Source: Clostridiales bacterium Firm_09 | GTDB lineage: Bacteria; Bacillota; Clostridia; Christensenellales; DTU072 | DNA: 64,000 nt | Assembly (NCBI GenBank): GCA_001604065.1 | Contig: LVAO01000012.1 | Coordinates: 45,571-109,570 of the forward strand | Direction: 5' to 3' | Shown here: one piece after another, positions 1 through 64,000 of the stretch | How the letters are laid out: every line of letters begins with the position of its first letter | How positions within the stretch are numbered: position 1 is the stretch's first letter | The notes under the pieces: generated by a model | Databases searched by the model: none | Told to the model about the DNA's origin: nothing | Seen by the model: only the letters and a program-made list of their open reading frames with translations | Program-made: the position numbers and the translations under genes

Positions 1-1219
1 GTCGTATCGTTTCTTCAATACCGTTGTTCATGTTTCTGAGTTTGATCCGGCCGGACGCTCTTTCGTCTGCGCCCAGTACGGCGATATAGTTTGTCCGTAT
101 TTTGTCCGCGTACTTCATCTGCGCTTTCAGACTTCTGCCCATAAGGTCGGTTTCTGCGGCAATCCCTTTTGCCCTCAGCTCCTGCACAAGAAGGTAGGCC
201 GGCATAATCTGCTCTTCGCCGAGGGGCGCAATATAGATATCGGGCCTTTCCGGCATTCCCAGAGAAGCGCCCTCCGCTTCTGCCACCATCATCAGACGCT
301 CGATGCCCATGCCAAAGCCCACTGCCGGAGTAGGTTTGCCGCCGATTTCTTCCACAAGATTGTTGTATCTTCCGCCGCCGCAGACGGTGCTTTGCGCGCC
401 GATCGACTGCGAAATGAATTCAAACACCGTGCGGGTATAATAATCCAGACCGCGGACCAGACGCGGATTGATCACGTAAGGAATGTTGAGACCGGATAAT
501 ATACTTTTTAGCTTTTCCATATGCGTGACGCAGTCCCCGCAAAGATAATCGAGAGTGGAGGGCGCGTCCTTGGCAACTTCTCCGCATTCCGGCACCTTGC
601 AGTCCAGGATACGCAGCGGATTTTTGTTCAGACGCTCTTTGCAGGTAGGACACATCCGGTCAATGCGCGAAGCAAAATAATCTTTAAGCGCGGCATTGTA
701 ATCCTTGCGGCAGACAGGACAGCCGATGCTGTTGATATGCAGAACCAACTCCTGGATACCTAAGCGGTTAAGCAGTGTTTTTGCAGTCAAGATGACTTCG
801 GCCTCCGCAAAGGGGCTGTCGCTCCCGTACAGCTCCACGCCGAACTGGTGGTGCTCGCGCAGTCTTCCCGATTGCGGCTTTTCATAGCGGAAAACCGGTG
901 TGATATAATACATTTTGGTCGGTTGTGCCTGGTTTTCCAGCCCGTTTTCGACAAAAGCGCGCGCCGCACCCGCGGTGCCTTCGCACTTCAATGTGATGCT
1001 GCGCTTGCCTTTGTCCTCAAAGGTGTACATTTCTTTGTTGACAATGTCGGTCGTTTCTCCCACACCGCGCAAGAACAGCTCGGTATGCTCAAACGTCGGG
1101 GTGCGGATTTCGCGCCAGCCGTAGGTCCTCGCGAGTTCGCGGATGAGACCCTCGACATAGTGCCATTTATAGCTTTCTTCGGGAAGCACGTCTTTGGTGC
1201 CCTTAGGAATGTTAATCAT
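1..1219 (-). CDS. hisS: Histidine--tRNA ligase, N-terminal ~406 codons; 3' end runs off the left edge
   Basis: Absent from the ORF track because it is truncated. My reverse-strand translation from ATG 1219-1217 gives MINIPKGTKDVLPEESYKWHY...RLREHHQFGVE...GGGRYNNLVEE...GFGMGIERL, which are class II HisRS motifs. GGAG lies 6 nt upstream. Confidence 0.9.
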   Translation of the reverse strand, partial: MINIPKGTKDVLPEESYKWHYVEGLIRELARTYGWREIRTPTFEHTELFLRGVGETTDIVNKEMYTFEDKGKRSITLKCEGTAGAARAFVENGLENQAQPTKMYYITPVFRYEKPQSGRLREHHQFGVELYGSDSPFAEAEVILTAKTLLNRLGIQELVLHINSIGCPVCRKDYNAALKDYFASRIDRMCPTCKERLNKNPLRILDCKVPECGEVAKDAPSTLDYLCGDCVTHMEKLKSILSGLNIPYVINPRLVRGLDYYTRTVFEFISQSIGAQSTVCGGGRYNNLVEEIGGKPTPAVGFGMGIERLMMVAEAEGASLGMPERPDIYIAPLGEEQIMPAYLLVQELRAKGIAAETDLMGRSLKAQMKYADKIRTNYIAVLGADERASGRIKLRNMNNGIEETIR

Positions 1220-1257
1220 GATTTGCTCCGTGTTTCTGCCCGCATGCGGGCATTGCA

Positions 1258-2571
1258 TTAAAGAATGTATTTCTTAAGATTCATCGCCTTGAGCGCGGAT
1301 TCCAGATGTTCATCCACATATTTTTTGTCGATGACGATATCGATATCTTCATGACCGCCGCAGGCATTGAAGCTAATATCCTCTATCAGCATTTCCATGA
1401 CGGTATGCAGTCTGCGCGCGCCGATGTTCTCGTGGTTCTCGTTTTCATAAAATGCGACTTTTGCCATTTCGCAGATCGCATCGTCGGTGAATTTCAGATT
1501 GATATTGTCCACCTTCATCAGCGCCGCATATTGCATGATGATGGCGTTGTCCGGCTCTTTGAGAATCTTGACAAAATCCTGCTCCGTCAGGCTCTGGAGA
1601 GTGACGATCACCGGGAACCTGCCTTGCAGTTCGGGTATCAGATCATTGATTTTTGCAATATGAAAAGCGCCTGCCGCGATAAAAAGGATGAAATCCGTGC
1701 GCAGATTGCCATATTTGGTGTTGACGGTGCAACCCTCGACAATGGGAAGAATGTCCCTTTGCACACCCTCGCGCGAGACATCGGGTCCGCTGGTTTTTCC
1801 GCGGGAAGTAATCTTGTCGATCTCATCGATAAAGATAATGCCGTCCTGCTCTGCGCGGCGGAGTCCCTCCGCATTGATGGAGTCGGTATCAATCAGCTTG
1901 GATGCCTCTTCGTTGGTAAAGTATTCGAACGCTTCTTTGACGGTCATTTTGCGGCGCTTGCGGCGTTTGGGAAGAAGCCCGCCCAAAAACTCACCGACAT
2001 TGTTGTCGTTTCCGCCGCCGATGGGCCCCAGCTGCAGACCTTTCTGCTGCTCTTCAATCTCGATTTCCAGCGGAATTTTATCCAGTCTCCCTTCTCTCAA
2101 ATCGGCATAAAGCTGCTCACGCAACAAAGCCTCGGGGGTATCCTGATGGGATTGCTTTTTTGCCGGAAGAAGCGACTCCACAATCTTTTTTGCGGCTGCT
2201 TCTTTTGCTTTGGGTTCGACTTCTGAGATTTTCTCTTCGCGCACCATGCGTATGGCCTCTTCGACAAGATCTCTGACCATCGATTCCACATCGCGTCCGA
2301 CATATCCGACCTCGGTGTACTTCGTCGCTTCCACCTTGACAAAAGGTGCTTTGACCAGTTTGGCAAGACGTCTTGCGATTTCGGTCTTGCCGACGCCGGT
2401 CGGCCCCTTCATGATGATATTTTTGGGCGTAATTTCTTCACGCACCTCAGGCGGGAGCTGTGAGCGGCGGTAACGGTTCCGGAGCGCTACGGCAACGGCT
2501 TTTTTGGCTTCCTGCTGTCCGATAATATATCTGTCCAGTTCATTGACGATTTGTTTGGGAGTCAGTTCCAT
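1258..2571 (-). CDS. hslU: ATP-dependent protease ATPase subunit HslU
   Basis: 437-aa ORF starting MELTPKQIVNELDRYIIGQ, with Walker A GPTGVGKTEIARRLA. It lies 9 nt downstream of hslV. Confidence 0.95.
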   Translation of the reverse strand: MELTPKQIVNELDRYIIGQQEAKKAVAVALRNRYRRSQLPPEVREEITPKNIIMKGPTGVGKTEIARRLAKLVKAPFVKVEATKYTEVGYVGRDVESMVRDLVEEAIRMVREEKISEVEPKAKEAAAKKIVESLLPAKKQSHQDTPEALLREQLYADLREGRLDKIPLEIEIEEQQKGLQLGPIGGGNDNNVGEFLGGLLPKRRKRRKMTVKEAFEYFTNEEASKLIDTDSINAEGLRRAEQDGIIFIDEIDKITSRGKTSGPDVSREGVQRDILPIVEGCTVNTKYGNLRTDFILFIAAGAFHIAKINDLIPELQGRFPVIVTLQSLTEQDFVKILKEPDNAIIMQYAALMKVDNINLKFTDDAICEMAKVAFYENENHENIGARRLHTVMEMLIEDISFNACGGHEDIDIVIDKKYVDEHLESALKAMNLKKYIL

Positions 2572-2579
2572 ATTCCCTC

Positions 2580-3110
2580 CTATACGGTTTCCACGATCAG
2601 ATTATGATTGGTAAAAATACAGATATCCGCAGCAATCTTCATGGCGCTTCGGACAATCTGTTCCGCGCTCATTTGCGTATTTTCTTTGAGTGCGCGCGCT
2701 GCCGCAAGGGCATAGTTGCCGCCGCTGCCGATGGCGCAAACGCCATCCTCGGGATCCACCACGTTGCCGTCGCCGCTGACAATGAACAAATTGTCTTTGT
2801 CCGCCACAATCAGCATCGCCTCCAGATTGCGCAGCATATTGCCCTTACGCCACTCTTCTGCAAGCTCGACTGCGCTGCGCATCAAATTGCCGGAATATTT
2901 CTGCAGCATCTCTTCGAATTTTTCGCTCAGCGTAAACGCATCGCTGACAGAACCGGCAAAACCGACGACGACTTTTTCGTCGTAGATTCTTTTGACCTTC
3001 TTTGCATTGCCCTTCAAGACAACGCTTTGACCCATGGTTACCTGCCCATCGCCGCCGATTGCCGTTATACCGTCCCGGCGCACTGCGCAGATTGTCGTAC
3101 CTTCCAACAT
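2580..3110 (-). CDS. hslV: ATP-dependent protease subunit HslV
   Basis: 176-aa ORF with N-terminal Thr nucleophile context [10 protein letters not shown] and a proteasome-beta-like core (GGDGQV, GSGGNYA). Confidence 0.95.
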
Positions 3111-3138
3111 AATTCACCTCGTTTGCCGTTTTACGGCG

Positions 3139-4437
3139 TCAGTCATTGATAACTTGAGCATATTGTCTGATATCATGCAATGCGCGGTCGGCGTAAGCCT
3201 CCTTGCGCTTTGTTTTGTCTTTGACAGGTTCCGGAAGCGGCGGCACCAGCTCAAAATTGACATGCATGGGGGCAAAATCCCCCGTGGCATGCGCGAGATA
3301 TCCGCACAGACTGCCGCACATGGTCGTGAGCGGCGGCGGAATAAGCGTCTTGCCCTGCAACCGTCTTGATAAATGCATGCCCGCAAGCAATCCCGTCATG
3401 GCGCTTTCCATATAACCTTCCACTCCGGTCAGCTGCCCTGCAAAAAAGACCGCCGGACGCTTTATCATATGAAGACAGTCCGTGAGAAATCCGGGGCTGG
3501 CAAGATAGGTATTGCGATGCATGACACCGTAACGCACAAATTCTGCCTTCCTGAGCGCAGGAATCATGGAGAACACTCTCTTCTGCTCCGAGAAGGTCAG
3601 ATTGGTCTGGAAGCCGACAAGATTGTACATCCTGTCATATTTATCCTCCTTGCGGAGCTGGACAACGGCATAATATCGTTCCCCATCCGGGCCCCTGAGA
3701 CCTACCGGACGCATGGGTCCGAAGCGAAGGCTGTCCCGGCCACGCTTTGCCATCACCTCAATGGGCATACAGCCTTCAAAGACATCGCCCTTCTCAAATG
3801 ATTTTAGCACAACCGTACCCGCTCCGACAAGTTCTTTTACAAATTCCGTATATTCCTTCTCGTTCATCGGGCAATTAAGGTAGTCTGCATCGCCTTTGTT
3901 ATAGCGGGAGGAGTAAAAAGCATGATTCATATCAATGCTTTCCGCCGTGACGATCGGTGCGACCGCATCATAAAAGTGCAGATATCCTGCACCGGCAAGC
4001 TTTGCGATGCTCTCTTCCATCTTGTCCGAAGTCAGCGGACCTGTGGCAATGATTGTGTTGTCGGCAATATATGCGCATTCTTCACGGATGATGTTCAGCT
4101 TATCATATCCTTTTAATATCTGTTCAATATTGTCCGAAAATTGCGCCCTGTCCACGGCAAGCGCGCCGCCCGCGGGCACTCTTGCCGCTTCTGCCGCCTT
4201 CAGAACAAGAGAGTCCAACACTCTCAGCTCGGCCTTCAGCACACCCTGAGCGGTGGTCAGCTCTTCGCTCTTCAGGCTGTTGCTGCATACAAGTTCGGCA
4301 AGTGCCCCGGTTTTGTGTGCCGGAGAACTTTTGCCCGGTCTCATCTCATACAAGTCGACTTCAAATCCGGCATTCAGGAGCTTATAACAGGCTTCGACGC
4401 CTGCAAGACCCCCGCCGACGACGCGAACCCTATTCAT
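3139..4437 (-). CDS. trmFO: Methylenetetrahydrofolate--tRNA-(uracil54-C5)-methyltransferase TrmFO (Gid)
   Basis: The ORF track gives 3139..4476. I place the start at ATG 4437 (MNRVRVVGGGLAGVEA, FAD GxGxxG), which overlaps the topA stop by 8 nt. The sequence is GidA-small-form throughout. Confidence 0.92.
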   Translation of the reverse strand: MNRVRVVGGGLAGVEACYKLLNAGFEVDLYEMRPGKSSPAHKTGALAELVCSNSLKSEELTTAQGVLKAELRVLDSLVLKAAEAARVPAGGALAVDRAQFSDNIEQILKGYDKLNIIREECAYIADNTIIATGPLTSDKMEESIAKLAGAGYLHFYDAVAPIVTAESIDMNHAFYSSRYNKGDADYLNCPMNEKEYTEFVKELVGAGTVVLKSFEKGDVFEGCMPIEVMAKRGRDSLRFGPMRPVGLRGPDGERYYAVVQLRKEDKYDRMYNLVGFQTNLTFSEQKRVFSMIPALRKAEFVRYGVMHRNTYLASPGFLTDCLHMIKRPAVFFAGQLTGVEGYMESAMTGLLAGMHLSRRLQGKTLIPPPLTTMCGSLCGYLAHATGDFAPMHVNFELVPPLPEPVKDKTKRKEAYADRALHDIRQYAQVIND

Positions 4438-6544
4438 TTTCTTCTGCCTGTTTCTCCTCGCTGACCAATATCGCATGCTTGCATGCGCGGTTGGTGCAGA
4501 GATATTGTTTCTTTCCGCCCGTTTCCACGACGCGCATCGTGGAGTTGCATTTCGGGCAAAGGATGGGCGCGGGAATCTCCCATGACATGAATTTGCAATT
4601 GGGGTAATTGGAGCATCCGTAGAAGATTTTGCCCGTCTTGCTGTGGCATTTGGTGACGCTTCCGCCGCATACGGGGCATTTGCCCACAGGTTCTATAATG
4701 CTTTTGATATTCTTGCAACGGGGATAATTGGGACAGGCAAGAAATTTGCCGTACCTGCCGTCTTTAACCACCATATTCGCACCGCATTTTTCGCATTTGA
4801 CATCGCTCACTTCTTCTGCAACGGACAGCTTTTTCTCATTGCTGGCCGCTTTTAGAATATAATGCATGAATTCGGGATAAAAATCGGCGATGATCTTCTG
4901 CCATTGCACGCCACCCTCGATTTCATCCAGGTCTTTTTCCATGTCCGCGGTGAATTTGATGTCTACAATCTTGTCAAAAAAGGTTTCCATGAATTCCGTT
5001 ACCGTTTCGCCAAGGTTGGTGGGTTTGATGAATTTCTGCTCTTTGACCGTATATTCTCGTTTTGCCAGGACACTGATGACGCTTGCATAGGTGGACGGAC
5101 GTCCGATGCCGTTTTCTTCCATTGCCTTGACAAGGGTGGCATCGGTGAAGCGTGTCGGAGGTTTGGTAAACTTCTGCTCGGTCTTTATTTCCTTGAGCGT
5201 CATGGAGTCGCCTTCCTGCAAATCGGGAAGGTTGCCTCCCAGCTCATCTTCTTCAGAAGTCTTATCGGCTTCGTAAACAATGGTAAAACCTTTGAAAGTG
5301 ACCGTTTTGCCGCCCAAACGGAAGCCATAAGCGGTTTCGTTTCCGCAGGAAGCCTCAATGCGCACGTTCAGTGTATTGTATTCGGCATCCGTCATCTGGC
5401 TGGCGATAAATCTGTCATAAATCAATTTATAAAGCTTATAATGGTTTTTGGGCAACTTATCCCGGACGCTCTCGGGAGTGCGCTCCAAAGAAATCGGACG
5501 GATACACTCGTGCGCATCCTGCGTATTCTGGCTTTTGGTTGCATAAATATTGGGTTTTTCCGGAGCGTACTGCGCTCCGTATTTTTCTTTGATAAATTCA
5601 AGCGCCGCACATTGCATTTCTTTTGCGACGCGTACGCTGTCCGTACGGATATAGGTGACATAGGCCGTATGGCCCTCCCCTTCGGTTTCGATTCCCTCAT
5701 AGAGCTGTTGGGCAATCTGCATCACCTGCGGCGCGGTCAGCCCCAGCTTCTGAGACCCGTCCTGCTGAAGTGTGGAGGTCATGAAGGGCGCCTGAGGACG
5801 GGATCTGGAGGTTCCCCGCTTGACGTTTTCGACTTTCCAGGAGGCGTTATCAAGTTCCGCAAGAATGGCTTTGGCTTCCGCCTCGCTGCTAACTTTCAGT
5901 TTTTTGCCGTTTTTATCGGACAGCAACGCTTTGATTGCAGGCGACCGGGTGCCTGTCTTCAAAAGATTTGCGTGAATATTCCAGTATTCTTCGGGTACAA
6001 AAGCCCTTATTTCGCGCTCCTTATCCACAATCATCTTGAGCGCCGCGGACTGCACCCGTCCTCCCGAAAGTCCGCTTTTGATTTTTCTGGAGAGTATGGG
6101 ACTGATTTTGTAGCCCACAAGTCTGTCCAGCACACGCCTTGCCTGCTGGGCATCCACCAGATTCCGGTTGATCCTGCGGGGTTTTTTGATGGCTTCCGCC
6201 ACCGCGCGGTTGGAAATTTCATTAAATTCAATGCGGTTTTCATTATCCGGCAAACCAAGGGTATTGGCGAGATGCCAGCTGATTGCTTCGCCTTCCCGGT
6301 CCGGGTCGGTTGCAAGATAGACCGACTCGCTTTCTTTAACGGATTGCTTGAGTTTCTTGATGAGTTCTTTTTTCGTCTGATTGATGACGTATTCCGGCTT
6401 AAAATTATTTTCTACGTCCACTCCGAGCGTTTTTTCCGGCAGGTCGCAGATATGTCCGCCCGACGCCATCACCTTGTATTCAGCACCGAGGTACTTCTGG
6501 ATGGTTTTGGCTTTTGAGGGAGACTCGACAATCACTAATTTCAT
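4430..6544 (-). CDS. topA: DNA topoisomerase I
   Basis: 704 aa with Toprim N-terminus MKLVIVESPSKAKTI and DPDREGE. There are three C-terminal CxxC...CxxC zinc ribbons. Confidence 0.95.
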   Translation of the reverse strand: MKLVIVESPSKAKTIQKYLGAEYKVMASGGHICDLPEKTLGVDVENNFKPEYVINQTKKELIKKLKQSVKESESVYLATDPDREGEAISWHLANTLGLPDNENRIEFNEISNRAVAEAIKKPRRINRNLVDAQQARRVLDRLVGYKISPILSRKIKSGLSGGRVQSAALKMIVDKEREIRAFVPEEYWNIHANLLKTGTRSPAIKALLSDKNGKKLKVSSEAEAKAILAELDNASWKVENVKRGTSRSRPQAPFMTSTLQQDGSQKLGLTAPQVMQIAQQLYEGIETEGEGHTAYVTYIRTDSVRVAKEMQCAALEFIKEKYGAQYAPEKPNIYATKSQNTQDAHECIRPISLERTPESVRDKLPKNHYKLYKLIYDRFIASQMTDAEYNTLNVRIEASCGNETAYGFRLGGKTVTFKGFTIVYEADKTSEEDELGGNLPDLQEGDSMTLKEIKTEQKFTKPPTRFTDATLVKAMEENGIGRPSTYASVISVLAKREYTVKEQKFIKPTNLGETVTEFMETFFDKIVDIKFTADMEKDLDEIEGGVQWQKIIADFYPEFMHYILKAASNEKKLSVAEEVSDVKCEKCGANMVVKDGRYGKFLACPNYPRCKNIKSIIEPVGKCPVCGGSVTKCHSKTGKIFYGCSNYPNCKFMSWEIPAPILCPKCNSTMRVVETGGKKQYLCTNRACKHAILVSEEKQAEENE

Positions 6545-6547
6545 GTT

Positions 6548-7627
6548 CTAAACTCCGTAGTAGTTGTTATCCAGTTTTTTTATGATCCCGAACAGTTCGA
6601 GCTTGGTCAGCGTTGCGTTGAGTTCCGACGCGCCCAAACCTGTAAGTTCAAGAAGCTGTTCGAAATTAAGCTCTGCGTATCCGAGCCCGGCAACCAGCTT
6701 TTCTTCTATGAAGTCAAGCTGCATGGCAGAAACAGGCTCTTTATATCCGTGTATCCCCAGACGTTCTGCTACGTCGTCGGGCGAAAACACCGCACAATGC
6801 GGCATTTTTTTGATCAGCATATTGCTGCCGAAGCCGCGGGAAGAGGTTATATTGCAAGGAACGACATAGAGATCCCTTCCTTGGTCAACGGCGTTGTTCG
6901 CCGTATGGAGAGAACCGCTCTTTTGCCCCGCCTCGGTCACCAGCACCCCTTCCGATAAGCCGCTGATGATGCGGTTTCTCTCCGGAAACTGGAAATTGCT
7001 CGCCGGGACACCTGGTCCGTATTCTGAAATCAACAAACCGTCCTTTTCGATCTTTTTATATAACGGCGCGTTATCCGCGGGATAAATCTTATCGATGCCG
7101 CATCCCAGCACCGCTATCGTCTTTCCGCCCGCCTCCAGCGCCGCGCGGTGCGCCGTACTGTCAATGCCCCTTGCGAGACCGCTGACAATGGTCAATCCGC
7201 ATTTTGCAAGCGTTTTCGAAAACAGCTCTGTCACCTCCAGGCCGTATCGGCTGGGATCTCTGGAGCCGACAATACCTATGCAGCGCGTCTGCATAAGAGA
7301 GATGTCTCCTTTGCAATAAAGCAGAAGCGGCGGAAGCGGAATTTCTTTGAGCAATGCGGGATATTCTTCATCGGCATAGGATATTGTCCGAATTCCTGCC
7401 CGGGCAAGCAAATCAAATTCCCTGTTCAGCAGCTCCTCGTCGGTACAGGTCTGCATCATCAATCCTGCCGTATCCGAACCCATCATTTGGGCTACCCGGG
7501 CATAAAGAGAGGGAAACTGCCTGCGGATATCCGCATCTCCCGCAATGGCGAGAAGACGCTGCATTTTCTGCGTCGCAAAACCGCAGATTCTGTTCATCCA
7601 TACAAGGGCGCCGAGTTTGCCGTTCAT
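6548..7627 (-). CDS. dprA: DNA processing protein DprA (Smf)
   Basis: 359 aa with core GIVGSR...SGLARGIDSTAHRAAL...FPERNRIISGLS. Confidence 0.9.
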   Translation of the reverse strand: MNGKLGALVWMNRICGFATQKMQRLLAIAGDADIRRQFPSLYARVAQMMGSDTAGLMMQTCTDEELLNREFDLLARAGIRTISYADEEYPALLKEIPLPPLLLYCKGDISLMQTRCIGIVGSRDPSRYGLEVTELFSKTLAKCGLTIVSGLARGIDSTAHRAALEAGGKTIAVLGCGIDKIYPADNAPLYKKIEKDGLLISEYGPGVPASNFQFPERNRIISGLSEGVLVTEAGQKSGSLHTANNAVDQGRDLYVVPCNITSSRGFGSNMLIKKMPHCAVFSPDDVAERLGIHGYKEPVSAMQLDFIEEKLVAGLGYAELNFEQLLELTGLGASELNATLTKLELFGIIKKLDNNYYGV

Positions 7628-9150
7628 GCTTCCGTCTCCCTGACGCGGTACTGGATGGCTTCTGCAATGTCTGTTTCGCAGATTTCTGCGCCGCCCCGCA
7701 GATCGGCAATCGTGCGCGCAGTTTTAATGATTCTGGATACCCCGCGTGCACTCAGCTTGAAACGATCAAACGCGATTTCTACCAATCTGTCGCAGCCCGG
7801 TGTAAGGGTGCAGAATTTTTTGATCTGTGCATTGGACATCCTGGCATTGGTGTGCGTCAATGTACCCGCAAAGCGTTCGCGCTGGATTCTTCGCGCTTTT
7901 TCGACTCTTGCCTTGACTGCGGCGCTGTTTTCTCCGGGAATTCCAGTCTTCAGATCGCTGTAATCGACACCGTCGACATCGGCATATATATCTATCCTGT
8001 CCAAGAGCGGCCCGGATATTCTGGATTTGTATCTGCGTTTTTCCAGAGGGGTGCAGGTGCACTCCTTAATCCTGCTTCCGTCATATCCGCACGGACATGG
8101 ATTCATGCTTGCAATCAGCATGAACCCTGCAGGATATTCTATCACGCGGTGGATTCTTGTGACGGTTATAAATCCGTCTTCCAGCGGCTGACGCAACGTT
8201 TCCAGTGTTTTGGATTGATATTCGGGCATTTCGTCCAAAAACAGCACACCGTTATGTGCAAGACTCACTTCGCCGGGCTTGCTGTTCGGGCCGCCGCCTA
8301 TCATGCTGATGAGGCTCGCCGTATGGTGCGGCGTACGGAAAGGTCTTAAAGTGATGACGCCCTGCTCACTGTCCGTGCAACCCGCAACGCTGTGGATTTT
8401 GGTAGTTTCTATGGCCTCTTCAAAGGTCATATCCGGCATGATGGTGGGCACGCATTTTGCGAGCATCGTTTTGCCGGCGCCGGGCGGCCCGCACATCAAT
8501 AAATTATGGCCGCCTGCAACCGCGATTTCCAAAGCGCGCTTCGCCGCATTCTGACCCTTCACATCCGACAGGTCAATACCATATTTATTTACGCCGGGAT
8601 CGGATGAATATTCGCTGTGTTCGACAGGCTTGCTGTCCAGGATGCCGCCCAAAAAAGAACAAACCTCCGAGAGCGTCTGCAGCGCATATACCTCTGCCCC
8701 AAGAATATAGCTTGCCTCCTTCGCGTTGTCCCGAGGCACGATAAACTTTTTATGTCCCGCCATCAGGGCGCTTATAAGAAGAGGAAGAATACCGTTCACT
8801 CTCCGCACGCCGCCATCCAGAGACAATTCTCCTATAATGACATAGTCCTTGAGCGCGGCATCGGGAATCTGCTCCGTACCCGCAAGAAAACCCACAGCAA
8901 TCGGCAAATCAAAGGCAGAACCGTTCTTTTCGGTATCGGCGGGAGCGAGGTTGACCGTCACCTTTCGGGGCATGAAATCAAAACTGGAGTTGCGGATAGC
9001 CGATCGCACGCGATTGCGCGCTTCTTTAATTGAAGAGCCGGGAAGTCCCACAATATCAAAACCCGGTATCCCGCTCTGCACATCCACCTCGATATCGACT
9101 GGGTATCCCTCGATCCCTTCCAGCGCATAGGATTTGATGACTGCCAGCAT
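7624..9150 (-). CDS. comM: YifB/ComM family Mg-chelatase-like AAA+ ATPase
   Basis: 508 aa with N-terminus MLAVIKSYAL and Walker A GPPGAGKTMLA. It overlaps the dprA start by 4 nt. Confidence 0.9.
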   Translation of the reverse strand: MLAVIKSYALEGIEGYPVDIEVDVQSGIPGFDIVGLPGSSIKEARNRVRSAIRNSSFDFMPRKVTVNLAPADTEKNGSAFDLPIAVGFLAGTEQIPDAALKDYVIIGELSLDGGVRRVNGILPLLISALMAGHKKFIVPRDNAKEASYILGAEVYALQTLSEVCSFLGGILDSKPVEHSEYSSDPGVNKYGIDLSDVKGQNAAKRALEIAVAGGHNLLMCGPPGAGKTMLAKCVPTIMPDMTFEEAIETTKIHSVAGCTDSEQGVITLRPFRTPHHTASLISMIGGGPNSKPGEVSLAHNGVLFLDEMPEYQSKTLETLRQPLEDGFITVTRIHRVIEYPAGFMLIASMNPCPCGYDGSRIKECTCTPLEKRRYKSRISGPLLDRIDIYADVDGVDYSDLKTGIPGENSAAVKARVEKARRIQRERFAGTLTHTNARMSNAQIKKFCTLTPGCDRLVEIAFDRFKLSARGVSRIIKTARTIADLRGGAEICETDIAEAIQYRVRETEA

Positions 9151-9252
9151 TCTTTTACCCCTTGAACTATCTTTTTCTCCCCTGAGGGTATCCTTTCATG
9201 TTTGTCGAAGAATGACAGAGGCCGCTTTTTTAGAACGGCCCCCATTTTATAT

Positions 9253-11538
9253 TTAATCTTTGTCTTTACCGGACGGATTTTTCTGATCTGCTTTTTCTTT
9301 CTGCTTTAGCTTTCTTTCGGCAATGTCTTCCTTTACCGCATCTCCGACGGATTTGAGAAATGCTCCCGCTTTTGCCGATGCATTATACAGCGCAATCCAG
9401 ATATTTTTTGCGACACTCCCGACATATTGACCGTACGGCACGCGGAGAACAAGAAATTCCGAAGATTTGTTATTGATTACCGCATCATAACCGACGATGA
9501 CAAAATAAATGATCAGCACGATGTTTAGGGAGCCGAAGACATACATCATCGCGTTGTCATAACCGATATCGCCGATGCCGGAAGAAGTATATCCGCCTAC
9601 CATCATCACATAGGCCGCATTGACAAAAACCGATGCCGCATAAAGTGCAGAAGCAACGTACAGCCTTCTGTCGCGCACCATTGCCGTATAGATGAACAGC
9701 AGCGGCAAAGCAAGAAGCAGCGTTGTGGAAGAAAGGCTGTTGCAGAACATCCAGTAAACAACAGCAAACCCTCCCGCAAGGACAACCAGTTGCAACCTGC
9801 TTTTGCTGCGGAAATACGCAACCACAAACAGCGAAACAATAAACAGCACAAACAGAATCGTTACAAAAGTGGATTCGTTGGTGACCGGTTTGAAATTGTT
9901 TCCTATCAATCCCTGGAAATTAAAAGCGTTGGCCGAATAAACATTCAGACCTTTTACCGCTTCAATGTATTTGTCAAAAGCAATGAATGCGTCGCCTTTG
10001 CCGATATCATAAACAAAGAAAGGCAGCGAAATAAGATAGAACAGGACCAGACCTCCGACAATGGCAAGCACAGGCTTGAGCCAATCCCAAAGTTTTCCTG
10101 CACGGATGCCTTTATAAATCAGAAGCCCCGTGTAGCTCAAAATGAACGGGCAGACAAGCAGAGCGGACGGGGTCAGCAACGCTGCGGCAAAATAAGAAAT
10201 TGCCATACCCCAGTAATTCTTGTTCAGAAGACAATAGAACGAAAGCACAACGAGGAAAGTCGTTATGGATTCCATAGAACCCCATGCGGCGCTGAAAGAA
10301 AAGGCAACCGGCAGAAGGGTATAGAAGCCTGCCATAATGACAGCCGCGGGCTTCCCCTGTTTTGCAGAAACAAGCTTGTAAATCAGAACAGCGACGCCCA
10401 TATCCGCAGCAACCGCAAACGCCTTGATCGTCGCGGCCGTTGTCAGCGTCACCACCATATCGGTTGCCCCAATCGCATCGGCCACTCTGCCGATAAGTCC
10501 GGCAAATGTGGCAATGTAAAGCGAAATTGGCATAAACGCCGCGTCTGCGTTGTACTTGTAAAAATACGGCATACCGTAATCCGCGAGCCAGTTGCCGAAA
10601 CCCGCATTGGTTTCCAGATTGTAGCCATAATAAACGGTCTGCATGATGCTTTGTCCGGCAATCAGCGATTCGGTAAGCAGGATGGCCAACCGCACTATCA
10701 GTCCGGCGCCGACGACCATCAGCAATCCTGCATTTTTCTTGTTGCTGACCAGTGCAGAGAATCTGCTTTGGGAGCTGCCTTCTTCTGCGGCAATGCGGGC
10801 GCGGAAGATATAGAACATATATGCAAGAAGCAGACTTCCCGCGCCGCCCAAAATGACATAGATGTTATTGAATTTCGACGGCGCGCCGTAAGTGGTGCGT
10901 CTGAGGGTGTACAAAGCGCCCGTGCCCTCCAGATTGACGGCTTCGGATTTGTCAACCTTTGTCAATTTAATATCGCGCAGCACAAGGCTGGATACTTTGA
11001 CCTGCGCATCCTTGGAGCCGACAAAAACGGTAAGCGTAGCCTCGCGTATGTTCTTTGTTGCAATATAAAAATAATCCGTTTCTACGCCCGAAGTGGACGG
11101 CCCATCAAATCTGGTATTGTCACCGTCCTTGACATTGTTGAAATACTTGTCTTCAAGAAAACCGACATACAGCCCCACATAACCGGCAGATTCGTCTTTG
11201 GCCGTCATTGTTGTCGAGGTAAAACTGTATTCCACCTTATAATACGAATACGGCTTGAGCACAACCTTCTGCGAGGCGGTGGCATAGCCGGAAGTTTCGG
11301 TATTTATGGTTAGATAATTGGAAGAATTGGAAAAGGTACCCGATATCGTTCCATCCTCGCCTGCGGTAAGCGTCCAGTCTTTCTGAAGAGCGGACAAACT
11401 TTCGCCGTAATCAAAGGCAGATGTCGTACCGGCTTTAAGGATATTGACACCGTTCTGCGTTTCTGCCGCGGGAATGCATCCCATGAGCGTAGCCGCGCAT
11501 ATTGCCAGCATGCAAGCTATAAAAAGAAGTTTCTTCAT
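9253..11538 (-). CDS. Hypothetical lipoprotein-signal / CBM-like ectodomain / GT-C-like polytopic membrane protein with Lys-rich C-terminal tail
   Basis: 761 aa. The signal MKKLLFIACMLAICAATLMGC is lipobox-like. A ~210-aa beta-rich ectodomain is followed by about 12-14 hydrophobic segments. The SANAFNFQG-type loop recalls ALG6/PMT-like GT-C enzymes. AGGAG RBS is present. The function call is from memory only. Confidence 0.6.
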   Translation of the reverse strand: MKKLLFIACMLAICAATLMGCIPAAETQNGVNILKAGTTSAFDYGESLSALQKDWTLTAGEDGTISGTFSNSSNYLTINTETSGYATASQKVVLKPYSYYKVEYSFTSTTMTAKDESAGYVGLYVGFLEDKYFNNVKDGDNTRFDGPSTSGVETDYFYIATKNIREATLTVFVGSKDAQVKVSSLVLRDIKLTKVDKSEAVNLEGTGALYTLRRTTYGAPSKFNNIYVILGGAGSLLLAYMFYIFRARIAAEEGSSQSRFSALVSNKKNAGLLMVVGAGLIVRLAILLTESLIAGQSIMQTVYYGYNLETNAGFGNWLADYGMPYFYKYNADAAFMPISLYIATFAGLIGRVADAIGATDMVVTLTTAATIKAFAVAADMGVAVLIYKLVSAKQGKPAAVIMAGFYTLLPVAFSFSAAWGSMESITTFLVVLSFYCLLNKNYWGMAISYFAAALLTPSALLVCPFILSYTGLLIYKGIRAGKLWDWLKPVLAIVGGLVLFYLISLPFFVYDIGKGDAFIAFDKYIEAVKGLNVYSANAFNFQGLIGNNFKPVTNESTFVTILFVLFIVSLFVVAYFRSKSRLQLVVLAGGFAVVYWMFCNSLSSTTLLLALPLLFIYTAMVRDRRLYVASALYAASVFVNAAYVMMVGGYTSSGIGDIGYDNAMMYVFGSLNIVLIIYFVIVGYDAVINNKSSEFLVLRVPYGQYVGSVAKNIWIALYNASAKAGAFLKSVGDAVKEDIAERKLKQKEKADQKNPSGKDKD

Positions 11539-11610
11539 AGTCGCTCCTAATTTTTCTGTCTCAGTCAGGCGACAGGATTCGCCTTCATAAAATTTGTGTG
11601 CGAGGTATAT

Positions 11611-11654
11611 AGAAAAGAAAACCCGGGCGGCACATAGTACCTGTGCCGTACGGG
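11611..11654 (-). terminator. Rho-independent terminator after rplS
   Basis: On the minus strand: CCCGTACGGCACA-GGTACTA-TGTGCCGCCCGGG followed by TTTTCTTTTCT. The core stem is 7 bp plus a 4-bp extension. It begins 13 nt after the rplS stop. Confidence 0.7.
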
Positions 11655-11666
11655 ATGGTTTTTTTG

Positions 11667-12020
11667 TTATCTGTCGGCGATATCGGCCTGTTTTGTTCTG
11701 GCGGCTTTGCCAGTGCGCTTGACAAGATAGGTAAGCTTGGCTCTTCTGACCTTGCCGCGACGGGTGATTTCTATGTGGTCAATCTTGGGAGAATGAAGGG
11801 GAAAGGTTCTTTCTACGCCCACTCCGAAAGAAATGCGGCGGACTGTGAATGTTTCGCGTATGCTGCCGTTTTTGCGGCTGATGACAGTGCCTTCATAGGC
11901 CTGCACTCTTTCGCGTCCGGATTCCATGATTTTGACAAAGACCTTGACGTCATCGCCGACCTTGAAATCGGGAATATCTGTTCTCAGACCCTCTTTCTCA
12001 ATTGTGTCAATAATGTTCAT
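11667..12020 (-). CDS. rplS: 50S ribosomal protein L19
   Basis: 117 aa: [11 protein letters not shown]...[10 protein letters not shown]...[24 protein letters not shown]. Confidence 0.95.
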
Positions 12021-12134
12021 AATGACTTACCTCCGTGTATCTACCATGACGTACGTACGGGCTTTGGATTGTTTTCCCGCATAGGTCCGCCACAAAGTCT
12101 TATATATGTTATCAAATAAAATTGCTTTAATCAA
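12021..12134 (-). promoter_or_regulatory. Candidate own promoter and ~78-nt leader of rplS
   Basis: On the minus strand: TTGATT (12134-12129), 17 nt, TAACAT (12111-12106), preceded by TG (extended -10). The leader GACTTTGTGGCGGACC...CAAAGCCCGTACGTACG can fold. An L19-leader-type autoregulatory element is only a hypothesis. Confidence 0.3.
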
Positions 12135-12192
12135 GCGTTTTTTTCTTTATTTTTCGCAAATTCTTTTAATATTAATATCCATATATATGTGG

Positions 12193-12552
12193 CTAATAAA
12201 AATCACCGTAAAAAGCATTCACAACATGTTCGCATCCTCTGTCCGTCACACAAACAACATCAAAACGCACCGGACGGTCATAAAGTTTCCTTTCGGCCAG
12301 ATATCTCTCCGCAGTTCTGATAATTCTGCGCATTTTGGGCTTCGTAATGCTTTCTAACGGTGACCCATATTCGCCATCCTTGCGATAGCGCACTTCTACG
12401 ACAACGATGGTTTTCTTGTCTTCGCAAACGATATCCAGTTCGCCCGCACCCTTATATGCGATATTTCTGTCAAGAATTCTGTACCCTTTCTTTTCGAGGT
12501 ATTCTCCCGCCTGAACTTCGGCGAGTATGCCGTCTGCGGCAGAATATGTCAT
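12193..12552 (-). CDS. yraN: YraN family endonuclease-like protein (UPF0102)
   Basis: The ORF track gives 12193..12603. I start it at ATG 12552, which forms an ATGA overlap with the rnhB stop. Motif GELDIV...VVVEVR...ESIT. Confidence 0.85.
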   Translation of the reverse strand: MTYSAADGILAEVQAGEYLEKKGYRILDRNIAYKGAGELDIVCEDKKTIVVVEVRYRKDGEYGSPLESITKPKMRRIIRTAERYLAERKLYDRPVRFDVVCVTDRGCEHVVNAFYGDFY

Positions 12553-13190
12553 ACCGCGCCTTCCAGAATGCTGCGGATAAAACTCAAGCGATGGATAGGA
12601 CACGGCCCATATTTTTTAAGCATTTCAATATGGTGCTGTGTTCCGTAGCCCTTGTTTTCTTCAAAACCGTATTCCGGATACAGCTCGGCATAGCGTATCA
12701 TCATGTCGTCTCTTTCGACTTTGGCAAGAACAGACGCCATGCCAATCGAATAGCTCAACGCATCGCCATGCGTAATCGCCAGCTCTCTGATTCCCGTTTC
12801 CAGCTTGAGGGCATCTATCATAAGAAACTGCGGTTTGACAAGGAGTCCTGCAACAGCTTCGCGCATTGCTCTTTTGGTCGCTTGCAGAATATTGATCCGA
12901 TCGATGTCAGCAGGCTCAACAATTGACGTATGGGCGGAGATTGCCGTTGCGCGAATCTCCGGATACAGCTCCCTGCGAAATTTATCGGTGAGTTTTTTGC
13001 TGTCATTGATGCCGATAATCATTTTATTGAAATCCGGTATCACCGCGCCCGCCATTACAGGCCCCGCAAGAGGTCCTCTTCCAACCTCGTCCACACCGCA
13101 GATAAGAGAAATACCTTCTGCGAACAGATCCTTTTCGTAGAACAGATTGTCAATAATCGGCTGCTTAAGTGTAATTTTTTTGTCGGTCAT
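12549..13190 (-). CDS. rnhB: Ribonuclease HII
   Basis: 213 aa with GVDEVGRGPLAGPV and DSKKL motifs. Confidence 0.93.
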   Translation of the reverse strand: MTDKKITLKQPIIDNLFYEKDLFAEGISLICGVDEVGRGPLAGPVMAGAVIPDFNKMIIGINDSKKLTDKFRRELYPEIRATAISAHTSIVEPADIDRINILQATKRAMREAVAGLLVKPQFLMIDALKLETGIRELAITHGDALSYSIGMASVLAKVERDDMMIRYAELYPEYGFEENKGYGTQHHIEMLKKYGPCPIHRLSFIRSILEGAV

Positions 13191-14029
13191 ATCGGTTTCT
13201 CCAGACTGATTTTACCAAAATACCCTTTCCGAAGATCCATGACGATGGCTCTTCCCGTTTTTTCGAAGTCGGCGTCGCCATCGGATGAAAAATATCCTCT
13301 CTTTGCGGCAACCATGCGCATTGCTTCCAGCGGGGGCATTTGTGCATTGACTTCTTCCCCATAACGGGAGGCAAACCTGTCCGGATAGGCCGACAGAAGA
13401 AATCTGACTGCCTCCAGTCCCAGTTCACCAATATCAAGTATCTCATCCTTGATGCTGCCCAGCAGCGCCAGCTTAACCGCCTTGCTTTGGTCATGGAAAT
13501 CGGGATACAGCACACCGGGACTGTCCAGAAGGTCAATGTATTTATCAATGGATACCCATTGCTTGCCGCGCGTAACACCCGGTTTGTTGCCGGTACGTGC
13601 TTTTTTGCCCTTGATCAGACTGTTGATGAGGGTTGATTTGCCGGTATTCGGCACGCCAAGCACCATTGCGCGAAGGGTATGGTTGACGCCCTTTGCCTTA
13701 TACTTATCCAGCAGGGGCGCGTTGAGCGCAAGCAGCCCCTCTACCACCTCCCGCGCATCCGTACGGGACAAGCTGTCGGCAGCAATGCAGGGAGCGGATT
13801 TTTTGAAGTAAGCAATCCAGGCCTGTACGATTTCCGGCTCCACCATATCGGCTTTATTAAGAACATACATCCTCGATTTATTGCCGATAACCTCATCAAA
13901 GGCTTCGTTGACGCAGGACATCGGGGCTCGCGCGTCCAGCACATAAAGGATGCTGTCCACAACCGCGGTCTCCTGCTTCATCATGCGCATTGCCTTGGTC
14001 ATATGACCCGGAAACCAATGTATATACAT
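13187..14029 (-). CDS. rbgA: Ribosome biogenesis GTPase A (YlqF)
   Basis: 280 aa starting MYIHWFPGHMTKA, with circularly permuted GTPase motifs (NKADM..., GVPNTGKST). Confidence 0.9.
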   Translation of the reverse strand: MYIHWFPGHMTKAMRMMKQETAVVDSILYVLDARAPMSCVNEAFDEVIGNKSRMYVLNKADMVEPEIVQAWIAYFKKSAPCIAADSLSRTDAREVVEGLLALNAPLLDKYKAKGVNHTLRAMVLGVPNTGKSTLINSLIKGKKARTGNKPGVTRGKQWVSIDKYIDLLDSPGVLYPDFHDQSKAVKLALLGSIKDEILDIGELGLEAVRFLLSAYPDRFASRYGEEVNAQMPPLEAMRMVAAKRGYFSSDGDADFEKTGRAIVMDLRKGYFGKISLEKPI

Positions 14030-14694
14030 TATTTATTTCCTCTTCTTTCTTTGGTAATCCTTTCGCTCTGTTCTTTTCGCCATTCCGCAACCTTTTTATG
14101 GTCACCCGAAACAAGAACTTGAGGAACCCATAGTCCCATAAACTCTTGAGGGCGTGTATAATGCGGATATTCCAGCGTCCGGCCGTCGGCAAAGCTTTCT
14201 TCTTCGGTGGAACTTTCTGATCCCAGAACCCCCGGGATATACCGTGCGATTGCATTGATGACAACAAGCGAAGCAAAATCCCCCGAAGTCAATACATAAT
14301 CACCGATAGAAAGCTCCATATCAATATCCAATGTGATAATCCGCTCGTCAATGCCCTCATAACTTCCGTTAACAAGTACGATATGCGAAAGCTTGGAAAG
14401 TTCCAACACCTTTTTTTGATTCAAGTGTTCCCCTTTGGGGCTCAAATATATGCGCACGGCTTGATGTCCGGGATCGGTTGCGGTGATGCAGTCATGAAGG
14501 GGCTGCGGCGTCATCACCATGCCCGCACCTCCTCCAAAAGGATAATCATCGCATTTTTTGTGTTTGTTCAAAGAATAATCCCGGATGTTGACCACATTCA
14601 CTTCAAAAACACCCGCTTCAAGCGCTCTGCCGATGACGCTTTCTTTTAAAATACCGTACATCTCGGGAAAGAGTGTCAGAACGCTAATCTTCAT
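14029..14694 (-). CDS. trmD: tRNA (guanine37-N1)-methyltransferase
   Basis: The ORF track gives 14029..14733. ATG 14694 (MKISVLTLFPEMY) is the family-typical N-terminus. The stop shares one base with the rbgA start (TAATG). Confidence 0.93.
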   Translation of the reverse strand: MKISVLTLFPEMYGILKESVIGRALEAGVFEVNVVNIRDYSLNKHKKCDDYPFGGGAGMVMTPQPLHDCITATDPGHQAVRIYLSPKGEHLNQKKVLELSKLSHIVLVNGSYEGIDERIITLDIDMELSIGDYVLTSGDFASLVVINAIARYIPGVLGSESSTEEESFADGRTLEYPHYTRPQEFMGLWVPQVLVSGDHKKVAEWRKEQSERITKERRGNK

Positions 14695-15178
14695 AAACCG
14701 CCACCTTCGCAAGTTCTTTTGCGTCCGCTTCAATCAATTTGCCGGAAAAATCGAATTTTTTTATGACGCCTTCTACGAAGGCGAACATAAAAGGCTTCTC
14801 TCCGCTTACCTCCCAGACATCGGCGCCGACATTCTGCAAAACATCCGTAACCGTACCCAGTTCGACACCATCGGCAAAAAATCTGCATCCGATGATGTCC
14901 GAAATATAATACCTGTCATGGCTTAATTTCGGACGGTTGTTTTCGTCGACAAGCAGCTCCTGTCCGCGCAAGAGTTCGGCGGCATTGCGGTCCTCCACGC
15001 CTTTCAGCTTGATGCAGGCAAACCCCTCTTCCACACGCAGTTTTTGTACGGCAAACGTTTGCCCGCCTATTACCACCTCTTTGACGGAACGACTATCCGC
15101 AAAGGCATCGGCGAAATATCTTATCTTCACCTCGCCCTTGATGCCTTGCGGCTTTATGATTTGACCCAAGCAAAACAT
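14684..15178 (-). CDS. rimM: Ribosome maturation factor RimM
   Basis: 164 aa with GQIIKPQGIKGEVKI and a PRC barrel tail. Confidence 0.9.
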   Translation of the reverse strand: MFCLGQIIKPQGIKGEVKIRYFADAFADSRSVKEVVIGGQTFAVQKLRVEEGFACIKLKGVEDRNAAELLRGQELLVDENNRPKLSHDRYYISDIIGCRFFADGVELGTVTDVLQNVGADVWEVSGEKPFMFAFVEGVIKKFDFSGKLIEADAKELAKVAVYED

Positions 15179-15242
15179 GAATGCAATCCTTAAGGTTTTT
15201 GATCATTTCTGCCATACGGACAGCAGATTTCTTCCATTAGAA

Positions 15243-15280
15243 GAAGCGCGTAGAATTTTTTAATAAACTCTGCGCGCTTC
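15243..15280 (-). promoter_or_regulatory. Intra-operon hairpin between khpA and rimM (possible attenuator or processing site)
   Basis: GAAGCGCG (15243-15250) pairs with CGCGCTTC (15273-15280), extendable to about 12 bp. On the minus strand it is followed only by TTCTAATGG, so it is not a canonical terminator. Confidence 0.3.
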
Positions 15281-15287
15281 AAAAAAC

Positions 15288-15524
15288 TCAGTCTTTCTTT
15301 TCTTCGATAAACACATCGTAATGTTTATCGCTGTTCTGCGACGCTGCCTTTACGATTGTTCTGATTGACTTCGCAATGCGTCCGAACTTGCCTATCAGCT
15401 TTGCAACCTTTGTTTTATCAACAAAAACCTTAATTTCGACGTTGGAATCATCCTCGAGCATGACGATCTCGTAGGAGTCCTCGTCAAGAATCTGCTTGAC
15501 CAGATAATCCACTAATTCGCGCAT
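15288..15524 (-). CDS. khpA: KH-domain RNA-binding protein (YlqC/KhpA family)
   Basis: 78 aa: MRELVDYLVKQI...LIGKFGRIAKSIRTIV (GxxG KH motif). It is in the conserved position after rpsP. Confidence 0.85.
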   Translation of the reverse strand: MRELVDYLVKQILDEDSYEIVMLEDDSNVEIKVFVDKTKVAKLIGKFGRIAKSIRTIVKAASQNSDKHYDVFIEEKKD

Positions 15525-15526
15525 AA

Positions 15527-15811
15527 TTACTCCTTATCGGATGCTTTCTTCTCAAAAATCCTGGCGGACTCAATCAGCCCGGCATGATACAGAAGATTGC
15601 GCACGGTTTCTGTGGGTTGGGCACCGGCATCCAGCCATTTCTTGGCAATCTCTTTATCGATGCGGATTTCTGCGGGCGTTTTGACGGGATTGTAGATGCC
15701 TACCTGCTCGATGTACTGTCCGTCACGCGCCTTGCGAGAATCCATCGCGACGATACGATAGAAAGGGGTTTTTTTGCCGCCAATCCGGGTGAGTCTTAAT
15801 TTTACTGCCAT
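15527..15811 (-). CDS. rpsP: 30S ribosomal protein S16
   Basis: 94 aa: [26 protein letters not shown]. Confidence 0.95.
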
Positions 15812-15855
15812 ATTGGTATTTCCTCCAGTGAAAAATATTGACTGTTTTATGATTT

Positions 15856-17172
15856 TCAGAACGGGAAACGACGTTTGCCGCTGCTGAATTGTCTCATCAT
15901 TTCTTTAGTCTGTTCAAATTGATTGAGAAGTTTGTTGACTTCCTGCACGGTCGTGCCGGACCCTGATGCAATCCGCTTTCTTCTTGAACCCTTGATGATA
16001 TCGGGGTGAGTGCGCTCATAAGGTGTCATGGACAGGATAATGGCGCGCACGCGCTCTATCTGCTTTTCGTCCACATTGAGATTTGCGCCTTTCAGTTTGC
16101 CAGCAAGTCCGGGAATCATGCTGATCATTTCTGTCAGGTTGCCCATTTTCTTCATATGGGAAATCTGCTCCAGATAGTCCTCCAGGTCAAAGGTCCTTTC
16201 CTTCATTTTTTTTGCAAGCTTAAGGGCATCCTGCTCGCTGATGGCGCTCTGAGCCTTTTCGATAAGCGTCAGCACGTCGCCCATGCCCAAAATACGGCTT
16301 GCCATTCTGTCGGGATGGAACGGTTCGATATCGGTAAGTTTTTCTCCGACACCCACATACTTGATCGGCTTGCCGCAGATAGCTTTGATGGAGAGTGCCG
16401 CCCCGCCGCGGGTATCGCCGTCCAATTTTGTCAGAATAACGCCTGTGATATCCATTTCTTTATTGAAAGCATCCGCCACGTTGACACTGTCCTGTCCGAG
16501 CATCGCATCGACCACAAGAAGGATTTCTTTGGGCCTGACCTTCGCTTTGATGTCGCGGATTTCTTTCATCAACTGTTCGTCAATATGAAGACGTCCGGCG
16601 GTATCGATGATGACGGTATCAAAACCGTTCTTTAATGCATATTCCACCGCTTCGTAGGCAATTCTGACAGGGTCTGTCTGTCCTCTTTCAAACACTTCTG
16701 TCTTAGCCTTCTCGCCTACTACCTGAAGCTGTTTGATTGCCGCAGGACGATAGATATCGCAGGCAGCAAGGAGCACCTTCTTGCCTTCCTTCTGAAGCAT
16801 GACTGCAAGCTTTCCGCACATCGTCGTCTTGCCGGAGCCCTGCAGGCCGCACATCAGATAGACAGTGGGCGGACGGTCTGAGACTTCCAGCCTGGCGTGC
16901 TTGCTGCCCATCAGACTGATAAGTTCGTCATGGACAATCTTGATTACCTGCTGCGAGGCATCCAATCCCCGTATGATGTTTTCGCCAATCGCTTTCTCCG
17001 ATACGGTTTTGATAAAATCTTTGACAACAGAAAAATTGACGTCCGCCTCAAGGAGAGCGATACGCACCTCTCTCATGGCCTCCTTGATTTCCAGTTCGGT
17101 CAAGGCGCCTCTGTTTTTGAGCTTCGAAAAAGCGTGGTTGAGTTTTTCGGACAGACTTCCAAACATAGCCAT
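15856..17172 (-). CDS. ffh: Signal recognition particle protein Ffh
   Basis: 438 aa with an NG domain ([14 protein letters not shown]) and a Met-rich M domain. Confidence 0.95.
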
Positions 17173-17504
17173 CAGATTTCTTTTACCTCGCGAATGATTT
17201 CTTTGAGACGCGCGCGCACTGTTTCGCCGTCTTCCTTACCCTCTGAAAGCGCTTCAAGTTCTGCAGTCAGCTTGGAGAGCTTGCCCACAAGACCCAGAGA
17301 CGCCTCATATTCTTTTAATTTTTGTTCTGTGCGTACCAATACGTCACGAACTGCCTGACGGCTGATTCCGTAGCGTTCCGCAATCTCGGCAAGCGAAAGG
17401 TCCAGATCGTAATAGAGTGCAACGATTTCTGACTGATGTTCGGTCAGCAGTGAACCGTAATAATCGTTCAGTAAACCTACGCCTAAGCTTTTGCGGATTT
17501 CCAT
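17172..17504 (-). CDS. ylxM: YlxM (UPF0122) putative DNA-binding protein
   Basis: 110 aa with a sigma-70 region-4-like HTH (LSLAEIAERYGISRQAV). The stop overlaps the ffh start (TGATG). Confidence 0.85.
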   Translation of the reverse strand: MEIRKSLGVGLLNDYYGSLLTEHQSEIVALYYDLDLSLAEIAERYGISRQAVRDVLVRTEQKLKEYEASLGLVGKLSKLTAELEALSEGKEDGETVRARLKEIIREVKEI

Positions 17505-17537
17505 ACCACCCTGTTAAGTATTTTATCTTTACACCTT

Positions 17538-17566
17538 ATTATAAAGCAAAGGAGCGGTGCTGTCAA
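17538..17566 (-). promoter_or_regulatory. Consensus sigma-A-type promoter for the ylxM-ffh-rpsP operon
   Basis: On the minus strand: TTGACA (17566-17561), exactly 17 nt, TATAAT (17543-17538). It lies about 34 nt upstream of the ylxM ATG. Confidence 0.55.
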
Positions 17567-17642
17567 ACGATTTGAAGACAAGAACCGCTCTTTTTTCTTC
17601 TTATTACTCTATCAAATTTATTATAACAGAAACCTCCTGCTG

Positions 17643-18539
17643 TCATGCAAATATGGCATCAATGAAGTCTTTGGGCTCAAATTTTATAAGGTCGTCTATT
17701 TTTTCTCCTATTCCGGCATACACGACGGGGATTTCGAGTTCTGCAGAGATGGCAAGCACTACGCCGCCCTTCGCCGTGCCGTCCATTTTGGTAAGAATAA
17801 TGCCGTCAATATCGATTGCCTCATTGAAGATATCCACCTGCGTCACCGCGTTCTGCCCTGTTGTCGCATCCAGAACAATATAATTCCTTCTGTCCGCTTC
17901 GGGCAATTCGCGCGAAATGACGCGATGGATCTTTTTCAGTTCTTCCATCAGATTCTTTTTGTTATGCAATCTTCCGGCCGTGTCAACAAGAATGACATCC
18001 GTCTTCTGCGCTTTCGCGGAGGCGATCGCATCAAAAACGACGGCAGCCGGGTCGCTGCCCTCGCTGTGTCTGACAATGCGCACACCGGCACGCTTTGCCC
18101 AGATTTCCAGCTGTTCGGACGCCGCCGCACGGAAGGTATCCGCCGCCGCGACGACGACCGTCTTGCCCTCCGTCATAAACAGCTTGGCAAGCTTGCCGAT
18201 GGCCGTGGTTTTTCCCACGCCGTTGACGCCCGCGACCAGAATGACCAGCGGGTAGGTATAATCGGGAATATCATAATCGATGCTTTCGAGCATGATTCTT
18301 TTTAATTCTATTCTTGCCGCTTCCGGATTGGCAATCTTCTTGCGGTAAAGTGTGTCCTTCAGTTCACCTATGATTTTTTCGGCGGCCGTCACACCCACAT
18401 CCGCCGAAATGAGCGCGGTTTCCAGATTCTCATAAAAATCTTCGTCCAAGGCTCTCGCCTTAAAGACCTCGAAGATTTTCCGGCCCAGGTTGTCTTTGGT
18501 TTTGGATAAAAACTCTTTGATGTTCGCAAATATTCCCAT
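17643..18539 (-). CDS. ftsY: Signal recognition particle receptor FtsY
   Basis: The ORF track gives 17643..18593. ATG 18539 is preceded by AGGAG. NG domain motifs GVNGVGKTT and DTAGR are present. Confidence 0.93.
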   Translation of the reverse strand: MGIFANIKEFLSKTKDNLGRKIFEVFKARALDEDFYENLETALISADVGVTAAEKIIGELKDTLYRKKIANPEAARIELKRIMLESIDYDIPDYTYPLVILVAGVNGVGKTTAIGKLAKLFMTEGKTVVVAAADTFRAAASEQLEIWAKRAGVRIVRHSEGSDPAAVVFDAIASAKAQKTDVILVDTAGRLHNKKNLMEELKKIHRVISRELPEADRRNYIVLDATTGQNAVTQVDIFNEAIDIDGIILTKMDGTAKGGVVLAISAELEIPVVYAGIGEKIDDLIKFEPKDFIDAIFA

Positions 18540-18614
18540 ATAATCTCCTGTTATCGGTTCTCGAAAATACTTTACATGTCGGGTCTGCATCAATAGTCTT
18601 GCGGATGCTTTTTT

Positions 18615-21600
18615 CTATGCTCCTTTGACTTCTTTAATTGCGTCTTCCAGCTTTGCCGATACCAGCTTGGAGATTCCTTTCTCCTGCATTGTAACGCCGT
18701 ACAGCATATCGGCAAGCTCCATCGTCGGCTTGCGATGGGTAACGACGATAAACTGGGTAGACTTGGAAAATTTATGCAGATATTGTGCAAACAAGCTTGC
18801 ATTCGCTTCATCCAAAGCCGCTTCTATCTCATCCAGAATACTGAAGGGCATGGGATTGAGCTTGATTATGGCAAACAGAATCGCGATTGCCGTCAGCGCG
18901 CGCTCTCCTCCCGACATCAGACTGATGCGCGTCAGTTTTTTGCCCGGAGGCTCCGCCATAATCTCAATGCCGGCATCCAAAACAGATACACCCTCTTCTT
19001 TTTCAAGTTCCAGCCTCGCCGATCCGCCGCCGAACAGCTCTTTGAATACTTCCTGGAAATTGAGATTGATCTGAGCAAAACTCTTGGTAAACTTCTCTGT
19101 CATCTCGGTCGTCAGTTCTTCGATAATCTTTTTTAATTCCGCTTCGGCCTTCACAAGGTCATCGTATTGCCGGGACAAATCGTCATACCGGCTTTTTTCA
19201 TTGAGGAATTTCTGTTCGGCAAGCTCGTTGACCGGACCCAGCCGTTCTATTTTTCTGCGCAAAGAAAGCGATTCCTGCTGCGCTTTGGCATAATCAAATT
19301 CTCCGTCAAAAGGATTCTCGGCGACGAATCGCTTTGCACTGTCATAATCCAGGTCATAATCCTCTTTGATGCGGACAGAAAGATTGGACAAATCGATATC
19401 AATGCGTTCCAGGTTGGCTTCTTCACGTATCCGCCTTTCGTTAATATCTCCGCACAGCTTGTTCAACTCGGTTCTTTGGGTGTCCATGCGGGAGAGCTTT
19501 TCTTGCAATCCTGATTTATATTGTTCAAGGTCATCGATTTCTTTGCGGAGTCTGATTATCTCTTCATTGCTCTCCTCATTGCCGGCCGAATTCTCTTTTG
19601 CCTGCGCTTCCATGTCCTTCAACTGCTTTTCATTGCTCATGCGGCGCGCCTTGAGATCAAGAAGACTCTGTTGAATCATCACCCCTTCCGCCTTTATGGC
19701 GGCAAGATCTTTGTTGATGGAATCAATCTCATTCTGGAGGTTGCTGACTTCGACATACGCTTCGGTTACGCGTTTATTGAGCGCATTGAGATTCTGTTTG
19801 TCATTAAAAAGCTTATCTTTCGCTTCATTGACATAATCGGATGCGCTTGTCTTTTCTGCCGCCGTATCGTCCTTGAATTTCTCGGATTCTTTAATCAGCC
19901 TGATCAGTTCTTCCGACCTCGCCGAATCCTCCGCGATACCGGACTCCAGCCTGCGCACATCTTCTCTGAGCGCTTCGACAACCGAATCGGCATTGTACAG
20001 CTTGTTCTCCAGCGTACCGATATCGACCTCCAGCTTATGCACTCTGGCATCGATGATTCCGACAGCTTTCTCCAGTTTCTGCTGCTCCTCCTCATATTCG
20101 AGTATGCCGGCAGCAAGCATATCAATTTTCTTTTTTGTGGAAATCTGTTTTTTCTTAAGGTCTTCCAGTTCTGACTCGCGCGACAGTATTCTGTTCGAAC
20201 GGCTGGCGTTGCTGCCGCCGCTGACAGAACCGCTTTGACTTACTATATCACCATTAATATCTACAATACGGAATCCGAAATTATATTTTCTGGCTACCGA
20301 AAAAGCAATATCCCTGTTTTCTACAATCAAAGTTTTTCCTAAAAGACTGGACATCACGTTGGAATATTTGTTATCGTAGCGTATAAGGTCAGAAGCAATG
20401 CCGATTACCCCGTCCTCATCCAGTGCGCGTTGGTGTTCGCGGGCAAGCGGATTGGCGCGCACGGTGGTCAGCGGCAAAAACGTCGCCCTGCCGTAGCCCT
20501 TCTGACGGAGAAGGTCGATCAGGGCACCCGCATCGTGTTCGTTTGGCGTGATGATGTTCTGAATTGCCGCGCCCAGTGCGGACTCCACCGCCACTTGCAA
20601 ATCCTGCGGAACGGTAATCACATCGCCCACCGTTCCCAATATTTTGCTTCGTACAGAGGGATTATTCTGGGCCTCATTCATCAGACGCCGGACGGATTCC
20701 TGATAACCCGTATAATCGTTGATGAATTCCTCGACCATACGGATTTTTGCCTCCAGAGCGGCAAGATACTGTTCGGCCTCATTTTTATCTTTCTGGGCGG
20801 CGCGGAGGTCTGTCTGGCATTCACTCAGATTCTTATCTGCAAGCGCTTTTTCGTTCTGCCGCTCATTTCTCTCCTTATTTATGGCATCCAGCTCCGCGCG
20901 GTAGCCATCACGCTCTTTTTCTGCCGTGCTTAAATTCTGCCTTGCCTCTTTAAGCGCTTCCTTAGAAGTGCGTATGTTCTCTATCAGCACATCACGCTTG
21001 ATTTCCAGCCTCGCTTTATCGCTGTCAATCCTGGACAATTTATCCATGCTGTCCAGCATCAGAAGATTGGTACGCTCGATTTCTTTTTCCTGACGCGCGA
21101 CAGAATCCGACAGTTCGGTCTGATTCTTTTGCAGCAACTCAAAAGTGCGGCGCTTTTCGGCAAGAATAAGTGTTTTTTCGTTATAAGAAGCTATCTTTTC
21201 TTCTTTCTCAAGTTGCCTTGCGGCGAGTCTGCTTTCAAGCTGCATCGTTTCTGTAGAGATATTCTGAGCTTCTCTTCGCAAATTGTTCAGACGTTCAGCA
21301 AACAAACGGGATTCGCCCGCAGCTTTTTCTGCGTCCACAAGCAGCCGTGTCACATTGTCACGCAAACGGTTGCCGTAGATGCTGCTGTTATTCAGATCCG
21401 CCATTGCCGTATTATATTCGGCAGTAAGCGCTTTCAGCTCGGCGTCTTTTGCTTCAAATTCCTTTATTGCTTTTTGAAGATTGTCCCTGATGCGGTCACG
21501 TTCGGAAGAAGTGTTCTCGCATTGGTGGAGAAAGTATCGGACTTCGATCTGTTTCAATTTGTTTTTAAGCTCTCTCGCCTTTGCCGCGTCCTTTGCCTCC

Positions 21601-22220
21601 TGCTCCAACGGGCCCAGATTGGAAGAAACTTCGCTCAGAATATCATTGATTCTGGTCAGGTTCTCGCGGGTACGCTCCAGCTTCCTTTCTGTTTCCAGCT
21701 TGCGTGCTTTATGGCGGCTGATGCCGGCGGCTTCTTCAAAAATCTGACGTCTTGCCTCGGGTTTTGCAGAGAGTATCTCCTCGATTTTCCCTTGACCGAT
21801 GATGCTGTAGCCCTCTCTTCCGATGCCGCTGTCCCGAAAAAGATCGATGATGTCCCGCCAGCGGCATATATTGCGGTTGATATAATATTCGCTGTCGCCG
21901 CTTCTGTACAGCTTGCGGGTAACGACAACCTCGTCATAATCGACAGGATACCTCCTGTCCTCATTATCAAGGAACAACGAAACCTCGCAATAGGACATGG
22001 ATTTCCGGTTGGTTGTTCCGCCAAAGATGATTTCGGGCATTTTCTTGCAGCGCAGAACAGAGGGGCTTTGTTCCCCCAAAACCCATCTTACCGCATCCGC
22101 CACATTGGATTTTCCGCAGCCGTTGGGACCGACGATGCCGGTGATATTGGATTTGAATTCGATTTCCGTTTTGTCTGCAAACGATTTGAAGCCAAAAAGT
22201 TCTATTTTTTTAAGATTCAT
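18615..22220 (-). CDS. smc: Chromosome partition protein Smc
   Basis: 1201 aa. N-terminal Walker A is GPNGCGKSN. Long coiled coils surround a central hinge. The C-terminal signature is LSGGERALTAIAILFA plus Walker B ILDEIEAALD. Confidence 0.95.
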   Translation of the reverse strand: MNLKKIELFGFKSFADKTEIEFKSNITGIVGPNGCGKSNVADAVRWVLGEQSPSVLRCKKMPEIIFGGTTNRKSMSYCEVSLFLDNEDRRYPVDYDEVVVTRKLYRSGDSEYYINRNICRWRDIIDLFRDSGIGREGYSIIGQGKIEEILSAKPEARRQIFEEAAGISRHKARKLETERKLERTRENLTRINDILSEVSSNLGPLEQEAKDAAKARELKNKLKQIEVRYFLHQCENTSSERDRIRDNLQKAIKEFEAKDAELKALTAEYNTAMADLNNSSIYGNRLRDNVTRLLVDAEKAAGESRLFAERLNNLRREAQNISTETMQLESRLAARQLEKEEKIASYNEKTLILAEKRRTFELLQKNQTELSDSVARQEKEIERTNLLMLDSMDKLSRIDSDKARLEIKRDVLIENIRTSKEALKEARQNLSTAEKERDGYRAELDAINKERNERQNEKALADKNLSECQTDLRAAQKDKNEAEQYLAALEAKIRMVEEFINDYTGYQESVRRLMNEAQNNPSVRSKILGTVGDVITVPQDLQVAVESALGAAIQNIITPNEHDAGALIDLLRQKGYGRATFLPLTTVRANPLAREHQRALDEDGVIGIASDLIRYDNKYSNVMSSLLGKTLIVENRDIAFSVARKYNFGFRIVDINGDIVSQSGSVSGGSNASRSNRILSRESELEDLKKKQISTKKKIDMLAAGILEYEEEQQKLEKAVGIIDARVHKLEVDIGTLENKLYNADSVVEALREDVRRLESGIAEDSARSEELIRLIKESEKFKDDTAAEKTSASDYVNEAKDKLFNDKQNLNALNKRVTEAYVEVSNLQNEIDSINKDLAAIKAEGVMIQQSLLDLKARRMSNEKQLKDMEAQAKENSAGNEESNEEIIRLRKEIDDLEQYKSGLQEKLSRMDTQRTELNKLCGDINERRIREEANLERIDIDLSNLSVRIKEDYDLDYDSAKRFVAENPFDGEFDYAKAQQESLSLRRKIERLGPVNELAEQKFLNEKSRYDDLSRQYDDLVKAEAELKKIIEELTTEMTEKFTKSFAQINLNFQEVFKELFGGGSARLELEKEEGVSVLDAGIEIMAEPPGKKLTRISLMSGGERALTAIAILFAIIKLNPMPFSILDEIEAALDEANASLFAQYLHKFSKSTQFIVVTHRKPTMELADMLYGVTMQEKGISKLVSAKLEDAIKEVKGA

Positions 22221-22284
22221 AGCACGTCCTGAAGGGGGAGCGGAGAACCGTCCCCGCGATGATTGATTACAATGACACGATTGA

Positions 22285-25200
22285 TTATAGCTTTAATCCG
22301 CTTCCGTCCAATATATCGGGAGGAAGATTGGCAAGATTATCGGGGAAGATAAGAAAAGCAAGGTTGCTGCATCCGGCAAAGGCGCGGCTGCCGATGTATT
22401 CTAGAAATTGTGCTTGAGTCAGATCCACACCCAAAAAGGAGCGGCAGTTTTCAAACGCACCCTCGCCGATGGAGATCAGTGCAGAAAGGTCACCGTAAAA
22501 TGCGGCGAGCCCTGCGCATCCGGCAAAAGCATAGTCGCCTATGGCTGTCTGTGCTCTTGCAAACGTAATTGCAGCAATGCCCTCGCAACCGGCAAAAGCA
22601 TATGCCTTCACCTGTGTGCTGACCGTCAGTGTCACATACCTCAGCGAGAAGGGAATTCTGTAATAATTCTGTGTGCCTGCCTGACGATATACGTTGACAT
22701 CGTATCCCGTTGCCGTACCGAAGATAGCGCCGAACTGAGCGGAATCGCCGGTTGCGGACGGCGAAGTGCCCGCGAACGGCAGCGAAATCGATACCAGACT
22801 GCTCATTCCTTCCAGGGCTCCCGCCGCGATTGTTGTCACGGACTGCGGTATCGTCAGCGCGGTGACAGACGCACAATTGTAAAATGCTTTTTGCGGGATT
22901 GCCGACAATCCTTCGTTGATGACGATAGATCGGACGCGCGTCATATTGCAGAAGACACCGTATCCGAGGGAAGAAGCGGAGGTGAGCGTGATGCTTTCCA
23001 ACAGGTCGGGTATGTAATAGATCCGGCTGGATGCTGCGTCAAAATATTGGACCGTCGCGCCCGAAACGCTTGCGTCGACTGTTCCGAAGACATATCCGAA
23101 CAACGCGGTAGCGCCTGTTTCTGTTCTGCTTGTGCCGGCAAAGGGCAAGACCATGGATTTCAGAGAGGAGCAGCCCGAGAAAGCGGCAAACGCGATATTG
23201 GTCACGCTGTCGGGAAGGATGATTGACTCCAGACCCGAACAGTTTGCAAAAGCCAGTCTTCCGATTGTCTGCAGACCGCTGTTGAGCGTGAGCGAGGTAA
23301 TCTCCGCGCAGTTATAGAGCGCGCCATAGCCCAATGCAGAAGAAGAAGTAATGCGCAGCTCATAAAGATGATCGGGAAGAATCGTATAAATAACATTATT
23401 GGATTCCGTATAGATTTGGGCCGTCGTCTGTGTGCCGGGACTGCTTTGGATGCCGAACATGTATCCCAACAATGCATTCTGTCCTGTGGCGGTACGGCTC
23501 ATACCGACAAACGGAGTAGTGAGCGATTCCAGATGCATGCATCCCGCCAGTACCCCTTCGCCCAACGTAGTAACAGAATCCGGAATCACAAAAGTGTTGA
23601 CGGCAGTATTTGCAAAGGCTCTCTCACTGATTGTTGTCAATACGCCGCCTTGGAAGTGAATCGAACTCAGTCCCGTACAGCCCGAAAAAGCATAGGAGCC
23701 GATGGTGCGCAATGTTGAGGGCATATTGACAGAGACCAAAGAGGTCATATTCAAGAAGGCGTTGTTTCCGATGGCTGTGATGCCCTCATTGAGAACAATC
23801 GTTGTGATTCTGGTATTGTTGGCAAAAGCGTTCGCCCCTATTTTGGTCGCCCCGGTCACATTGATTACCTTGAGGCTTGTCGGCGTGCTTCCAAACAGAT
23901 AGGTCAGGCGCATTTCTGCATCCTGTGTTGTGGTTCTGGTTCTTCCGATGAACGGTACGGTGATTGTTTCAAGAGCGTTGCTGCCTTTGAAGACATTCTG
24001 TCCGAACTCCGTCAGGCTGCTGTTGACGACAACAGAAGTCAGCGACGCAAGGTAGGACAGTGCGCCGTATCCAAGCTTGTATGCAGAAGTAACGGTGATA
24101 TTGGTCAGACCAAGCGGAATGACCGCATAATAGTTCTGCTCGGTCACGTTCATATAGACTTGTGCGGTTATGCCGCTTCCGGAAGCTGTTTTGCGCTCGA
24201 ACCAATACCCCAGCAAAAACTGCTCCGGCGTGCTTTCTGAAGGCATCATCCTTGAGCCGATATACGGAACGGTCATTGACTGCAGATTTGTACAGCCGGC
24301 AAAAGCGCCCTGCGCAATCGAGTTGATGCCGTTGTTCAGTGTTACCTGAACCAGTCCCGTCATGCCGGCAAAAGCGGATGATGCAATAACTTGTGCCGCA
24401 GTGATATGGAGTGTCTTGACGTTCCCGATGCCGCTGTCTGATGCGTCTCCATAGAGATACCGCATGATTGCCATATTGCCCGATGCGGCGGCAGCGTTGC
24501 CCGGATAAGGCAGCGTCAGCGTTTCCAGTCTGGTGGTGCCTTCCAAAGAAAGCTGGCCCAGGGATTCTGCCGCAGAATTCACAGAAATCAGCGTCAGTTC
24601 GCCGCAGCCGGAAAACGCACCGTAACCGATATTGACAGCAGAGGTGACATATACATTTTTCAGGGTGGGGGGTATCGCATAGACCGCAGAAGCATTGGGG
24701 GCATATTTTTGTGTGACGCCGGAGGCCGAAGCACCAAAGAAATAGCCCAGCACCGCGTTGGCTCCGCTTGCCGTTCTGGAAGCGCCGATAAACGGCACAG
24801 ACAGACGTACATTCAGAAGCGCACCGGTAAAGGCTCCTGCGCCGATATACGTAACGCTGTCGGGCAGAACGACATCCGCAAGAAGGGAACATCCCTCAAA
24901 AGCATGGCTTCCGACAGTGCTTAACAGACTTCCTGACGCGGCGGAGAACGAACGCAAGCCGCTGTTGAAGAAGGCATAATCCCCTATTGAAAGCACCGAC
25001 GCGGGCAGAACAAGCGTATTGAGAGGCACGCCGCTCAACGCATGATTGCCTATCTGAAGGATTCCCTCGTTAAGGCTTAGCGCAGAGATGAGCGAACCCT
25101 GCAGCGCGTTTGCCGCAAGATAGGTGGCGGATGTCAGAGTCAGCGCCGACACCGACATCGGTATTGCTCCGAACAAGTAGGCAATGTTATCGGTCGCGGG

Positions 25201-28200
25201 ATTCGCCGCACCCGTTTTGTCGGGACCGAGGAACGGCACACTGAGCGAGGTCAGGTTGACGCAGCCGGCAAATACATCCGAACCGATTGAATTAACCGAA
25301 GAAGGAATCCGTGCGGAAGAAAGCGCAAAGCAGTTTCCGAAGGCATTGTTGCCTACTGAAAGCACACCTTCGGGCAAAGATATATTCTGCAGCACTGTGC
25401 ATCCGTAAAATGCATTGCTGCCCACCGAAACAAGCTGTGAGCCAACCTCAAACATGACCGACGTCAGACTTCCGCAGCCTTCAAAGGCATGCGCCCCGAT
25501 ATCGGTGACGCCGGCAGAAATTACAACAGATTCGAATCTGGCTCCGGCAAAGGCATAGTCTCCCACAGAGAGCAGTTTTGCCGCTCCGTTCAGGACAAAT
25601 GCCTGCATGTTGACGCAGCCGTAAAACGCATTATCGCCGACGGCGATGTTTCCGCTCGCGGCAACCGTCTGGAGAGAGGTGACGTTGCTGAAGCTGCCGT
25701 TTGAAATGGAAATCGGACGTTCAAGCGTCACACGGTTAAGCGTAGCGGGAATTTCGCTGTAATAATAGGTCGGTACGCCGGAAGAGAAAACAGCCTGTGC
25801 GACCGTATGGGCGGTGGGCGACTCTTTGAATCCGAAGAGATATCCAAGAAGCCCTTCCTGATGGACCGCGCCGGCGGATTTTCCCACAAAAGGCAGCGTC
25901 AGATCGACAAGGGATGTGCAGTTTGCCAGCAGCCCTTCCGGCATTTCCGTAAGGGTTCCTGCAATCGAGAGCGATGTCAGCGCACACACAGCGTCCAACG
26001 CGTTTTCTGTCAGAATTTCAACTGCGGTCAACCGCAGCACCGCCAGTGCCGAAAGCGTGCCGCCGCTCAGATAACTGATCTTTCCTTCTGCGCCCATAGC
26101 CGATGCGGAGGCACCCGGATAAGGAAGCGTCAGGGAAGAAAGCGATGTGCAGCCGGCGATAAGGTTTTTGCCAAGAGCCGCTCCGTCGTTTACGGTGACT
26201 GTTGTCAGGGATGAGATGCCGGAGAGAACGCCGTATCCGGACGCGCTGTCCAGTGTAACGGCAGTCAATGTGGCGGGAATCCAGGCATAAATGGTCTCCG
26301 TGTCGCTGTATCTTTGCAGAATTTTTCCTGCACCCGGCGTGCTGTCAAAGCCAAAAAGGTATCCTAACAGACCGTCTCTGCCGGTTGCCGAGGCCGAAGC
26401 GCCCGCAAAATGCAGATAAAGCGATTCAATGGGCAATCCGTTCAGAATGCCTTCTTCAACCCAGACCACACCGTCGCCGAACGTAACATTTTTTAAGGCA
26501 TCAAAGGATTCAAAAACGTTCGCGGAGAGAGAAATTTCTTCTCCGGTATTGCGGATAACAAGGGTTTCGATGCCATTGACCGTATTCCCGAAAACATATT
26601 TTATTCTTGCATTTTCGCCGATTGCCTGCACAGAAGCCCCGATGAAGGGAAGTGTCAGCGATTTAAGGTTCGCGCAACCTGCAAAAGCGTCTTTGCCGAT
26701 GACCGACAGCGTATCCGGGAGCACCAGCGAACCGAGATAGCAGTACGAAAAAGCTCCTTCCTCTATCTCCGTAAGGGCGCCGTTTGCCGCAAACGCAACG
26801 GCCGACAAGGAAGAACAGAGAGAAAATGCTTCCTTCCCGATTGTTTTCACATTTGCGGGAATGCCGACGGTCAGGAGTCCGCAGCCCAAGAAAGTATAGT
26901 CCGGGATTTCGGCCAGGGCTGAAAGGCTGTTGAGATTGAAGGCCGTCAGCGCCCCGCAATGCGCGAATACGCCTTCTCCCAGTTCCTTAAACGAAACGGG
27001 CAGGCGCACATCGGCGAGTGCACTGCAGCCAGAAAAAGCGTAATCCCCGATATACACCAATTCCGATGCATCGTTTAATTGAATCGCGGTCAGCGCGGTG
27101 GAAGAAAATGCTCTGCGTCCTATCCGTATCAGGCTTTGCGGCAACGGGAAGGCGGCAAGCGAAACGCAGTTCTCAAACGCATTTTCTTCTATCACCAGAA
27201 GCCTGGGGTTGGCACCGAAGCTTACGGAAACAAGTTCGCCGCAGGATTGAAATGCGTTTTTGCCGATACTCAGAAGACCGGAAGGCAATGTAACGTTTTT
27301 CAAGGAAGGATTGCCCTCAAACGCGTAGGACTCAATCCGCGTGACGCTATCCGGCACTGCAAACGATACTGCAGACAGCGATTGCGGATAAGAAATGAGA
27401 ATCGTTCCGTCAATCGAATACAATATATTGTTCACTACCTTGTAGCCCGTGCGGTATCCGCTCAGAGAAAGCGATGCGACAGGCGTATTGAGGAAGGGAT
27501 TGAGCCCTATCGACCGTACACCGGAAGGAATTTCTATGGATGTCAGCATAGACCCTGCAAAAGCAAAATCCCCGATAGAAGAGAGTGCGCTGGATTCCCC
27601 GCCGAAAGTAACGGTTTTCAGCTGGCTGGAAGCAAATATCTCGTTGCCCAGCGAAACCGTTGTCGCGGGCAATGCAATGGTCTGGATTGCGGTATTTCTG
27701 AAGGCTCCCGCTCCGGCAGAGACAAGCTGCGCGCCGTTTGCAAAGGATACTCCGGCGAGCGACAAACAGCCGGAAAAAGCGTCTTCCTCTATACGCAGCA
27801 AGGAAGCTGGAAACTGCATATACGCCAGCGCGGCGTCCCCCCGGAAAGCACTCTTGCCGATTTCGTTCAGCACACTGCCGGAAGCAAACGTGACGGAGAC
27901 CAACGCAGAGGCGCCCAAAAAGGCTTCTTCTCCGATTGTTTCCACGCTTGCGGGAATATTGATGGCACCGAGCGAGGCGTTGTCTGCAAAAGCCCTTTTC
28001 TCTATCGTCTTCAGCCTGCTGGCCAGCGGGAAAGTTATCGACGAGAAACTTGAAGACAAAAACGCTTCTTCTTCTATCGCCACAACGCTTGCCGGCATTG
28101 AGAGGGAATTGATATCCGCTTCATAGAACGCATATCTGCGCACAACAGTGATGCCTTCGTTCAGCGCAATCGTAATCCCCGACAATCTGCTGAACGCGCC

Positions 28201-31200
28201 GCCGCCCACCTGAACGGCATTGGTAATGATGACCGTTGTAAGCGAATCCGGAATATAGAAGGTCTCTTCTATGCCGACGCAGCATTGTACGACAGCGGTT
28301 GTCGACGCCGTATTGAATCCGCCGAATATATACCCGAACATCGCCTCACGGGTACCCGTTGCCGAAGCATATGCTCCCGCAAACGGCACGCTTACCCTCC
28401 GCAACGAAGTGCAGCCGGCAAGGATGCCCTCGCCGATCAAGGTCAGGCTGTTGGGAAGGGCAATGATTTCAAGTCCGTCATCCCCTCTGAAAGCATAATT
28501 GCCTATCGTTGTCAGGCTGCTGTTGTAAAGGCTGATGTCGATCGTCCTCAGGGCGGTTATGCCGGCAAAAGCATAGTCTCCTATCGATACGACGCTTTCG
28601 GGAAGGACAAGCGAAGCCAACGCCGTTTCAAAAAACGCATAATCCCCTATCGTACGAGTCCTGCCAAGCGAAACGGCGTGCAGACCCGTGCACTCTCCGA
28701 AGGCTTCGCGTCCGATGGTCAGAACAGAGTTGGGTACAACGAAGGAAGCGAGAGCGGCATTGCATGCAAAGGCGGCTTCCCCGATTGCTTCAATTCCGTC
28801 GTTGATGATGATCTGAGCAATGGACGTATTTGAAAACGCGCCATAAGGAATGATGTCTGCGCCGGTCAGCTCCACGCGCAAAATACCCGCGGGAATATTG
28901 TAGACTGCGGATTCTGTCAGAGAATAATTTTGTTCGATGCCGGATGTTCCTTGTCCGAACAGGTAACCGAATACAGCGTCCGGTGTGCCCGCCGCGTTTC
29001 TGGATGATCCCACAAAAGGAATCACCAATGTCTTCAGATTGTCACATCCGCAGAGGATTTCTTCTCCGATGGATGCGATGTTGGCGTTCAGCGCGATTTC
29101 CGTCAAGGAAGACATGTTGTAGAATGCGCCGCGGCGGATGTTCACGGCGTCGGTAATCTCTATGCTTTTTAGTTGCGGGATTGCATAGGTGCCTTGCCGG
29201 CCCTCGCCGAACACCTGTGTAATGCCTGCCGAATCGTTGCCAAACAGATAGCCGAGAATTGCTTCTTCCCCTTCCGCTGTCCTGGACGCGCCGACAAAGG
29301 GCAATACGAAAGACTCCAGCGCGCCGCATCCCTTAAAGACGTTCTCTTCTGCCGTGAGAAGCGCCTTGCCGATTTCGACATTGACCAGGGCAGCCATATT
29401 GGAAAAGGCGCCGTAGGGAAGGTTCTTTGCGTTGGTGAGGATCACTTCCTGCAGCCCCGCAGGAATGAAATAATAGGCGCTCTTGCCCGGCGCATAATAT
29501 TGCAGAGTATATACGCCTTCTGCGGGCTGTGTGCGGGAATATCCGAACAAATACCCCAGTACGGCGTCCTCGGTGCCGGATACGTAAGCGGCCGACCCGG
29601 TAAAAGGAAGCGTCAGCGAAACAAGGGAAGTGCAGCCGTAAAGCAGATTGCTGGAAACTCTGGCGAGTTTTGCCGAAAGCTTGATGATCGTGAGACCGGA
29701 GCATCCGGCAAAAGCAGCGTTGCCGATGGCAAGCACGCTGTCAGGAACCTGAACATTCGACAAATGACTGCAGTCCGCAAACGCATAATATCCTATTTCT
29801 GTCAGCGACGAGGGCAACGTCAGCACGCTGAGTGACGAGCAGCCCTTAAACGCGGCGTTGCCGATGCTGGTCAGACTGTTGAAACCCGCAAGTCTTGCGC
29901 CGCTGGTTCCATTGACAAAGGCAAGTGCGGCGCAGCCTTCGAAGGCACTGCCGGCAATCGAAATGATTTTGGAAGGCAGTGTCAGCGAAATCAGGTTTTC
30001 GCAACCGAAAAACAATTTTTCGGCTATATTGCTCACACTTGTGATATTAAAATCGATGACTTGCGTCAGCGCGGCGCAGTTCCGGAAGGCTCCCGCTTCT
30101 GCGGTTGTCAAAGTATTGGTAAAGCTGATCCTTTGCAGTCTGCTGTACGCGAACGCTTCCTGAGCAATGGTTTTCACAGTCGCCGGCACGGTAAATTCGG
30201 ATGCCGTAGAACCCGCGGGATACTGCAGCAGCAGCGTACCGAATTTATCATACAGCACGCCGTTGGCATCCGAAGAATACTTTGAATTCAGACCGTCCAC
30301 GCTGATGTACATCAGATTGGTGCAGCCCGCAAATGCGCCTCTTTCGATAACCGTAATATTTTCATAAATCGTTACGGATTGCAAATGATTGTTGCCGGCA
30401 AAGGCATATTTGCCGATGGAGGTGACGGGAGTGCCGTCCGACATTGTCTTCGGGATAATCAGGCTTTCTGCAGTCCCGGTATATCTTGTAATGATGGCTT
30501 TGTTGTTCACAACATAATAATTAAAGTTGTTTTCATAAAAAATATCATTGTAGCCGACATTCCAATAAATAGCGGGATCATCCCATCTGTCCGTCCAGAC
30601 TTCCGGCTTGGAGGCTCCTTTTGCATAAATGGCAAGATAGCCGCAGCCTTCAAAGGCATTCCTGTCCAGTTTTGTAATTCCGGAAGGCAATGAAATCGTA
30701 TACATACCGGTTTTATATTGGAAAGCTTTGCCTATCGATACGGTTTCGGGTATATCGAGTCTTTCCGGTACGACCATATTGTCGCTCAATGTTCTGGTGT
30801 ATTCCAAAATATATGCCGCGTCGGTCATTCCTACGTCGCCGTATTCGAGGACCACATAATCGTATCCGTCCCTGCTGAACGCCGCGGACTCATAGGTTGC
30901 GGCGGCGGGGCAATTATGGAACGCATAGTTTCCGACATATGTCAGCGAAGCGGGCAGAACGAGATTCTCCAGTGCGATGCAGCCGTTAAAAGCGTCGTTG
31001 CCGATGCCGGTAAGCGAACGCGCAAACAGCACCTGGGTCAGACCGGAGCAGCCGAAAAAGGCTTTTTCGTCAATATAATTTGTGATTTCCAGCGTCACGG
31101 AATTGATTCCGGTACAGCCCGAAAAGGCTCCGTAAGGCACTTCATAGGTATCGGTCAATGTCACTTCGGCAAGCGATGCGGGAAGGTAATACCGGACAAC

Positions 31201-33615
31201 GTTGACCGAATCATACCACTGATAAGCGGGCACACTGCCGGAGAAACCGGTATTGCCGAAAATATATCCGAACAAGCCTTCGGAAGTTCCTGCCTTGGCT
31301 TTGGAGCTGCCTACAAAAGGTAACGTGAGCGACGAGAGCATGGCGCATCCGTCAAAGGCATTGCTGCCTATCCATGTGACGTTCTTTGAGAGAGTCATCT
31401 CCGTGACAGAGGTATTGGCAAAAGCATAGCAGCCGATGGAACGTACGGAATTTCCCAGCACGATAGAGGTCAGCGATACACAGTTGCTGAAGGCGTAGTT
31501 GCCCAGTGTATTCACTCCGGAAGGAACCGTGAAGCTCGTAGTATTTCTTCCTTGGGGAAATTGAATCAGGCTGGTCCCGCTTTTGTTGTAAAGCGCGCCG
31601 TCCGTACCCGCCGCATACAGCATATTCTCTTCATCGACAATGATGTCTGTCAGCGACTCACAGCCTCTGAAGGGAGCGTTGCCGATAACGCCGACGCCCT
31701 TGGGCACCGTAAAGCTTACAAGCGAAGCGCAATTCAAAAAGGTCTCGGCTTCAATATTCTGGATCGACGGCGGCAAGTGGATTGCCGTGAGGTTGCGGCA
31801 ATTTTCAAAAGAATTGCTTCCCAGTCTGCGGATGCCGTCATGCAGCGCTACCATTGTCACGGACTGATTGTTTTTGAATGCGTTGTCCGAAATGGATATT
31901 ACGGGTCGACCATTGTAGGAAGAAGGTATATATACCTCCGCCTCCACGCCACTGTATCCGGTAACGCTGTACGTGTTGTCCTGCAGAAGAGTGTATTTGA
32001 GCCCCTGCGTGCTTTTTTCTGTATAGGAAGCAAGCAAGGTGAACTTCCCGTTCACAGCCTCATCATAGTCAATCGTCCAGCGTTGGGGCGCAAACGGAAC
32101 ACCCTCATGCGTCCAGCCTGCGAAATCATAGGCAAACCGTACGGCTCTGATGTTGCTCAGACGATACAGAAAATCCTCGTCATACGCTACTTCAATATAT
32201 TCCGCTTCTGAAGGTATCCCTTCGATAGAGGCGTCTTCTGCTTCCGCAGAAAAATACAATTTATATGTTTTGGGAATCAGATATCCTTTGACGCTGATAT
32301 CGGAATCCGGCATATTTGCCGGCAGCCCAGACCATCCCGAAAACGTGTAGCCCGTTTTCTCCGGTGCGTCGGGAATCTCTTCCTCAAGAATCGGGGATTG
32401 ATAGGTATACGTCAACCTGGCGTATTCCTGCCCGTCCAAAATAAAGATCACATAAAAAACATCGGTGAAGAAACCATAAATTTCTATATTCTCATTGGGC
32501 ATTGTCACGGGAGCGCTTCCGCTTTCTGCGTTCAGCCAGCCGGAAAAACGGGCTCCCGGTCTGACGGGCGCAGGAAGGTAAGAAATGGGTGTGCCGTAGG
32601 CGGCAGTCCGCACGTCATACATCACACCGTCCACAAAATAAGTAATGGAATATTCCAGCGGGGTAAGACTGCCGTACACATTCAGGTTCTGCGCCGGCAT
32701 CGTTTCCGGAAGGACGGAGCCGTCATTCAGTTTCCAGCCGGAGAAGGTGTAGCCTTCTATGCTGAGAGGCGCCAATACCCCTTCCAGCGGCGCACCGTAC
32801 GGATAGGTCAGCACAACGGGTGTATGATCGGGTGCATAGGGACTCCCGTTCAGATAATAGACAAGCTGATAATTGTTGACGGTCCATTTTGCATATAAAC
32901 GGAGATTGCCCGTAGTTCCTGCAGGAATCGCGGTCACCCTTGTCCTGTATTCTTCTTCCGCATACCAGCCGTCAAAGGTATAGCCGGTTCTTGTTGCGTT
33001 CTGAAGTGTGATGCGTCCTGTTTCAACATTATAAACGGCAGGATTTGAGGTGATGCCTCCGCCCAGATTGTATACAATACTGTAATTTATCAGGCGCCAT
33101 CTGGCGGTCAGCGTGACATCTTCTTCCGGCCAGAAAGGAAATTCTGTTTTTACGGTATCATTTTCGCTCTTGTACCAGCCTAAAAACTGGTATCCTGCAC
33201 GCGAGGTGACAGGCTCTGTCTCAATGACCTCAACATCCTCAAAAGTCGGCACTTCGCTGCCGCCGTCGGCAAAAAAAATCACATCCGGTTTTTCTTCGGG
33301 TTCCGGCGGCTGCGTCTCTTTTTCCCATTTTGCATAAACCGTCTTGTTTTCGTAAATACCGGTCTGAAGAATGAGCGTCAAAGAAACAGGCTGGTTCCAG
33401 ACATCCTTATCAAAATACCATCCCGCAAACAAATATCCTTCTTTGGAGGGCTCCGGCGGAAACGCAAGTTCTGAAGTACCATCCAGAACGATGACCGTAT
33501 TTTCTCCTCCTCCCTGCGTGTCAAACGTCAGAGTGTACACCTCGGTCGTGTCGTTGCAGGCCGCAAGACCAACGGCCAGACAAACAGCCATAAGGATAAA
33601 CAGGAGTTTTTTCAT
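22285..33615 (-). CDS. Giant (3,776 aa) surface lipoprotein: N-terminal Listeria-Bacteroides (Flg_new-like) repeats followed by >3,200 aa of BspA-type leucine-rich repeats
   Basis: A single uninterrupted ORF with GGAGG RBS. The signal MKKLLFILMAVCLAVGLAAC carries lipobox LAAC. There are seven G(Y)xF.GW modules. After that the BspA/LRR_5 signature (IP.SVt.IG..AF.gC..L.si) recurs throughout. There is no C-terminal TM or LPXTG. Confidence 0.88.
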   Translation of the reverse strand: MKKLLFILMAVCLAVGLAACNDTTEVYTLTFDTQGGGENTVIVLDGTSELAFPPEPSKEGYLFAGWYFDKDVWNQPVSLTLILQTGIYENKTVYAKWEKETQPPEPEEKPDVIFFADGGSEVPTFEDVEVIETEPVTSRAGYQFLGWYKSENDTVKTEFPFWPEEDVTLTARWRLINYSIVYNLGGGITSNPAVYNVETGRITLQNATRTGYTFDGWYAEEEYRTRVTAIPAGTTGNLRLYAKWTVNNYQLVYYLNGSPYAPDHTPVVLTYPYGAPLEGVLAPLSIEGYTFSGWKLNDGSVLPETMPAQNLNVYGSLTPLEYSITYFVDGVMYDVRTAAYGTPISYLPAPVRPGARFSGWLNAESGSAPVTMPNENIEIYGFFTDVFYVIFILDGQEYARLTYTYQSPILEEEIPDAPEKTGYTFSGWSGLPANMPDSDISVKGYLIPKTYKLYFSAEAEDASIEGIPSEAEYIEVAYDEDFLYRLSNIRAVRFAYDFAGWTHEGVPFAPQRWTIDYDEAVNGKFTLLASYTEKSTQGLKYTLLQDNTYSVTGYSGVEAEVYIPSSYNGRPVISISDNAFKNNQSVTMVALHDGIRRLGSNSFENCRNLTAIHLPPSIQNIEAETFLNCASLVSFTVPKGVGVIGNAPFRGCESLTDIIVDEENMLYAAGTDGALYNKSGTSLIQFPQGRNTTSFTVPSGVNTLGNYAFSNCVSLTSIVLGNSVRSIGCYAFANTSVTEMTLSKNVTWIGSNAFDGCAMLSSLTLPFVGSSKAKAGTSEGLFGYIFGNTGFSGSVPAYQWYDSVNVVRYYLPASLAEVTLTDTYEVPYGAFSGCTGINSVTLEITNYIDEKAFFGCSGLTQVLFARSLTGIGNDAFNGCIALENLVLPASLTYVGNYAFHNCPAAATYESAAFSRDGYDYVVLEYGDVGMTDAAYILEYTRTLSDNMVVPERLDIPETVSIGKAFQYKTGMYTISLPSGITKLDRNAFEGCGYLAIYAKGASKPEVWTDRWDDPAIYWNVGYNDIFYENNFNYYVVNNKAIITRYTGTAESLIIPKTMSDGTPVTSIGKYAFAGNNHLQSVTIYENITVIERGAFAGCTNLMYISVDGLNSKYSSDANGVLYDKFGTLLLQYPAGSTASEFTVPATVKTIAQEAFAYSRLQRISFTNTLTTAEAGAFRNCAALTQVIDFNITSVSNIAEKLFFGCENLISLTLPSKIISIAGSAFEGCAALAFVNGTSGARLAGFNSLTSIGNAAFKGCSSLSVLTLPSSLTEIGYYAFADCSHLSNVQVPDSVLAIGNAAFAGCSGLTIIKLSAKLARVSSNLLYGCTSLVSLTLPFTGSAAYVSGTEDAVLGYLFGYSRTQPAEGVYTLQYYAPGKSAYYFIPAGLQEVILTNAKNLPYGAFSNMAALVNVEIGKALLTAEENVFKGCGALESFVLPFVGASRTAEGEEAILGYLFGNDSAGITQVFGEGRQGTYAIPQLKSIEITDAVNIRRGAFYNMSSLTEIALNANIASIGEEILCGCDNLKTLVIPFVGSSRNAAGTPDAVFGYLFGQGTSGIEQNYSLTESAVYNIPAGILRVELTGADIIPYGAFSNTSIAQIIINDGIEAIGEAAFACNAALASFVVPNSVLTIGREAFGECTGLHAVSLGRTRTIGDYAFFETALASLVLPESVVSIGDYAFAGITALRTIDISLYNSSLTTIGNYAFRGDDGLEIIALPNSLTLIGEGILAGCTSLRRVSVPFAGAYASATGTREAMFGYIFGGFNTASTTAVVQCCVGIEETFYIPDSLTTVIITNAVQVGGGAFSRLSGITIALNEGITVVRRYAFYEADINSLSMPASVVAIEEEAFLSSSFSSITFPLASRLKTIEKRAFADNASLGAINIPASVETIGEEAFLGASALVSVTFASGSVLNEIGKSAFRGDAALAYMQFPASLLRIEEDAFSGCLSLAGVSFANGAQLVSAGAGAFRNTAIQTIALPATTVSLGNEIFASSQLKTVTFGGESSALSSIGDFAFAGSMLTSIEIPSGVRSIGLNPFLNTPVASLSLSGYRTGYKVVNNILYSIDGTILISYPQSLSAVSFAVPDSVTRIESYAFEGNPSLKNVTLPSGLLSIGKNAFQSCGELVSVSFGANPRLLVIEENAFENCVSLAAFPLPQSLIRIGRRAFSSTALTAIQLNDASELVYIGDYAFSGCSALADVRLPVSFKELGEGVFAHCGALTAFNLNSLSALAEIPDYTFLGCGLLTVGIPANVKTIGKEAFSLCSSLSAVAFAANGALTEIEEGAFSYCYLGSLVLPDTLSVIGKDAFAGCANLKSLTLPFIGASVQAIGENARIKYVFGNTVNGIETLVIRNTGEEISLSANVFESFDALKNVTFGDGVVWVEEGILNGLPIESLYLHFAGASASATGRDGLLGYLFGFDSTPGAGKILQRYSDTETIYAWIPATLTAVTLDSASGYGVLSGISSLTTVTVNDGAALGKNLIAGCTSLSSLTLPYPGASASAMGAEGKISYLSGGTLSALAVLRLTAVEILTENALDAVCALTSLSIAGTLTEMPEGLLANCTSLVDLTLPFVGKSAGAVHQEGLLGYLFGFKESPTAHTVAQAVFSSGVPTYYYSEIPATLNRVTLERPISISNGSFSNVTSLQTVAASGNIAVGDNAFYGCVNMQAFVLNGAAKLLSVGDYAFAGARFESVVISAGVTDIGAHAFEGCGSLTSVMFEVGSQLVSVGSNAFYGCTVLQNISLPEGVLSVGNNAFGNCFALSSARIPSSVNSIGSDVFAGCVNLTSLSVPFLGPDKTGAANPATDNIAYLFGAIPMSVSALTLTSATYLAANALQGSLISALSLNEGILQIGNHALSGVPLNTLVLPASVLSIGDYAFFNSGLRSFSAASGSLLSTVGSHAFEGCSLLADVVLPDSVTYIGAGAFTGALLNVRLSVPFIGASRTASGANAVLGYFFGASASGVTQKYAPNASAVYAIPPTLKNVYVTSAVNIGYGAFSGCGELTLISVNSAAESLGQLSLEGTTRLETLTLPYPGNAAAASGNMAIMRYLYGDASDSGIGNVKTLHITAAQVIASSAFAGMTGLVQVTLNNGINSIAQGAFAGCTNLQSMTVPYIGSRMMPSESTPEQFLLGYWFERKTASGSGITAQVYMNVTEQNYYAVIPLGLTNITVTSAYKLGYGALSYLASLTSVVVNSSLTEFGQNVFKGSNALETITVPFIGRTRTTTQDAEMRLTYLFGSTPTSLKVINVTGATKIGANAFANNTRITTIVLNEGITAIGNNAFLNMTSLVSVNMPSTLRTIGSYAFSGCTGLSSIHFQGGVLTTISERAFANTAVNTFVIPDSVTTLGEGVLAGCMHLESLTTPFVGMSRTATGQNALLGYMFGIQSSPGTQTTAQIYTESNNVIYTILPDHLYELRITSSSALGYGALYNCAEITSLTLNSGLQTIGRLAFANCSGLESIILPDSVTNIAFAAFSGCSSLKSMVLPFAGTSRTETGATALFGYVFGTVDASVSGATVQYFDAASSRIYYIPDLLESITLTSASSLGYGVFCNMTRVRSIVINEGLSAIPQKAFYNCASVTALTIPQSVTTIAAGALEGMSSLVSISLPFAGTSPSATGDSAQFGAIFGTATGYDVNVYRQAGTQNYYRIPFSLRYVTLTVSTQVKAYAFAGCEGIAAITFARAQTAIGDYAFAGCAGLAAFYGDLSALISIGEGAFENCRSFLGVDLTQAQFLEYIGSRAFAGCSNLAFLIFPDNLANLPPDILDGSGLKL
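22690..31330 (-). repeat. Coding periodic super-module (17 copies, ~178-aa period) inside the LRR region
   Basis: The motif L.(L/V)PF(V/I/A)G.S....G.....LGY(L/I)FG...(Q.Y)...YY.IP..L..V.LT.A..I.YGAFS recurs 17 times. The first copy is LTLPFVGSSKAKAGTSEGLFGYIFG (P766, nt 31320). The last is ISLPFAGTSPSATGDSAQFGAIFG (nt ~22780). Confidence 0.75.
32017..33540 (-). repeat. Coding tandem repeats: seven Flg_new-like ~70-80-aa modules (aa ~26-533 of the giant LRR protein)
   Basis: Anchors seen: YLFAGWYF, YQFLGWYK, YTFDGWYA, YTFSGWKL, ARFSGWLN, YTFSGWSG, YDFAGWTH. Several end in ..Y(A/G)KW. Confidence 0.7.
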
Positions 33616-33678
33616 ACCAGACTACCTCCAGCGGGACGCTACTTAATCTATCTCATATAAACGCGCATACGTATATAC

Positions 33679-33714
33679 ATTATACATTCTACATATTTAA
33701 GCAGTCAAAGTCAA
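33679..33714 (-). promoter_or_regulatory. Candidate tandem promoters of the giant LRR gene
   Basis: On the minus strand: TTGACT (33714-33709), 17 nt, TAGAAT (33691-33686). A second pair overlaps it: TTGACT (33708-33703), 18 nt, TATAAT (33684-33679). Confidence 0.4.
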
Positions 33715-33894
33715 TACGCAAATGCAAATAGAATCCCGTAAAGCTATTTGACTGCCCCAACAACACCAACCGGATTCGACGCAAAAAAATCTGTGTTTTT
33801 TGACGATACGACGCCCTTTATCGTCGTGCGGTTGTTTGACACGCAACAGAAAAAATGGTATACTTATGTTAATTTCGGAAAATCGTTCCGCACA

Positions 33895-36018
33895 ATGGAA
33901 TATAATATGGAAAAATACAAAAAATTTACCTCAAAGAAAGCAAAGAAACGCCTTCCCCGCCTTGCATTGGGCATTCTGACCCCCATTTTATGTCTTATTC
34001 TCATTCTCGTTTGCTGGGTCGCGGGAGATCTTATAATCAACATGCAAATTGAAGCCGCGCCGCGCCGAGTCTCCGATCCTTCCTTATATGACGGCACAGA
34101 ACTTCTGCAGATGGTATGGCTCTATGGGAACAAAGGGCAGACCAATGAGACCTTCTCTCTTAAAATGGAAGATATCACCGCAGAGAGAGTATTCAATGCG
34201 CTGCCCGGGTACATCCGATATCTGGAAGAAAGGCTTGACTGTGCCGATTTCAGGGCTGTTTTCTTGTTGAAGCTTTTATTTGACGGCGGCGAAGATCTTG
34301 ATGCCCTCTCTCCTCTTATACGTCAAAAAATTGGGGCGGCTTTGACCGGCTTCAAGTTCTGGATTACTTCGCCGGGCGCAGACAGCATGTGCTATTATTC
34401 AGAGAACCATCAGATTAATTTTGCCGTCATCGAATATCTGACAGGCCAAGCATTTCCCGATGCGGTATTTGCCGTCGACGGCAAAACCGGCGCCGAGCAT
34501 GTCCGGATTGCGGCAAAACGGATAGAAGACTGGCTCGACATGCGCTTCCTTTACGGTTTTTCGGAGTGCTTTTCGGCCAATTATTATGTGGTGGACATTG
34601 CCGCGCTCACCATGCTGCTTGCTTATGGCAACCGTGCGGACGGCATTCTTATGGAGCGGGCAAAAATGGCGCTTGATCTGATCTTTGCTGATTTTGCGCT
34701 CCAGATGTATGATTACACCTTTGTCAGTCCTTCCGGGCGCGCATACCAATACAACAATCTGTGCTGGGAAACCTCCGACGCCGCGCGAATTGTCGACCAT
34801 GTCTGGAATCTGAACAGAATCCAGGACAATCGTTTCAACTATTATCTTATCACTTCGGTGGTCAACAATAATCTTGACCTTCTCGCATCCGGAAGCACGC
34901 CGTATTACAAAATTCCCGAAGTGATTCTGGAACTCGGCAGGAGCAACGAAAAAATCGTCCGCACCTCTACGGGTCTGAACCTTTCCGATCTGGATGCGCA
35001 CGGACTTCTGGGGCAAAGCGACCGCCAAATGATGTTCCAGTTGGGCATGGGCGCTCTCTCCAATCCGGAAATCATCGAAAACACTTTGGATTACATCAAC
35101 AAATACAATCTGCTCACCAATCAGTTTTTAACAAATTTCAAATATTTCAACATCAAAGCCATACGTTATTCCGGCCTGATGCCCGTTATGTCAAAATGGG
35201 TGAATCCCTATATCAACGGCTTTGCCAACCAGGAATACAATGTTTATACATACATAAAGAATTCCTACAAGCTTTCCACCAACCAGGCATATTTTCCGGG
35301 TTCCTTCGGTTCGCAACAGCTCCAATCGGTCGCACTTCTTCCGGGAGGGATCCCCATATACACAACCCATCCCGTTGACACCATGACCGGCACGCCCGGC
35401 TATTGGGCGGGCTACGGTGTCGCGCCCCACGCCGTACAGGAGCAGAACATTGCCCTTCTTATGTATAAACTTCCCAAAAACATTGCTTTGCTCTCAGATA
35501 AGCCTCTTCCTTACACTCATACCTACTTCCCCGAGGCGGAGTTTGATGAAGTAATGATTGACGGAAGCCGCGCTTTTGCCAGACGAGGAGATACTTATAT
35601 CGCCCTTTTGGGAAGCGGGACATTGCGCTACGCCGACCGAGACGAAGCCCGCCTGGAGGGTTTGCCGTATAAAACCGCCGGGCGCTTCGATCTGATTCAG
35701 GAAGGAAAAGAACAGGCATGGGTCTATGAGCTTTCGGATGCCTCCGAGGGCAGCTTTTCGGATTTCATACAGAGAATACGCGGCAACACCCTGCGCTTTG
35801 ACGGAGACTCTGTACGCTATATCAGCAATGCAAAAACGTATTCCGTCGAATACAAAGGTTCCTTTGCCATAAACGGTCAGACCATCCGGACGGATTACGC
35901 CCGCTACGAAAGCGACTTTGTCCATGCCGCCAAATATCAGACGACCTTTGAATATGCCTTCCATGGCAAGAGTCTTGTTCTGGACTATCCGAACGCCAAA
36001 CGCACCGTTCGCGATTAA
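33895..36018 (+). CDS. Membrane-anchored hypothetical protein, possible alpha/alpha-toroid plus beta-sandwich polysaccharide-lyase-like (heparinase II/III-like) fold
   Basis: The ORF track starts at TTG 33748. I prefer ATG 33895 (or 33907), just before the basic stretch and TM (KKAKKRLPRLALGILTPILCLILILVCWVAG). The helical N-half carries a YYSENHQ (Asn-His) motif and the C-third is beta-rich. The family call is from memory and weak. Confidence 0.6.
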   Translation: MEYNMEKYKKFTSKKAKKRLPRLALGILTPILCLILILVCWVAGDLIINMQIEAAPRRVSDPSLYDGTELLQMVWLYGNKGQTNETFSLKMEDITAERVFNALPGYIRYLEERLDCADFRAVFLLKLLFDGGEDLDALSPLIRQKIGAALTGFKFWITSPGADSMCYYSENHQINFAVIEYLTGQAFPDAVFAVDGKTGAEHVRIAAKRIEDWLDMRFLYGFSECFSANYYVVDIAALTMLLAYGNRADGILMERAKMALDLIFADFALQMYDYTFVSPSGRAYQYNNLCWETSDAARIVDHVWNLNRIQDNRFNYYLITSVVNNNLDLLASGSTPYYKIPEVILELGRSNEKIVRTSTGLNLSDLDAHGLLGQSDRQMMFQLGMGALSNPEIIENTLDYINKYNLLTNQFLTNFKYFNIKAIRYSGLMPVMSKWVNPYINGFANQEYNVYTYIKNSYKLSTNQAYFPGSFGSQQLQSVALLPGGIPIYTTHPVDTMTGTPGYWAGYGVAPHAVQEQNIALLMYKLPKNIALLSDKPLPYTHTYFPEAEFDEVMIDGSRAFARRGDTYIALLGSGTLRYADRDEARLEGLPYKTAGRFDLIQEGKEQAWVYELSDASEGSFSDFIQRIRGNTLRFDGDSVRYISNAKTYSVEYKGSFAINGQTIRTDYARYESDFVHAAKYQTTFEYAFHGKSLVLDYPNAKRTVRD

Positions 36019-36021
36019 AAG

Positions 36022-36325
36022 CTGTTAAGGACAAACTTCACAAATACCTTGGAAGGCGAAAAAAAGAAGTTTGCGATGACAGCGGATGGGAATACAGACG
36101 AAAAAGTCCGCGCGGAACAGACAGAGTATCTGTTAAGGAAACACTTCATAAATCCCACAAATCATAGGATAGGTCTGACCAAAAACAGCAAAAACCGAAT
36201 AAAAAGGCTGAATATCAGCCAAAAACCAGAGAGAAACCACCATCAGATTCCGCTATAATTTCGAAATCCGCACCTGAATATCAAAATTCATTCTGTAAAC
36301 GTGATTTGTGAAGTGGTTCCTTAAG
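36022..36325. repeat. Three copies of a 21-25-nt element (two direct, one inverted) in the rnc-proximal non-coding boundary
   Basis: Copy 1 is 36022-36046, CTGTTAAGGACAAACTTCACAAATA. Copy 2 is 36130-36154, CTGTTAAGGAAACACTTCATAAATC (21/25 identical to copy 1). Copy 3 is 36304-36325, whose reverse complement is CTTAAGGAACCACTTCACAAAT. Copies 1 and 3 form an inverted pair bracketing about 300 bp. Confidence 0.8.
36191..36220 (-). terminator. Weak candidate terminator downstream of rnc
   Basis: On the minus strand: GGCTGA-TAT-TCAGCC (36220-36206) followed by TTTTTATTCGGTTTTTG. The stem is only 6 bp and lies about 150 nt after the rnc stop. Confidence 0.4.
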
Positions 36326-36369
36326 TTTGCCCTCAAGCATTCAAGGCACATGCACGTCGGCAAGAAGCA

Positions 36370-37038
36370 TCAGATGTGTTGCTCCGTTTTTGAAAAATAA
36401 TCATACGCGGCCTGCTGCTCTGCCCTTCTTTTTGAACTTCCGACGCCGCTTCCCACCTTTTCGTCCATGATATACACAGCCGATTCAAATCCATTCTGAA
36501 CGGGCACGGTCTTGAACACCGCTTTGACGGCTTTCTGCGCGCATTTCTCCAGAAGCATGGATTTGTAATCCGTATTGACGCTGTCTTCGGAAATCCGATT
36601 TTCCAGATTGCGGAGCACAAATTTTTTACATGCCTCCATCCCGCCCCCGTCCAAAAAAATCGCCGCGGTGATTGCCTCAAACAGATCTGCCCGGACACCG
36701 ATGCTCCCGATAACCTCATCCGCAATCGGGCCGGAGGATGTCCGCATATACTCTATGACGCCGAGGCTGTCTGTTGCCGCGGCAAGCGTCTTTGTCGATA
36801 CCAGCGCCGCGCGCATTTTTGTAAGAAAACCTTCATTCTGCGCAGGATATTTATTAAAAAGGTATTCTGCAACAACAAAATTAAGGATGCTGTCGCCCAA
36901 GAACTCCGACCTCTCATAGGAATTCACACCGTGTTCGTTGGCATACGAAGCATGCGTGAATGCAGAAAACAGCAACTCCCAATCTTTGAAGACATACCCG
37001 ATTTTCTTCTGAATATCAATCAGGTCAAAATGCTTCAT
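36370..37038 (-). CDS. rnc: Ribonuclease III
   Basis: 222 aa with the signature ERSEFLGDSILNFVVAEYLF and a C-terminal dsRBD. Confidence 0.93.
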   Translation of the reverse strand: MKHFDLIDIQKKIGYVFKDWELLFSAFTHASYANEHGVNSYERSEFLGDSILNFVVAEYLFNKYPAQNEGFLTKMRAALVSTKTLAAATDSLGVIEYMRTSSGPIADEVIGSIGVRADLFEAITAAIFLDGGGMEACKKFVLRNLENRISEDSVNTDYKSMLLEKCAQKAVKAVFKTVPVQNGFESAVYIMDEKVGSGVGSSKRRAEQQAAYDYFSKTEQHI

Positions 37039-38063
37039 TGCGGTTCTCCCGGCAGCTGTTCTTTGGCGGGAAGGCGTCTTTGAATTTCGTCAATGATCCC
37101 CTTTTCTGCAAGATCTTTTGCCTGTAGGATCGCCGCAGCAATCGATTTTGCCTTAGAACTGCCATGAGCTTTGATAACGATTTTCGAGAGCCCCAGAAAT
37201 ACGGCTCCGCCTTTGTTGTTATAATCCATTGCATCCTTCACTTCCTTAAAAACGGGCTTCAGGAGGAGATAGCCAAGCTTCGCGCGCAGTCCTCCTTTCA
37301 TAATCCCTTCTTTGATTAAGAAAAACATGGACAATGCAGTGCCTTCGCAGGCTTTCAAGGCAATATTGCCCGAGAAGCCATCCGCAACAACCACATCATA
37401 GTTTCCGGACAGAATTTCTCTTGCTTCCATATTGCCCATAAAAACAACCGACGGTTCTTGTTTGAGAAGAGGAAACGCTTCTTTATTCAAATCATTGCCT
37501 TTTTTTTCTTCTGTTCCGTTGGAAAGGAGCCCGACTTTGGGTTCCCGGATACCCGTAATTGCTTTTGCATAAGCAGCCCCCATACAAGCGAACTGCTGGA
37601 GATACACAGGCTTGCATTCCGGGTTGGCTCCGCAGTCAATCAAAACAACATGGGTGCCTTTTACGGTGGGGAGAACCGGCGCAAGCGCGGGACGCAAAAT
37701 ACCGGGGATACGGCGCACAAGAAGCGCCGCCGCTGTCAGCACCGCTCCGGTGCTTCCGGCGGATACAAAAGCCGCCGCGTCCGTATCCTCTGACAGTCGC
37801 TTCAGGCCCGCGACAATCGAAGAGTTCTTCTTCTTCCGTACCGCTTCAGTCGGCTGGTCGTCATTGGAAATGATTTCGGGAGCATCCAGAATTTCGATAC
37901 GTGAAAAATCACAGCCGGCGGCCGTGCATTCTTTTTCTATTCTTTCTTTGCTGCCCGACAGAATAAGCGAAAAACCTTTTTCTTTGGCGAATGCCAACGC
38001 TGCGCCCTTGATCACCTCGGACGGCGAATAATCTCCTCCGTGTGCGTCAACGATGATTTTCAT
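37035..38063 (-). CDS. plsX: Phosphate acyltransferase PlsX
   Basis: The ORF track gives 37035..38081. ATG 38063 (MKIIVDAHGGDYSP) has GGAGAG upstream. It overlaps the rnc start by 4 nt. Confidence 0.93.
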   Translation of the reverse strand: MKIIVDAHGGDYSPSEVIKGAALAFAKEKGFSLILSGSKERIEKECTAAGCDFSRIEILDAPEIISNDDQPTEAVRKKKNSSIVAGLKRLSEDTDAAAFVSAGSTGAVLTAAALLVRRIPGILRPALAPVLPTVKGTHVVLIDCGANPECKPVYLQQFACMGAAYAKAITGIREPKVGLLSNGTEEKKGNDLNKEAFPLLKQEPSVVFMGNMEAREILSGNYDVVVADGFSGNIALKACEGTALSMFFLIKEGIMKGGLRAKLGYLLLKPVFKEVKDAMDYNNKGGAVFLGLSKIVIKAHGSSKAKSIAAAILQAKDLAEKGIIDEIQRRLPAKEQLPGEPQ

Positions 38064-38371
38064 AAACTCTCCTTTGCCCATATGATGGGAAATGCGTGGT
38101 TTTTTATTGGCCGATGATTACGTTTGCGGACTGCCGATTCTTGGTCCGGCATCTATGGAATACGGATAATGCTAAAAACTTGCATGGCTCAAAAAGCATC
38201 CGCTGCAGACAATTCTGTCCGATGAAAAGATATATAAAATCGCGGACAGGTTGTCTCATTTTGCGAAATCAAAGACACCTTGCCGCAAAAACCGGTCTGC
38301 CGATCCTCCCTTTCAATACGATTGCGGAACATTTTGCATGACGTCTTTTGCCCAATGAAACAATCTTTCCT

Positions 38372-38397
38372 CAAAAATAAGGGAGGCTGGGCCTCCC
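38372..38397 (-). terminator. Rho-independent terminator after rpmF
   Basis: On the minus strand: GGGAGGC-CCA-GCCTCCC followed by TTATTTTTG, starting 5 nt after the rpmF stop. Confidence 0.7.
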
Positions 38398-38401
38398 TCG
38401 T

Positions 38402-38593
38402 TTATTTTTCTTCTTTTACTTTTTTTGTGACAACCTGAACGCCTTTGTAGTATCCGCATTCCGGACATACGGTATGGCTTTCAATCAGTTCGTGGCATTG
38501 TGGGCATTCAATCAGATTGGGAGCGGTCAGCTTCCAGTTTGCGAACCTGCTATTGCCCTTTGCTTTCGAAATTCTCCGTTTTGGTACAGCCAT
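38402..38593 (-). CDS. rpmF: 50S ribosomal protein L32
   Basis: 63 aa starting MAVPKRRISKAKGN, with a CPQC...CPEC zinc ribbon. GGAGG RBS is present. Confidence 0.95.
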   Translation of the reverse strand: MAVPKRRISKAKGNSRFANWKLTAPNLIECPQCHELIESHTVCPECGYYKGVQVVTKKVKEEK

Positions 38594-38622
38594 GTTGCAC
38601 CTCCTTCATGATTAGCTAGATT

Positions 38623-38651
38623 ATTATACCTAAAAACCGGCCTTGTGTCAA
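38623..38651 (-). promoter_or_regulatory. Consensus sigma-A-type promoter for rpmF
   Basis: On the minus strand: TTGACA (38651-38646), exactly 17 nt, TATAAT (38628-38623), about 30 nt upstream of the ATG. Confidence 0.55.
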
Positions 38652-38694
38652 ACTTTTTTGCAAATGATTCTTGTTCCGCGCAAAAATAGTTCTT

Positions 38695-39891
38695 TCACGC
38701 CTTGGTTTGCGTCAGGTTTTTTGCATCTCTTGCTATGACAAGCTCTTCGTTGGTGGGGATGACAAGAACCTTGACCTTGGATGCGGGTTTCGAAAGCTCC
38801 GTAAGAACGCCTCTTTGCATGGTTTCGTTCAGCTCAAAATCAAAATCAACACCAAAGACCTCCAGCCCGGTCATAATCAGTTTTCTTGCATAGGAGGCAT
38901 TTTCACCGATGCCGCCTGTCAATACGATGCAATCCAGACCGCCCATTGCCGCGACATAGGCACCAATATACTTGCGGATGCGATAGGCGAACATATTGGC
39001 CGCAAGGTTGGCTCTGTAGTCGCCCGCCAGACAGCGCGCCGTCAGATCGCGGAAGTCGCTGACACCCGCAATCCCCAAAAAGCCGCATTCTTTATTAAGG
39101 TAGGTGGTGACGTCGCAGGAATGCATATTCTTTTGGATCGCAAGAAAGCTTATGACGGCAGGATCAATATCGCCGCTTCGCGTGCCCATCACAAGCCCTT
39201 CCAAAGGCGTCAGACCCATCGTTGTGTCGATGCACTTCCCATCGACTACGGCCGCCATAGAACTGCCGTTGCCAAGATGGCAAGTTATGATTTTGGAATG
39301 CTCTTTCTTCAAATATTTTACCGCGATCTCGGAAACATATTTATGGGAGGTTCCGTGAAAGCCGTATTTGCGTATCTTGAATTTTTCATAATCGCTGTAA
39401 TTGATGGCGTACATATAGGCATAATCCGGCATTGTCGAGTGAAACACGGTATCAAAGACCGCAACATTGGGGACACCGGGCATCAGCTTCATACAGCTTT
39501 CGATGCAGTCGATGTTTGCGGGCATATGCAAAGGACCGAGTACAGAATTCTTGCGGCAGATTCGTATCACTTCGTCCGTCACCACCACACTGGAACGAAA
39601 GTCTTCGGCGCTGTGCAGTACTCTGTGTCCGATGGCGCCGATTTCTGAAATGTTGTCCAAAATACCCTTTTCTTTATCCGTCAGGGCCTCCATAACCAGC
39701 ATAAAAGCCTCGGTATGGTTTTTCAGATTGCTGCAGATGTTGATTTCGCCCCGTTCACTCTTCTGATTCAGTTTGGAGCCGTTAAAACCGATACGTTCTA
39801 CGATGCCTTTGCCGAGCATCATCTCATTCTCCATATCGATAACCTGATATTTGAGAGAGGAGCTCCCGGCGTTGATAACCAAAACTTTCAT
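38695..39891 (-). CDS. ackA: Acetate kinase
   Basis: 398 aa: MKVLVINAGSSSLKYQ...GFHGTSH... Confidence 0.95.
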   Translation of the reverse strand: MKVLVINAGSSSLKYQVIDMENEMMLGKGIVERIGFNGSKLNQKSERGEINICSNLKNHTEAFMLVMEALTDKEKGILDNISEIGAIGHRVLHSAEDFRSSVVVTDEVIRICRKNSVLGPLHMPANIDCIESCMKLMPGVPNVAVFDTVFHSTMPDYAYMYAINYSDYEKFKIRKYGFHGTSHKYVSEIAVKYLKKEHSKIITCHLGNGSSMAAVVDGKCIDTTMGLTPLEGLVMGTRSGDIDPAVISFLAIQKNMHSCDVTTYLNKECGFLGIAGVSDFRDLTARCLAGDYRANLAANMFAYRIRKYIGAYVAAMGGLDCIVLTGGIGENASYARKLIMTGLEVFGVDFDFELNETMQRGVLTELSKPASKVKVLVIPTNEELVIARDAKNLTQTKA

Positions 39892-39912
39892 TGTATTTTC
39901 CTTTGTCGAAAT

Positions 39913-40914
39913 TTATTTGATGGCTTCCGCTTGCAAAGCAGTAATGGCGACGACACCGACGACATCGCTTGCGGAGCAGCCGCGGGATAAATCATTGACG
40001 GGTTTTGCCATGCCCTGGCAGATGGGTCCGATTGCTTCGGCGCCGCCCAAGCGCTGCGCCAGCTTGTAACCGATGTTTCCTGCCTGAAGGTCGGGAAAAA
40101 TGAGCACGTTCGCCTGACCGCCCACAGGGCTTCCGGGCGCCTTAAGCGCGCCTACTTTGGGGACGATGGCTGCGTCCAACTGCAGTTCGCCGTCAAAAAC
40201 AAAATCAGGCTTTCTTTCTTTAAGAATCGCAACGGCGGCGGTCACCTTGTCAACAAGCTCGTGCGAAGCGCTGCCCTTTGTAGAAAAAGACAGCAACGCG
40301 ACTTTGGGCGCCTTGATGCCCGCAATGTTTCTTGCACTGTCCACCGAAGCTTCGGCAATATCAGCAAGCTGTTCGCTGGTAGGATTGATGTTGACAGCAC
40401 AGTCGCCGAATATCATGACGCCGTTCTCTCCATATGCGCTTCCCTCGGGAAGGCACATCACAAAACAGCTTGACACCGTTTTTATGCCCTTGCGCGTCTT
40501 GATGATCTGAAGCGCGGGGCGCAACAGCTCGCTTGTGGGATAAATTGAACCTCCCACCATGCCATCGGCATCGCCTGCCTTCACCATCAGACAGCCAAAA
40601 TACATCGGGCTCGATGCAAGCTCAGCGGCCTTTTCCATAGTCATGCCCTTATCCTTACGCAGCTCATAAAGGAGCTGCACATACTCTTCTTTTTTGGGCG
40701 ACGTTGCCGGATCAATAATTGTGATGCCGGGTATTTCACCGCCGAGAAGCTTAAGCACAACATTTCTTCTGCCAAGGAGCGTCAGTCTTGCAATTCTGTC
40801 GGCCGCGATGATCTTTGCGGCTTCTATGATTCTCGGCTCTTCGCCTTCTGCCAGTATGATATGCTTATTGAGCGACTTTGCGGTATCCAAAATGCCGTTC
40901 ATCAGTTTCGACAT
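39913..40914 (-). CDS. pta: Phosphate acetyltransferase
   Basis: 333 aa of the PTA_PTB short form, with GDADGMVGG and SRGCS motifs. GGAGG RBS is present. Confidence 0.92.
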
Positions 40915-40967
40915 GGTTGAACCTCCTTAAAATCCTGCTTCCATTTTAGAAAGATTTAGTATATACT

Positions 40968-40995
40968 ATTATAGAATTATAATGTCCCGAATCAA
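40968..40995 (-). promoter_or_regulatory. Candidate pta-ackA promoter
   Basis: On the minus strand: TTGATT (40995-40990), 16 nt, TATAAT (40973-40968). Confidence 0.35.
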
Positions 40996-41061
40996 CCTTA
41001 TCTATATTACATCGTTTGAATCAAATAATCAAGCGGTTTATTGAATAAAAGAGGCACAACC

Positions 41062-42255
41062 ATGAAAATCACCGCCATCATCTGTGAATACAATCCTATG
41101 ACCAACGGCCATCTCCGGCATATGGAACTCGCCCGCACTCAGACAGGAGCAGACACCATATTATGCGTCATGAGCGGCTCCTTTGTGCAGCGCGGCGATG
41201 CGGCCATTTTAGACAAATACATTCGGGCAGAAATCGCCGTCAGGCTGGGAGCCGATATTGTCGTTGAGCTTCCCACCATTTATGCGATATCCCCTGCGGA
41301 CAATTTCGCATATGGCGCGATAAAAACCATTTCTGCCTTCCCCGATGTAGAATATCTGAGCTTCGGCAGTGAATGCGGGGATGCAGAACTCCTTCAGAAG
41401 ACTGCAGAGCTGCTTGTCAACGAGCCGGAAGAACTCAAAAATCTTATACAGGAAAAGCTTAAAGACGGCAGCTGTTTCCCAAAGGCGCGAGCCGCAGCCG
41501 TCAATGAATATGCAGAACGGAATCCGGAGTATGCCGCAATAAAAGGCGTGCTTGATACTCCCAACAACGTGCTTGGCGTTGCCTATATCCTCGCAATCCT
41601 GCGCGCAGGGCTCAATATCCGGATACACACAATCAAACGCGAGGGCGGCGAATACAACGACGAAGCCATCGATATCGATTCCCCCTCCTCTTCCGCTGTT
41701 CGCCGCGCGCTTGCCAAAGAAGACTATGCGAGCGCCGCAAAGGCCGTCCCGCCGCTTGTTTTTGATTATATAAAAAATCTGAAACCCAACGACAACAGTC
41801 TGGGCGATATGATTCTTTTCAAATTAAAATCCATCAACGGCTACGAGCTAGAAAATTATTATGATATCAGCGGCGGCATCCATAACCGCCTGAAGATTGC
41901 CGCGGCATCCGCCACCACCCTGCCGGAGCTTCTGGAAGCCGCAAAAACAAAAAAATTCACCATGGCGAGGCTCAAACGAATCTGTTTGTACATTCTGTTC
42001 GATATCACCAAAGAGGCCTACGAAGAATCTTTGAAATGCCCGGTCTTTGTACAGATTCTTGCCATCCGCAAAGAACGCAAAGACATCCTCTCCGCGCTGT
42101 CCGGCAACTGCCGCAACGTGCTTACCCGATACAGCGATGTCAACCGCGTCGACAAATCCCTGCGCTACCTTGTCAAGCTTGATTTTACCGCCCAGGGAAC
42201 ATTGGATATCATCAATCGTTCAAAATATTACAACAAAAAGATGCTGCTGATATAG
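41062..42255 (+). CDS. tmcAL: tRNA(Met) cytidine acetate ligase TmcAL (YlbM/UPF0348 nucleotidyltransferase)
   Basis: The ORF track starts at TTG 41041. ATG 41062 (MKITAIICEYNPMTNGHLRHME, an HxGH-like motif) follows AAAGAGG. Confidence 0.85.
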   Translation: MKITAIICEYNPMTNGHLRHMELARTQTGADTILCVMSGSFVQRGDAAILDKYIRAEIAVRLGADIVVELPTIYAISPADNFAYGAIKTISAFPDVEYLSFGSECGDAELLQKTAELLVNEPEELKNLIQEKLKDGSCFPKARAAAVNEYAERNPEYAAIKGVLDTPNNVLGVAYILAILRAGLNIRIHTIKREGGEYNDEAIDIDSPSSSAVRRALAKEDYASAAKAVPPLVFDYIKNLKPNDNSLGDMILFKLKSINGYELENYYDISGGIHNRLKIAAASATTLPELLEAAKTKKFTMARLKRICLYILFDITKEAYEESLKCPVFVQILAIRKERKDILSALSGNCRNVLTRYSDVNRVDKSLRYLVKLDFTAQGTLDIINRSKYYNKKMLLI

Positions 42256-42334
42256 CAGTTCTCAAATCCGGTTCCGGCAGGCGGCTGTCCCGATCAGATA
42301 CGCGTGGCGGCCTTCGAGTCCGAAACAACAAAAC

Positions 42335-42362
42335 TGCCGCTATTTTTGCGGCAATTTGTTTG
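42335..42362. terminator. Bidirectional terminator between the convergent tmcAL gene and the giant-protein cassette
   Basis: TGCCGC-TATTTTT-GCGGCA is flanked by AACAACAAAA upstream and ATTTGTTT downstream, so a U-tract is available on both strands. Confidence 0.45.
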
Positions 42363-42405
42363 GGCCCGGTCTGAATTCCTTTTGGTTGGAAATTCTGCCA
42401 TCGGA

Positions 42406-43308
42406 CTATTCTTCTTCGTTTTCGATCTGGTTGACGACCGTCACCTCGTCCACATAGAACTTCTTTTTGTTAAAAGTATGATATGCGACAAGATTCAGCG
42501 TGGCGGTCTGTATCAGAACAAACGGGATGGATAACGCCGGCAAAAGTCCGAACGTAAAAAGAAACGTCGTCATCACTACAGAAAAAAACAGGATATTTAC
42601 CACAAAAATGACGGGCATAACCTTCCAGAAATATTTGATTGAAAACCGGAAGGCCTCGCGGAAAGCGCACGCCACGCTTTTCTTTTCACAAATCATCTGC
42701 GGCACCCATTGCCCGAAAAGCGCCATTCTGGAAGAAAGCAATCCAAAGAATATCAGCATCGCAATCGCAATCGCAAACGGGCCAAGAGCGAAATACAAAA
42801 TCCGCATGAAATAAAAACAAAGTACCGTAATCATTGAATCCGCAATCAATGTCACCGTCGTATTGACAAGCGAATACAGAAGGGCCTTTCTTAAAGAAGA
42901 TACCAGCACATTCCTGAATTTCATAGAGAAGTTTTTACTCATTCGACCGTAGATCACTTCGCTCAGCGGAACATCTATCATCGAAAAGAAAAACTTTGCG
43001 AAAAAGACAACCAGAACCATCAGGAGTATGGCAATATCTATCTGTGAAGAAATATCGTTGACGACTGTATTGAGATCCTGTAAAAACTGTCCGAAAACAT
43101 CCATATTCTCGTGGTTGATGAAATCAGAAAGGATTTCTCTCAGCCGTCCCGAAAAATCGAGATTACTGTTCAAGGCATCCAAAATCGGATTGGCAATGGC
43201 AATCAGAAGTGCGGAACATATCAGCATCAGCACAAAACCGTAAATCAAAACTTTGAGCACCAGATCAAAATTTCTGCCGAGCATGGTGATGGAATATCTA
43301 GGTATCAT
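42406..43308 (-). CDS. Hypothetical polytopic membrane protein (300 aa), last gene of the cassette
   Basis: This is the in-frame internal ATG 43308 of track ORF 42406..44016, preceded by GGAGAAAAT. The protein starts MIPRYSITMLGRNFDLVLKVLIYGF and has about 6 hydrophobic segments. I recognise no motif. Confidence 0.7.
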   Translation of the reverse strand: MIPRYSITMLGRNFDLVLKVLIYGFVLMLICSALLIAIANPILDALNSNLDFSGRLREILSDFINHENMDVFGQFLQDLNTVVNDISSQIDIAILLMVLVVFFAKFFFSMIDVPLSEVIYGRMSKNFSMKFRNVLVSSLRKALLYSLVNTTVTLIADSMITVLCFYFMRILYFALGPFAIAIAMLIFFGLLSSRMALFGQWVPQMICEKKSVACAFREAFRFSIKYFWKVMPVIFVVNILFFSVVMTTFLFTFGLLPALSIPFVLIQTATLNLVAYHTFNKKKFYVDEVTVVNQIENEEE

Positions 43309-43319
43309 ATTTTCTCCTG

Positions 43320-44150
43320 TTATTTTCTGTTGCGGAAGAAGTATTCTCTGGGATAATCCTCCCGCGGAATATTTTCGATGTCGTAGTAAGAAACCATGGT
43401 CAGGGTCACCAGATACGGAAACATCATCGAATATGCGACGATGTCCCATATTTTTGATAAAAGGGATATCCGTATCAGAGCCAGCAGCCCGCCGCTGACG
43501 GCCAATACGGCAAGAGGAACCGCAAGCGCCGGCACGATGCGCCACAGAACACGCCCGCATTTCTGTACGCTCCCGGCAACAGCAGGCCTGAAACGCAATC
43601 CGTTGAACGACATCAGCGGCAATAACAGCAAGGTAAAAGAGCCAAACACACACATCCCGAACATAACGGCAAGGAGCGTAACTCCTGACAATACAGCAGA
43701 GAAAAGCACAGAACGTACCGTCTGCCACAATACCATAAGAAGCGTCACAAGCGTCTTGCCCACAAGAAAAAGGATCATATAAAGGGAAGCCGTAAAAATC
43801 CCTGCAAAAAAGGAATCGTTGAACTCCTCCGCAAGGCTGTTGATTTTGAATTTGCCCACACGCAACGACCGCGAAACAATGGAAGACAGCACGGATATGC
43901 AGAATACAGACAGAAAATACAAAACAGCCAGCCAGATCCAGAAAAAGAGTCCCCTGCCGCCATAATTCCATAAAAACCAGAAATCGGTATTCCCTACGGT
44001 ATAATGGCTCAGCCACTCTGTCAGCATCCCGGTAGGTGCTACAAAACTCAACGTTACCCCTGCGGGAACAGAAATCAGAAATAAGAGAATAGCTCGTTTG
44101 CCCCTTTCCAGCACGAACAAATACTCAAGCGTCTTCTTCAGGTAGGTCAT
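43320..44150 (-). CDS. Hypothetical polytopic membrane protein (276 aa)
   Basis: The protein starts MTYLKKTLEYLFVLERGKRAILLFLISVPAG and has about 6 hydrophobic segments. Its start forms an ATGA overlap with the upstream gene's stop. I recognise no motif. Confidence 0.7.
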   Translation of the reverse strand: MTYLKKTLEYLFVLERGKRAILLFLISVPAGVTLSFVAPTGMLTEWLSHYTVGNTDFWFLWNYGGRGLFFWIWLAVLYFLSVFCISVLSSIVSRSLRVGKFKINSLAEEFNDSFFAGIFTASLYMILFLVGKTLVTLLMVLWQTVRSVLFSAVLSGVTLLAVMFGMCVFGSFTLLLLPLMSFNGLRFRPAVAGSVQKCGRVLWRIVPALAVPLAVLAVSGGLLALIRISLLSKIWDIVAYSMMFPYLVTLTMVSYYDIENIPREDYPREYFFRNRK

Positions 44151-45850
44151 TCGATATCTTTCCCCCTGTATTTTTTTAGAGTGTCATCTTCCAGAAGATC
44201 TTCTTTTGTTTCATCGTCTCCGGCCGAGGCATCTTTTCTGACGGCGGAACGGCCTCCGATTTTAATGACACCTTTCTTAACCAAAAGAAACATCACAACA
44301 ACAAGCAGAACCAATCCTCCGGCTCCGGCGGACAGTCCGATCAGCAATCCTTTATTTGCCCTTTGATTTGCGTATTTTATAACAAAGAAAAATTCTTCGC
44401 TGTGCACATCGGAAGTAAATTGCACGATATTGCCGTCCCGGAGTATATCCTTGACTGCAAACGTTTTTGCGTTGTCAGTCGTGCTCACCAAGACAATTTG
44501 GGCATCTGCAGGAAATTCAACCTGGTAAATCATAGCGATGCGCGGGAGACACAGGATATCGTTTTTCATGAGGGTTGCCGTAATGTCAATCACTTTATCG
44601 GGTTCTTTTATCCCGGCAATCTCCAGCACCTCCGGATAAGCGAATCTTTTGATATCCTCTCCGTTGTAGGAAGTGATGATGCCTCCCAGCTCCAATTTGT
44701 CGCCGGGCAGCAAAGACGTTACATTGTCCAGATTAATTACTCTGAGGGAACCGTCCAGAAGCTCTGTATTGACAAAATCCGGTTGCGGAACAACGATTTT
44801 CGCCTCGCCGAACGCCGTTCTGGCAGCCTGCAGCGCCATGTATGCTTTGCGGATATTCTCCTGCGTATCATTGATCTGACATGCCGCGATAAAGCTGTTC
44901 AAAGTGTTTTTAAGATTATTATAGATATCCACATTGATTTTGCCTTCCCATTCCTGAAGCAAGGTTTGCGTTTCGGAAACCAGATCATTTTTATTGTATG
45001 CCGTATAACCGTTCCCGAAATCAAGATATACAATAAACTGCGGCTGTTCGGTATACTTGAACAGCGGCACATAAGTATTGTTGCCCAGCCAGTCTTCCAC
45101 AAACAGAATATACCAGCCGTTCTGATTTGCGGTAAACTGCACCGATTCCGTTATGGCGACAGATGTGGTAATGTTATTTTTCTTCACCACTTCGGTAAAT
45201 GCGCTTTTGAGCGATTCTATCACGTTTTCCGTTGTATCGTTCAAATCGATTTCCACAAACGGATTATAATGGAAGACGGTTATCTGCCTGATGCCGCTTC
45301 TTGCCGTAAGCTGCACATCGCTGTAATTATCCGTTATGGTCACCTCATATTTTAGTCCCGTACCGATCAGATTCTCTTTTAATACAAGATTGGCTATCTT
45401 CGGCGGTTTGTTGTCAATTTTTGTGACCTTCAGTTCCAGTTCGTCCGTATACTCATTTTCTGTGTCGCCCTTATTCAGCACCGCATAAAAAATGACATCG
45501 CAATTTTGGGAAAAAGAGACCGTTGCGTATTTATATTGCAGGATTTCCCCTTCGTAATGATTCTGCAAACTTGCCGTTATGTCTATGGCAGCAGGAGAAT
45601 CGATGAAGTTATCGACGGTATATCTCAGTTCGTCCGTTTCGGGGTCGCACTTCACAAGGTAGCGCATCGCGCCATTTGAGTAGCCCTCTTTGCCGGAATA
45701 TACATTGTAACCCGTATTGATGAGCGATGCTTCCAGCCGTTGTGTGACGACAGAGGAATCATCGGCGAACGCAGAAGCTCCCGCTGCCCACAACGCAGAC
45801 AGCAGGACGACAGCGCAAAGAAGAATAATTATACCTGACGTACGTTTCAT
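44147..45850 (-). CDS. Hypothetical secreted single-pass (type I) membrane protein, 567 aa
   Basis: The ORF track gives 44147..45880. ATG 45850 (MKRTSGIIILLCAVVLLSALWAAGASAFA) follows AAGGAG. The ectodomain is beta-rich (IDNKPPKI Ig-like cue). The C-terminal TM is GLLIGLSAGAGGLVLLVVVMFLLV, followed by a charged tail. There is no LPXTG. Confidence 0.75.
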   Translation of the reverse strand: MKRTSGIIILLCAVVLLSALWAAGASAFADDSSVVTQRLEASLINTGYNVYSGKEGYSNGAMRYLVKCDPETDELRYTVDNFIDSPAAIDITASLQNHYEGEILQYKYATVSFSQNCDVIFYAVLNKGDTENEYTDELELKVTKIDNKPPKIANLVLKENLIGTGLKYEVTITDNYSDVQLTARSGIRQITVFHYNPFVEIDLNDTTENVIESLKSAFTEVVKKNNITTSVAITESVQFTANQNGWYILFVEDWLGNNTYVPLFKYTEQPQFIVYLDFGNGYTAYNKNDLVSETQTLLQEWEGKINVDIYNNLKNTLNSFIAACQINDTQENIRKAYMALQAARTAFGEAKIVVPQPDFVNTELLDGSLRVINLDNVTSLLPGDKLELGGIITSYNGEDIKRFAYPEVLEIAGIKEPDKVIDITATLMKNDILCLPRIAMIYQVEFPADAQIVLVSTTDNAKTFAVKDILRDGNIVQFTSDVHSEEFFFVIKYANQRANKGLLIGLSAGAGGLVLLVVVMFLLVKKGVIKIGGRSAVRKDASAGDDETKEDLLEDDTLKKYRGKDIE

Positions 45851-45885
45851 AGAACTCCTTCCCCTCTCGTCTCTCCGCAACAGAG

Positions 45886-48800
45886 CTACCTTAATATTCG
45901 GCCTCTTCTCGCAACAGCCGCCATCCTTGCGGCGCGGCTTGCGGCTTTTGCTTCAGCATACTGATTTGCCCCATAAATATAACGCGCCATGCCGGGAATC
46001 CTCTTGCGGCGGCGAACAGGCGCAAATGCGAACAAAAAGAACGCGCCAATGATTATCATTAGTATTCCGCCGCCTACCACAATTATCCAGTAAGGGAAGT
46101 CGTTGGTATAGAAGATGATTTCACCGGACCGATCGGCATAAAACGTCATATAGTCTCCTTCGCGGATGAATTGTATATTCTCCTGAGACAAATCGCCCAA
46201 AGGTTTTACTTCCAAGGTTGGCGAATTGCGGTATTTTTCGGGAATCAGCACATGGAACTTAACTTTCTTATCAAGGACGACATCGGCGCCCAACTCTTTG
46301 ATAGAGATGGTCTGCACAATGGCAGTCTGCCCGAATAAACTGGAGAAGAAATTGGATTTATTCTGCGCAGAATAGACTTTCTCAAAAGAAACCGTGACGT
46401 TGGAGGAGAATCCTTCGTCGCAGGAAATATAAGAGCTTGTCTTGGGGTCCGTGATTACCTTCTGGTTGATCTTGACGGTTCCATTGAAGACGGGCGGAAT
46501 AACATTGTAATTGGATGCATGCAATCCGCTTATTTCCCAGGTCAATATCTCGACGCCGTATACTCCCGGCTCTGTCTCGCCGTTTTTTGTGCGGGCGGTC
46601 ATGGCAAGCCGTACCTCGTCGCCTACGATAAGACCCGTCAGCGTGCCGCTGACCGCAATAATATCCGTGCCGTCATACGGCTTGTTTACCACCTGGATGT
46701 TGTCAATGGTAATATCCTTTTTATAAATATAGAACATGCTTGTTTTTTCTGCCGGATAGAAGTTCTCATCGTTGACAACCACTTTTATGCGGTGCGTGCC
46801 TGCGGTTGTCGGCATGGACTCATAACCCGGGAAAGAAATGGTGTATGCGATATTGGCCGGACGTGTGACAACGGTCGGAACCTTCACCTTGCCGTACACC
46901 AGATTGATCAATGTCGACGCGTCAAAATCCAGATATTCCACCCTCGCCTTAGTGATGTCGTAATTGGGACGAACCGCCGCGGAATCAATATAATAATCCT
47001 CGTTTTCCAGCACCGCGTAGACAGTATATTCTCCGACATTCTCCGGCAGCGTCCTCCATACCGTAGAAGAACTGCTGTCGCGTTTGATGTATCGGTAAGA
47101 AAGACCGGCTTCGATGACGGAGATCCTCTGCAGGTCCTGCGGCAGGATGCTCGCTGTCAAAAGCCTTGCCCGGGCTGCCTTGGTTGCCGCATAGGTATAG
47201 CTGTACCATGTCGTGGCCTGGGAGTCTTCATCGTAGAACTCGATCTGCGCCTTGCGTTTGTTGATGGATACGTTATACACCAGCTCTCCGGTATAATTGG
47301 CATCATTGATTCTGGCGGTGTACATATATGTTCCGGCTGATGGCGTTTTGTTGAAAATGCCCTCGGAGGACATATATTGTGCGTTTGAAACGACAAGACC
47401 CAGCGGTGAGGTTCTGAAGGTAAGCTCGGGAAGCGTATCGCCGTAAACAAAGGAGGTTACGTTGCCGTATTTCATGCTTAAGCTGTCATATACAGTGATG
47501 GTCGCGGACGCCTTCATCAGTACCACTTCGATGGTGCTTTCGTAAATCTCATAATTTGCGGTATCCGTTGGAACAAAGCGGTACGGCATCGAATAATACG
47601 TACCGAGAATGCTGCTGATCTGACCGTCCGGGGATACATACGGCACAAATTGATACGGATTGCTGTTATCCGAAACACCACCCATTTCTACGCTGGCTCC
47701 CAGAAGGGTCAACCCCGTATAGGTAAAGCGGAAGGAGCCCGCAATCTCGGTATTGTTGGCAGGATTGATTGCGCGTCCCCCCACAAATGCTCCGTAAGAA
47801 AGGGACTGTCCGTATGTCAGCGCGCCGACAGTCGGCGCAACCACATCGTTATCGGTTATGACAGCTTTTGTAATCGTGAAGCTGACGGTTGAAGAACCTT
47901 CATAATTGCCGTCGCTGATTTTCATGACAACCTCATAGGTGCCTGCGGACTTAGGCTTATTGACGCCCTGCCTCAGTCCATTTATATATTGATAATAACT
48001 GTATGTGACGGCAAGATTGCTGACCGGATTGGTGCGTATCACCGGCTGCTGCTCCAATCCATTATAAGGCAGCGTCAACTGAATGCTTTCTATGGATGCC
48101 GCAGCCTTGAGAATCTTGATGGAAACGCCGGAAATCTCAGCCTCCGCATAATTTGGATTGGTGGGTACGAACACCAGCGTAACACTCCTGTCTCCCGCCG
48201 GCAGATCGTTTTTTTGCGGCTCTTTGAAGAAGAATTGACCCTGGACGTCCGAACCATCAAGATCCAGCACCGCAGCGCCGCCCGAAATAACAGCATTATA
48301 AAGTTCCTGTCCGTAAATCAGATTGGACACGACGGGCACTGCAGTGATATTGACTTTTAATTGGGTAATATCCATACGGACTTCACCCTGCCCCTCCGCA
48401 AGCACATAGTTCGTACCGGTCAGAATAATCTGCGCTTTATAGCTGCCGGCATTGACAGGTGTATCATCAAGCATTCTCCATCCGGTGCCCGTATTTGCAT
48501 AATACCGGATAATATAGCCGATATTGGACATCGCATTGCCGGAACCCGGTGATATTGTGAACATCGGATTGATGACAATGGCTTCTCCGAATTCAAAACT
48601 GTATGCCGCTTCCAGACTGACATAAATCTGCATCGCCGTGACAGTATACGGGAACTCCTGTCCTCCTTGATTGAAAGGATGGGTGGACAAAAAGGTTGCT
48701 CTGACAATGTAGCTGCCTGCGGCAACGGGTGCGCTCTGACCATAATCGATGTACTTGTCTGCAGAATAATAGGTCAGCTTGATTTCGCTTTCGTCCGCAG

Positions 48801-51800
48801 GATAATAAAGTGCTATCTTATATATTGCGGGATCCGAGGCAATGCCGCCCTGCGGAGAAGAAGAATAAATGGTAAACGGAATCACCACCGATGCTCCGGG
48901 CGCATCCGAAATGCCCATCGCCGCATTCTGAACCAGAGAAATTGTCAGACGGTACGTGCCCGGCATCGTCGCCGAAAGCACGGTTTCATAAAGAGAAGTC
49001 GACGTATTGTACCGCTGTATCTTCGTGATTTCATATGCCGGAAGGTCCTCGGTATCGATAAACCCGATGCCAAGATATTCTGCGGTCAGCGGCGCCCCGT
49101 CATATACTTTGCCTGCACGAGCGATCCCGAAAAAGTACTTTTTATATTGGTAATATACATTGAGATCTCCCGCCGTCTGACCGTATACGGTGTTGTTGCC
49201 TGTGATATGAATGAGATTGCTGTCCTCAGAAAGTCCTCCGTCAAATTCTTTCTTTTCTATCACATAATCAAATAGGCAGCGGCCATCGTACGTCATGGAT
49301 GTTTCTTCGTCCTGCACGTCATCAAAAACAAGTATTTCTACTTGATAGGTGCCCGGATCGCGCATTTCGGAGACCTGTATACCGTTTTTGTAGATTATCA
49401 TCCGGAACACGGAAAGATCGAGCTGTTCCTCGGTTCCGACCAGTCGGATATCAAGATTTTCAAGCGTCACCGGCTCTGCATCATATTTTTTTGATTGATT
49501 GGCAACATAGAAGTTTTCGCTGCCCAGATAAACATAAGTACGTATCTGGGTCAGTATTTCCAGAGGTTCATAATTTGGATGGCTGACAACCAGCTTGCAG
49601 GAATATGTTTCTTTGGAGTTCAGAATAATCTGATTCAAATCGGCGATATCCTCAATGGCATAGGTTGCTCCTTGAACTTTCAAAGAAGGATACAGGCTGT
49701 GCCATAAGTCAATATGAATATTGTTTACCGCGCTGCCCAAGGTCTCTCCCACATATCCTTTAATAAGAAGGGTATCCGGATTGTAACTCATTTCTGCCGT
49801 TCTTATATCGATATTGACAGAACCGTCGTATATGATGTTGTACACATCGGTGTTGTCCGGTATAAACATATAGCTTGCCTTCGCTCCCACGTCTACGATC
49901 TGCGTGCTGTCGGTCCAGCGGATTTGTCCGGGAACGGTAGACGTCGTATAGGTCAGGATGGATTGGCTGAGCGGCTGTCCATAATAGATTGAAGTGGCAG
50001 ACACCCCCGCCACAGACACATCGATGCCCAGCACGCGCACCTCAATCTGGAACAGCGCAATATCATAGGTGCTTAAAGAAGAAGGTGTAAACACCACCCA
50101 GACCTTATGATAGTTTGCCTTATCCATCACCAAATCGGGATCGCGGAAGGAGAACGTGCCTGCAATGCTGCGGAGCTGATTTTCATTTTCGCTTCCAGCG
50201 ATATAGGCAAGACCCGATGTCAGTCTGGATTCTGACAATGCGGAGCCTACGGGGATCGGGGATGCGGATGGCGCTTTTATTGCGGGTTTGGCTCTGTCGA
50301 TGATCAATGTGCCGGCAAGCGACTGCCCCTGGTAATTGGCATCCGATAGTTCGGCAACGATCGCATACGTTCCGACATTGGTCGGCAGCGTATAGGTGCC
50401 GTTATATTTAATACGTATCGTGAGCGCTCTGCCGTTATTATAAGAACTCTCAATCCCGGCCGCCTGCGCGTCCAGCCAGGCCGTGCAGCTTATCTGCTGC
50501 TGAGTAAACGCTTTATGAATTTCTACGCCATTTGCCCAACTGAGCAGCACACCGTTATCTGTAAAATAGAGATACTGTCCGATATCCTTTTTGCTGATGG
50601 TCAATGTTATGGTGCCGGTCGGCTGAATATAATTGATATCGGCTTTCCCGTTCTTCATCGGTATGAATCGGACGGTCACATTGCCATAAGTGCCAACTTT
50701 AAGAGAAGAAATATCCGACACTATCTGCCATATGCCGGAAACCGTAGTGCCCGATGCCGCAAAGCGCACCTGTCCTGTCCCGGGTACAAATGCAACCGGC
50801 TCGGTTTGTCTGTAAACCACATTGCCTGCAACCGCGGGCATCGTATCTATGATGAGGGTGGCCGGATTGATGCGGAGGGTAGGCTTGACATAATCTCCCA
50901 GCTGATAATCGTTGTCATTGAGCGTAATGGTCAGCACATAGAACCCTACGGACACCGGTCGGTTGTAGCTGTCAAATACCACGTCCGATACATCCGTCTT
51001 GGGTACCGGAGCGCCGCCGACCAGTGTCGGAACAACCTGCCCGTCCGAAATCGTGAATTCGCAAGGCGTATACTTATATACCGCCGTCAGATAAGAAGGA
51101 GAAAATACGGGAACAATCGCAAAACCGCTGCCGTTGTAGACAACGCTTCTGTTCTGGCTTCCGGAAGGTATCGTCATGACCGCATAGGCCTTTGAAATGC
51201 GCATGAACAATGGGAAATTGGGTGTGAGCGGTACTTCGGCGACTTTATCCTCATATTCCCCTTGATAAGACTGCATGATGGTCAGATTGACGGCGGGGTC
51301 TGTCAGATTGATGCCGTCCTGCACTGCGCTGAACACATCGATTTCTTTGTAATAGCCGTTTTCGTTGATGATGATGCGGACCTGGTATCTTCCGGCGTCC
51401 TTGGGTCTTGTCTCGCTGAAGAGGCCGATCAGATTGTTTTCGTCGTCGCGCTGCTCCGATCTGTAACGTACAGAATAGGATACCCCGGAAGGAACCACCT
51501 GAATGCCGATCTGCTTCTGTGCATCGTCATAAACATAATTCCAGTTCGTTATCGTGATAGAGGAAGGAATAATATAATAATTTATGTTCGCGGTGCCCTG
51601 ATAATTGTTCTCCGTAATCGTAATTTTTGCAATGTATCTGCCGACATCGGAAGGCACCTGATCGTACATGGATACGCCCGTATAGCGATAATATTGTATA
51701 GTGTATTTTATCGGTCCCGAATCGCCGGCATAACCGTCAAAATTGAGGCTTCCGAAGCCCTGGCTTTCACCGTTGTAAAAATAATACCTTTCTGCGAAAG

Positions 51801-54800
51801 CGATGTCTATGGTTTGCTTGGCAATGACCAGAGTCGTTGTCAGCGAGCCCGAATAATTGGGGAAATTGTCCAGCACTCTTATCGTCACTCTGTAAGAACC
51901 TGCTTCCGAAGGCGCCTTGGGATACACAATCTGGCCATCCAAAGAAGTATACGTCACTGTAGAATATTGCTTGATGTTCTCGTTGCCCGGATATGTGATG
52001 TTGTAATCTACCGGACGCTCGCTTCCGTTGTAAACAGTGCTGAGGGTCTCGGGTACGGGTACGATAGAAACGTCTTTGGTATTCTTATTAATTTTATATT
52101 CCCAGGTTAGATAATACACATTGTAGTAATCATACAATGTGCTGTCTGTGGGATAGAATTGCAAATCACGCCTTACCGGCTGGCCGGGAATATCCGCATG
52201 GGGCTTGTAGGTTTCGTCACCAGCCTGTGGAACAAGCCTGAAGACGCCGGAATACGCTGTACGCGTATACGGATTCTGCACCTGACCATTATAAAAATCG
52301 ATATCGGCAATCAGAACGCCGTATTCGACAACCTCCTGTGTGGGGTTGGACAAAATGCTCAGCGTTCCGCGGTGAATGACAAAATTATCAAAAACTCCGT
52401 TGCCCATGTAGTCATTGCTGGTGATATTGACGGTCAGAACATAATCCGATGCAGGCATGGCGGATACATAAGTTGTCATTCCCAGATTGGAAGAAATGTT
52501 GACTGTCTGTCCGTTCCTCGTATAAACATATTCCAGCATGTTCCGGATATCGCCCTGGAGATAGACTTTCTGATCCCCGTTCATATAATAAATCCTGCAT
52601 TCCGGAACGGTATACAGATTTCCGTAGGTCAATTCCCTGGATATTCCTGAACCCAGCTCAACATACGCCTGCATGGCGTTGACGGTAAGCGGAATCCTGA
52701 TATTGGTGAGCGGCCGGTAATTGTTGACGTCCACCGGCGTGAACGTGCAGGGAATCTCATGGATACCTTTTGAAAAAATGACGCTGGCGTAACTCGCATC
52801 GTATCTGATCGTATAGGTTCCGTTCGCCATGCCGCGATCAGGGTATCCTTCCTCAGGATAGCCTGTCGCAGGGGCAACCGGTTTCCCGATCAGAGTATGT
52901 CCGGCGCCAAAAGGCGTGCCGTATATAATGGGAGTAAAGGACATCCGGGACAAATCCGCCGTCGCCCTGGCGACAACCAGACTGACGCTGTATTCCATCA
53001 GATCAAAGTTGATGTTGGGCACGAACACACCGTCATGCCACTCTCCCGCCTGCCAGAACAAACGGATCGAGTAGCTGCTGACAACCCTGTTGTCGTATGC
53101 ATCGTATCGCACAGGCAGAATATACCTTCCCAGATAATCTTCATGGAGAATGACTTGGCCGGATGGATCGGATGCATAAAGAACATTGTATCGCGCGCAT
53201 ATTTCTGATTCGGTTTCAAAAAGAAACCTTCCATAAATCGTCGTCGATACTCCGGCGAGCACATAAGTTGCCGTATCGGATACGCCGCTCAGAAGGTTCG
53301 CCTTCCTGTCCTCTATGGTCTGGCCGTACTCAATATGCCCCTGGGTCGAGTCTCCCAGATAGCTCTGCAGAGAACCGTCCTTGTTGTATACCGCATATTC
53401 TGAATTCAGGCGGGGTGTCGGCTGACTGATGTCGGTAATCAGCGCTTTCTGGATCACCAATAAAACAAACACCGTGCCTTCATTGTTCGCGTCATTGACG
53501 CGGATCCGCAAGGCATACGTTCCGACCTCAAGGTCTTTGGGGAACATTGCTGCGGTATAATCCTGGCTGTATACAGCAGCGGACTCCGGCACAATGTCGC
53601 CGTTATAATATTTTACCTGCATGTAAGAATAGACATACGCCACATTCAGCGTCCCGCCGCCGGGTATGTTCGCCGTTGGTTTGGGTAAAAGCTGCGCATT
53701 CGTCTTTCCGTATTTGATCGTATAATATTTGTCAAATTGCTGTTGGGCATAGGTTTCGGGAGGGATGGAATTGTAGTTGACCGGCGTCAGTTCAAGTTCC
53801 CTCTTTTCTATAATGACCTTGGAAAACAATATTTTACTGCTCATGTAGTTGCAGGCGGAAGCATCGATATAATAGGTGATGCGATATTCCCCTGCGTTCA
53901 TGATGTTGTTGTATACCGTCCCTTCGTCTATGTATCCGCCGACATATGGATTGTAGTAATACCGTACCGGAAGACCTTCAATCACCGTTTGGTTGACTCT
54001 GGTGATAAAAACAATATCCTTGTACGTGCCGGTATAATCCAGCACAAGCGTGTTTTCTGCATTGATGCCTTCAATCTCAAGGTCGGCTTCGGCGTTCATC
54101 ACCGTAATATAAATGGTATGTGTGGTGGAATCAAAATTCCCGCTGTGATACATTCCTTTTTTAAGAACATAAACGCCGTTTACGTAATCGTAATAATCAT
54201 GTAAAGGACCGGGATTGCCGTTTACGGTCAAGAAGTTTTCATGAATCACCTGCTGCGTGAATACTGCCGTATCCGTAAGAGCAATGGGATTGAAGCGCAC
54301 TTCCACCCTCATATTGGAGGAAACATTGGGGAGCATATAATCCAGAGAGTTATGCGCCGGATAAATGATTTCATATGTCCCCAATACGCCGGATTTCGTC
54401 TCAAAATAATCCACACCTTTAATATTGAATTTCGCATTGATGATGTCTGCGCCGCTTGCATTCTGACTGATAAAGCTCAGATCATCCAGACTTTCGCCGT
54501 AAACAATGCCCGGGCTGTAAAGTCCCGTCACCTGGGGATTTGCCTTGATGATTTTGTAATATCCGGATTTTGTGCCAAAATACAGCGTCGTCGTCGTCAC
54601 GTCAATCGTGATTGTATAATAATATTCTCCGACATCCACCAGTCCGTTGTTAAGCCCGGAGCCTTCTTTATACATGGTTGTCTGATAGATTGTCTGCCCG
54701 TTGACAACATATTGCGTCATTTGGAGAATATGATAGCTGCCCTGTCCGGCAATTATAATGGTGTTATTGAGACTCAGCAGGCCTGTATAATTGTAGCGGT

Positions 54801-57126
54801 AGCTCCCGATGACTACGCTGCCGTAATCCTGCATTACGCCGTTTATGTATGTCGGTTCGACAGAATAGCGCACGGGTTCATAGTATACGGTATTGAAGCT
54901 TAGGCCGGTAATCATTGTTGTGCCTTCGTATGCCTCAATATAGTCTTCCAGTCCTTGGGATCTCCCGTTAAAAACGAATTCTGTGGAGGTGGTCGTGATG
55001 TTCAGGGATTTCCTGAAATAGAAGAATACCGCTCTTACACCATCCATATATTCTTTTGTCAGCTTGAACGTAATATCGATATAATCCGGCCTGCCTGTCG
55101 ATCCGGGATTGAATACAATGCCTTCATTATTGGATTCATTGATGCCCGCTTCATCGCTTCGATAGCGAATCAATTTATATGCCGCGGCCTGCGCCGAGGT
55201 AACGGAAATACGTATCGTCAGCCATTGATCCATCTTGAACTTCATGTTTACTTCTTTATCGGAACCGTAACCGTATGACGTGACACCCAAAAATGTTCCG
55301 TCCGCAGTATGATAAGTCGGTCCCCAGAAGCACTCCCGGTAGGCAGCTTTGGTATGGTTTGCACCCAGAAGTTCGTTGGCATGGCCTTCATCGCCGCTGC
55401 CGATCAAAAAGCTGGTGGTAATATTGTAATAGGTGGAGTCCACTTTGACAGGGTTGCCGTCGGCGGTGTAATAGATTTTGGGCACGCTGACATTTCCTGC
55501 GGCATCTATGCGGAACAGCACCAGCGCCTGCTCCTGTTTGTTTCTGAACGTGATCGGCCTGGTTTTCTGCGTATACCGTCCGGGACTGATTTGATTGTAA
55601 TAAATCAATTCCTGCCGCACATCGCTCTGTTTTGGTTCGTTGTTGCGATTGTTATACGATATGCTTGTGTAAAGAAGAGGAGTAAAATCATAGTCCGAAT
55701 AATCTATGGTGAGAAGCATTGGGTCTTCGCAGACAAACGCGTATACGTATTCTCTTGATTGAACGGGCACGGTGGATGCGATATAGCTCAGCAATACGGA
55801 ATCGCTGTCGATGAACCAGTTTCCGTTTGCAATGGCCGTTCCCAGCACAGAATCAGGATCGATTTCGGGCGCGGACGGCGCTCTGCCGTCAACGTTGATG
55901 CGCAGCGGGTCCTGACTGATTGAGGCCGTTCCGCGCACGCAGGATGGCCCGTCTTTATCGTAAGTGACCAAAAGCTGCGGCACAATAACAAGCTGGTAAA
56001 TATTTCTGACGCCGGAGTCCACTTGAAACGATATCTGATAATATGTCACAGGCTGCGAATTTTCTATCACTGTCGTATATCCGCTTTCTTCTGCAAGGAT
56101 GGAAAGAAATTTCAGGTCCAGATTATCTTCCGGATCGCCCGTCACGACATTAAGGCTTGTGGAATACTGCTGCCAATATACACCATAGCGGGAATCATTG
56201 CCGAAAACCTTGGTGTATATCGCAGGAAGCTGATAGCAGGTGGTTGTATCGCCGTCCCGGAAGACCTTGGTGCGCAGCGTGATCTTGTCTCCTGTCTTCA
56301 CATAGGTATCGGCAAGCTGGTTGATATAATCGGGCGTATTTTTATTGAATGTATCCAGAGCGACATCTCTTTTGTTGGAGCCCGAAATTTCAAAAACAGA
56401 ACTGGTGCGGAAGGTAATCGCATCCGTAAGGCTGGTGGCTGTTTCGATCACGATGTTGGAAAGGCGTATCCAGGTCCCCGTACCGTTGATTTGAATGTTT
56501 ATTTTGAAATAAGCGTTTGCATTGAGTCCCGTACTGCCCAATGCGTTATCAAACGACATTTCGACGGGATAGTTGGTCATATCCAATGTCGCGCTTATTA
56601 CTTTTGTTTGTTCTGTGGTGCCGTTTGCCGACCATGCAAACGTAATCACGACAGGAACATTCGGGCCTGAAATAACACTGATATTGAAATTGAGCGTCGC
56701 GGTTGTGACGAAGTCTCCGGTGAGACCTCCGAGCATCGCATTATAGAAGTTGTTATCGTTGTAGTTGGAGCTGAATTTTATGATGGAACGGATGCTGTCG
56801 CCGCTGGCATTGGGCAGATATTCCAACTCTGTTCTGCTTGCCCTGTAGCGGCCGCCCGTCGTGTTGGTGGAAAAAAGATCCGCGCCGTCAAACTGTCCGA
56901 CATGTTCGGAAATATCGCCGCTGTCCTGCGCCTGTGTCCGGACGGAATTGGAGCCGAGAACAACGCCCATCCCCGAGCTCAATGTCGTTCCGTTGATGCC
57001 TGCCGCACCGGCCGGCAGCTCAGACGCTTTCTGCCCGAACGTAATAAAAGCAAACGTGCCGATCATCAGACATACCGCAATCAGAATCAGTGAGGATACG
57101 GTCAGGCGGGAAACCCTTTTTTTCAT
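45886..57126 (-). CDS. Giant (3,746 aa) repeat-rich surface protein with N-terminal signal, jelly-roll-like tip, dozens of Ig/MBG-like modules and a C-terminal TM anchor
   Basis: A single uninterrupted ORF. The signal is MKKRVSRLTVSSLILIAVCLMIGTFAFITF. The motif (A/V)G(T/S/E)Y.(V/I)...(I/V).D.NY.G recurs at least 14 times. A YDGT module is present (VVNKPYDGTDIIAVSG). The C-terminus is WIIVVGGGILMIIIGAFFLFAFA followed by PVRRRKRIP and a basic tail. Confidence 0.88.
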   Translation of the reverse strand: MKKRVSRLTVSSLILIAVCLMIGTFAFITFGQKASELPAGAAGINGTTLSSGMGVVLGSNSVRTQAQDSGDISEHVGQFDGADLFSTNTTGGRYRASRTELEYLPNASGDSIRSIIKFSSNYNDNNFYNAMLGGLTGDFVTTATLNFNISVISGPNVPVVITFAWSANGTTEQTKVISATLDMTNYPVEMSFDNALGSTGLNANAYFKINIQINGTGTWIRLSNIVIETATSLTDAITFRTSSVFEISGSNKRDVALDTFNKNTPDYINQLADTYVKTGDKITLRTKVFRDGDTTTCYQLPAIYTKVFGNDSRYGVYWQQYSTSLNVVTGDPEDNLDLKFLSILAEESGYTTVIENSQPVTYYQISFQVDSGVRNIYQLVIVPQLLVTYDKDGPSCVRGTASISQDPLRINVDGRAPSAPEIDPDSVLGTAIANGNWFIDSDSVLLSYIASTVPVQSREYVYAFVCEDPMLLTIDYSDYDFTPLLYTSISYNNRNNEPKQSDVRQELIYYNQISPGRYTQKTRPITFRNKQEQALVLFRIDAAGNVSVPKIYYTADGNPVKVDSTYYNITTSFLIGSGDEGHANELLGANHTKAAYRECFWGPTYHTADGTFLGVTSYGYGSDKEVNMKFKMDQWLTIRISVTSAQAAAYKLIRYRSDEAGINESNNEGIVFNPGSTGRPDYIDITFKLTKEYMDGVRAVFFYFRKSLNITTTSTEFVFNGRSQGLEDYIEAYEGTTMITGLSFNTVYYEPVRYSVEPTYINGVMQDYGSVVIGSYRYNYTGLLSLNNTIIIAGQGSYHILQMTQYVVNGQTIYQTTMYKEGSGLNNGLVDVGEYYYTITIDVTTTTLYFGTKSGYYKIIKANPQVTGLYSPGIVYGESLDDLSFISQNASGADIINAKFNIKGVDYFETKSGVLGTYEIIYPAHNSLDYMLPNVSSNMRVEVRFNPIALTDTAVFTQQVIHENFLTVNGNPGPLHDYYDYVNGVYVLKKGMYHSGNFDSTTHTIYITVMNAEADLEIEGINAENTLVLDYTGTYKDIVFITRVNQTVIEGLPVRYYYNPYVGGYIDEGTVYNNIMNAGEYRITYYIDASACNYMSSKILFSKVIIEKRELELTPVNYNSIPPETYAQQQFDKYYTIKYGKTNAQLLPKPTANIPGGGTLNVAYVYSYMQVKYYNGDIVPESAAVYSQDYTAAMFPKDLEVGTYALRIRVNDANNEGTVFVLLVIQKALITDISQPTPRLNSEYAVYNKDGSLQSYLGDSTQGHIEYGQTIEDRKANLLSGVSDTATYVLAGVSTTIYGRFLFETESEICARYNVLYASDPSGQVILHEDYLGRYILPVRYDAYDNRVVSSYSIRLFWQAGEWHDGVFVPNINFDLMEYSVSLVVARATADLSRMSFTPIIYGTPFGAGHTLIGKPVAPATGYPEEGYPDRGMANGTYTIRYDASYASVIFSKGIHEIPCTFTPVDVNNYRPLTNIRIPLTVNAMQAYVELGSGISRELTYGNLYTVPECRIYYMNGDQKVYLQGDIRNMLEYVYTRNGQTVNISSNLGMTTYVSAMPASDYVLTVNITSNDYMGNGVFDNFVIHRGTLSILSNPTQEVVEYGVLIADIDFYNGQVQNPYTRTAYSGVFRLVPQAGDETYKPHADIPGQPVRRDLQFYPTDSTLYDYYNVYYLTWEYKINKNTKDVSIVPVPETLSTVYNGSERPVDYNITYPGNENIKQYSTVTYTSLDGQIVYPKAPSEAGSYRVTIRVLDNFPNYSGSLTTTLVIAKQTIDIAFAERYYFYNGESQGFGSLNFDGYAGDSGPIKYTIQYYRYTGVSMYDQVPSDVGRYIAKITITENNYQGTANINYYIIPSSITITNWNYVYDDAQKQIGIQVVPSGVSYSVRYRSEQRDDENNLIGLFSETRPKDAGRYQVRIIINENGYYKEIDVFSAVQDGINLTDPAVNLTIMQSYQGEYEDKVAEVPLTPNFPLFMRISKAYAVMTIPSGSQNRSVVYNGSGFAIVPVFSPSYLTAVYKYTPCEFTISDGQVVPTLVGGAPVPKTDVSDVVFDSYNRPVSVGFYVLTITLNDNDYQLGDYVKPTLRINPATLIIDTMPAVAGNVVYRQTEPVAFVPGTGQVRFAASGTTVSGIWQIVSDISSLKVGTYGNVTVRFIPMKNGKADINYIQPTGTITLTISKKDIGQYLYFTDNGVLLSWANGVEIHKAFTQQQISCTAWLDAQAAGIESSYNNGRALTIRIKYNGTYTLPTNVGTYAIVAELSDANYQGQSLAGTLIIDRAKPAIKAPSASPIPVGSALSESRLTSGLAYIAGSENENQLRSIAGTFSFRDPDLVMDKANYHKVWVVFTPSSLSTYDIALFQIEVRVLGIDVSVAGVSATSIYYGQPLSQSILTYTTSTVPGQIRWTDSTQIVDVGAKASYMFIPDNTDVYNIIYDGSVNIDIRTAEMSYNPDTLLIKGYVGETLGSAVNNIHIDLWHSLYPSLKVQGATYAIEDIADLNQIILNSKETYSCKLVVSHPNYEPLEILTQIRTYVYLGSENFYVANQSKKYDAEPVTLENLDIRLVGTEEQLDLSVFRMIIYKNGIQVSEMRDPGTYQVEILVFDDVQDEETSMTYDGRCLFDYVIEKKEFDGGLSEDSNLIHITGNNTVYGQTAGDLNVYYQYKKYFFGIARAGKVYDGAPLTAEYLGIGFIDTEDLPAYEITKIQRYNTSTSLYETVLSATMPGTYRLTISLVQNAAMGISDAPGASVVIPFTIYSSSPQGGIASDPAIYKIALYYPADESEIKLTYYSADKYIDYGQSAPVAAGSYIVRATFLSTHPFNQGGQEFPYTVTAMQIYVSLEAAYSFEFGEAIVINPMFTISPGSGNAMSNIGYIIRYYANTGTGWRMLDDTPVNAGSYKAQIILTGTNYVLAEGQGEVRMDITQLKVNITAVPVVSNLIYGQELYNAVISGGAAVLDLDGSDVQGQFFFKEPQKNDLPAGDRSVTLVFVPTNPNYAEAEISGVSIKILKAAASIESIQLTLPYNGLEQQPVIRTNPVSNLAVTYSYYQYINGLRQGVNKPKSAGTYEVVMKISDGNYEGSSTVSFTITKAVITDNDVVAPTVGALTYGQSLSYGAFVGGRAINPANNTEIAGSFRFTYTGLTLLGASVEMGGVSDNSNPYQFVPYVSPDGQISSILGTYYSMPYRFVPTDTANYEIYESTIEVVLMKASATITVYDSLSMKYGNVTSFVYGDTLPELTFRTSPLGLVVSNAQYMSSEGIFNKTPSAGTYMYTARINDANYTGELVYNVSINKRKAQIEFYDEDSQATTWYSYTYAATKAARARLLTASILPQDLQRISVIEAGLSYRYIKRDSSSSTVWRTLPENVGEYTVYAVLENEDYYIDSAAVRPNYDITKARVEYLDFDASTLINLVYGKVKVPTVVTRPANIAYTISFPGYESMPTTAGTHRIKVVVNDENFYPAEKTSMFYIYKKDITIDNIQVVNKPYDGTDIIAVSGTLTGLIVGDEVRLAMTARTKNGETEPGVYGVEILTWEISGLHASNYNVIPPVFNGTVKINQKVITDPKTSSYISCDEGFSSNVTVSFEKVYSAQNKSNFFSSLFGQTAIVQTISIKELGADVVLDKKVKFHVLIPEKYRNSPTLEVKPLGDLSQENIQFIREGDYMTFYADRSGEIIFYTNDFPYWIIVVGGGILMIIIGAFFLFAFAPVRRRKRIPGMARYIYGANQYAEAKAASRAARMAAVARRGRILR
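46400..54700 (-). repeat. Coding region of divergent tandem ~90-110-aa Ig/MBG-like modules
   Basis: Examples: VGEYYYTITIDV (nt ~54600), EAGSYRVTIRVLDNFPNYSG, NVGTYAIVAELSDANYQG, SAGTYEVVMKISDGNYEG, SAGTYMYTARINDANYTG, TAGTHRIKVVVNDENF, PGVYGVEILTWEISG (nt ~46550). The modules are often bounded by I.K(A/K)...I. Confidence 0.65.
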
Positions 57127-57234
57127 AACGTGAGAACCTCCGATAAGCTATTAATATAATACACGATAGTATCCGGGACGTTGCCATACGTAACGCGCCC
57201 GCGGAGCATATTAATATTAATACAGTACAGTCTT

Positions 57235-57263
57235 ATTCTATTATATATAAGGCATCCCGTCAA
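57235..57263 (-). promoter_or_regulatory. Candidate promoter of the giant-protein cassette
   Basis: On the minus strand: TTGACG (57263-57258), 17 nt, TAGAAT (57240-57235). This predicts a ~100-nt 5' UTR. Confidence 0.4.
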
Positions 57264-57374
57264 CCCGCAGAAAGCAATATTTACTTTAATATTTCCCCGC
57301 GCCCGTCCGTTGGCACGCTTTGTACGCATAAACAGAGAAATATTTTTGTCCGTTCTTGAATAGTATATTATGCA

Positions 57375-58259
57375 ATGGATTATTCGCCATATTATTGCAG
57401 AAATTTCTATAAAGACCGGCGCAAGAAGACGGAAGAAAACAGGATCCAATCTCCGGCGATTCAGAACTGCTCCGCTTTTCCTCCGACGGAATCTCCGGAA
57501 ACGCCCGGCTGCGACCCGGCCCGGAAAGCAGCCGTCTGCTGCGGCAGACCCTTCCGCAGCCGGCGCAAAGGGAAAGTATTCTTTTCGTTTCTCTTGATAA
57601 TCCTTTGTTTCGGCATCGTTTTTTTATCGGCGGACATGTTCAGCGGCGGCGCCGTAATGGATTCGCTGAGAGCCACGTTCGGCTCCGGCAATCTTGAAAC
57701 ACATTATTTTGTCGCACAGGGAATTTATTCACAAAAAGCCAAAGCCGAATCCGAAGCGGCCGTTGTGCGTGAAACCGGAGGAGCAGGTTATCTGTACAAC
57801 ACGGGCAGCGGCTACTATGTCATTCTGTATTCTTTTAATGACAGAAAAGCTGCCGAAGCCGCGATAGGGACAGGCAGCAAACTGGAAATCATAGAAATCA
57901 ATCTCCGAGAGCCGGAAGAAACGGGATTGAGCGACACCCAAAAAAAATTGTGCGACGAAACACTCAGAATGGTATGCGATGATATAAAAAGCTTGTACGG
58001 CATTATCTCCTCGCTCTCGACAGGCGCAATCAGCAGGCAGACCGCGCTCAAATCCCTTACGGAGATGCGCAATACTCTTCTGTATAAAAAACAAGAACTT
58101 CTGGACGGCGGAATCTGCCTGGACAACGCCTATCTCGCTTTGCTGGAGCCGTTGTTCGGAGGGCTGGATGCCATCGTCAGCAACGAACCTGAAAAATATT
58201 TTCTGGAGGCTGTGCGCTATGTCCAGATAGGGGCAATCCTGGCATTCCCGCGAGAATAA
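57375..58259 (+). CDS. Membrane protein with SPOR-like peptidoglycan-binding domain
   Basis: 294 aa. A basic, Cys-containing N-terminal tail is followed by TM FFSFLLIILCFGIVFLSADMF. The stretch YFVAQGIYSQKAKAESEAAVVRETGGAGYLYNTGSGYYVILYSFNDRKAAEAA has a SPOR-like pattern. The start codon is uncertain. Confidence 0.55.
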   Translation: MDYSPYYCRNFYKDRRKKTEENRIQSPAIQNCSAFPPTESPETPGCDPARKAAVCCGRPFRSRRKGKVFFSFLLIILCFGIVFLSADMFSGGAVMDSLRATFGSGNLETHYFVAQGIYSQKAKAESEAAVVRETGGAGYLYNTGSGYYVILYSFNDRKAAEAAIGTGSKLEIIEINLREPEETGLSDTQKKLCDETLRMVCDDIKSLYGIISSLSTGAISRQTALKSLTEMRNTLLYKKQELLDGGICLDNAYLALLEPLFGGLDAIVSNEPEKYFLEAVRYVQIGAILAFPRE

Positions 58260-58303
58260 GACCGTCGTTGCACGAAATCCGCCATGCCGCACCGGTTGTC
58301 CCA

Positions 58304-58786
58304 TCAAATGTCTTTCGAACCGGGGGTGTCCTTTTCCAGATCCTTGTACTTCACCACTTCGACGCCCGCTTCCGAAAACATTTCCATAGAAAAGGCATCC
58401 GGATAGCCCTCGTCGAAAATCACTTTTTTTATGCCGCTGTTTATGATCATTTTTGCACAGATGCTGCACGGCTGATGGGTGCAATACATTACCGCGCCGT
58501 CAACAGAAACACCGATTTTTGCCGCTTGAATAATCGCATTCTGCTCCGCATGCACGGCGTAGCAAATCTCCTGGCAGGTGCCCGATGCGATTCCTTTCTG
58601 CACGCGGATGCAAACGCCACGCTCCTTGCAGCTTTTTATGCCCGCACCCGCGCCGTTATAGCCCGTCGTAATGATGCGTTTATCCCGCACAATCACAGCG
58701 CCCACCTGTCTGTTTTCTTTAAAGCAGGACGACCATGTGCTGACCAGCTTTGCCATTTCCATAAAACGTTTGTCCCATTTGTTCAT
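58304..58786 (-). CDS. comEB: dCMP deaminase (ComEB family)
   Basis: The ORF track gives 58304..58822. ATG 58786 (MNKWDKRFMEMAK) follows GGAG. Zinc motifs HAEQNAI and PCSICAKMI are present. Confidence 0.88.
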   Translation of the reverse strand: MNKWDKRFMEMAKLVSTWSSCFKENRQVGAVIVRDKRIITTGYNGAGAGIKSCKERGVCIRVQKGIASGTCQEICYAVHAEQNAIIQAAKIGVSVDGAVMYCTHQPCSICAKMIINSGIKKVIFDEGYPDAFSMEMFSEAGVEVVKYKDLEKDTPGSKDI

Positions 58787-58940
58787 GCAGGTATCTCCGG
58801 TAAAAAGATTTTCATAAATCATAACACAACTCCGCCGGGATTACAACCCTATCCGAAGCAGCCTTTCGAAAAACCGATGGACAAATCACAAAACGGATAA
58901 AAACTGTGTTACTTCTTCCGTATGCAAAATATATTGTTAT

Positions 58941-59903
58941 GTGAAGAAAAAAATCAGAAACTTCATTATACTCTTTGTAGCCTTCTTCCTGATGATGCTG
59001 GTGTTTTTCCCGGGACGCTATATGACGGCGATCAGCGACGGATTGCTTCTTTTTGTGCTTACCGTTCTGCCTGCCATGCTCCCGTTTTTCTTCTTCTCGC
59101 GCCTGCTCACTTCTCTCGATGTCGCCGCCACGCTCTCGGACGCACTCGAAAAACCGATAAGAAAACTCTTCAACGCACCCGGAGTCGGCGGATATATTTT
59201 GACAATGTCTATGCTGTCCGGGTATCCGATTGGAGCGAAATTGGTATCCGATTGTGTCGAAAACGGCATTTGTTCTTCCGACGAAGCCAAACGGCTCGTC
59301 GCGTTTACCTCCACCTCGGGTCCTCTGTTTATTCTGGGTACAGTCGGCATCAATATGCTTGGGAATTATAAAGCAGGCGTCATTATCCTTTTATGCCATT
59401 ACATCGGTGCACTGATCAATGGATTAATCTTCCGCGGCAAAACAGAGCCGAAAAAAGAAAACGCAAAGCTTCCGCCCGTCCGGACGGACAACATTCTTTC
59501 GGAGGCCATCAACAGCAGTATTGCTGCAGTGCTTGCTGTGGGGGGCTATATCGCCATATTCAATATGATCATCATGATTGTTCAGGATATCCGGGTCCTT
59601 TCCTTTGTCGCCGATACGCTCAGCCGATTGGGGCTTTCCTATTCTCTTTGTCAAGGCACGCTGACAGGGTTGATAGAAATCACCCGGGGCTCCTATGTCC
59701 TCGCGGCCTCCGGACAGGGACTGCGGAAGACCGTTCCCGTTCTTGCGGGCATTATTTCTTTCGGGGGATTGTCGGTAACTGTTCAATCTATGACTTTTCT
59801 TTCTAATGCGGGCATAAAACCGGGATATTATCTTATCACCAAGCTTTCTCAGGCAATCGTCACCTATGCCATCGCTTGCGGAGCAAGCTGGATTTTCTTC
59901 TGA
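58941..59903 (+). CDS. ylbJ: Sporulation integral membrane protein YlbJ-like (nucleoside-recognition Gate domains)
   Basis: 320 aa with a GTG start. The sequence is polytopic and carries the family-typical LTVLPAMLPFFFFSRLL and ITRG motifs. Confidence 0.75.
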   Translation: MKKKIRNFIILFVAFFLMMLVFFPGRYMTAISDGLLLFVLTVLPAMLPFFFFSRLLTSLDVAATLSDALEKPIRKLFNAPGVGGYILTMSMLSGYPIGAKLVSDCVENGICSSDEAKRLVAFTSTSGPLFILGTVGINMLGNYKAGVIILLCHYIGALINGLIFRGKTEPKKENAKLPPVRTDNILSEAINSSIAAVLAVGGYIAIFNMIIMIVQDIRVLSFVADTLSRLGLSYSLCQGTLTGLIEITRGSYVLAASGQGLRKTVPVLAGIISFGGLSVTVQSMTFLSNAGIKPGYYLITKLSQAIVTYAIACGASWIFF

Positions 59904-60004
59904 ATGATTGCCGTGCAAAAACAGGCAATACCGTGACGGACGCTTCTTATGTTTTTTTATGCTCACCGCCACAAACAACGGCTTCTGGAATCCTCGTCAT
60001 TCCA

Positions 60005-60247
60005 TCAGAGCATCGGATATAATTTCCCCATGGCTTCCACCTCATCTTCGCCTTGCACATCCAGGTAAATGGACTCATCCTTTTTGATATTGAGGCTGAT
60101 AAGGCCCATGACGCTCTTTGCATTGATTTTTTTGCCATTTTTGATGATATTGACGGAGCTGCGGAACTTTCCGGCTGCCTGTGCAAATACGGCGCAATCC
60201 TCAGCTTTCAGACCGTTCGCGCGGGTGATCTTCTTCAATTTCAGCAT
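60005..60247 (-). CDS. crh: HPr-like protein of the Crh type (Ser46 region present, His15 absent)
   Basis: The ORF track gives 60005..60271. ATG 60247 follows AGGAGGA. GLKAEDCA occupies the place of GIHARPA, so there is no His15 or Arg17. KSVMGLISL matches the Ser46 loop. It sits directly after whiA, as crh does in B. subtilis. Confidence 0.75.
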   Translation of the reverse strand: MLKLKKITRANGLKAEDCAVFAQAAGKFRSSVNIIKNGKKINAKSVMGLISLNIKKDESIYLDVQGEDEVEAMGKLYPML

Positions 60248-61199
60248 AATTTCCTCCTGTGTCCTTGGCAATTTCTATCAGTTTTCTCAACCTGTGATTG
60301 ATGCCGCTCTTGGATGTGGGATAGCGGAGCATCTTGGCAAGCTCCGTAAGCGTTGCGTCCGGATTGGCAAGACGCACTTCGGCGGTATCCCGGAGAACAT
60401 CGTCCAAAGCAGATAACAAACCGCTTTTCTTGATTGCTTCTATTGCGCTCACCTGCTTTGCGGATGCCGAGAGTGTCTTGTCTATATTGGCCACCTCACA
60501 GTTGTTTTTACGGTTGACATCGTTGCGAAGCGAACGGGATGCAAGAATATTCTGCAGAGCAAAATAGCCCTTTTTCGCATCGATTGTTATGCAAAAATCC
60601 GCAATCTTCTCACTGTTTTTCAAATATACGGAAAAATTATTCTTTTTTGTGCGCACACCCGGGACAATATCCATAGAGGACATCAGAGAGGCGACGGACC
60701 TTGCCGATTCTTCTGAGGACAGGGCGATATCCAGATAATAGCCTTTGGTATTGGCATTTTTGTCCGCCGATACGAGAAGCGAGCCTGCGGCACAAAAAAT
60801 TCCGCGCAAAAAGCTTTTTTTGCAGCAGAGGTTTGATAGTATATATTCCGGTACCGTTTCCTTTATCGTATAAGGGGGCTGCAAAATCCCGGTTTTGACC
60901 AGCAGCGGCGCAGCCGTTTCGCTCGGAAGCCGGAATTCATACACGATGCGTTGCCCGAGGGACAGCTCTTTATCCTTTTTTACAATATCCGCCTCGGCTT
61001 TTGTGAGCAACGCTGCCAATTCGACGCATCGCTCTATCAGTTCCTCCGAGGGGCTCTGGATAATCAACCCCAGTCCTCCGTGTTCAATGGGAAGACTTCC
61101 TCCGCCCAGAATCGCACCGGCGAGAAAGGCCCTGCGGCAGCACTCCTTTGCAGGTTTGACAGACAAAATATCTTCCTTAAGCGTATTGGTAATATTCAA
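60201..61199 (-). CDS. whiA: DNA-binding protein WhiA
   Basis: 332 aa with degenerate LAGLIDADG-like domains and a C-terminal HTH (LTELAKMLRYPTSKSGINHRLRKL). The acidic tail overlaps the crh start by 47 nt. Confidence 0.9.
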   Translation of the reverse strand: MNITNTLKEDILSVKPAKECCRRAFLAGAILGGGSLPIEHGGLGLIIQSPSEELIERCVELAALLTKAEADIVKKDKELSLGQRIVYEFRLPSETAAPLLVKTGILQPPYTIKETVPEYILSNLCCKKSFLRGIFCAAGSLLVSADKNANTKGYYLDIALSSEESARSVASLMSSMDIVPGVRTKKNNFSVYLKNSEKIADFCITIDAKKGYFALQNILASRSLRNDVNRKNNCEVANIDKTLSASAKQVSAIEAIKKSGLLSALDDVLRDTAEVRLANPDATLTELAKMLRYPTSKSGINHRLRKLIEIAKDTGGNYAEIEEDHPRERSES

Positions 61200-61208
61200 G
61201 ACTGTCTC

Positions 61209-62093
61209 CTAACCGAGAATATGAATCTCGGGCTCCAGCTCTATCTTGTATTCGTTGTAGACCATCGACTGAGCAAGTCCCATAAGGGACAGATAGTCCC
61301 TTGCCGTTCCTCCGCCCAGATTGACAATAAAATTTGCGTGTTTTGCGCTGATGGCGGCGTTCCCTATCCTAAAGCCTTTTAATCCCACAGTTTCTATCAG
61401 ATATCCCGCGGCAAAGGCCAAAGGATTTTTGAAGACACTGCCAAGGGACGGTTCTCCGGGCTGTTTTTTGAGCCGGTCTTCACAGCAGTGCCTATGCAGC
61501 GCCCGGTCATAACCGTCCTGAAACCGGAACGTTGCGGCATAAATAATATTGTATTGAAACGCATCTCCGCTGCTCCTATAGGAAAACGGGATATCCGTCC
61601 TGTCTTTTTTTGAAACTTCCAGATTTCTGGCATCCAGTATCTCCGCTTGTGTCAGGAGACCCGCAATTTCTTTTCCATACGCTCCCGCGTTCATGCGGAC
61701 CGCGCCTCCGACCGTCGCCGGTATCCCGGAGAGCGCTTCCATTCCGCCTAAATCATGTTTTGCCGCAAATGCCGCCAAGCTCGATAGCGTTTCACCCGCA
61801 TAAGCGGTCACAAAAGATCCCGATTGCGAGATGCCCTTCAAACGGGTGGTACGGATGACCGCTCCCGGATATCCGCTGTCCGGCACCAGACAATTGGAGC
61901 CCGCACCCAACAGGGTATACGGCACTCCGGCATATTTTATCTCAGCAAGTGCTGTTTTTATTTCGTCAACACTCTTTGGACAGATGACAAGCGCCAGATT
62001 TCCTCCGCCCCGATAGGACGAAACGGTTCTTCCCTCCACATCAACAAAATATTCTATGTCTGCATCGTGCAGACGGCGCTTTAATTTTTCCAT
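61209..62093 (-). CDS. murB: UDP-N-acetylenolpyruvoylglucosamine reductase
   Basis: The ORF track gives 61209..62147 (TTG). ATG 62093 (MEKLKRRL) lies just after the upstream stop. The protein has an FAD-binding PCMH domain, GAGSN, and the C-terminal motif GSVFKNP. Confidence 0.92.
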   Translation of the reverse strand: MEKLKRRLHDADIEYFVDVEGRTVSSYRGGGNLALVICPKSVDEIKTALAEIKYAGVPYTLLGAGSNCLVPDSGYPGAVIRTTRLKGISQSGSFVTAYAGETLSSLAAFAAKHDLGGMEALSGIPATVGGAVRMNAGAYGKEIAGLLTQAEILDARNLEVSKKDRTDIPFSYRSSGDAFQYNIIYAATFRFQDGYDRALHRHCCEDRLKKQPGEPSLGSVFKNPLAFAAGYLIETVGLKGFRIGNAAISAKHANFIVNLGGGTARDYLSLMGLAQSMVYNEYKIELEPEIHILG

Positions 62094-62100
62094 TATTATA

Positions 62101-63066
62101 TCACCCCCGAAGAGAAATTTCAACCCTTCTCTTTTTGAACCGCACAAATAAGAGCCTCACCAACCCCGCGCAGGATAATGCGGCTCCGAGCACGCCGATG
62201 ACCGGATAAACCGTATTGACGATGGCTGTGAATCCAAAAATTGCCGCAATCCAGCCGGCTCCCAATAACAAAAGCACAGGAATCGGCTTATCCGAAGAAG
62301 CAAGCGAAAGCGCGCCGGCCATTGTCGTGAGAATTGCAAGGTAAACAAGTATGCTGCCTATCCATTCCAGATGCAGACTCTTCGCAACGACCAACAACGG
62401 CATAGCCTCGTCCTCAAGGCCTCTGATTGACAAATACACCGGCAAAATCAGCATGGCAAGCAGAACCGCAACAGCTGCCGCGCAAAACAAGGATTCCTTT
62501 TTTGTTATATCCTTTGCAAGCTTTGCTGTCAGCAACCCGCAGGAAAGCATATTCATGGCGGCATACAAAAGCGGCGAAATCAATCCGAAAGCTCCCAAAC
62601 TTTTTTCGTATCCCGATACGTTGAAAAAAATAAACAGAATCATGGCGGCAATCAGCGGAACGATTGCCGTATTCAGATTCTTTATTTTTTCTACGCCTCC
62701 CAGGACAATCGCGGCGGCAAAAATACCGCTCAGAATGCCGCCTCCGGCAAAACCCAGCGCATCCTTTATGATGTATTCTGCGCCGGCCAGCATGGCGGCA
62801 AAAACAGCGAAGTTGGCCCCCGCCAGCAGAATTTCCCATACCTTGCTCGTTTTTGGAAAGATTGCCTTGAGCGGCTCACCTTCCGATATTCTTCCGAGTT
62901 CCAAAAAAATATAGGCCATCGCTCCGCAGAAGACAACGGATAAGACGGGCACAATCAAATTTGCTCCTCCGAAGAAAAGGGCGATTTCCCTTCCCGACGC
63001 AAAGCCGGCACCGATGAAGGTGCCGACAAAAGCAAAGACAATTTTCAGGCTGTTGCCGAAGCGCAT
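62101..63066 (-). CDS. ykvI: YkvI family membrane protein (transporter-like)
   Basis: 321 aa with N-terminus FAFVGTFIGAGFASGREIALFF, typical of YkvI. There are about 10 TM segments. Confidence 0.7.
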   Translation of the reverse strand: MRFGNSLKIVFAFVGTFIGAGFASGREIALFFGGANLIVPVLSVVFCGAMAYIFLELGRISEGEPLKAIFPKTSKVWEILLAGANFAVFAAMLAGAEYIIKDALGFAGGGILSGIFAAAIVLGGVEKIKNLNTAIVPLIAAMILFIFFNVSGYEKSLGAFGLISPLLYAAMNMLSCGLLTAKLAKDITKKESLFCAAAVAVLLAMLILPVYLSIRGLEDEAMPLLVVAKSLHLEWIGSILVYLAILTTMAGALSLASSDKPIPVLLLLGAGWIAAIFGFTAIVNTVYPVIGVLGAALSCAGLVRLLFVRFKKRRVEISLRG

Positions 63067-63129
63067 AATAAAATATATTATGCGTATGCGTCAAATAGCA
63101 CATCGCAAAGCCGTGTGCCGGCAGGACCG

Positions 63130-63918
63130 TCAGTACATCCGCTTAATAATTTTTTCCGCCAGCGCCACGATGAGATACATTGCGGTCGCGAGGACGCACA
63201 GAAGTATGGTGGAGGCCATCACCAGATCCAATTTGAAAATCTGCGAGCCGTATACGAGAAGATATCCGATGCCTTCCCGTGATACGAGGTATTCTCCCAT
63301 GATCGTCCCTACCCAGCTCAGACCAACGTTGATTTTCAACACCGACACCAGGGTGGGAATGTTTCCCGGAAGCACCAGTTTATACAGAATTTGAAATTTA
63401 TTCGCCTTCATTGATTGAAGAAGCTGCATTTTTCCTTTTTCTATGGATAAAAATCCCGTCAGCATACTGATGATCGTAATGATTATGCAAATGAGAAGAG
63501 CCATAACGATAATCGCTTTTTTGCCGGCGCCCGCCCAGATAATAATCAGCGGCCCCAAAGCAATCTTCGGGAGGGCGTTCAATACAATGATATACGGCTC
63601 CAGGATTCTTCTTATGGTCTCATTCCACCATAAAATCACGGCAATCAGCGTGCCGAGAAATGTAGAAAGCGCAAAGCTGAGCATGGTTTCGGCAAGCGTT
63701 GCCTTCATATGGATAAAAAGTGCGTCGGACAGATAAAGGTTATAGATTGAATTTATGACGCGCGAAGGTGAGCTGGTTAAAAACGGATCAATGATTTCAT
63801 AATATGCAAACAGCTCCCACAATCCAAAAAAGAGGAGAAGAAGCCCTGCCTGAGCAAGTTTGATAAGCATGCTTCTGCGTTTTAATCTTCTCAGATATTC
63901 TTTGTGCTCTTCAGACAT
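63130..63918 (-). CDS. ABC transporter permease (NitT/TauT, SsuC-like family)
   Basis: The ORF track gives 63130..63975 (GTG). ATG 63918 follows GAGG and overlaps the upstream stop. The EAA-loop region is LLQSMKANKFQILYKLVLPGNIP. Confidence 0.85.
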   Translation of the reverse strand: MSEEHKEYLRRLKRRSMLIKLAQAGLLLLFFGLWELFAYYEIIDPFLTSSPSRVINSIYNLYLSDALFIHMKATLAETMLSFALSTFLGTLIAVILWWNETIRRILEPYIIVLNALPKIALGPLIIIWAGAGKKAIIVMALLICIIITIISMLTGFLSIEKGKMQLLQSMKANKFQILYKLVLPGNIPTLVSVLKINVGLSWVGTIMGEYLVSREGIGYLLVYGSQIFKLDLVMASTILLCVLATAMYLIVALAEKIIKRMY

Positions 63919-64000
63919 AAGTAACCTCAAGATCGGACCATATTTTTTTGAAATACTCCGCAAAACCTTTTTCACGCCGCTGCAGAGGAGATAAAGCTTT
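63911..64000 (-). CDS. 3' end (29 codons) of an upstream ORF, probably the cognate ABC ATP-binding protein
   Basis: My translation is ...KALSPLQRREKGFAEYFKKIWSDLEVTYV*, with stop TGA at 63913-63911 overlapping the permease ATG. The product is inferred only from operon logic. Confidence 0.35.
   Translation of the reverse strand, partial: KALSPLQRREKGFAEYFKKIWSDLEVTYV

What the first reader, a model, noticed from the sequence alone, without database searches (positions are those of the whole stretch)
22285..33615. 3,776-aa BspA-type LRR lipoprotein with an N-terminal Flg_new repeat array
This is one 11.3-kb ORF. A lipobox signal (LAVGLAAC) is followed by seven Listeria-Bacteroides-repeat-like modules. 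An essentially continuous run of more than 3,200 aa of BspA/LRR_5-type repeats then extends to the very last residues (...LPPDILDGSGLKL).

The only anchor is therefore the N-terminal lipid. That orientation is opposite to the other giant protein in this window, which is anchored at its C-terminus. BspA-like proteins are usually a few hundred to about 1,500 aa long, so this one is exceptionally long.
Basis: partly seen in the sequence, partly recalled or inferred. Interest (0 to 1): 0.6.

Follow-up and report, generated by a model that had tools for sequence, protein, structure and literature searches.

The report
Giant lipid-anchored leucine-rich-repeat surface protein
This is a real, intact 3,776-residue gene for a lipid-anchored surface protein of an uncultured gut-type Clostridia bacterium, made of a short stalk and a very long leucine-rich-repeat coil; such giants are common in these bacteria, so its size is ordinary, and only its rigidly fixed layout and an unannotated repeat insert stand out.

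Summary
Window 22285-33615 (-) is one open 3,776-aa frame. It has a GGAGG ribosome site, a promoter-like site, a conserved signal peptide with lipobox (LAAC), seven Flg_new modules and strong LRR_5 matches. The solenoid runs to within about 20 residues of the C-terminus, and there is no second anchor.

It is not an assembly artefact:
- There are no tandem or long near-identical DNA repeats.
- Internal repeats are at most 43% identical.
- Three independently assembled full-length orthologues (3,786-3,788 aa; 71, 66 and 49% identity) are collinear, with no indel over 8 aa and the same 17 inserts.

The claim of exceptional length fails. At least 371 database clusters are homologous proteins of about 2,100-6,600 aa. 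This 1.44-Mb genome alone has eight ORFs over 3,000 aa, three of them with this architecture. Earlier notes of this scan list 48 word-matched findings of similar giant lipoproteins in at least 44 other genomes.

"Continuous LRR_5" needs qualifying. Seventeen copies of a module that matches no Pfam family (LPFxG...GYxFG, then Q.Y...YxIP in the 12 long copies) interrupt the coil. AlphaFold2 models it as a helix pair plus a beta-hairpin. The module occurs in about 3,500 protein clusters.

The gene lies between rnc and smc only in this genus. Most likely it is a surface binding protein (adhesin); its ligand is unknown. It is a new member of a known kind.

The parts
22285..33615 (-). Coding sequence of the 3,776-aa protein; the stop codon is 22285-22287.
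   Evidence: An identical protein is on record with a start 8 codons later (P0002).
33679..33708 (-). Promoter-like site TTGACT-18-TATAAT (11 of 12 matches), about 60 nt upstream of the ATG.
   Evidence: This is a consensus match only. A similar TTGACA...TAGAAT site lies upstream of the G002 orthologue.
33625..33629 (-). Ribosome-binding site GGAGG, 9 nt before the ATG.
   Evidence: The same GGAGGTAGT is seen in G002.
33556..33615 (-). Signal peptide with lipobox (aa 1-20, MKKLLFILMAVCLAVGLAAC; Cys20 is the predicted lipidated residue).
   Evidence: Read from the sequence and conserved in orthologues. It is the only strongly hydrophobic segment. LspA is present in the genome.
32011..33543 (-). 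Array of seven Flg_new (Listeria-Bacteroides repeat) modules, aa ~25-535; the presumed stalk.
30535..32010 (-). First LRR_5 solenoid (aa ~536-1027). It has one long module and ends in a cap-like W..W motif. The boundary is tentative.
22288..30534 (-). Second, very long LRR_5 solenoid (aa ~1028-3776), running to the C-terminus.
22624..31329 (-). Span holding 17 interleaved modules that match no Pfam family. The 12 long copies start at aa 763, 1334, 1437, 1530, 1741, 2399, 2572, 2938, 3114, 3365, 3488 and 3610. The 5 short copies start at aa 2320, 2495, 2791, 3033 and 3218.
   Evidence: No Pfam hit at E<=1. The structure is modelled.
33898..36018 (+). Divergently transcribed 706-aa membrane-anchored orphan protein. 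It is part of the inserted block here but is not a constant companion of the giant.
36370..37038 (-). rnc (RNase III), the upstream flank of the insertion.
18615..22220 (-). smc, the downstream flank. It starts 64 nt after the giant's stop, and no terminator-like site was found between them.

Best explanation
The gene encodes a genuine, expressed-looking giant surface lipoprotein of a monoderm-type Clostridia bacterium.

**Proposed mechanism**
1. After Sec export, the lipobox Cys20 is lipidated and the signal peptide is removed by LspA. The N-terminus is thereby tethered to the outer face of the cytoplasmic membrane.
2. The seven Flg_new domains act as a stalk through the cell wall.
3. About 3,240 aa of BspA/TpLRR-type (LRR_5) solenoid projects outward. 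It probably forms two capped coils, with a contour length on the order of 50-60 nm.
4. Seventeen inserts decorate the solenoid. Each is a helix pair, and the 12 long copies add a beta-hairpin. The tips of these inserts are the fastest-evolving parts.
5. By analogy with BspA, LrrA and other LRR_5 proteins, the protein binds a macromolecular partner. That partner could be a host or dietary glycoprotein or another microbe's surface. The ligand is unknown.

**Shown:** the reading frame, the domain content, the fold, conservation and purifying selection, and the genus-restricted position between rnc and smc.

**Inferred:** lipidation, surface exposure, the stalk role of the Flg_new array, and the binding function.
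For: **Frame and domains**
- Intact ORF with RBS and promoter-like site.
- LRR_5 at 1,316.7 bits and Flg_new at 155 bits, both far above their cut-offs.

**Lipoprotein route**
- Lipobox conserved in orthologues.
- LspA present in this genome. Lgt present in both same-genus genomes. No Omp85 or sortase hit.
- No second hydrophobic segment.

**Not an assembly artefact**
- No tandem repeats; the longest DNA repeat families are 26-51 nt at 60-86% identity.
- Internal paralogous segments are at most 43% identical.
- Orthologues of 3,787, 3,786 and 3,788 aa are collinear. The largest indel is 6-8 aa, and all 17 modules sit at equivalent positions.

**Selection**
- pN is 0.18-0.21 against pS of 0.64-0.69.
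- Amino-acid identity (71 and 66%) is close to that of rnc (75 and 69%).

**Structure**
- AlphaFold2 models have pLDDT 96.8 (166-aa unit) and 91.0 (last 877 aa). They show a continuous LRR solenoid with helix-pair and hairpin inserts.
- The best Foldseek matches are the solved LRR_5 surface proteins 4fs7, 4h09, 4gt6, 6mlx and 4cp6.

**Known function of the class**
- BspA and LrrA are surface-exposed. BspA binds fibronectin and fibrinogen, and both mediate co-aggregation (PMC2843621).
Against: - There is no experimental evidence for expression, lipidation, surface exposure or any ligand.
- Lgt was not found in this 79%-complete assembly.
- LRR_5 proteins have no single established function.
- The strict conservation of layout is unlike the copy-number variability usual for adhesins facing host immunity. 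That may point to a structural role instead.
Confidence: 0.7

Rival explanations
1. The protein is a structural surface coat rather than an adhesin. The solenoids would lie along, or associate laterally on, the cell surface. Together with the genome's other giants they would form a protective layer against phage, bile or immunity. The regularly spaced helix-pair and hairpin inserts would serve as self-association contacts.
For: - The layout is fixed over about 50% sequence divergence, with no repeat gain or loss.
- Its evolutionary rate is similar to that of a housekeeping neighbour.
- Eight ORFs over 3,000 aa take up about 6% of the assembled genome.
- The module framework is highly conserved.
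- The gene sits inside a core operon region.
Against: - No S-layer or wall-binding domain (SLH, CWB2) is found.
- The hairpin tips and loops are the most variable parts, which would be unexpected for lattice contacts.
- No self-association has been demonstrated.
Confidence: 0.2
2. The protein is exported and then released into the medium, or shed, rather than staying lipid-anchored. It would act as a soluble binding or decoy protein.
For: - There is no C-terminal anchor.
- Lgt was not detected in this assembly.
Against: - The lipobox is conserved in all four full-length proteins: this one and its three orthologues.
- LspA is present here, and Lgt is present in both congeners.
- The same lipobox type heads the paralogous giants.
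Confidence: 0.07
3. The ORF is an assembly artefact or a decaying pseudogene: repeat collapse or expansion, or a chimeric contig.
Against: - No near-identical repeats exist that could mislead an assembler.
- Three independent full-length collinear orthologues from different projects have the same flanking genes.
- There is strong purifying selection.
Confidence: 0.02

Closest known systems
BspA (Tannerella forsythia), LrrA (Treponema denticola) and TpLRR: the founding BspA/TpLRR-type (Pfam LRR_5) surface proteins
   Same: - Same repeat type: LRR_5 at 1,316.7 bits.
- Same solenoid fold: the TpLRR structure 6mlx is among the best Foldseek matches.
- Predicted surface location.
- The documented role of the class is binding to host matrix proteins and co-aggregation (PMC2843621).
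   Different: - About three times longer than the roughly 1,200-aa size I recall for BspA (from memory, not checked here).
- Lipid-anchored at the N-terminus in a bacterium that appears to lack an outer membrane.
- No Big_2 or T9SS sorting domain was found. I recall these as part of BspA's architecture; that was not verified here.
- It carries an N-terminal Flg_new array and 17 helix-pair/hairpin inserts that are absent from the solved LRR_5 structures.
Giant Flg_new + LRR_5 lipoproteins of uncultured gut Clostridia (unnamed class). Examples are P0005-P0121 in the protein collection and earlier findings of this scan such as e1-2216917.
   Same: - Same domain set and order, and same lipobox.
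- Same size range (2,100-6,600 aa).
- The same layout conservation was reported for a 3,617-aa example.
- Two paralogues of this type are in the same genome.
   Different: - Only 22-29% identical to them.
- Highest count of the PFxG/GYxFG module among the listed hits, at 16-17 copies. The profile was built from this protein, so this count is biased.
- Located between rnc and smc rather than beside a MoxR/VWA cassette. No MoxR hit above cut-off was found in this genome.
Solved LRR_5 proteins from gut bacteria (PDB 4fs7, 4h09, 4gt6, 4fd0) and pneumococcal PcpA (4cp6)
   Same: They give the best sequence and fold matches to the canonical repeats.
   Different: - They are single domains of about 370-400 residues.
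- Their alignments stop at the LPF motif, so none contains the insert module.
- TM-scores normalised to the query are only 0.34-0.58 for the module-bearing unit.
Listeria internalins (InlB type: LRR plus B-repeat)
   Same: They combine LRRs with the Flg_new / InlB B-repeat fold on a Gram-positive surface.
   Different: - A different LRR class.
- The opposite domain order: here the B-repeats are N-terminal to the LRRs.
- A lipid anchor instead of LPXTG or GW modules.
- No LRR_adjacent domain was found.

Membership tests
Pfam LRR_5 (PF13306), BspA/TpLRR-type leucine-rich repeats | Match to the family model above the gathering score. | tested here: met
   1,316.7 bits against 27.7, in 24 stretches.
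Pfam LRR_5 (PF13306), BspA/TpLRR-type leucine-rich repeats | LRR solenoid fold like the solved family members. | tested here: met
   AlphaFold2 pLDDT 96.8 and 91.0. The top Foldseek hits 4fs7, 4h09, 6mlx and 4gt6 have probability 1.0.
BspA orthologue (Tannerella forsythia architecture) | LRR region followed by Big_2 domains and a T9SS C-terminal sorting domain (architecture recalled from memory). | tested here: not met
   The Pfam scan lists only LRR_5, LRR_8, Flg_new, Flg_new_2 and LRR_EndoS. The solenoid runs to the C-terminus.
Flg_new / Listeria-Bacteroides repeat (PF09479, TIGR02543) | Match above the curated cut-offs, in repeated copies. | tested here: met
   PF09479 scores 155.1 bits against 27, and TIGR02543 scores 102.3 against 20.95. 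Six stretches are found in the N-terminal piece and seven GW motifs.
Bacterial lipoprotein (Lgt/LspA substrates) | Basic n-region, hydrophobic core and lipobox [LVI][ASTVI][GAS]C within the first ~35 residues. | tested here: met
   MKK...LAVGLAAC with Cys20 is read and is conserved in orthologues. No SignalP or LipoP was available.
Bacterial lipoprotein (Lgt/LspA substrates) | Processing enzymes encoded by the organism. | tested here: inconclusive
   LspA is present. Lgt was not found in this 79%-complete assembly but is present in both same-genus genomes.
Bacterial lipoprotein (Lgt/LspA substrates) | Actual diacylglyceryl modification and membrane tethering. | not testable with these tools
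   This needs mass spectrometry or globomycin experiments.
HupY/LrrG adhesin (NF047961, equivalog) | Score above the equivalog cut-off. | tested here: not met
   387.7 bits against 1,250.
Gli349 gliding protein (NF045861) | Score above the curated cut-off. | tested here: not met
   216.6 bits against 1,750.

The most novel reading that the evidence does not exclude
The 17-fold insert is an undescribed but widespread elaboration of BspA-type LRRs. Its consensus is LxLPFxGxSxxxxGxxxLLGYxFG ... Q.Y ... YxIPxxLxxVxxT. AlphaFold2 models it as a helix pair plus a protruding beta-hairpin. It matches no Pfam family and is absent from the solved LRR_5 structures that match these repeats. It occurs in about 3,500 protein clusters.

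In this protein, its position-specific, orthologue-conserved hairpins would form a fixed row of distinct binding sites. The giant would then be a multivalent, address-coded docking platform rather than a generic sticky fibre.
Probability: 0.25. Interest if true: 0.55.

Novelty: new member of a known kind. Interest (0 to 1): 0.28.

Why it matters
On its own it matters little. It is one more example of the giant Flg_new + LRR_5 lipoproteins that fill the small genomes of uncultured gut Clostridia, and none of them has a known ligand.

It is useful in three ways:
- **A clean reference case.** Four collinear full-length proteins (this one and three orthologues) show that such repeat giants can be assembled correctly. 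They also show that these proteins can evolve under purifying selection with a frozen layout, unlike the copy-number-variable adhesins of pathogens.
- **A definable domain.** The insert module now has a consensus, a confident structural model and a census of about 3,500 clusters. That is enough to define a new domain family and to pick fragments for structural and binding work.
- **A dated insertion.** The genus-specific insertion between rnc and smc gives a time marker for the acquisition of the gene.

Tried and rejected
**Checks that came back negative**
- Assembly collapse: Tandem Repeats Finder found nothing. Direct-repeat search found only 26-51-nt motifs at 60-86% identity. Self-comparison gave at most 43% identity between internal segments. 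Rejected.
- Known family for the insert: four copies scanned against Pfam at E<=1 gave nothing. PDB sequence matches stop at the LPF motif. Foldseek found only plain LRR proteins.
- The 706-aa divergent neighbour as a dedicated partner: rejected.
  - It is missing from the orthologous locus in G002.
  - Its paralogue in this genome lies about 18 kb from the nearest LRR giant.
  - A distant homologue sits in a uronate-utilisation cluster.
- MoxR/VWA cassette as a partner (a lead from earlier findings): no AAA_3 hit above cut-off in this genome.
- HupY and Gli349 membership: both are far below their cut-offs.

- The genome search refuses proteins over 3,000 aa, so the C-terminal 877 aa was used instead.
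- One mis-framed reference was corrected.
- Whole-protein self-BLAST returned only the identity hit. It was replaced by 180-aa chunks.
- Literature searches found no paper on these giant Clostridia lipoproteins or on the insert module.

Full report
**1. What is there**

Window 22285-33615 on the minus strand is a single open frame of 3,776 codons.
- It starts 9 nt after a GGAGG.
- A TTGACT-18-TATAAT site lies about 60 nt upstream. A second promoter-like site faces the other way toward the neighbouring gene.
- The first 20 residues, MKKLLFILMAVCLAVGLAAC, have a basic n-region, a hydrophobic core and an L-A-A-C lipobox.
- A Kyte-Doolittle scan finds no other strongly hydrophobic segment in the protein.

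Pfam gives LRR_5 at 1,316.7 bits in 24 stretches, against a cut-off of 27.7. It gives Flg_new at 155 bits, against a cut-off of 27. NCBIfam adds the List_Bact_rpt repeat. Its HupY/LrrG and Gli349 matches are far below their cut-offs. Scanned alone, the N-terminal 520 aa gives six Flg_new stretches. The G[YW]xFxGW-type signature occurs seven times.

**2. Artefact or real gene?**

Neither is seen.
- Tandem Repeats Finder reports nothing. The best direct DNA repeats are 26-51 nt at 60-86% identity.
- At protein level, the most similar internal 180-aa segments are 43% identical, and most are 30-39%. An assembler has nothing to confuse.

Three other assemblies carry full-length orthologues.
- A Logan contig carries one of 3,787 aa at 71% identity. 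A JGI contig carries one of 3,786 aa at 66%.
- A species-representative genome of the same genus (G002) carries one of 3,788 aa at 49% identity.
- A fifth genome (G001) has the gene split by contig ends.

The alignments are collinear from the lipobox to the last residues.
- The largest indel is 6 aa among the three closest proteins and 8 aa when G002 is included.
- Nonsynonymous differences (pN 0.18-0.21) are far below synonymous ones (pS 0.64-0.69, saturated).
- The protein's identity to its orthologues (71 and 66%) is close to that of rnc (75 and 69%). It is below plsX (81%), smc (89 and 87%) and ftsY (94 and 91%).

**3. Anatomy of the LRR region**

The region is not a uniform LRR_5 run. A motif recurs 17 times: L-x-L-P-F-x-G ... 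G-Y-x-F-G. A profile built from the copies separates two classes.
- Twelve long copies of 53-64 aa continue with Q-x-Y ... Y-x-I-P-x-x-L-x-x-V-x-x-T.
- Five short copies of 24-34 aa stop after the YLFG element.
- Together they account for about 860 aa.

Four copies scanned alone match no Pfam family, even at E<=1. Solved LRR_5 proteins align with the flanking canonical repeats and stop at the LPF motif.

An AlphaFold2 model was made of one long module with two repeats on each side. The 36 paralogous and orthologous copies served as its alignment. The model is very confident (pLDDT 96.8, pTM 0.90). It shows an LRR strand, two short helices over the GYxFG element, a beta-hairpin carrying the invariant Gln and the aromatic pair, and then the next LRR strand.

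A second model covers the last 877 aa, built with five orthologues (pLDDT 91.0, pTM 0.75). It shows one unbroken solenoid of about 30 canonical turns. Seven inserts are spaced along it: five long and two short. Strands continue to model residue 857 of 877.

Foldseek's best matches to both models are the known LRR_5 structures 4fs7, 4h09, 4gt6, 6mlx and 4cp6. TM-scores are low because none of them has the insert.

Within the module, conservation is uneven.
- The framework is conserved among both orthologues and paralogues (0.81-0.89 and 0.54-0.58).
- The loop after GYxFG and the hairpin turn are the least conserved parts (0.53-0.56 and 0.09-0.13).

A W..W element near aa 1005-1016 aligns with the C-terminal end of a paralogous giant. 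The LRR region is therefore probably two capped solenoids, at about aa 536-1027 and aa 1028-3776. This boundary is tentative.

**4. How common is this?**

The length claim does not survive.
- The search was limited to proteins 0.55-1.75 times the query length, and only 1,556 candidates were scored. Even so, it returned 371 homologous clusters. The 120 listed are 2,187-5,880 aa, and most carry the same Flg_new + LRR_5 Pfam combination.
- The module profile, scored against 1.84 billion representative proteins, finds 3,526 clusters at E<=0.001 and 1,507 at E<=1e-10. These hold 2-16 copies each, in proteins of up to 7,132 aa.
- All ten sampled hits are LRR_5 proteins. One has a T9SS sorting domain, so it probably comes from the Bacteroidota.
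- In an even sample of 199 other Clostridia species genomes that could be scored, the module was found in four.
- The window's own 1.44-Mb, 79%-complete genome holds eight ORFs over 3,000 aa, about 6% of its bases. Three of them (4,551, 3,776 and 3,041 aa) have the lipobox / Flg_new / LRR_5 layout.
- Earlier notes of this scan list 48 findings that match my search words in at least 44 genomes. Those shown describe giant lipoproteins of this kind, one with the same frozen layout.

**5. Genomic setting**

The order in the window is plsX, rnc, a divergent 706-aa orphan, the giant, smc, ftsY, followed by a 438-aa ORF at the position where ffh lies in L001 and L002. The two closest orthologous loci have the same order.
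- In G002 the orphan is absent. There the giant lies directly between rnc and smc, with a 231-nt gap that holds a terminator-like hairpin and a promoter-like site, and a 35-nt gap before smc.
- In five other genera of the family, rnc and smc are neighbours, about 155-460 nt apart.
- No orthologue of the giant was found in the 23 other same-family genomes or 16 same-order genomes searched.

The giant is therefore a genus-level insertion into a core gene cluster. No terminator-like site separates it from smc, so read-through into smc is possible.

The orphan neighbour matches no Pfam or PDB entry and belongs to a family of 25 clusters. It is not a dedicated partner of the giant.

**6. Envelope context**

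LspA is present. Lgt was not found in this incomplete assembly but is present in both congeners. No Omp85 or sortase hit was found. This fits a bacterium without an outer membrane that relies on lipid and transmembrane anchors.

**7. Interpretation**

The shown facts support a lipid-tethered stalk-and-solenoid surface protein. Function is inferred from the class. BspA and LrrA are surface-exposed. BspA binds fibronectin and fibrinogen, and both mediate co-aggregation (PMC2843621, read).

I therefore favour a binding protein with an unknown ligand (0.7). The frozen layout, the housekeeping-like evolutionary rate and the sheer mass of giant surface proteins in this genome keep a structural-coat role alive (0.2). 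Release from the cell (0.07) and artefact (0.02) are unlikely.

**8. Verdict**

The protein is a new member of a known, abundant and functionally uncharacterised kind.

The most interesting residue is the insert module. I found no Pfam family, no solved structure among those that match these repeats and no paper for it.

Noticed in passing
window 33898-36018 (+): A 706-aa protein with an N-terminal membrane anchor and no Pfam or PDB match, belonging to a family of only 25 clusters. A distant homologue lies in a uronate-utilisation cluster (KduI, GH88, UxaC, MFS transporter, metallophosphatases). It may therefore be a membrane-anchored enzyme acting on polysaccharides.
   Followed up: partly
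whole genome G000 (contigs C2, C7, C15, C21, C25): Eight ORFs over 3,000 aa (4,551, 3,869, 3,776, 3,746, 3,710, 3,710, 3,091 and 3,041 aa) occupy about 88 kb, roughly 6% of the 1.44-Mb assembly. Three of them share the lipobox / Flg_new / LRR_5 layout.
   Followed up: partly
window 22221-22284; L053 4630-4664: The giant's stop and the smc start are only 64 nt apart here and 35 nt apart in G002, with no terminator-like site here. smc-ftsY may be transcribed by read-through from the giant's promoter.
   Followed up: no
loci L040, L044-L048 (rnc regions of six other genera of the family): No smc was found within 1.5 kb downstream of rnc, although five other genera have the two genes adjacent. The rnc-smc junction may be a recurrent insertion site in this family.
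   Followed up: no
window 30568-30603 (aa ~1005-1016 of the giant): An internal W..W cap-like element aligns with the C-terminus of the 4,551-aa paralogue. This suggests the giant arose by joining two capped LRR_5 domains.
   Followed up: partly
window 33592-33615: The identical protein on record (P0002, 3,768 aa) starts at the second in-frame ATG (Met9). That start removes the basic n-region of the signal peptide. The upstream ATG with its GGAGG at 9 nt is the better start.
   Followed up: yes

What the first reader, a model, noticed from the sequence alone, without database searches (positions are those of the whole stretch)
22690..31330. A 17-fold periodic PF(V/I)G...GYLFG...YY-IP module interleaved with the LRRs
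About every 178 aa the LRR run is punctuated by a conserved block of ~60-70 aa. Its pattern is L.LPF(V/I/A)G.S..A.G.....LGYLFG, then a short variable segment often ending Q.Y, then YY.IP..L..V.LT.A..I.YGAFS.

I counted 17 instances. Examples are LTLPFVGSSKAKAGTSEGLFGYIFG, LTLPFTGSAAYVSGTEDAVLGYLFG, FVLPFVGASRTAEGEEAILGYLFG, LVIPFVGSSRNAAGTPDAVFGYLFG, LTLPFVGKSAGAVHQEGLLGYLFG, LSVPFIGASRTASGANAVLGYFFG, LTTPFVGMSRTATGQNALLGYMFG, MVLPFAGTSRTETGATALFGYVFG and ISLPFAGTSPSATGDSAQFGAIFG.

This is a higher-order repeat (LRR block plus insert) that I do not recognise as a described domain. It could be a structural spacer, or a ligand-binding loop displayed 17 times.
Basis: seen in the sequence. Interest (0 to 1): 0.6.

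Follow-up and report, generated by a model that had tools for sequence, protein, structure and literature searches.

The report
Helix-hairpin insert in bacterial LRR adhesin
A giant surface protein of an uncultured gut Clostridia bacterium carries 17 copies of a conserved insert (a short helix, usually followed by a beta-hairpin) looped out of its leucine-rich-repeat coil; the insert is real, occurs in thousands of related proteins, and has no model in Pfam or NCBIfam and no solved structure, but it decorates a known fold rather than forming a new kind of system.

Summary
**Observation: mostly right.** One ORF (window 22285-33615, minus strand, 3776 aa) carries exactly 17 blocks, against 0.08 expected in shuffles. 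They are not periodic: spacings run from 77 to 579 aa, and 178 aa is only the mean. There are two types: 12 long blocks (64-74 aa) and 5 short blocks (47-51 aa) that lack the Q.Y...YY.IP half.

**Anatomy.** AlphaFold2 models (pLDDT 97.7 and 95.0) show:
- Every block starts with an enlarged LRR coil of about 33 residues: PF.G, a loop, then a short helix (L.GY.FG).
- Long blocks add a 22-residue beta-hairpin before the next coil.
- That next coil carries a matching YGAF signature.

Coevolution analysis of 700 natural copies puts the two strands flanking the insert next to each other in register. The solenoid is therefore continuous and the insert is a loop-out.

**Databases.**
- Pfam LRR_5 alignments stop at each block.
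- Pfam and NCBIfam have no model for it.
- No PDB chain contains it.
- No paper in the searched library quotes the motif.

**Distribution.** The block profile hits 4041 protein clusters. It occurs in 52 of 80 genomes of the same family but in 1 of 400 sampled across the phylum. A 49%-identical orthologue keeps all 17 sites and their types.

**Verdict.** An undescribed variant of a known kind. Its function (brace or binding ridge) is untested.

The parts
22285..33615 (-). Gene for the 3776-aa protein: signal peptide with lipobox, Flg_new repeats (about aa 22-540), then about 3200 aa of BspA/TpLRR-type LRR solenoid carrying the 17 blocks
   Evidence: LRR_5 scores 1316.7 bits in 24 stretches; Flg_new has 5 stretches. 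The N-terminus reads MKKLLFILMAVCLAVGLAAC.
31123..31332 (-). Long block 1 (aa 762-831)
   Evidence: 88.1 bits
29404..29619 (-). Long block 2 (aa 1333-1404)
   Evidence: 80.4 bits
29122..29313 (-). Long block 3 (aa 1435-1498)
   Evidence: 73.1 bits
28834..29031 (-). Long block 4 (aa 1529-1594)
   Evidence: 78.0 bits
28192..28398 (-). Long block 5 (aa 1740-1808)
   Evidence: 80.1 bits
26512..26661 (-). Short block (aa 2319-2368): PF.G loop and helix coil only, no hairpin
   Evidence: It matches profile positions 1-27 only.
26224..26421 (-). Long block 6 (aa 2399-2464); starts LHFAG instead of LPF.G
   Evidence: 80.4 bits
25996..26136 (-). Short block (aa 2494-2540)
25690..25905 (-). Long block 7 (aa 2571-2642)
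   Evidence: 79.9 bits
25102..25248 (-). Short block (aa 2790-2838)
24613..24807 (-). Long block 8 (aa 2937-3001)
   Evidence: 82.0 bits
24370..24522 (-). Short block (aa 3032-3082)
24058..24279 (-). Long block 9 (aa 3113-3186)
   Evidence: 81.3 bits
23824..23967 (-). Short block (aa 3217-3264). It was modelled within window:23686-24057:- as a 33-residue coil with loop and helix, and no hairpin.
   Evidence: pLDDT 95.0
23317..23526 (-). Long block 10 (aa 3364-3433)
   Evidence: 90.2 bits
22951..23157 (-). Long block 11 (aa 3487-3555), modelled within window:22813-23316:-. Strand SMVL, loop PFAGTSRTET, helices GATA and FGYVF, hairpin ATVQY/SRIYY, then IPDL and strand SITL.
   Evidence: pLDDT 97.7, pTM 0.91
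22594..22791 (-). Long block 12 (aa 3609-3674)
   Evidence: 71.2 bits

Best explanation
The blocks are a conserved variant of the BspA/TpLRR coil that has no model of its own in Pfam or NCBIfam. They are best described as an 'island' or loop-out on a continuous solenoid.

**Element 1 (all 17 blocks).** An enlarged coil of 32-33 residues. The usual 'P.SV..IG..AF' half is replaced by PF.G, a 10-14-residue loop and a short helix (L.GY.FG).

**Element 2 (12 blocks).** A 22-residue excursion inserted where an ordinary coil has 'xxCxxL'. It consists of an 11-residue linker and a beta-hairpin, with a Q.Y strand, a variable turn and a YY.IP strand.

**Element 3.** The following coil is specialised (L..V.LT.A..I.YGAF).

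**Packing.** The concave beta-sheet runs straight through, because the strands before and after the insert are neighbours in register. The hairpin folds back onto the block's own helix and onto the AF/C corner of the next coil.

**Inferred role.** The most likely role is architectural. The blocks would act as aromatic-rich braces that locally stiffen and reshape a solenoid of about 130 coils. They would also build a raised Tyr/Ser/Thr-rich ridge along one edge of a lipid-anchored surface adhesin, and that ridge may add to ligand contact.

**Shown versus inferred.**
- Shown: the sequence anatomy, secondary structure, coevolution contacts, conservation and distribution.
- Inferred: the brace or ridge role and any binding.
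For: **Count, types and coordinates.**

**Structure prediction.**
- The AF2 model of aa 3434-3601 has pLDDT 97.7 and pTM 0.91. LRR strands lie at model residues 8-10, 31-33, 54-57, 108-111, 130-132 and 153-155, helices at 68-71 and 73-77, and the hairpin at 87-91/97-101.
- The AF2 model of a short block has pLDDT 95.0, with strands at 31-34 and 64-67 and helices between them, and no hairpin.

**Coevolution.** Mean-field DCA was run on 700 unique natural blocks (effective number 615).
- Pairs spaced i,i+54 rank high: 54-108 (z 10.4, rank 2), 57-111 (z 6.2), 56-110, 58-112. These are the pairs expected if the flanking strands are neighbours.
- Pairs expected for a beta-meander (54-87 to 57-90, 97-111, 99-109) are at background.
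- Hairpin pairs 87-99 and 89-97 are coupled.
- Packing pairs are 77-103, 61-103, 92-119, 88-127, 71-118, 70-93 and 69-98.
- Ordinary-coil pairs (107-129, 108-130, 110-132) come up as a positive control.

**YGAF signature.** Gly before A/V-F in the following coil occurs in 11 of 12 long blocks and 0 of 5 short ones (sequences).

**Orthologue.** The 3788-aa orthologue (49% identity) keeps all 17 sites and their long or short type. Conservation by segment is LLGY.FG 86%, YY..IP 76%, SLTLPF.G 65%, ordinary LRR 49%. The invariant residues are Gly, Pro, aromatic residues and one Gln, which is a structural signature.

**LRR_5 alignments break at each block.**
Against: - The model's coordinates could not be inspected. 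The 3-D packing rests on secondary structure plus DCA, and several packing couplings are only z 3-4.
- No functional data exist.
- Across 700 copies the variable linker and hairpin part is 20% Tyr, 16% Ser and 15% Thr, and the hairpin length ranges from 4 to 37 residues. Such composition also fits a binding surface.
- The linker after FG is the least conserved segment between orthologues (29%, against 36% for polar positions of ordinary coils). That would suit an adaptive surface as well as an unconstrained loop.
Confidence: 0.6

Rival explanations
1. The hairpins are ligand-binding fingers. Each has a conserved base (Q.Y / YY.IP) that presents a variable Tyr/Ser/Thr-rich tip. The tips are displayed many times along the solenoid for multivalent adhesion to glycans or proteins. 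This would work like the irregular-LRR insertions of Toll-like receptors, the variable LRRCT insert of lamprey VLRs or the BRI1 island (these comparisons are from my own knowledge).
For: - The variable part is enriched in Tyr (20% against 6.4% in the whole super-module), Ser and Thr. Hairpin length varies from 4 to 37 residues, with modes at 11 and 16.
- The scaffold residues are invariant while the linker and turn change between orthologues.
- The protein is a predicted surface lipoprotein with adhesin-type domains.
Against: - The hairpin turn is no more variable between orthologues than ordinary exposed LRR positions (37% overall and 42% at polar positions, against 36% at polar positions of ordinary coils).
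- DCA places the hairpin against the body of the solenoid, on the helix and the next coil, rather than projecting free.
- Five blocks do without the hairpin.
- In this protein the tips are not especially Tyr/Ser-rich.
Confidence: 0.25
2. The block is only a run of degenerate ordinary LRR_5 repeats with no distinct structural feature.
For: - Its first five residues (SLTLP) and last 17 (L..V.LT.A..I.YGAF) do follow the LRR_5 coil pattern.
- Foldseek still finds TpLRR-type solenoids as the best matches.
Against: - Excised blocks match no Pfam model at E<=10, and LRR_5 alignments stop at the block.
- AF2 gives a helix and a hairpin that ordinary coils lack, at pLDDT above 95.
- The unit takes 54 residues from strand to strand, against 23 for an ordinary coil.
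- The best TM-score normalised to the query is 0.67 or less.
Confidence: 0.03
3. The block is an independent domain or hinge that cuts the protein into about 18 separate LRR domains.
For: - Blocks are irregularly spaced.
- Pfam reports 24 separate LRR_5 stretches.
Against: - The strongest coevolution signals join the strand before the insert to the strand after it, in register (54-108, 57-111, 56-110, 58-112).
- The AF2 model has pTM 0.91 across the block.
Confidence: 0.05

Closest known systems
BspA-type / TpLRR leucine-rich repeats (Pfam LRR_5, PF13306). Solved examples: T. pallidum TpLRR 6mlx, Bacteroides ovatus 4fs7, Faecalibacterium prausnitzii 4gt6, Eubacterium ventriosum 4h09, pneumococcal PcpA 4cp6.
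   Same: - The host protein is a clear member (1316.7 bits, 24 stretches).
- The coils flanking each block follow the 23-residue consensus.
- These structures are the best Foldseek matches to the model (E 2e-5, probability 1.0).
   Different: - None of these structures or the Pfam model contains the PF.G loop and helix or the Q.Y/YY.IP hairpin.
- A block profile finds no LRR_5 chain in the PDB even at E<=10.
- TM-scores normalised to the query are 0.3-0.56 for these entries.
- LRR_5 alignments end at the block.
Non-LRR island regions ('loop-outs') of plant LRR receptor kinases and receptor-like proteins, such as the BRI1 island (reviewed in PMC4030839)
   Same: - A non-LRR segment interrupts an LRR array.
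- The solenoid continues on the other side of it.
- The segment forms a small helix and beta-strand element packed on the solenoid. (The BRI1 fold is from my own knowledge.)
   Different: - Plant proteins have one island per LRR domain, or two in RPK2, each around 60-70 residues in the examples reviewed (PMC4030839).
- Here a shorter insert (31 extra residues) recurs up to 17 times in one protein, in the TpLRR class, in bacteria.
- No sequence relationship was found or expected, and ligand binding is unknown here.
LRR super-motifs (the STT super-repeat of small leucine-rich proteoglycans and TLR7-9; the 57-residue double repeat of ribonuclease inhibitor), as cited in PMC4030839
   Same: Coils of different type are combined in a recurring unit. 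The last three super-modules here repeat every 122-123 aa.
   Different: Those super-motifs are strictly tandem and made of LRR coils only. Here the spacing is irregular (77-579 aa) and the unit contains non-LRR secondary structure.
Large LRR surface adhesins named by NCBIfam: HupY/LrrG (NF047961) and Mycoplasma mobile Gli349 (NF045861)
   Same: There are partial repeat-level matches (387.7 and 216.6 bits). They share the general design of an exported protein with long LRR arrays.
   Different: The scores are far below the curated cut-offs (1250 and 1750 bits), so this protein is not a member of either family. Neither model covers the excised blocks.

Membership tests
Pfam LRR_5 (PF13306), BspA/TpLRR class | Whole-protein score above the gathering threshold (27.7 bits) | tested here: met
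   1316.7 bits in 24 stretches
Pfam LRR_5 (PF13306), BspA/TpLRR class | The segment itself aligns to the repeat model as ordinary coils of about 23 residues | tested here: not met
   - Ten excised window blocks and five further excised sequences (four homologue blocks and the window's insert core) have no LRR_5 match at E<=10.
- In context the LRR_5 stretch ends at the block's Pro (residues 1-58 of the 168-aa construct).
Pfam LRR_5 (PF13306), BspA/TpLRR class | Solenoid fold superimposable on solved TpLRR-type structures | tested here: inconclusive
   Foldseek gives probability 1.0 and E 2e-5 to 6mlx, 4fs7 and 4gt6, but TMq is only 0.3-0.56 at rmsd 4-14 A. The ordinary coils fit and the insert does not.
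LRR island region / loop-out (LRR@IR sensu PMC4030839) | A non-LRR segment intervenes within an LRR array | tested here: met
   There are 54 residues from strand to strand instead of 23, with helices and a hairpin between them. No LRR model matches the segment.
LRR island region / loop-out (LRR@IR sensu PMC4030839) | The LRR stack continues across the island | tested here: met
   DCA couplings 54-108 (z 10.4), 57-111 (z 6.2), 56-110 and 58-112. AF2 pTM is 0.91.
LRR island region / loop-out (LRR@IR sensu PMC4030839) | The island takes part in ligand binding (as in BRI1) | not testable with these tools
   No ligand is known. There are only composition and conservation hints.
LRR super-motif (strict tandem higher-order repeat) | Regular period along the array | tested here: not met
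   Spacings are 77-579 aa. Only aa 3311-3674 show a 122-123-aa period.
Bacterial surface lipoprotein | N-terminal signal peptide ending in a lipobox Cys | tested here: inconclusive
   The sequence reads MKKLLFILMAVCLAVGLAAC|N, and the orthologue has ...IVGIAAC|N. This fits the lipobox pattern by eye, but no predictor was run.
NCBIfam adhesin_HupY (NF047961) / glide_Gli349 (NF045861) | Score above the curated cut-off | tested here: not met
   387.7 bits against a cut-off of 1250, and 216.6 against 1750

The most novel reading that the evidence does not exclude
The helix-hairpin module is a dedicated recognition element of gut Clostridia. A conserved aromatic base presents a variable-length Tyr/Ser/Thr-rich beta-finger, repeated up to 17 times along one edge of an LRR solenoid. 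This would give a multivalent, paratope-like binding ridge that is separate from the classical concave LRR surface, and so a second, modular binding mode for bacterial LRR adhesins.
Probability: 0.2. Interest if true: 0.6.

Novelty: new variant of a known kind. Interest (0 to 1): 0.35.

Why it matters
- **Context.** BspA-type LRR proteins are among the largest and most numerous surface proteins of gut anaerobes, and almost none has a known ligand.
- **What this adds.** The module is sharply conserved, confidently predicted and widespread (at least 4041 clusters at 50% identity), yet current LRR_5 models skip it.
- **Annotation.** Giving it its own model would improve annotation: Pfam now reports broken LRR stretches at each block.
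- **Comparative use.** It would mark a Clostridia-centred subgroup of these adhesins. In the samples searched it was found in 52 of 80 same-family genomes but in 1 of 400 across the phylum.
- **Experiments.** It gives structural biologists a compact target, a 168-residue unit modelled at pLDDT 97.7, for asking whether long solenoids use braces or carry a second binding edge.
- **Limits.** It does not change what is known about how LRR proteins work in general.

Tried and rejected
2. **The search for related loci with the generic LRR_5 homologue P0085.** It returned 78 LRR_5 loci, but only 3 carried the block. This was useless for building an alignment, but it shows that most LRR_5 genes lack the module.
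3. **Colinear alignment of the 466-aa C-terminal piece with homologues.** Only 2 of 120 homologues aligned colinearly, so I modelled a single super-module instead.
4. **First short-query homologue search.** It gave few block-bearing fragments. An alignment query (A3) worked better.
5. **Model coordinates.** I looked for them in the script box and none are provided. The beta-meander alternative was tested by DCA instead and rejected.
6. **PDB profile search.** The only hit was a viral spike protein (9r1q; whole-sequence E 0.012, best domain 10.9 bits, i-Evalue 3.8). I judged it chance and did not follow it.
7. **P0122 as an orthologue.** The best representative hit turned out to be the same protein with a start 8 residues shorter. 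A real orthologue came from the genome search.
8. **Hypervariability of the hairpin tip between orthologues.** It is no more variable than ordinary exposed positions.
9. **Literature.** Searches for BspA/TpLRR, LRR_5/PF13306, the motif strings and island regions found no description of this module.
10. **Earlier scan notes.** None holds this module.
Full report
**The gene**

The finding lies inside one open reading frame, window 22285-33615 on the minus strand, which encodes 3776 aa. The protein starts with MKKLLFILMAVCLAVGLAAC, a signal peptide that ends in a lipobox-like Cys. Five Listeria-Bacteroides (Flg_new) repeats follow, up to about aa 540.

The rest is BspA/TpLRR-type leucine-rich repeat. 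Pfam LRR_5 scores 1316.7 bits in 24 stretches. NCBIfam gives only sub-threshold repeat-level matches to the adhesins HupY/LrrG and Gli349.

The neighbours are housekeeping genes: plsX and rnc upstream, and smc, ftsY and ffh downstream. The other giant ORF of the window (45886-57126) is an unrelated MBG/YDG fibre and has no block. Earlier notes of this scan place the genome in uncultured Christensenellales-like Clostridia. The assembly is 1.44 Mb and 79% complete.

**Checking the observation**

All nine example strings are present. A relaxed motif finds 17 sites, at aa 766, 1337, 1439, 1533, 1744, 2323, 2402, 2498, 2575, 2794, 2941, 3036, 3117, 3221, 3368, 3491 and 3613. In 2000 shuffles the mean count was 0.08 and the maximum 2. 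The count of 17 is therefore right and far beyond chance.

The 'period' is not real. Spacings run from 77 to 579 aa, and 177.9 aa is only their mean. The blocks also fall into two types:
- Twelve long blocks (64-74 aa) carry the whole pattern. Their consensus is SLxLPFxGxSxxATGxxALLGYxFG, 11 variable residues, QxY, 7 variable residues, then YxIPxxLxxVTLTxAxxxGYGAF.
- Five short blocks (47-51 aa, at aa 2319, 2494, 2790, 3032 and 3217) have only the PF.G...Y.FG part and then go straight into the next coil.

**Is it just LRR_5?**

No.
- Ten excised window blocks, four homologue blocks and the window's insert core match no Pfam family at E<=10 apart from noise. The same holds for NCBIfam.
- In context the LRR_5 alignment covers residues 1-58 of the 168-aa construct and stops at the block's proline. 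Longer pieces behave the same way.
- A profile of the 12 long blocks finds no LRR_5 chain among 177,635 distinct PDB sequences. The only hit is a weak one to a viral spike protein, which I take as chance.

**Structure**

I modelled two pieces with AlphaFold2.

*Long block: aa 3434-3601 (two ordinary coils, a long block, two ordinary coils).* The alignment had 39 rows: 11 paralogous segments of this protein and 27 short homologues. The model has mean pLDDT 97.7 and pTM 0.91.
- Ordinary coils show the concave-face strand every 22-23 residues, at model residues 8-10, 31-33, 130-132 and 153-155.
- In the block, strand 54-57 (SMVL) is followed by the loop PFAGTSRTET.
- Two short helices follow at 68-71 and 73-77 (GATA, FGYVF).
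- A linker leads into a beta-hairpin at 87-91/97-101 (ATVQY/SRIYY).
- IPDL then leads into the next concave strand at 108-111 (SITL).

*Short block: aa 3187-3310.* The model has pLDDT 95.0. It shows the same loop and helices between strands 31-34 and 64-67, and no hairpin.

The anatomy is therefore:
- a 32-33-residue coil, which is the 23-residue coil plus about 9 residues, in all 17 blocks;
- a 22-residue hairpin excursion in 12 of them;
- a specialised following coil.

Foldseek finds TpLRR (6mlx), 4fs7, 4gt6, 4h09 and PcpA (4cp6) as the nearest solved structures. TM-scores normalised to the query are only 0.3-0.67 over all hits. No solved structure reproduces the unit.

**Does the insert break the solenoid?**

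I then ran mean-field direct-coupling analysis on them (effective number 615, 95 columns).

| Prediction | Pairs | Result |
|---|---|---|
| Flanking strands are in-register neighbours (i,i+54) | 54-108, 57-111, 56-110, 58-112 | z 10.4 (rank 2 of 4186), z 6.2 (rank 6), rank 19, rank 38 |
| Hairpin strands lie in the concave sheet (meander) | 54-87 to 57-90, 97-111, 99-109 | background (z 0.2 or less) |
| Hairpin is antiparallel | 87-99, 89-97 | z 4.4, z 3.3 |
| Ordinary-coil contacts (positive control) | 107-129, 108-130, 110-132 | z 5.2, z 3.2, z 3.9 |

Further couplings describe the packing:
- The YY.IP end is tied to PF.G and GY.F (77-103, 61-103, 58-103).
- The hairpin is tied to the block's helix (70-93, 69-98) and to the next coil (92-119, 88-127, 71-118).

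The last point fits a pattern in this protein. The coil after a long block has Gly before A/V-F in 11 of 12 cases and Tyr before that Gly in 8 of 12. None of the five short blocks has either.

The solenoid is therefore continuous and the insert is a loop-out. Its hairpin appears to fold back along the lateral or convex corner. The placement of the hairpin is an inference from couplings of z 3-4.

**Conservation**

A same-genus genome holds a 3788-aa orthologue that is 49% identical. It has a block at each of the 17 corresponding sites, with the same long or short type at each. The arrangement is therefore old and site-specific, not a recent array expansion.

Identity between the orthologues, by segment:

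| Segment | Identity |
|---|---|
| LLGY.FG | 86% |
| YY..IP | 76% |
| SLTLPF.G | 65% |
| Q.Y | 64% |
| Long blocks overall | 54% |
| Ordinary LRR | 49% (36% at polar positions) |
| Short blocks overall | 42% |
| Hairpin turn | 37% |
| Linker after FG | 29% |

The invariant residues are Gly, Pro, aromatic residues and one Gln, which is the signature of a structural scaffold. The turn is no more variable than ordinary exposed positions. The linker is slightly more variable.

**Distribution**

- The block profile hits 4041 clusters at 50% identity at E<=1e-3 among 1.84 billion representatives. Of these, 1763 are at E<=1e-10 and 315 at E<=1e-30. This protein (as P0122) has the most matched stretches, 17, among the 150 listed.
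- Of the 120 best LRR_5 homologues of the C-terminal piece, 87 also carry the block, in long (about 70-76 aa) and short (about 55 aa) forms.
- Of 78 LRR_5 loci found with a generic LRR_5 query, only 3 carry it.
- In whole genomes it is present in 52 of 80 other genomes of the same family (9 of 17 genera), but in 1 of 400 genomes drawn evenly from the phylum. These are samples, not proof of absence.
- Nearly all named block-bearing hits are Clostridia: Christensenellales, Lachnospiraceae and Ruminococcaceae. The one exception is a MAG labelled Corallococcus sp. The Bacteroidota LRR_5 hits I checked lack the block.
- The same genome has a second giant LRR frame, on contig C25, with at least five blocks.
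- Across the 700 copies the linker is fixed at 11 residues in 542. The hairpin part is 11 residues in 278 and 16 in 111, with a range of 4-37. The variable part is 20% Tyr, 16% Ser and 15% Thr.

**Interpretation**

The block is an island or loop-out of the TpLRR coil that none of the libraries searched here describes. The shown facts are its anatomy, its continuity with the solenoid, its scaffold-type conservation and its wide but lineage-biased distribution.

Its role is inferred. I favour an architectural one: aromatic braces and a raised ridge on a solenoid of about 130 coils in a lipid-anchored adhesin. Possible participation in binding comes second. The Tyr/Ser/Thr-rich, length-variable hairpins keep a binding-finger reading alive at about 0.2-0.25. 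Two other readings are contradicted by the data: 'ordinary LRR' and 'separate hinge domain'.

**Comparison with what is known**

- The host protein is a member of LRR_5, but the block itself fails the model.
- In concept it matches the non-LRR island regions reviewed for plant LRR receptors (PMC4030839). It differs in size, class, kingdom and copy number.
- It is not a strict super-motif.
- Literature searches found no description of it.
- InterPro, CDD, AlphaFold DB and subscription journals could not be searched.

**Verdict**

The block is a new variant of a known kind, and the interest is moderate to low (0.35).

Noticed in passing
Own genome G000, contig C25, about 142575-147572 (outside the window): A second giant LRR open frame (3068 aa) in the same 1.44-Mb genome carries at least five copies of the same block (E 3.6e-22 to 1.5e-7). 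The same-genus genome G002 has a counterpart on contig C40 (3064-aa frame).
   Followed up: partly
window 30436-30876 (aa 914-1060). Also aa about 660-700, 1116-1140 and 2060-2085 of the same protein.: The LRR array has other irregularities. One is a non-LRR stretch of about 150 aa, rich in Tyr, Asn and Trp, that ends in a cap-like 'YYVVNNKAIITRYTG...LIIP' motif. The other is a 'G.LY.K.G..L.QYP.....F.VP' motif that occurs three times. Together they suggest several LRR domain restarts, and they explain the two long block-free gaps (571 and 579 aa).
   Followed up: no
window 33748-36018 (+): A 756-aa ORF lies divergent from the giant gene and has no Pfam match at E<=0.001. An earlier first-reader note suggests a lyase-like membrane protein. 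I did not examine it.
   Followed up: no
window 18615-22220 and 36370-38081: The giant LRR gene and the divergent ORF sit between rnc/plsX and smc/ftsY/ffh, which are adjacent in many Firmicutes.
   Followed up: partly
Homologues P0002-P0417 (700 block copies): The hairpin segment (Q to IP) has two preferred lengths, 11 residues (278 copies) and 16 residues (111 copies). The preceding linker is almost always 11 residues (542 of 700). The longer class is typically 'QYYYGSSTSSTTS.TYYIP'.
   Followed up: partly
PDB 9r1q chain A, residues 320-380: The block profile gives a weak match (whole-sequence E 0.012; best domain 10.9 bits) to a viral spike protein segment '[25 protein letters not shown]...'. 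I judged it chance and did not pursue it.
   Followed up: no

What the first reader, a model, noticed from the sequence alone, without database searches (positions are those of the whole stretch)
42406..57263. Four-gene cassette: a 3,746-aa repeat protein plus three uncharacterised membrane proteins (candidate sortase-independent display module for a giant adhesin)
Four minus-strand genes are packed as a single unit. The giant gene ends at 45886 and the next gene starts at 45850 with AAGGAG. Gene 2 and gene 3 overlap as ATGA at 44147-44150. Gene 3 and gene 4 are separated by 11 nt containing GGAG.

There is one candidate promoter (57235-57263) and one bidirectional terminator (42335-42362). 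The partners are a signal-peptide single-pass protein and two polytopic proteins of 276 and 300 aa. I can place none of the three in a known family.

The cassette has no ATPase, sortase, LPXTG, SLH or cell-wall-binding repeats, and no glycosyltransferase. I infer that the three small proteins form a dedicated membrane platform for insertion, anchoring or turnover of the giant C-terminally anchored protein. That would be an undescribed accessory system.
Basis: partly seen in the sequence, partly recalled or inferred. Interest (0 to 1): 0.8.

Follow-up and report, generated by a model that had tools for sequence, protein, structure and literature searches.

The report
Giant adhesin operon plus membrane pair
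This is a real four-gene operon in Christensenellaceae-like Clostridia, encoding a 3,746-residue membrane-tethered surface protein, a smaller companion with the same anchor, and two related six-helix membrane proteins; but those two belong to a much wider uncharacterised family that usually has no giant neighbour, so the proposed dedicated display machine is only partly supported.

Summary

- **Giant:** a Pfam MBG_3 repeat protein with an N-terminal signal and a C-terminal transmembrane (TM) helix followed by a basic tail.
- **Gene 2 (567 aa):** a surface protein of Ig-like beta-sandwiches plus a helical bundle. Its last domain, TM helix and tail are homologous to the giant's anchor module. 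It occurs only next to orthologous giants.
- **Genes 3 and 4:** paralogues of each other. They define a broad family (261 clusters at 50% identity) with a confident six-helix fold. They are weakly related to the function-unknown DUF975/GPDPase_memb membrane proteins, and their conserved residues face the cytoplasm.

The four-gene order holds in about ten lineages with at least four different downstream flanks. These lineages form a single clade, so the linkage counts as one evolutionary event. Six more distant lineages keep the gene 3–gene 4 pair without the orthologous giant or gene 2.

The best reading is a composite operon: an adhesin-plus-companion module joined to an older, general-purpose membrane pair. 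A dedicated anchoring platform remains possible but unproven. Interest is moderate.

The parts
57235..57263 (-). Sigma-70-like promoter candidate, TTGACG-17-TAGAAT, about 100 nt upstream of the giant's ATG.
   Evidence: (10 of 12 positions match) and the sequence. It is weak on its own: 37 such sites were found in the region against 26 expected. The leader has no Rfam match.
45886..57126 (-). Gene 1: a 3,746-aa surface protein with an N-terminal signal/anchor, diverged MBG_3 repeats, and a C-terminal TM helix plus basic tail.
   Evidence: Pfam MBG_3 scores 150.7 bits over 7 stretches; YDG scores 21.5 bits, below its cut-off. Orthologues align collinearly in 9 other lineages.
45889..46878 (-). 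The giant's C-terminal anchor module (last ~330 aa): YDG-like and beta-sandwich domains, the invariant REGDYxTFYADRSGE...DFPYW motif, a TM helix (46021-46092), then a P-x-R-[RK]-R...R..Y basic cytoplasmic tail.
   Evidence: Alignment of 9 lineages. This is the best conserved part of the protein, at 55-58% mean pairwise identity just before the membrane, against 24-28% for most of the protein.
44147..45850 (-). Gene 2: a 567-aa type I membrane protein with a signal peptide, two beta-sandwich domains, a three-helix bundle, a third beta-sandwich, a Gly-rich TM helix and a charged tail.
   Evidence: AlphaFold2 gives mean pLDDT 76.5, with the ectodomain at 80-93. Foldseek finds only generic Ig-like multidomain matches with low TM-scores. 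No family was found. Orthologues identified by synteny are 17-65% identical.
44150..44581 (-). Gene 2's anchor module (residues ~424-567), homologous to the giant's C-terminal module.
   Evidence: hhalign of the gene 2 profile against the giant C-terminal profile: probability 92.8%, E 4e-7, 136 columns.
43320..44150 (-). Gene 3: a 276-aa six-TM protein with N- and C-termini inside, a member of a broad unnamed family.
   Evidence: Profile search: 261 representatives with E<=1e-3, all ~270-285 aa. AlphaFold2: pLDDT 95.7, pTM 0.92. Conserved residues Y10, R97, G99, N111, P178, M180, G184, R263 and D265 all lie in predicted cytoplasmic segments.
42406..43308 (-). Gene 4: a 300-aa six-TM protein, a paralogue of gene 3, always immediately downstream of it.
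   Evidence: hhalign of the gene 3 family against the gene 4 family: probability 96-98%, E 3e-9 (local) and 6e-12 (global). The gene after every distant gene 3 homologue matches the gene 4 HMM at E 1e-26 to 1e-53.
42331..42357 (-). Intrinsic terminator closing the operon. It is bidirectional, shared with the convergent HIGH_NTase1 gene at 41041-42255.
   Evidence: 10-bp stem, 5 G-C pairs, T-run; a plus-strand counterpart lies at 42335-42353. One search identifies the neighbouring gene.

Best explanation
This is a composite, lineage-restricted operon made of two modules.

**Module A (genes 1 and 2)** is a surface-fibre pair. It comprises a Sec-exported 3,746-aa MBG-repeat adhesin and a 567-aa Ig-like companion. 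Both stay tethered to the cytoplasmic membrane by a homologous juxtamembrane beta-domain, a Gly-rich TM helix and a charged cytoplasmic tail. No sortase or wall-binding domain is involved.

**Module B (genes 3 and 4)** is an older two-gene unit of paralogous six-helix membrane proteins, found widely without giants. They most likely form a pseudo-symmetric heterodimer. Their fold is DUF975/GPDPase_memb-like and their conserved surface faces the cytoplasm. Their molecular job is general and does not depend on a giant adhesin.

In one clade of Christensenellaceae-like Clostridia, module A came to lie directly upstream of module B. The four genes have since been inherited, and probably transcribed and translationally coupled, as one unit.

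**Shown:** gene structure, homologies, fold, phyletic pattern and single origin.
**Inferred:** the membrane topology, the heterodimer, co-transcription, and any physical contact between the pair and the two anchors.
For: **Operon anatomy:**

**Giant:** an MBG_3 protein. Its orthologues align collinearly, and the juxtamembrane region is the best conserved part.

**Gene 2:**
- It aligns over its full length among syntenic orthologues.
- It has a beta-sandwich/helical-bundle architecture.
- Its anchor module is homologous to the giant's.

**Genes 3 and 4:**
- They are paralogues.
- They always occur as an adjacent pair.
- The family has 261 clusters.
- Weak GPDPase_memb, DUF624 and DUF7544 hits occur in 11, 1 and 1 of 94 gene 3 relatives, and in one gene 4 relative.
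- The best structural match is a DUF975 protein (probability 0.99, TM 0.40/0.51).
- The positive-inside rule places all family-wide conserved residues in the cytoplasm.

**Cassette conservation:** it is kept with four different downstream flanks.

**Single origin:** the giant-linked gene 3 copies are monophyletic.

**Distant pairs:** they lack the giant and gene 2, and sit behind a HAD hydrolase (overlapping it in L024) or beside two small divergent genes.
Against: - The four genes have stayed contiguous and tightly spaced across deep divergence and flank rearrangement. That is also what a true functional complex would show.
- The C-terminal tail of gene 4 is more acidic in most giant-linked lineages (-2 to -12), while the giant's tail is strongly basic. 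This could be a sign of co-adaptation.
- Only six distant contexts out of 261 clusters were sampled.
- The tree is a 16-sequence, midpoint-rooted neighbour-joining tree without support values.
- Profile-profile scores between membrane proteins can be inflated by composition.
- Nothing is known experimentally about the DUF975/GPDPase_memb superfamily, so 'general function' is a statement about distribution, not mechanism.
Confidence: 0.55

Rival explanations
1. One reading: all three small proteins form a dedicated membrane platform that inserts, anchors or turns over the giant C-terminally anchored adhesin. This would be an undescribed accessory system.
For: - Cassette order and tight junctions are conserved in about ten lineages with four different downstream flanks.
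- Gene 2 is giant-specific and shares the anchor module.
- The giant's juxtamembrane motif, TM helix and basic tail are its most conserved part.
- The gene 4 tail is acidic in most giant-linked lineages.
- Both anchors have Gly-rich TM helices.
Against: - The gene 3-gene 4 pair is far more widespread than the giant (261 clusters).
- The pair is intact without the orthologous giant and gene 2 in all six distant lineages examined.
- The linkage arose once.
- Family-wide conserved residues are kept unchanged in the linked copies and face the cytoplasm, which does not fit handling of a 3,650-aa ectodomain.
- There is no protease-type or transpeptidase-type invariant His or Cys.
Confidence: 0.2
2. 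Genes 3 and 4 are a membrane module that works with phospho-ester hydrolases on a small-molecule or lipid-linked substrate, or senses or transports one. On this view it is unrelated to the adhesin and merely shares its promoter.
For: - Weak homology to the membrane domain that is fused to glycerophosphodiester phosphodiesterases (PF10110).
- A HAD-family hydrolase lies immediately upstream of the pair in two separate distant lineages, overlapping it in one.
- The conserved face is cytoplasmic.
- Weak Foldseek similarity to choline-transporter-like proteins 9qu3 and 9f63 (probability 0.82-0.89, but TM only 0.38-0.43).
Against: - All sequence hits are below Pfam's gathering scores.
- TM-scores are below 0.5.
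- Neither a GDPD nor a HAD gene is in or next to this cassette.
- The HAD association rests on two lineages.
- No member of the superfamily has a demonstrated substrate in the searchable literature.
Confidence: 0.15
3. The cassette is cargo of a prophage or other mobile element.
For: In five loci (four to five lineages: L007, L012/L017, L018, L019), gene 4 is followed within about 3 kb by a phage head module: an SH3_3 protein, large terminase, P22-type portal and a capsid-sized gene.
Against: - In the window and the L001-type lineages the flanks are core housekeeping genes: pta, ackA, plsX, rnc, whiA and murB.
- Nothing was found in 2.9 million viral contigs.
- There are no PHROG hits.
- GC content across the cassette (0.46-0.50) is within the window's range.
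- There is no integrase or repeat boundary.
Confidence: 0.04
4. The small polytopic proteins are members of a well-characterised family, such as an ABC-2 permease, an MFS transporter, or an exosortase, rhombosortase or CPBP-type sorting enzyme acting on the C-terminal signal.
For: - One public source labels a gene 3 homologue 'MFS family permease'.
- The giant's C-terminus has the tripartite look of a sorting signal: a motif, a TM helix and a basic cluster.
Against: - No Pfam or NCBIfam hit to any such family, even at relaxed E-values, for the window proteins or for about 100 relatives.
- No ABC ATPase is nearby.
- Foldseek matches to ABC exporters have probability at or below 0.35 and TM at or below 0.26.
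- There is no invariant Cys, His or Ser-His set.
- The basic cluster is followed by 30-50 further residues rather than ending the protein.
Confidence: 0.02

Closest known systems
DUF975 / GPDPase_memb (PF10110) / DUF624 (YesL-type) polytopic membrane proteins of unknown function
   Same: - Size (~275-300 aa) and an all-helical polytopic build.
- Weak Pfam hits to PF10110 in 11 of 94 gene 3 relatives (best E 4.6e-5) and in one gene 4 relative (E 0.0015).
- The best structural match in the viral structure library is a DUF975 protein (probability 0.99).
   Different: - No member reaches a curated threshold.
- The window proteins themselves give no hit.
- There is no fused or adjacent phosphodiesterase.
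- Here the proteins come as an obligate adjacent paralogous pair, which is not a described feature of those families.
- The superfamily has no established function, so the comparison says what the proteins look like, not what they do.
MBG-domain giant surface proteins of Firmicutes (Pfam MBG_3 PF18887, YDG PF18657)
   Same: The giant carries at least 7 MBG_3 stretches well above threshold, plus a YDG-like domain near its C-terminus.
   Different: - It is anchored by its own C-terminal TM helix with a conserved DFPYW juxtamembrane motif, rather than by LPXTG/sortase, SLH or choline-binding repeats.
- It is followed by a conserved three-gene tail.
Ebh-type giant staphylococcal surface protein, tethered by a C-terminal TM segment (from general knowledge; not tested here)
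   Same: A very large repeat protein exported by Sec and held by a C-terminal membrane-spanning segment, with no sortase.
   Different: - The repeats are unrelated.
- To my knowledge no dedicated downstream companion or polytopic pair is described for Ebh.
Accessory Sec (SecA2/SecY2-Asp) loci for serine-rich-repeat adhesins (from general knowledge)
   Same: The concept of a large adhesin gene clustered with dedicated membrane and accessory genes.
   Different: - Those loci contain an ATPase (SecA2), a SecY paralogue, Asp proteins and glycosyltransferases, and the adhesin is LPXTG-anchored.
- None of these is present here.
LapA-LapG-LapD and other retention modules for giant adhesins in Gram-negative bacteria (from general knowledge)
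   Same: The idea that inner-membrane partners with cytoplasm-facing regulatory surfaces control the display of a giant adhesin.
   Different: - No T1SS, periplasmic protease, or GGDEF/EAL/HAMP domain is present.
- The host is monoderm.
- There is no sequence or fold similarity.

Membership tests
MBG-domain adhesins (PF18887 MBG_3) | Repeated MBG_3 domains scoring above Pfam's gathering score | tested here: met
   150.7 bits against a cut-off of 25, E 1.2e-44, 7 stretches. Orthologous giants are also annotated MBG_3.
YDG domain (PF18657) | Score above the gathering threshold | tested here: inconclusive
   21.5 bits against a cut-off of 25, at residues 3469-3542.
GPDPase_memb (PF10110) / DUF975 / DUF624 superfamily | Sequence match at or above the curated Pfam threshold | tested here: not met
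   - The window's genes 3 and 4 give no hit even at E<=5.
- Of 94 gene 3 relatives, 11 hit PF10110 weakly (best E 4.6e-5).
- One gene 4 relative hits at E 0.0015, 17.8 bits against a cut-off of 29.6.
- Ten further relatives gave nothing.
GPDPase_memb (PF10110) / DUF975 / DUF624 superfamily | Shared polytopic helical fold | tested here: inconclusive
   The AlphaFold2 model of gene 3 is confident (pLDDT 95.7). The top BFVD match is a DUF975 protein, with probability 0.99 but E 0.085 and TM 0.40/0.51. PDB holds no significant match.
GPDPase_memb (PF10110) | Fusion to or adjacency with a glycerophosphodiester phosphodiesterase domain | tested here: not met
   No GDPD domain is in the cassette or its flanks.
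Sortase / LPXTG anchoring | A C-terminal LPXTG-type motif directly before the TM helix and basic tail, and a sortase gene | tested here: not met
   The only loose motif matches are at residues 104 and 2859 of 3746. The pre-TM motif is DFPYW. No sortase domain was found in the window genes scanned.
Accessory Sec (aSec) adhesin export locus | SecA2 ATPase, a SecY2 paralogue, Asp proteins and glycosyltransferases next to the adhesin | tested here: not met
   Genes 2-4 contain none of these domains. The FtsY and Ffh genes in the window, at 15.8-18.6 kb, are the ordinary SRP genes.
ABC-2 type permease | A Pfam ABC2_membrane match and a partner ABC ATPase gene | tested here: not met
   No such hit for genes 3 and 4 or for about 100 relatives. 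No ATPase lies in or beside the cassette. Foldseek matches to ABC exporters have TM <=0.26.
Exosortase / rhombosortase / CPBP-type C-terminal sorting enzymes | Invariant catalytic residues (Cys/Arg/His, Ser/His, or EExxxR plus His) in a polytopic protein | tested here: not met
   The invariant columns of gene 3 and gene 4 contain no His. The only Cys (C207 of gene 4) is merely near-invariant. No Pfam hit.
Single operon | Same strand, short or overlapping junctions, one promoter and one terminator | tested here: met
   Junctions are +35, -4 and +11 nt in the window. Overlaps or short gaps are seen in the other lineages. The terminator lies only after gene 4.
Single operon | One transcript spanning all four genes | not testable with these tools
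   This needs RNA-seq, 5'-RACE or metatranscriptome read mapping.

The most novel reading that the evidence does not exclude
In this clade, the gene 3-gene 4 heterodimer has been recruited as a cytoplasm-facing docking platform. It would clamp the homologous TM helices and basic tails of the giant adhesin and its 567-aa companion. For example, the acidic gene 4 tail could pair with the P-x-R-R-R...R..Y tail of the giant. This would give a sortase-independent anchoring or inside-out control system for a megadalton surface fibre, and the first function for any DUF975/GPDPase_memb-like membrane protein.
Probability: 0.15. Interest if true: 0.65.

Novelty: new variant of a known kind. Interest (0 to 1): 0.35.

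Why it matters
Giant surface proteins are common in gut and digester Clostridia, but how those lacking sortase signals are held on the cell is poorly understood.

This locus offers a defined, conserved anchor module: a juxtamembrane domain, the DFPYW motif, a TM helix and a basic tail. The giant shares this module with a small, tractable companion protein.

It also brings to light a large unnamed family of paired six-helix membrane proteins with a confident predicted fold and a cytoplasm-facing conserved surface. At least 261 clusters exist and none is in Pfam.

If the pair really docks the anchors, that would be a new way of tethering adhesins in monoderm bacteria. If not, the locus is still a clean example of how operon fusion can mimic a 'dedicated accessory system'.

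Tried and rejected
- **Family searches.** Pfam, NCBIfam, PHROGs and PADLOC on the three small proteins found nothing at normal thresholds.
- **Gene 2 against the giant.** BLASTP of gene 2 against the giant found nothing. Only profile-profile comparison revealed the shared anchor module. Similarity between the gene 2 and giant N-termini was not significant (hhalign probability 0.5%).
- **Genes 3 and 4 as paralogues.** The first hhalign, with shallow alignments, was inconclusive (probability 9%). It became significant only with deeper profiles.
- **PDB searches.** Foldseek of the gene 3 model against PDB gave no hit with E<0.1. I treat the choline-transporter-like and ABC-exporter rows as noise or a weak lead. 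The PDB sequence search with the gene 2 profile returned only compositional matches of its Gly-rich TM helix to APP and similar chains.
- **Collection scans.** The viral contig scan found nothing. The metagenome scan added only known lineages. A scan with the 94-sequence alignment failed for lack of a conserved stretch.
- **Regulatory RNA.** Rfam found no riboswitch or other RNA in the leader or anywhere in the window.
- **Repeats.** There is no DNA tandem repeat in the giant. My self-BLAST for internal protein repeats returned nothing usable.
- **Literature.** Searches for DUF975, GPDPase_memb, DUF624 and the MBG domain returned only table mentions and no functional study.
- **L008.** The giant gene 1.8 kb from the pair in L008 is MBG-like and TM-anchored, but gives no BLAST match to the window giant. 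I did not count it as a cassette.
- **Structure prediction.** It was repeated after looking the same proteins up in the collection.
Full report
**Observation**

ORF listing and translation confirm four minus-strand genes exactly as described:
- a 3,746-aa ORF at 45886-57126;
- a 567-aa protein starting at ATG 45850;
- a 276-aa protein at 43320-44150;
- a 300-aa protein at 42406-43308.

The junctions were read from the sequence. There are 35 nt with AAGGAG between genes 1 and 2, an ATGA overlap between genes 2 and 3, and 11 nt containing GGAG between genes 3 and 4.

A TTGACG-17-TAGAAT site lies at 57263-57235, and a strong bidirectional hairpin terminator at 42331-42357. The promoter match alone is weak, because 37 such sites occur in the region against 26 +/- 6 in shuffles. 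No comparable terminator sits at an internal junction.

The surrounding genes are ordinary Clostridia housekeeping genes: pta, ackA, plsX, rnc, smc, ftsY, ffh, whiA, murB and a HIGH_NTase1 gene convergent with gene 4. Base composition is unremarkable. Exact copies of genes 2-4 were called on several independent public contigs, and of the giant on one or two.

**The giant and gene 2**

The giant carries at least seven MBG_3 stretches (150.7 bits) and a sub-threshold YDG domain. It has an N-terminal signal/anchor and a C-terminal TM helix with a 44-residue basic tail. It has no C-terminal LPXTG and no DNA-level tandem repeats.

Giants from nine other lineages align collinearly with it. The last ~1,000 residues are 33-40% identical, against 24-28% for the rest. 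Conservation peaks just before the membrane, at 55-58% mean pairwise identity. Invariant motifs there are KVKF...P, REGDYxTFYADRSGE and DFPYW, followed after the TM helix by P-x-R-[RK]-R...R..Y.

Gene 2 has no family hit. Its syntenic orthologues align end to end at 17-65% identity. An AlphaFold2 model gives mean pLDDT 76.5, with the ectodomain at 80-93. It shows a signal peptide, two beta-sandwiches, a three-helix bundle, a third beta-sandwich, a TM helix and a disordered tail. Foldseek finds only generic Ig-like multidomain proteins with low global TM-scores.

A profile-profile comparison shows that gene 2's last domain, TM helix and tail are homologous to the giant's C-terminal module (probability 92.8%, E 4e-7). 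Gene 2 is therefore a short surface protein built on the same anchor as the giant. It was seen only next to orthologous giants.

**Genes 3 and 4**

Word-indexed searches found few relatives: 11 for gene 3 and 15 for gene 4. An exhaustive profile search with the gene 3 alignment found much more: 261 representatives at 50% identity with E<=1e-3, and 151 at <=1e-10. Most of those listed are 265-290 aa.

With 94 of these as the alignment, AlphaFold2 gives a very confident all-helical model (pLDDT 95.7, pTM 0.92).

Deep profiles show that the gene 3 and gene 4 families are homologous (hhalign probability 96-98%, E 3e-9 local and 6e-12 global). The match is centred on a shared 'LWxPxM...G......A...S' loop.

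Neither window protein hits Pfam. However, 11 of 94 gene 3 relatives weakly match PF10110 GPDPase_memb (best E 4.6e-5), and single relatives match DUF624 and DUF7544. One gene 4 relative matches PF10110 at E 0.0015.

PDB holds no significant structural match. The top match in the viral structure library is a DUF975 family protein (probability 0.99, E 0.085, TM 0.40/0.51).

I therefore regard the pair as a new family on the fringe of the function-unknown DUF975/GPDPase_memb membrane superfamily. It resembles that superfamily but fails the curated membership thresholds.

The positive-inside rule gives an N-in, C-in six-TM topology. All residues conserved across the family (Y10, R97, G99, N111, P178, M180, G184, R263, D265) fall in predicted cytoplasmic segments. 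No invariant His or Cys exists that would suggest a sorting protease or transpeptidase.

**Gene neighbourhoods**

The order giant(MBG_3), ~550 aa, ~275 aa, ~300 aa, with overlapping or very short junctions, is found in these groups:
- The L001-type lineage (gene 3 51% identical) has the same pta/ackA flank as the window.
- L007, L012/L017, L018 and L019 (40-44%) are followed by a phage-like head module.
- L020 (38%) and L021/L022 (33-34%) have two further downstream contexts.
- In L036, a gene 2-like C-terminus precedes the pair.

All genome records that carry the cassette are Christensenellaceae or unclassified Clostridia MAGs.

Six more distant lineages keep an adjacent gene 3-like and gene 4-like pair, whose second gene matches the gene 4 HMM at E 1e-26 to 1e-53. 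None has the orthologous giant or gene 2:
- L024 and L028/29 sit behind a HAD-family hydrolase, overlapping it in L024.
- L008, L023, L025 and L026/27 sit next to two small divergently transcribed genes.
- L008 does have an MBG-like, TM-anchored giant ending 1.8 kb away, across three opposite-strand genes. It gives no BLAST match to the window giant.

A neighbour-joining tree of the 16 gene 3 sequences with known context puts all giant-linked copies in one clade. That clade is sister to the 'small divergent genes' group, with the HAD-linked pairs outside. The tree is midpoint-rooted and has no support values.

**Interpretation**

The linkage is real and old, but it is a single evolutionary event. 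The gene 3-gene 4 pair clearly predates it and functions without a giant.

The most economical reading is a composite operon. A two-gene surface module (the giant plus a companion sharing its anchor) was placed upstream of a pre-existing membrane-protein pair. The two have been inherited together since. Once the pair depends on the upstream promoter, separating them would be costly, so persistence alone does not prove a shared function.

Some features keep a functional link alive:
- Contiguity has survived several changes of downstream flank.
- Translational coupling is seen in most lineages.
- The cytoplasmic tail of the giant is conserved and basic.
- The gene 4 tail is more acidic in most giant-linked lineages (-2 to -12, with one exception at 0) than in most others (-3 to +1).
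- Both anchors have Gly-rich TM helices.

I put the dedicated-platform model at about 0.2, and the specific docking version at about 0.15.

**Other rivals**

A role with phospho-ester hydrolases is suggested by the PF10110 link and the HAD neighbours, but it rests on weak hits and two lineages.

A mobile or prophage origin is disfavoured by the housekeeping flanks, the empty viral scan and the absence of PHROG hits.

ABC-2, MFS and sorting-enzyme assignments were tested and not met.

**Novelty and verdict**

I found no description of this cassette or of the paired family in the searchable literature. The DUF975-type proteins appear there only as table entries.

The finding is a genuine, conserved, uncharacterised operon. 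It has an interesting shared anchor module and a large unnamed membrane-protein family. The headline claim of a new adhesin-display machine is not established, and is partly contradicted by the phyletic pattern.

I rate it a new variant of a known kind (a TM-anchored giant MBG adhesin locus joined to a DUF-like membrane pair), with interest 0.35.

Noticed in passing
window 22285-33615 (-): A second giant gene in the same window: 3,776 aa with 24 BspA-type LRR_5 stretches plus Flg_new (Listeria-Bacteroides) repeats. It is syntenic in the L001-type relatives, directly after rnc, and has no accessory trio downstream (smc follows).
   Followed up: partly
window 33616-36369, ORF 33748-36018 (+): A 2.75-kb stretch between the LRR giant and rnc holds a 756-aa plus-strand ORF (TTG start, one N-terminal hydrophobic segment, no Pfam hit). 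In the L001-type relatives the same two genes are only ~230 nt apart, so this looks like a lineage-specific insertion of an unknown gene.
   Followed up: partly
L007 11987-20828; L012 11970-20825; L018 11983-20835; L019 10314-19072: In four to five species-level lineages the cassette is followed by the same phage-like head module: an SH3_3 protein on the opposite strand, a small ~110-aa gene, large terminase, P22/SU10-type portal and a ~393-aa capsid-sized gene. Such conserved synteny across lineages only 40-48% identical in gene 3 suggests an old prophage remnant or a domesticated (GTA-like) element.
   Followed up: no
L008 6649-7289; L023 7993-8591; L025 374-957; L026 1312-1853: The giant-free sister clade of gene 3-gene 4 pairs always has two small (70-107 aa) genes transcribed divergently just upstream. 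One looks like a sigma-70 region-4-type HTH protein, and the other ends in a conserved ...EWLEVEIE. Neither has a Pfam hit. They may be a dedicated regulator pair.
   Followed up: partly
L024 4118-4756; L028 9228-9866: In two separate distant lineages a 212-aa HAD-family hydrolase lies immediately upstream of the gene 3-gene 4 pair, overlapping gene 3 in L024. Together with the weak similarity to the membrane domain of glycerophosphodiester phosphodiesterases, this hints at a link with phospho-ester metabolism.
   Followed up: partly
L008 1-5712: An unrelated MBG-like, C-terminally TM-anchored giant (at least 1,903 aa, no BLAST match to the window giant) ends 1.8 kb upstream of a giant-free-type pair. 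An M50 peptidase and two small opposite-strand genes separate them. This may be coincidence, or a looser recurrent association between such pairs and TM-anchored giants.
   Followed up: partly
window 44150-44330 (gene 2 TM helix) and 46021-46092 (giant TM helix): Both anchor helices are rich in small-xxx-small/GxxxG-type motifs (GLLIGLSAGAGGLV and VVGGGILMIIIG). The gene 2 helix even draws compositional PDB matches to the amyloid precursor TM helix. This fits helix-helix packing in the membrane, but I did not test it.
   Followed up: no
window 57375-58259 (+): The gene divergent from the giant's promoter encodes a 294-aa protein with only a sub-threshold SPOR-domain match (20.0 bits against a cut-off of 21). 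It is followed by a 210-aa gene (58268-58900) with no Pfam hit and a 320-aa gene with only a sub-threshold Gate-domain match; I took them for spmA/spmB-like genes without testing this.
   Followed up: no
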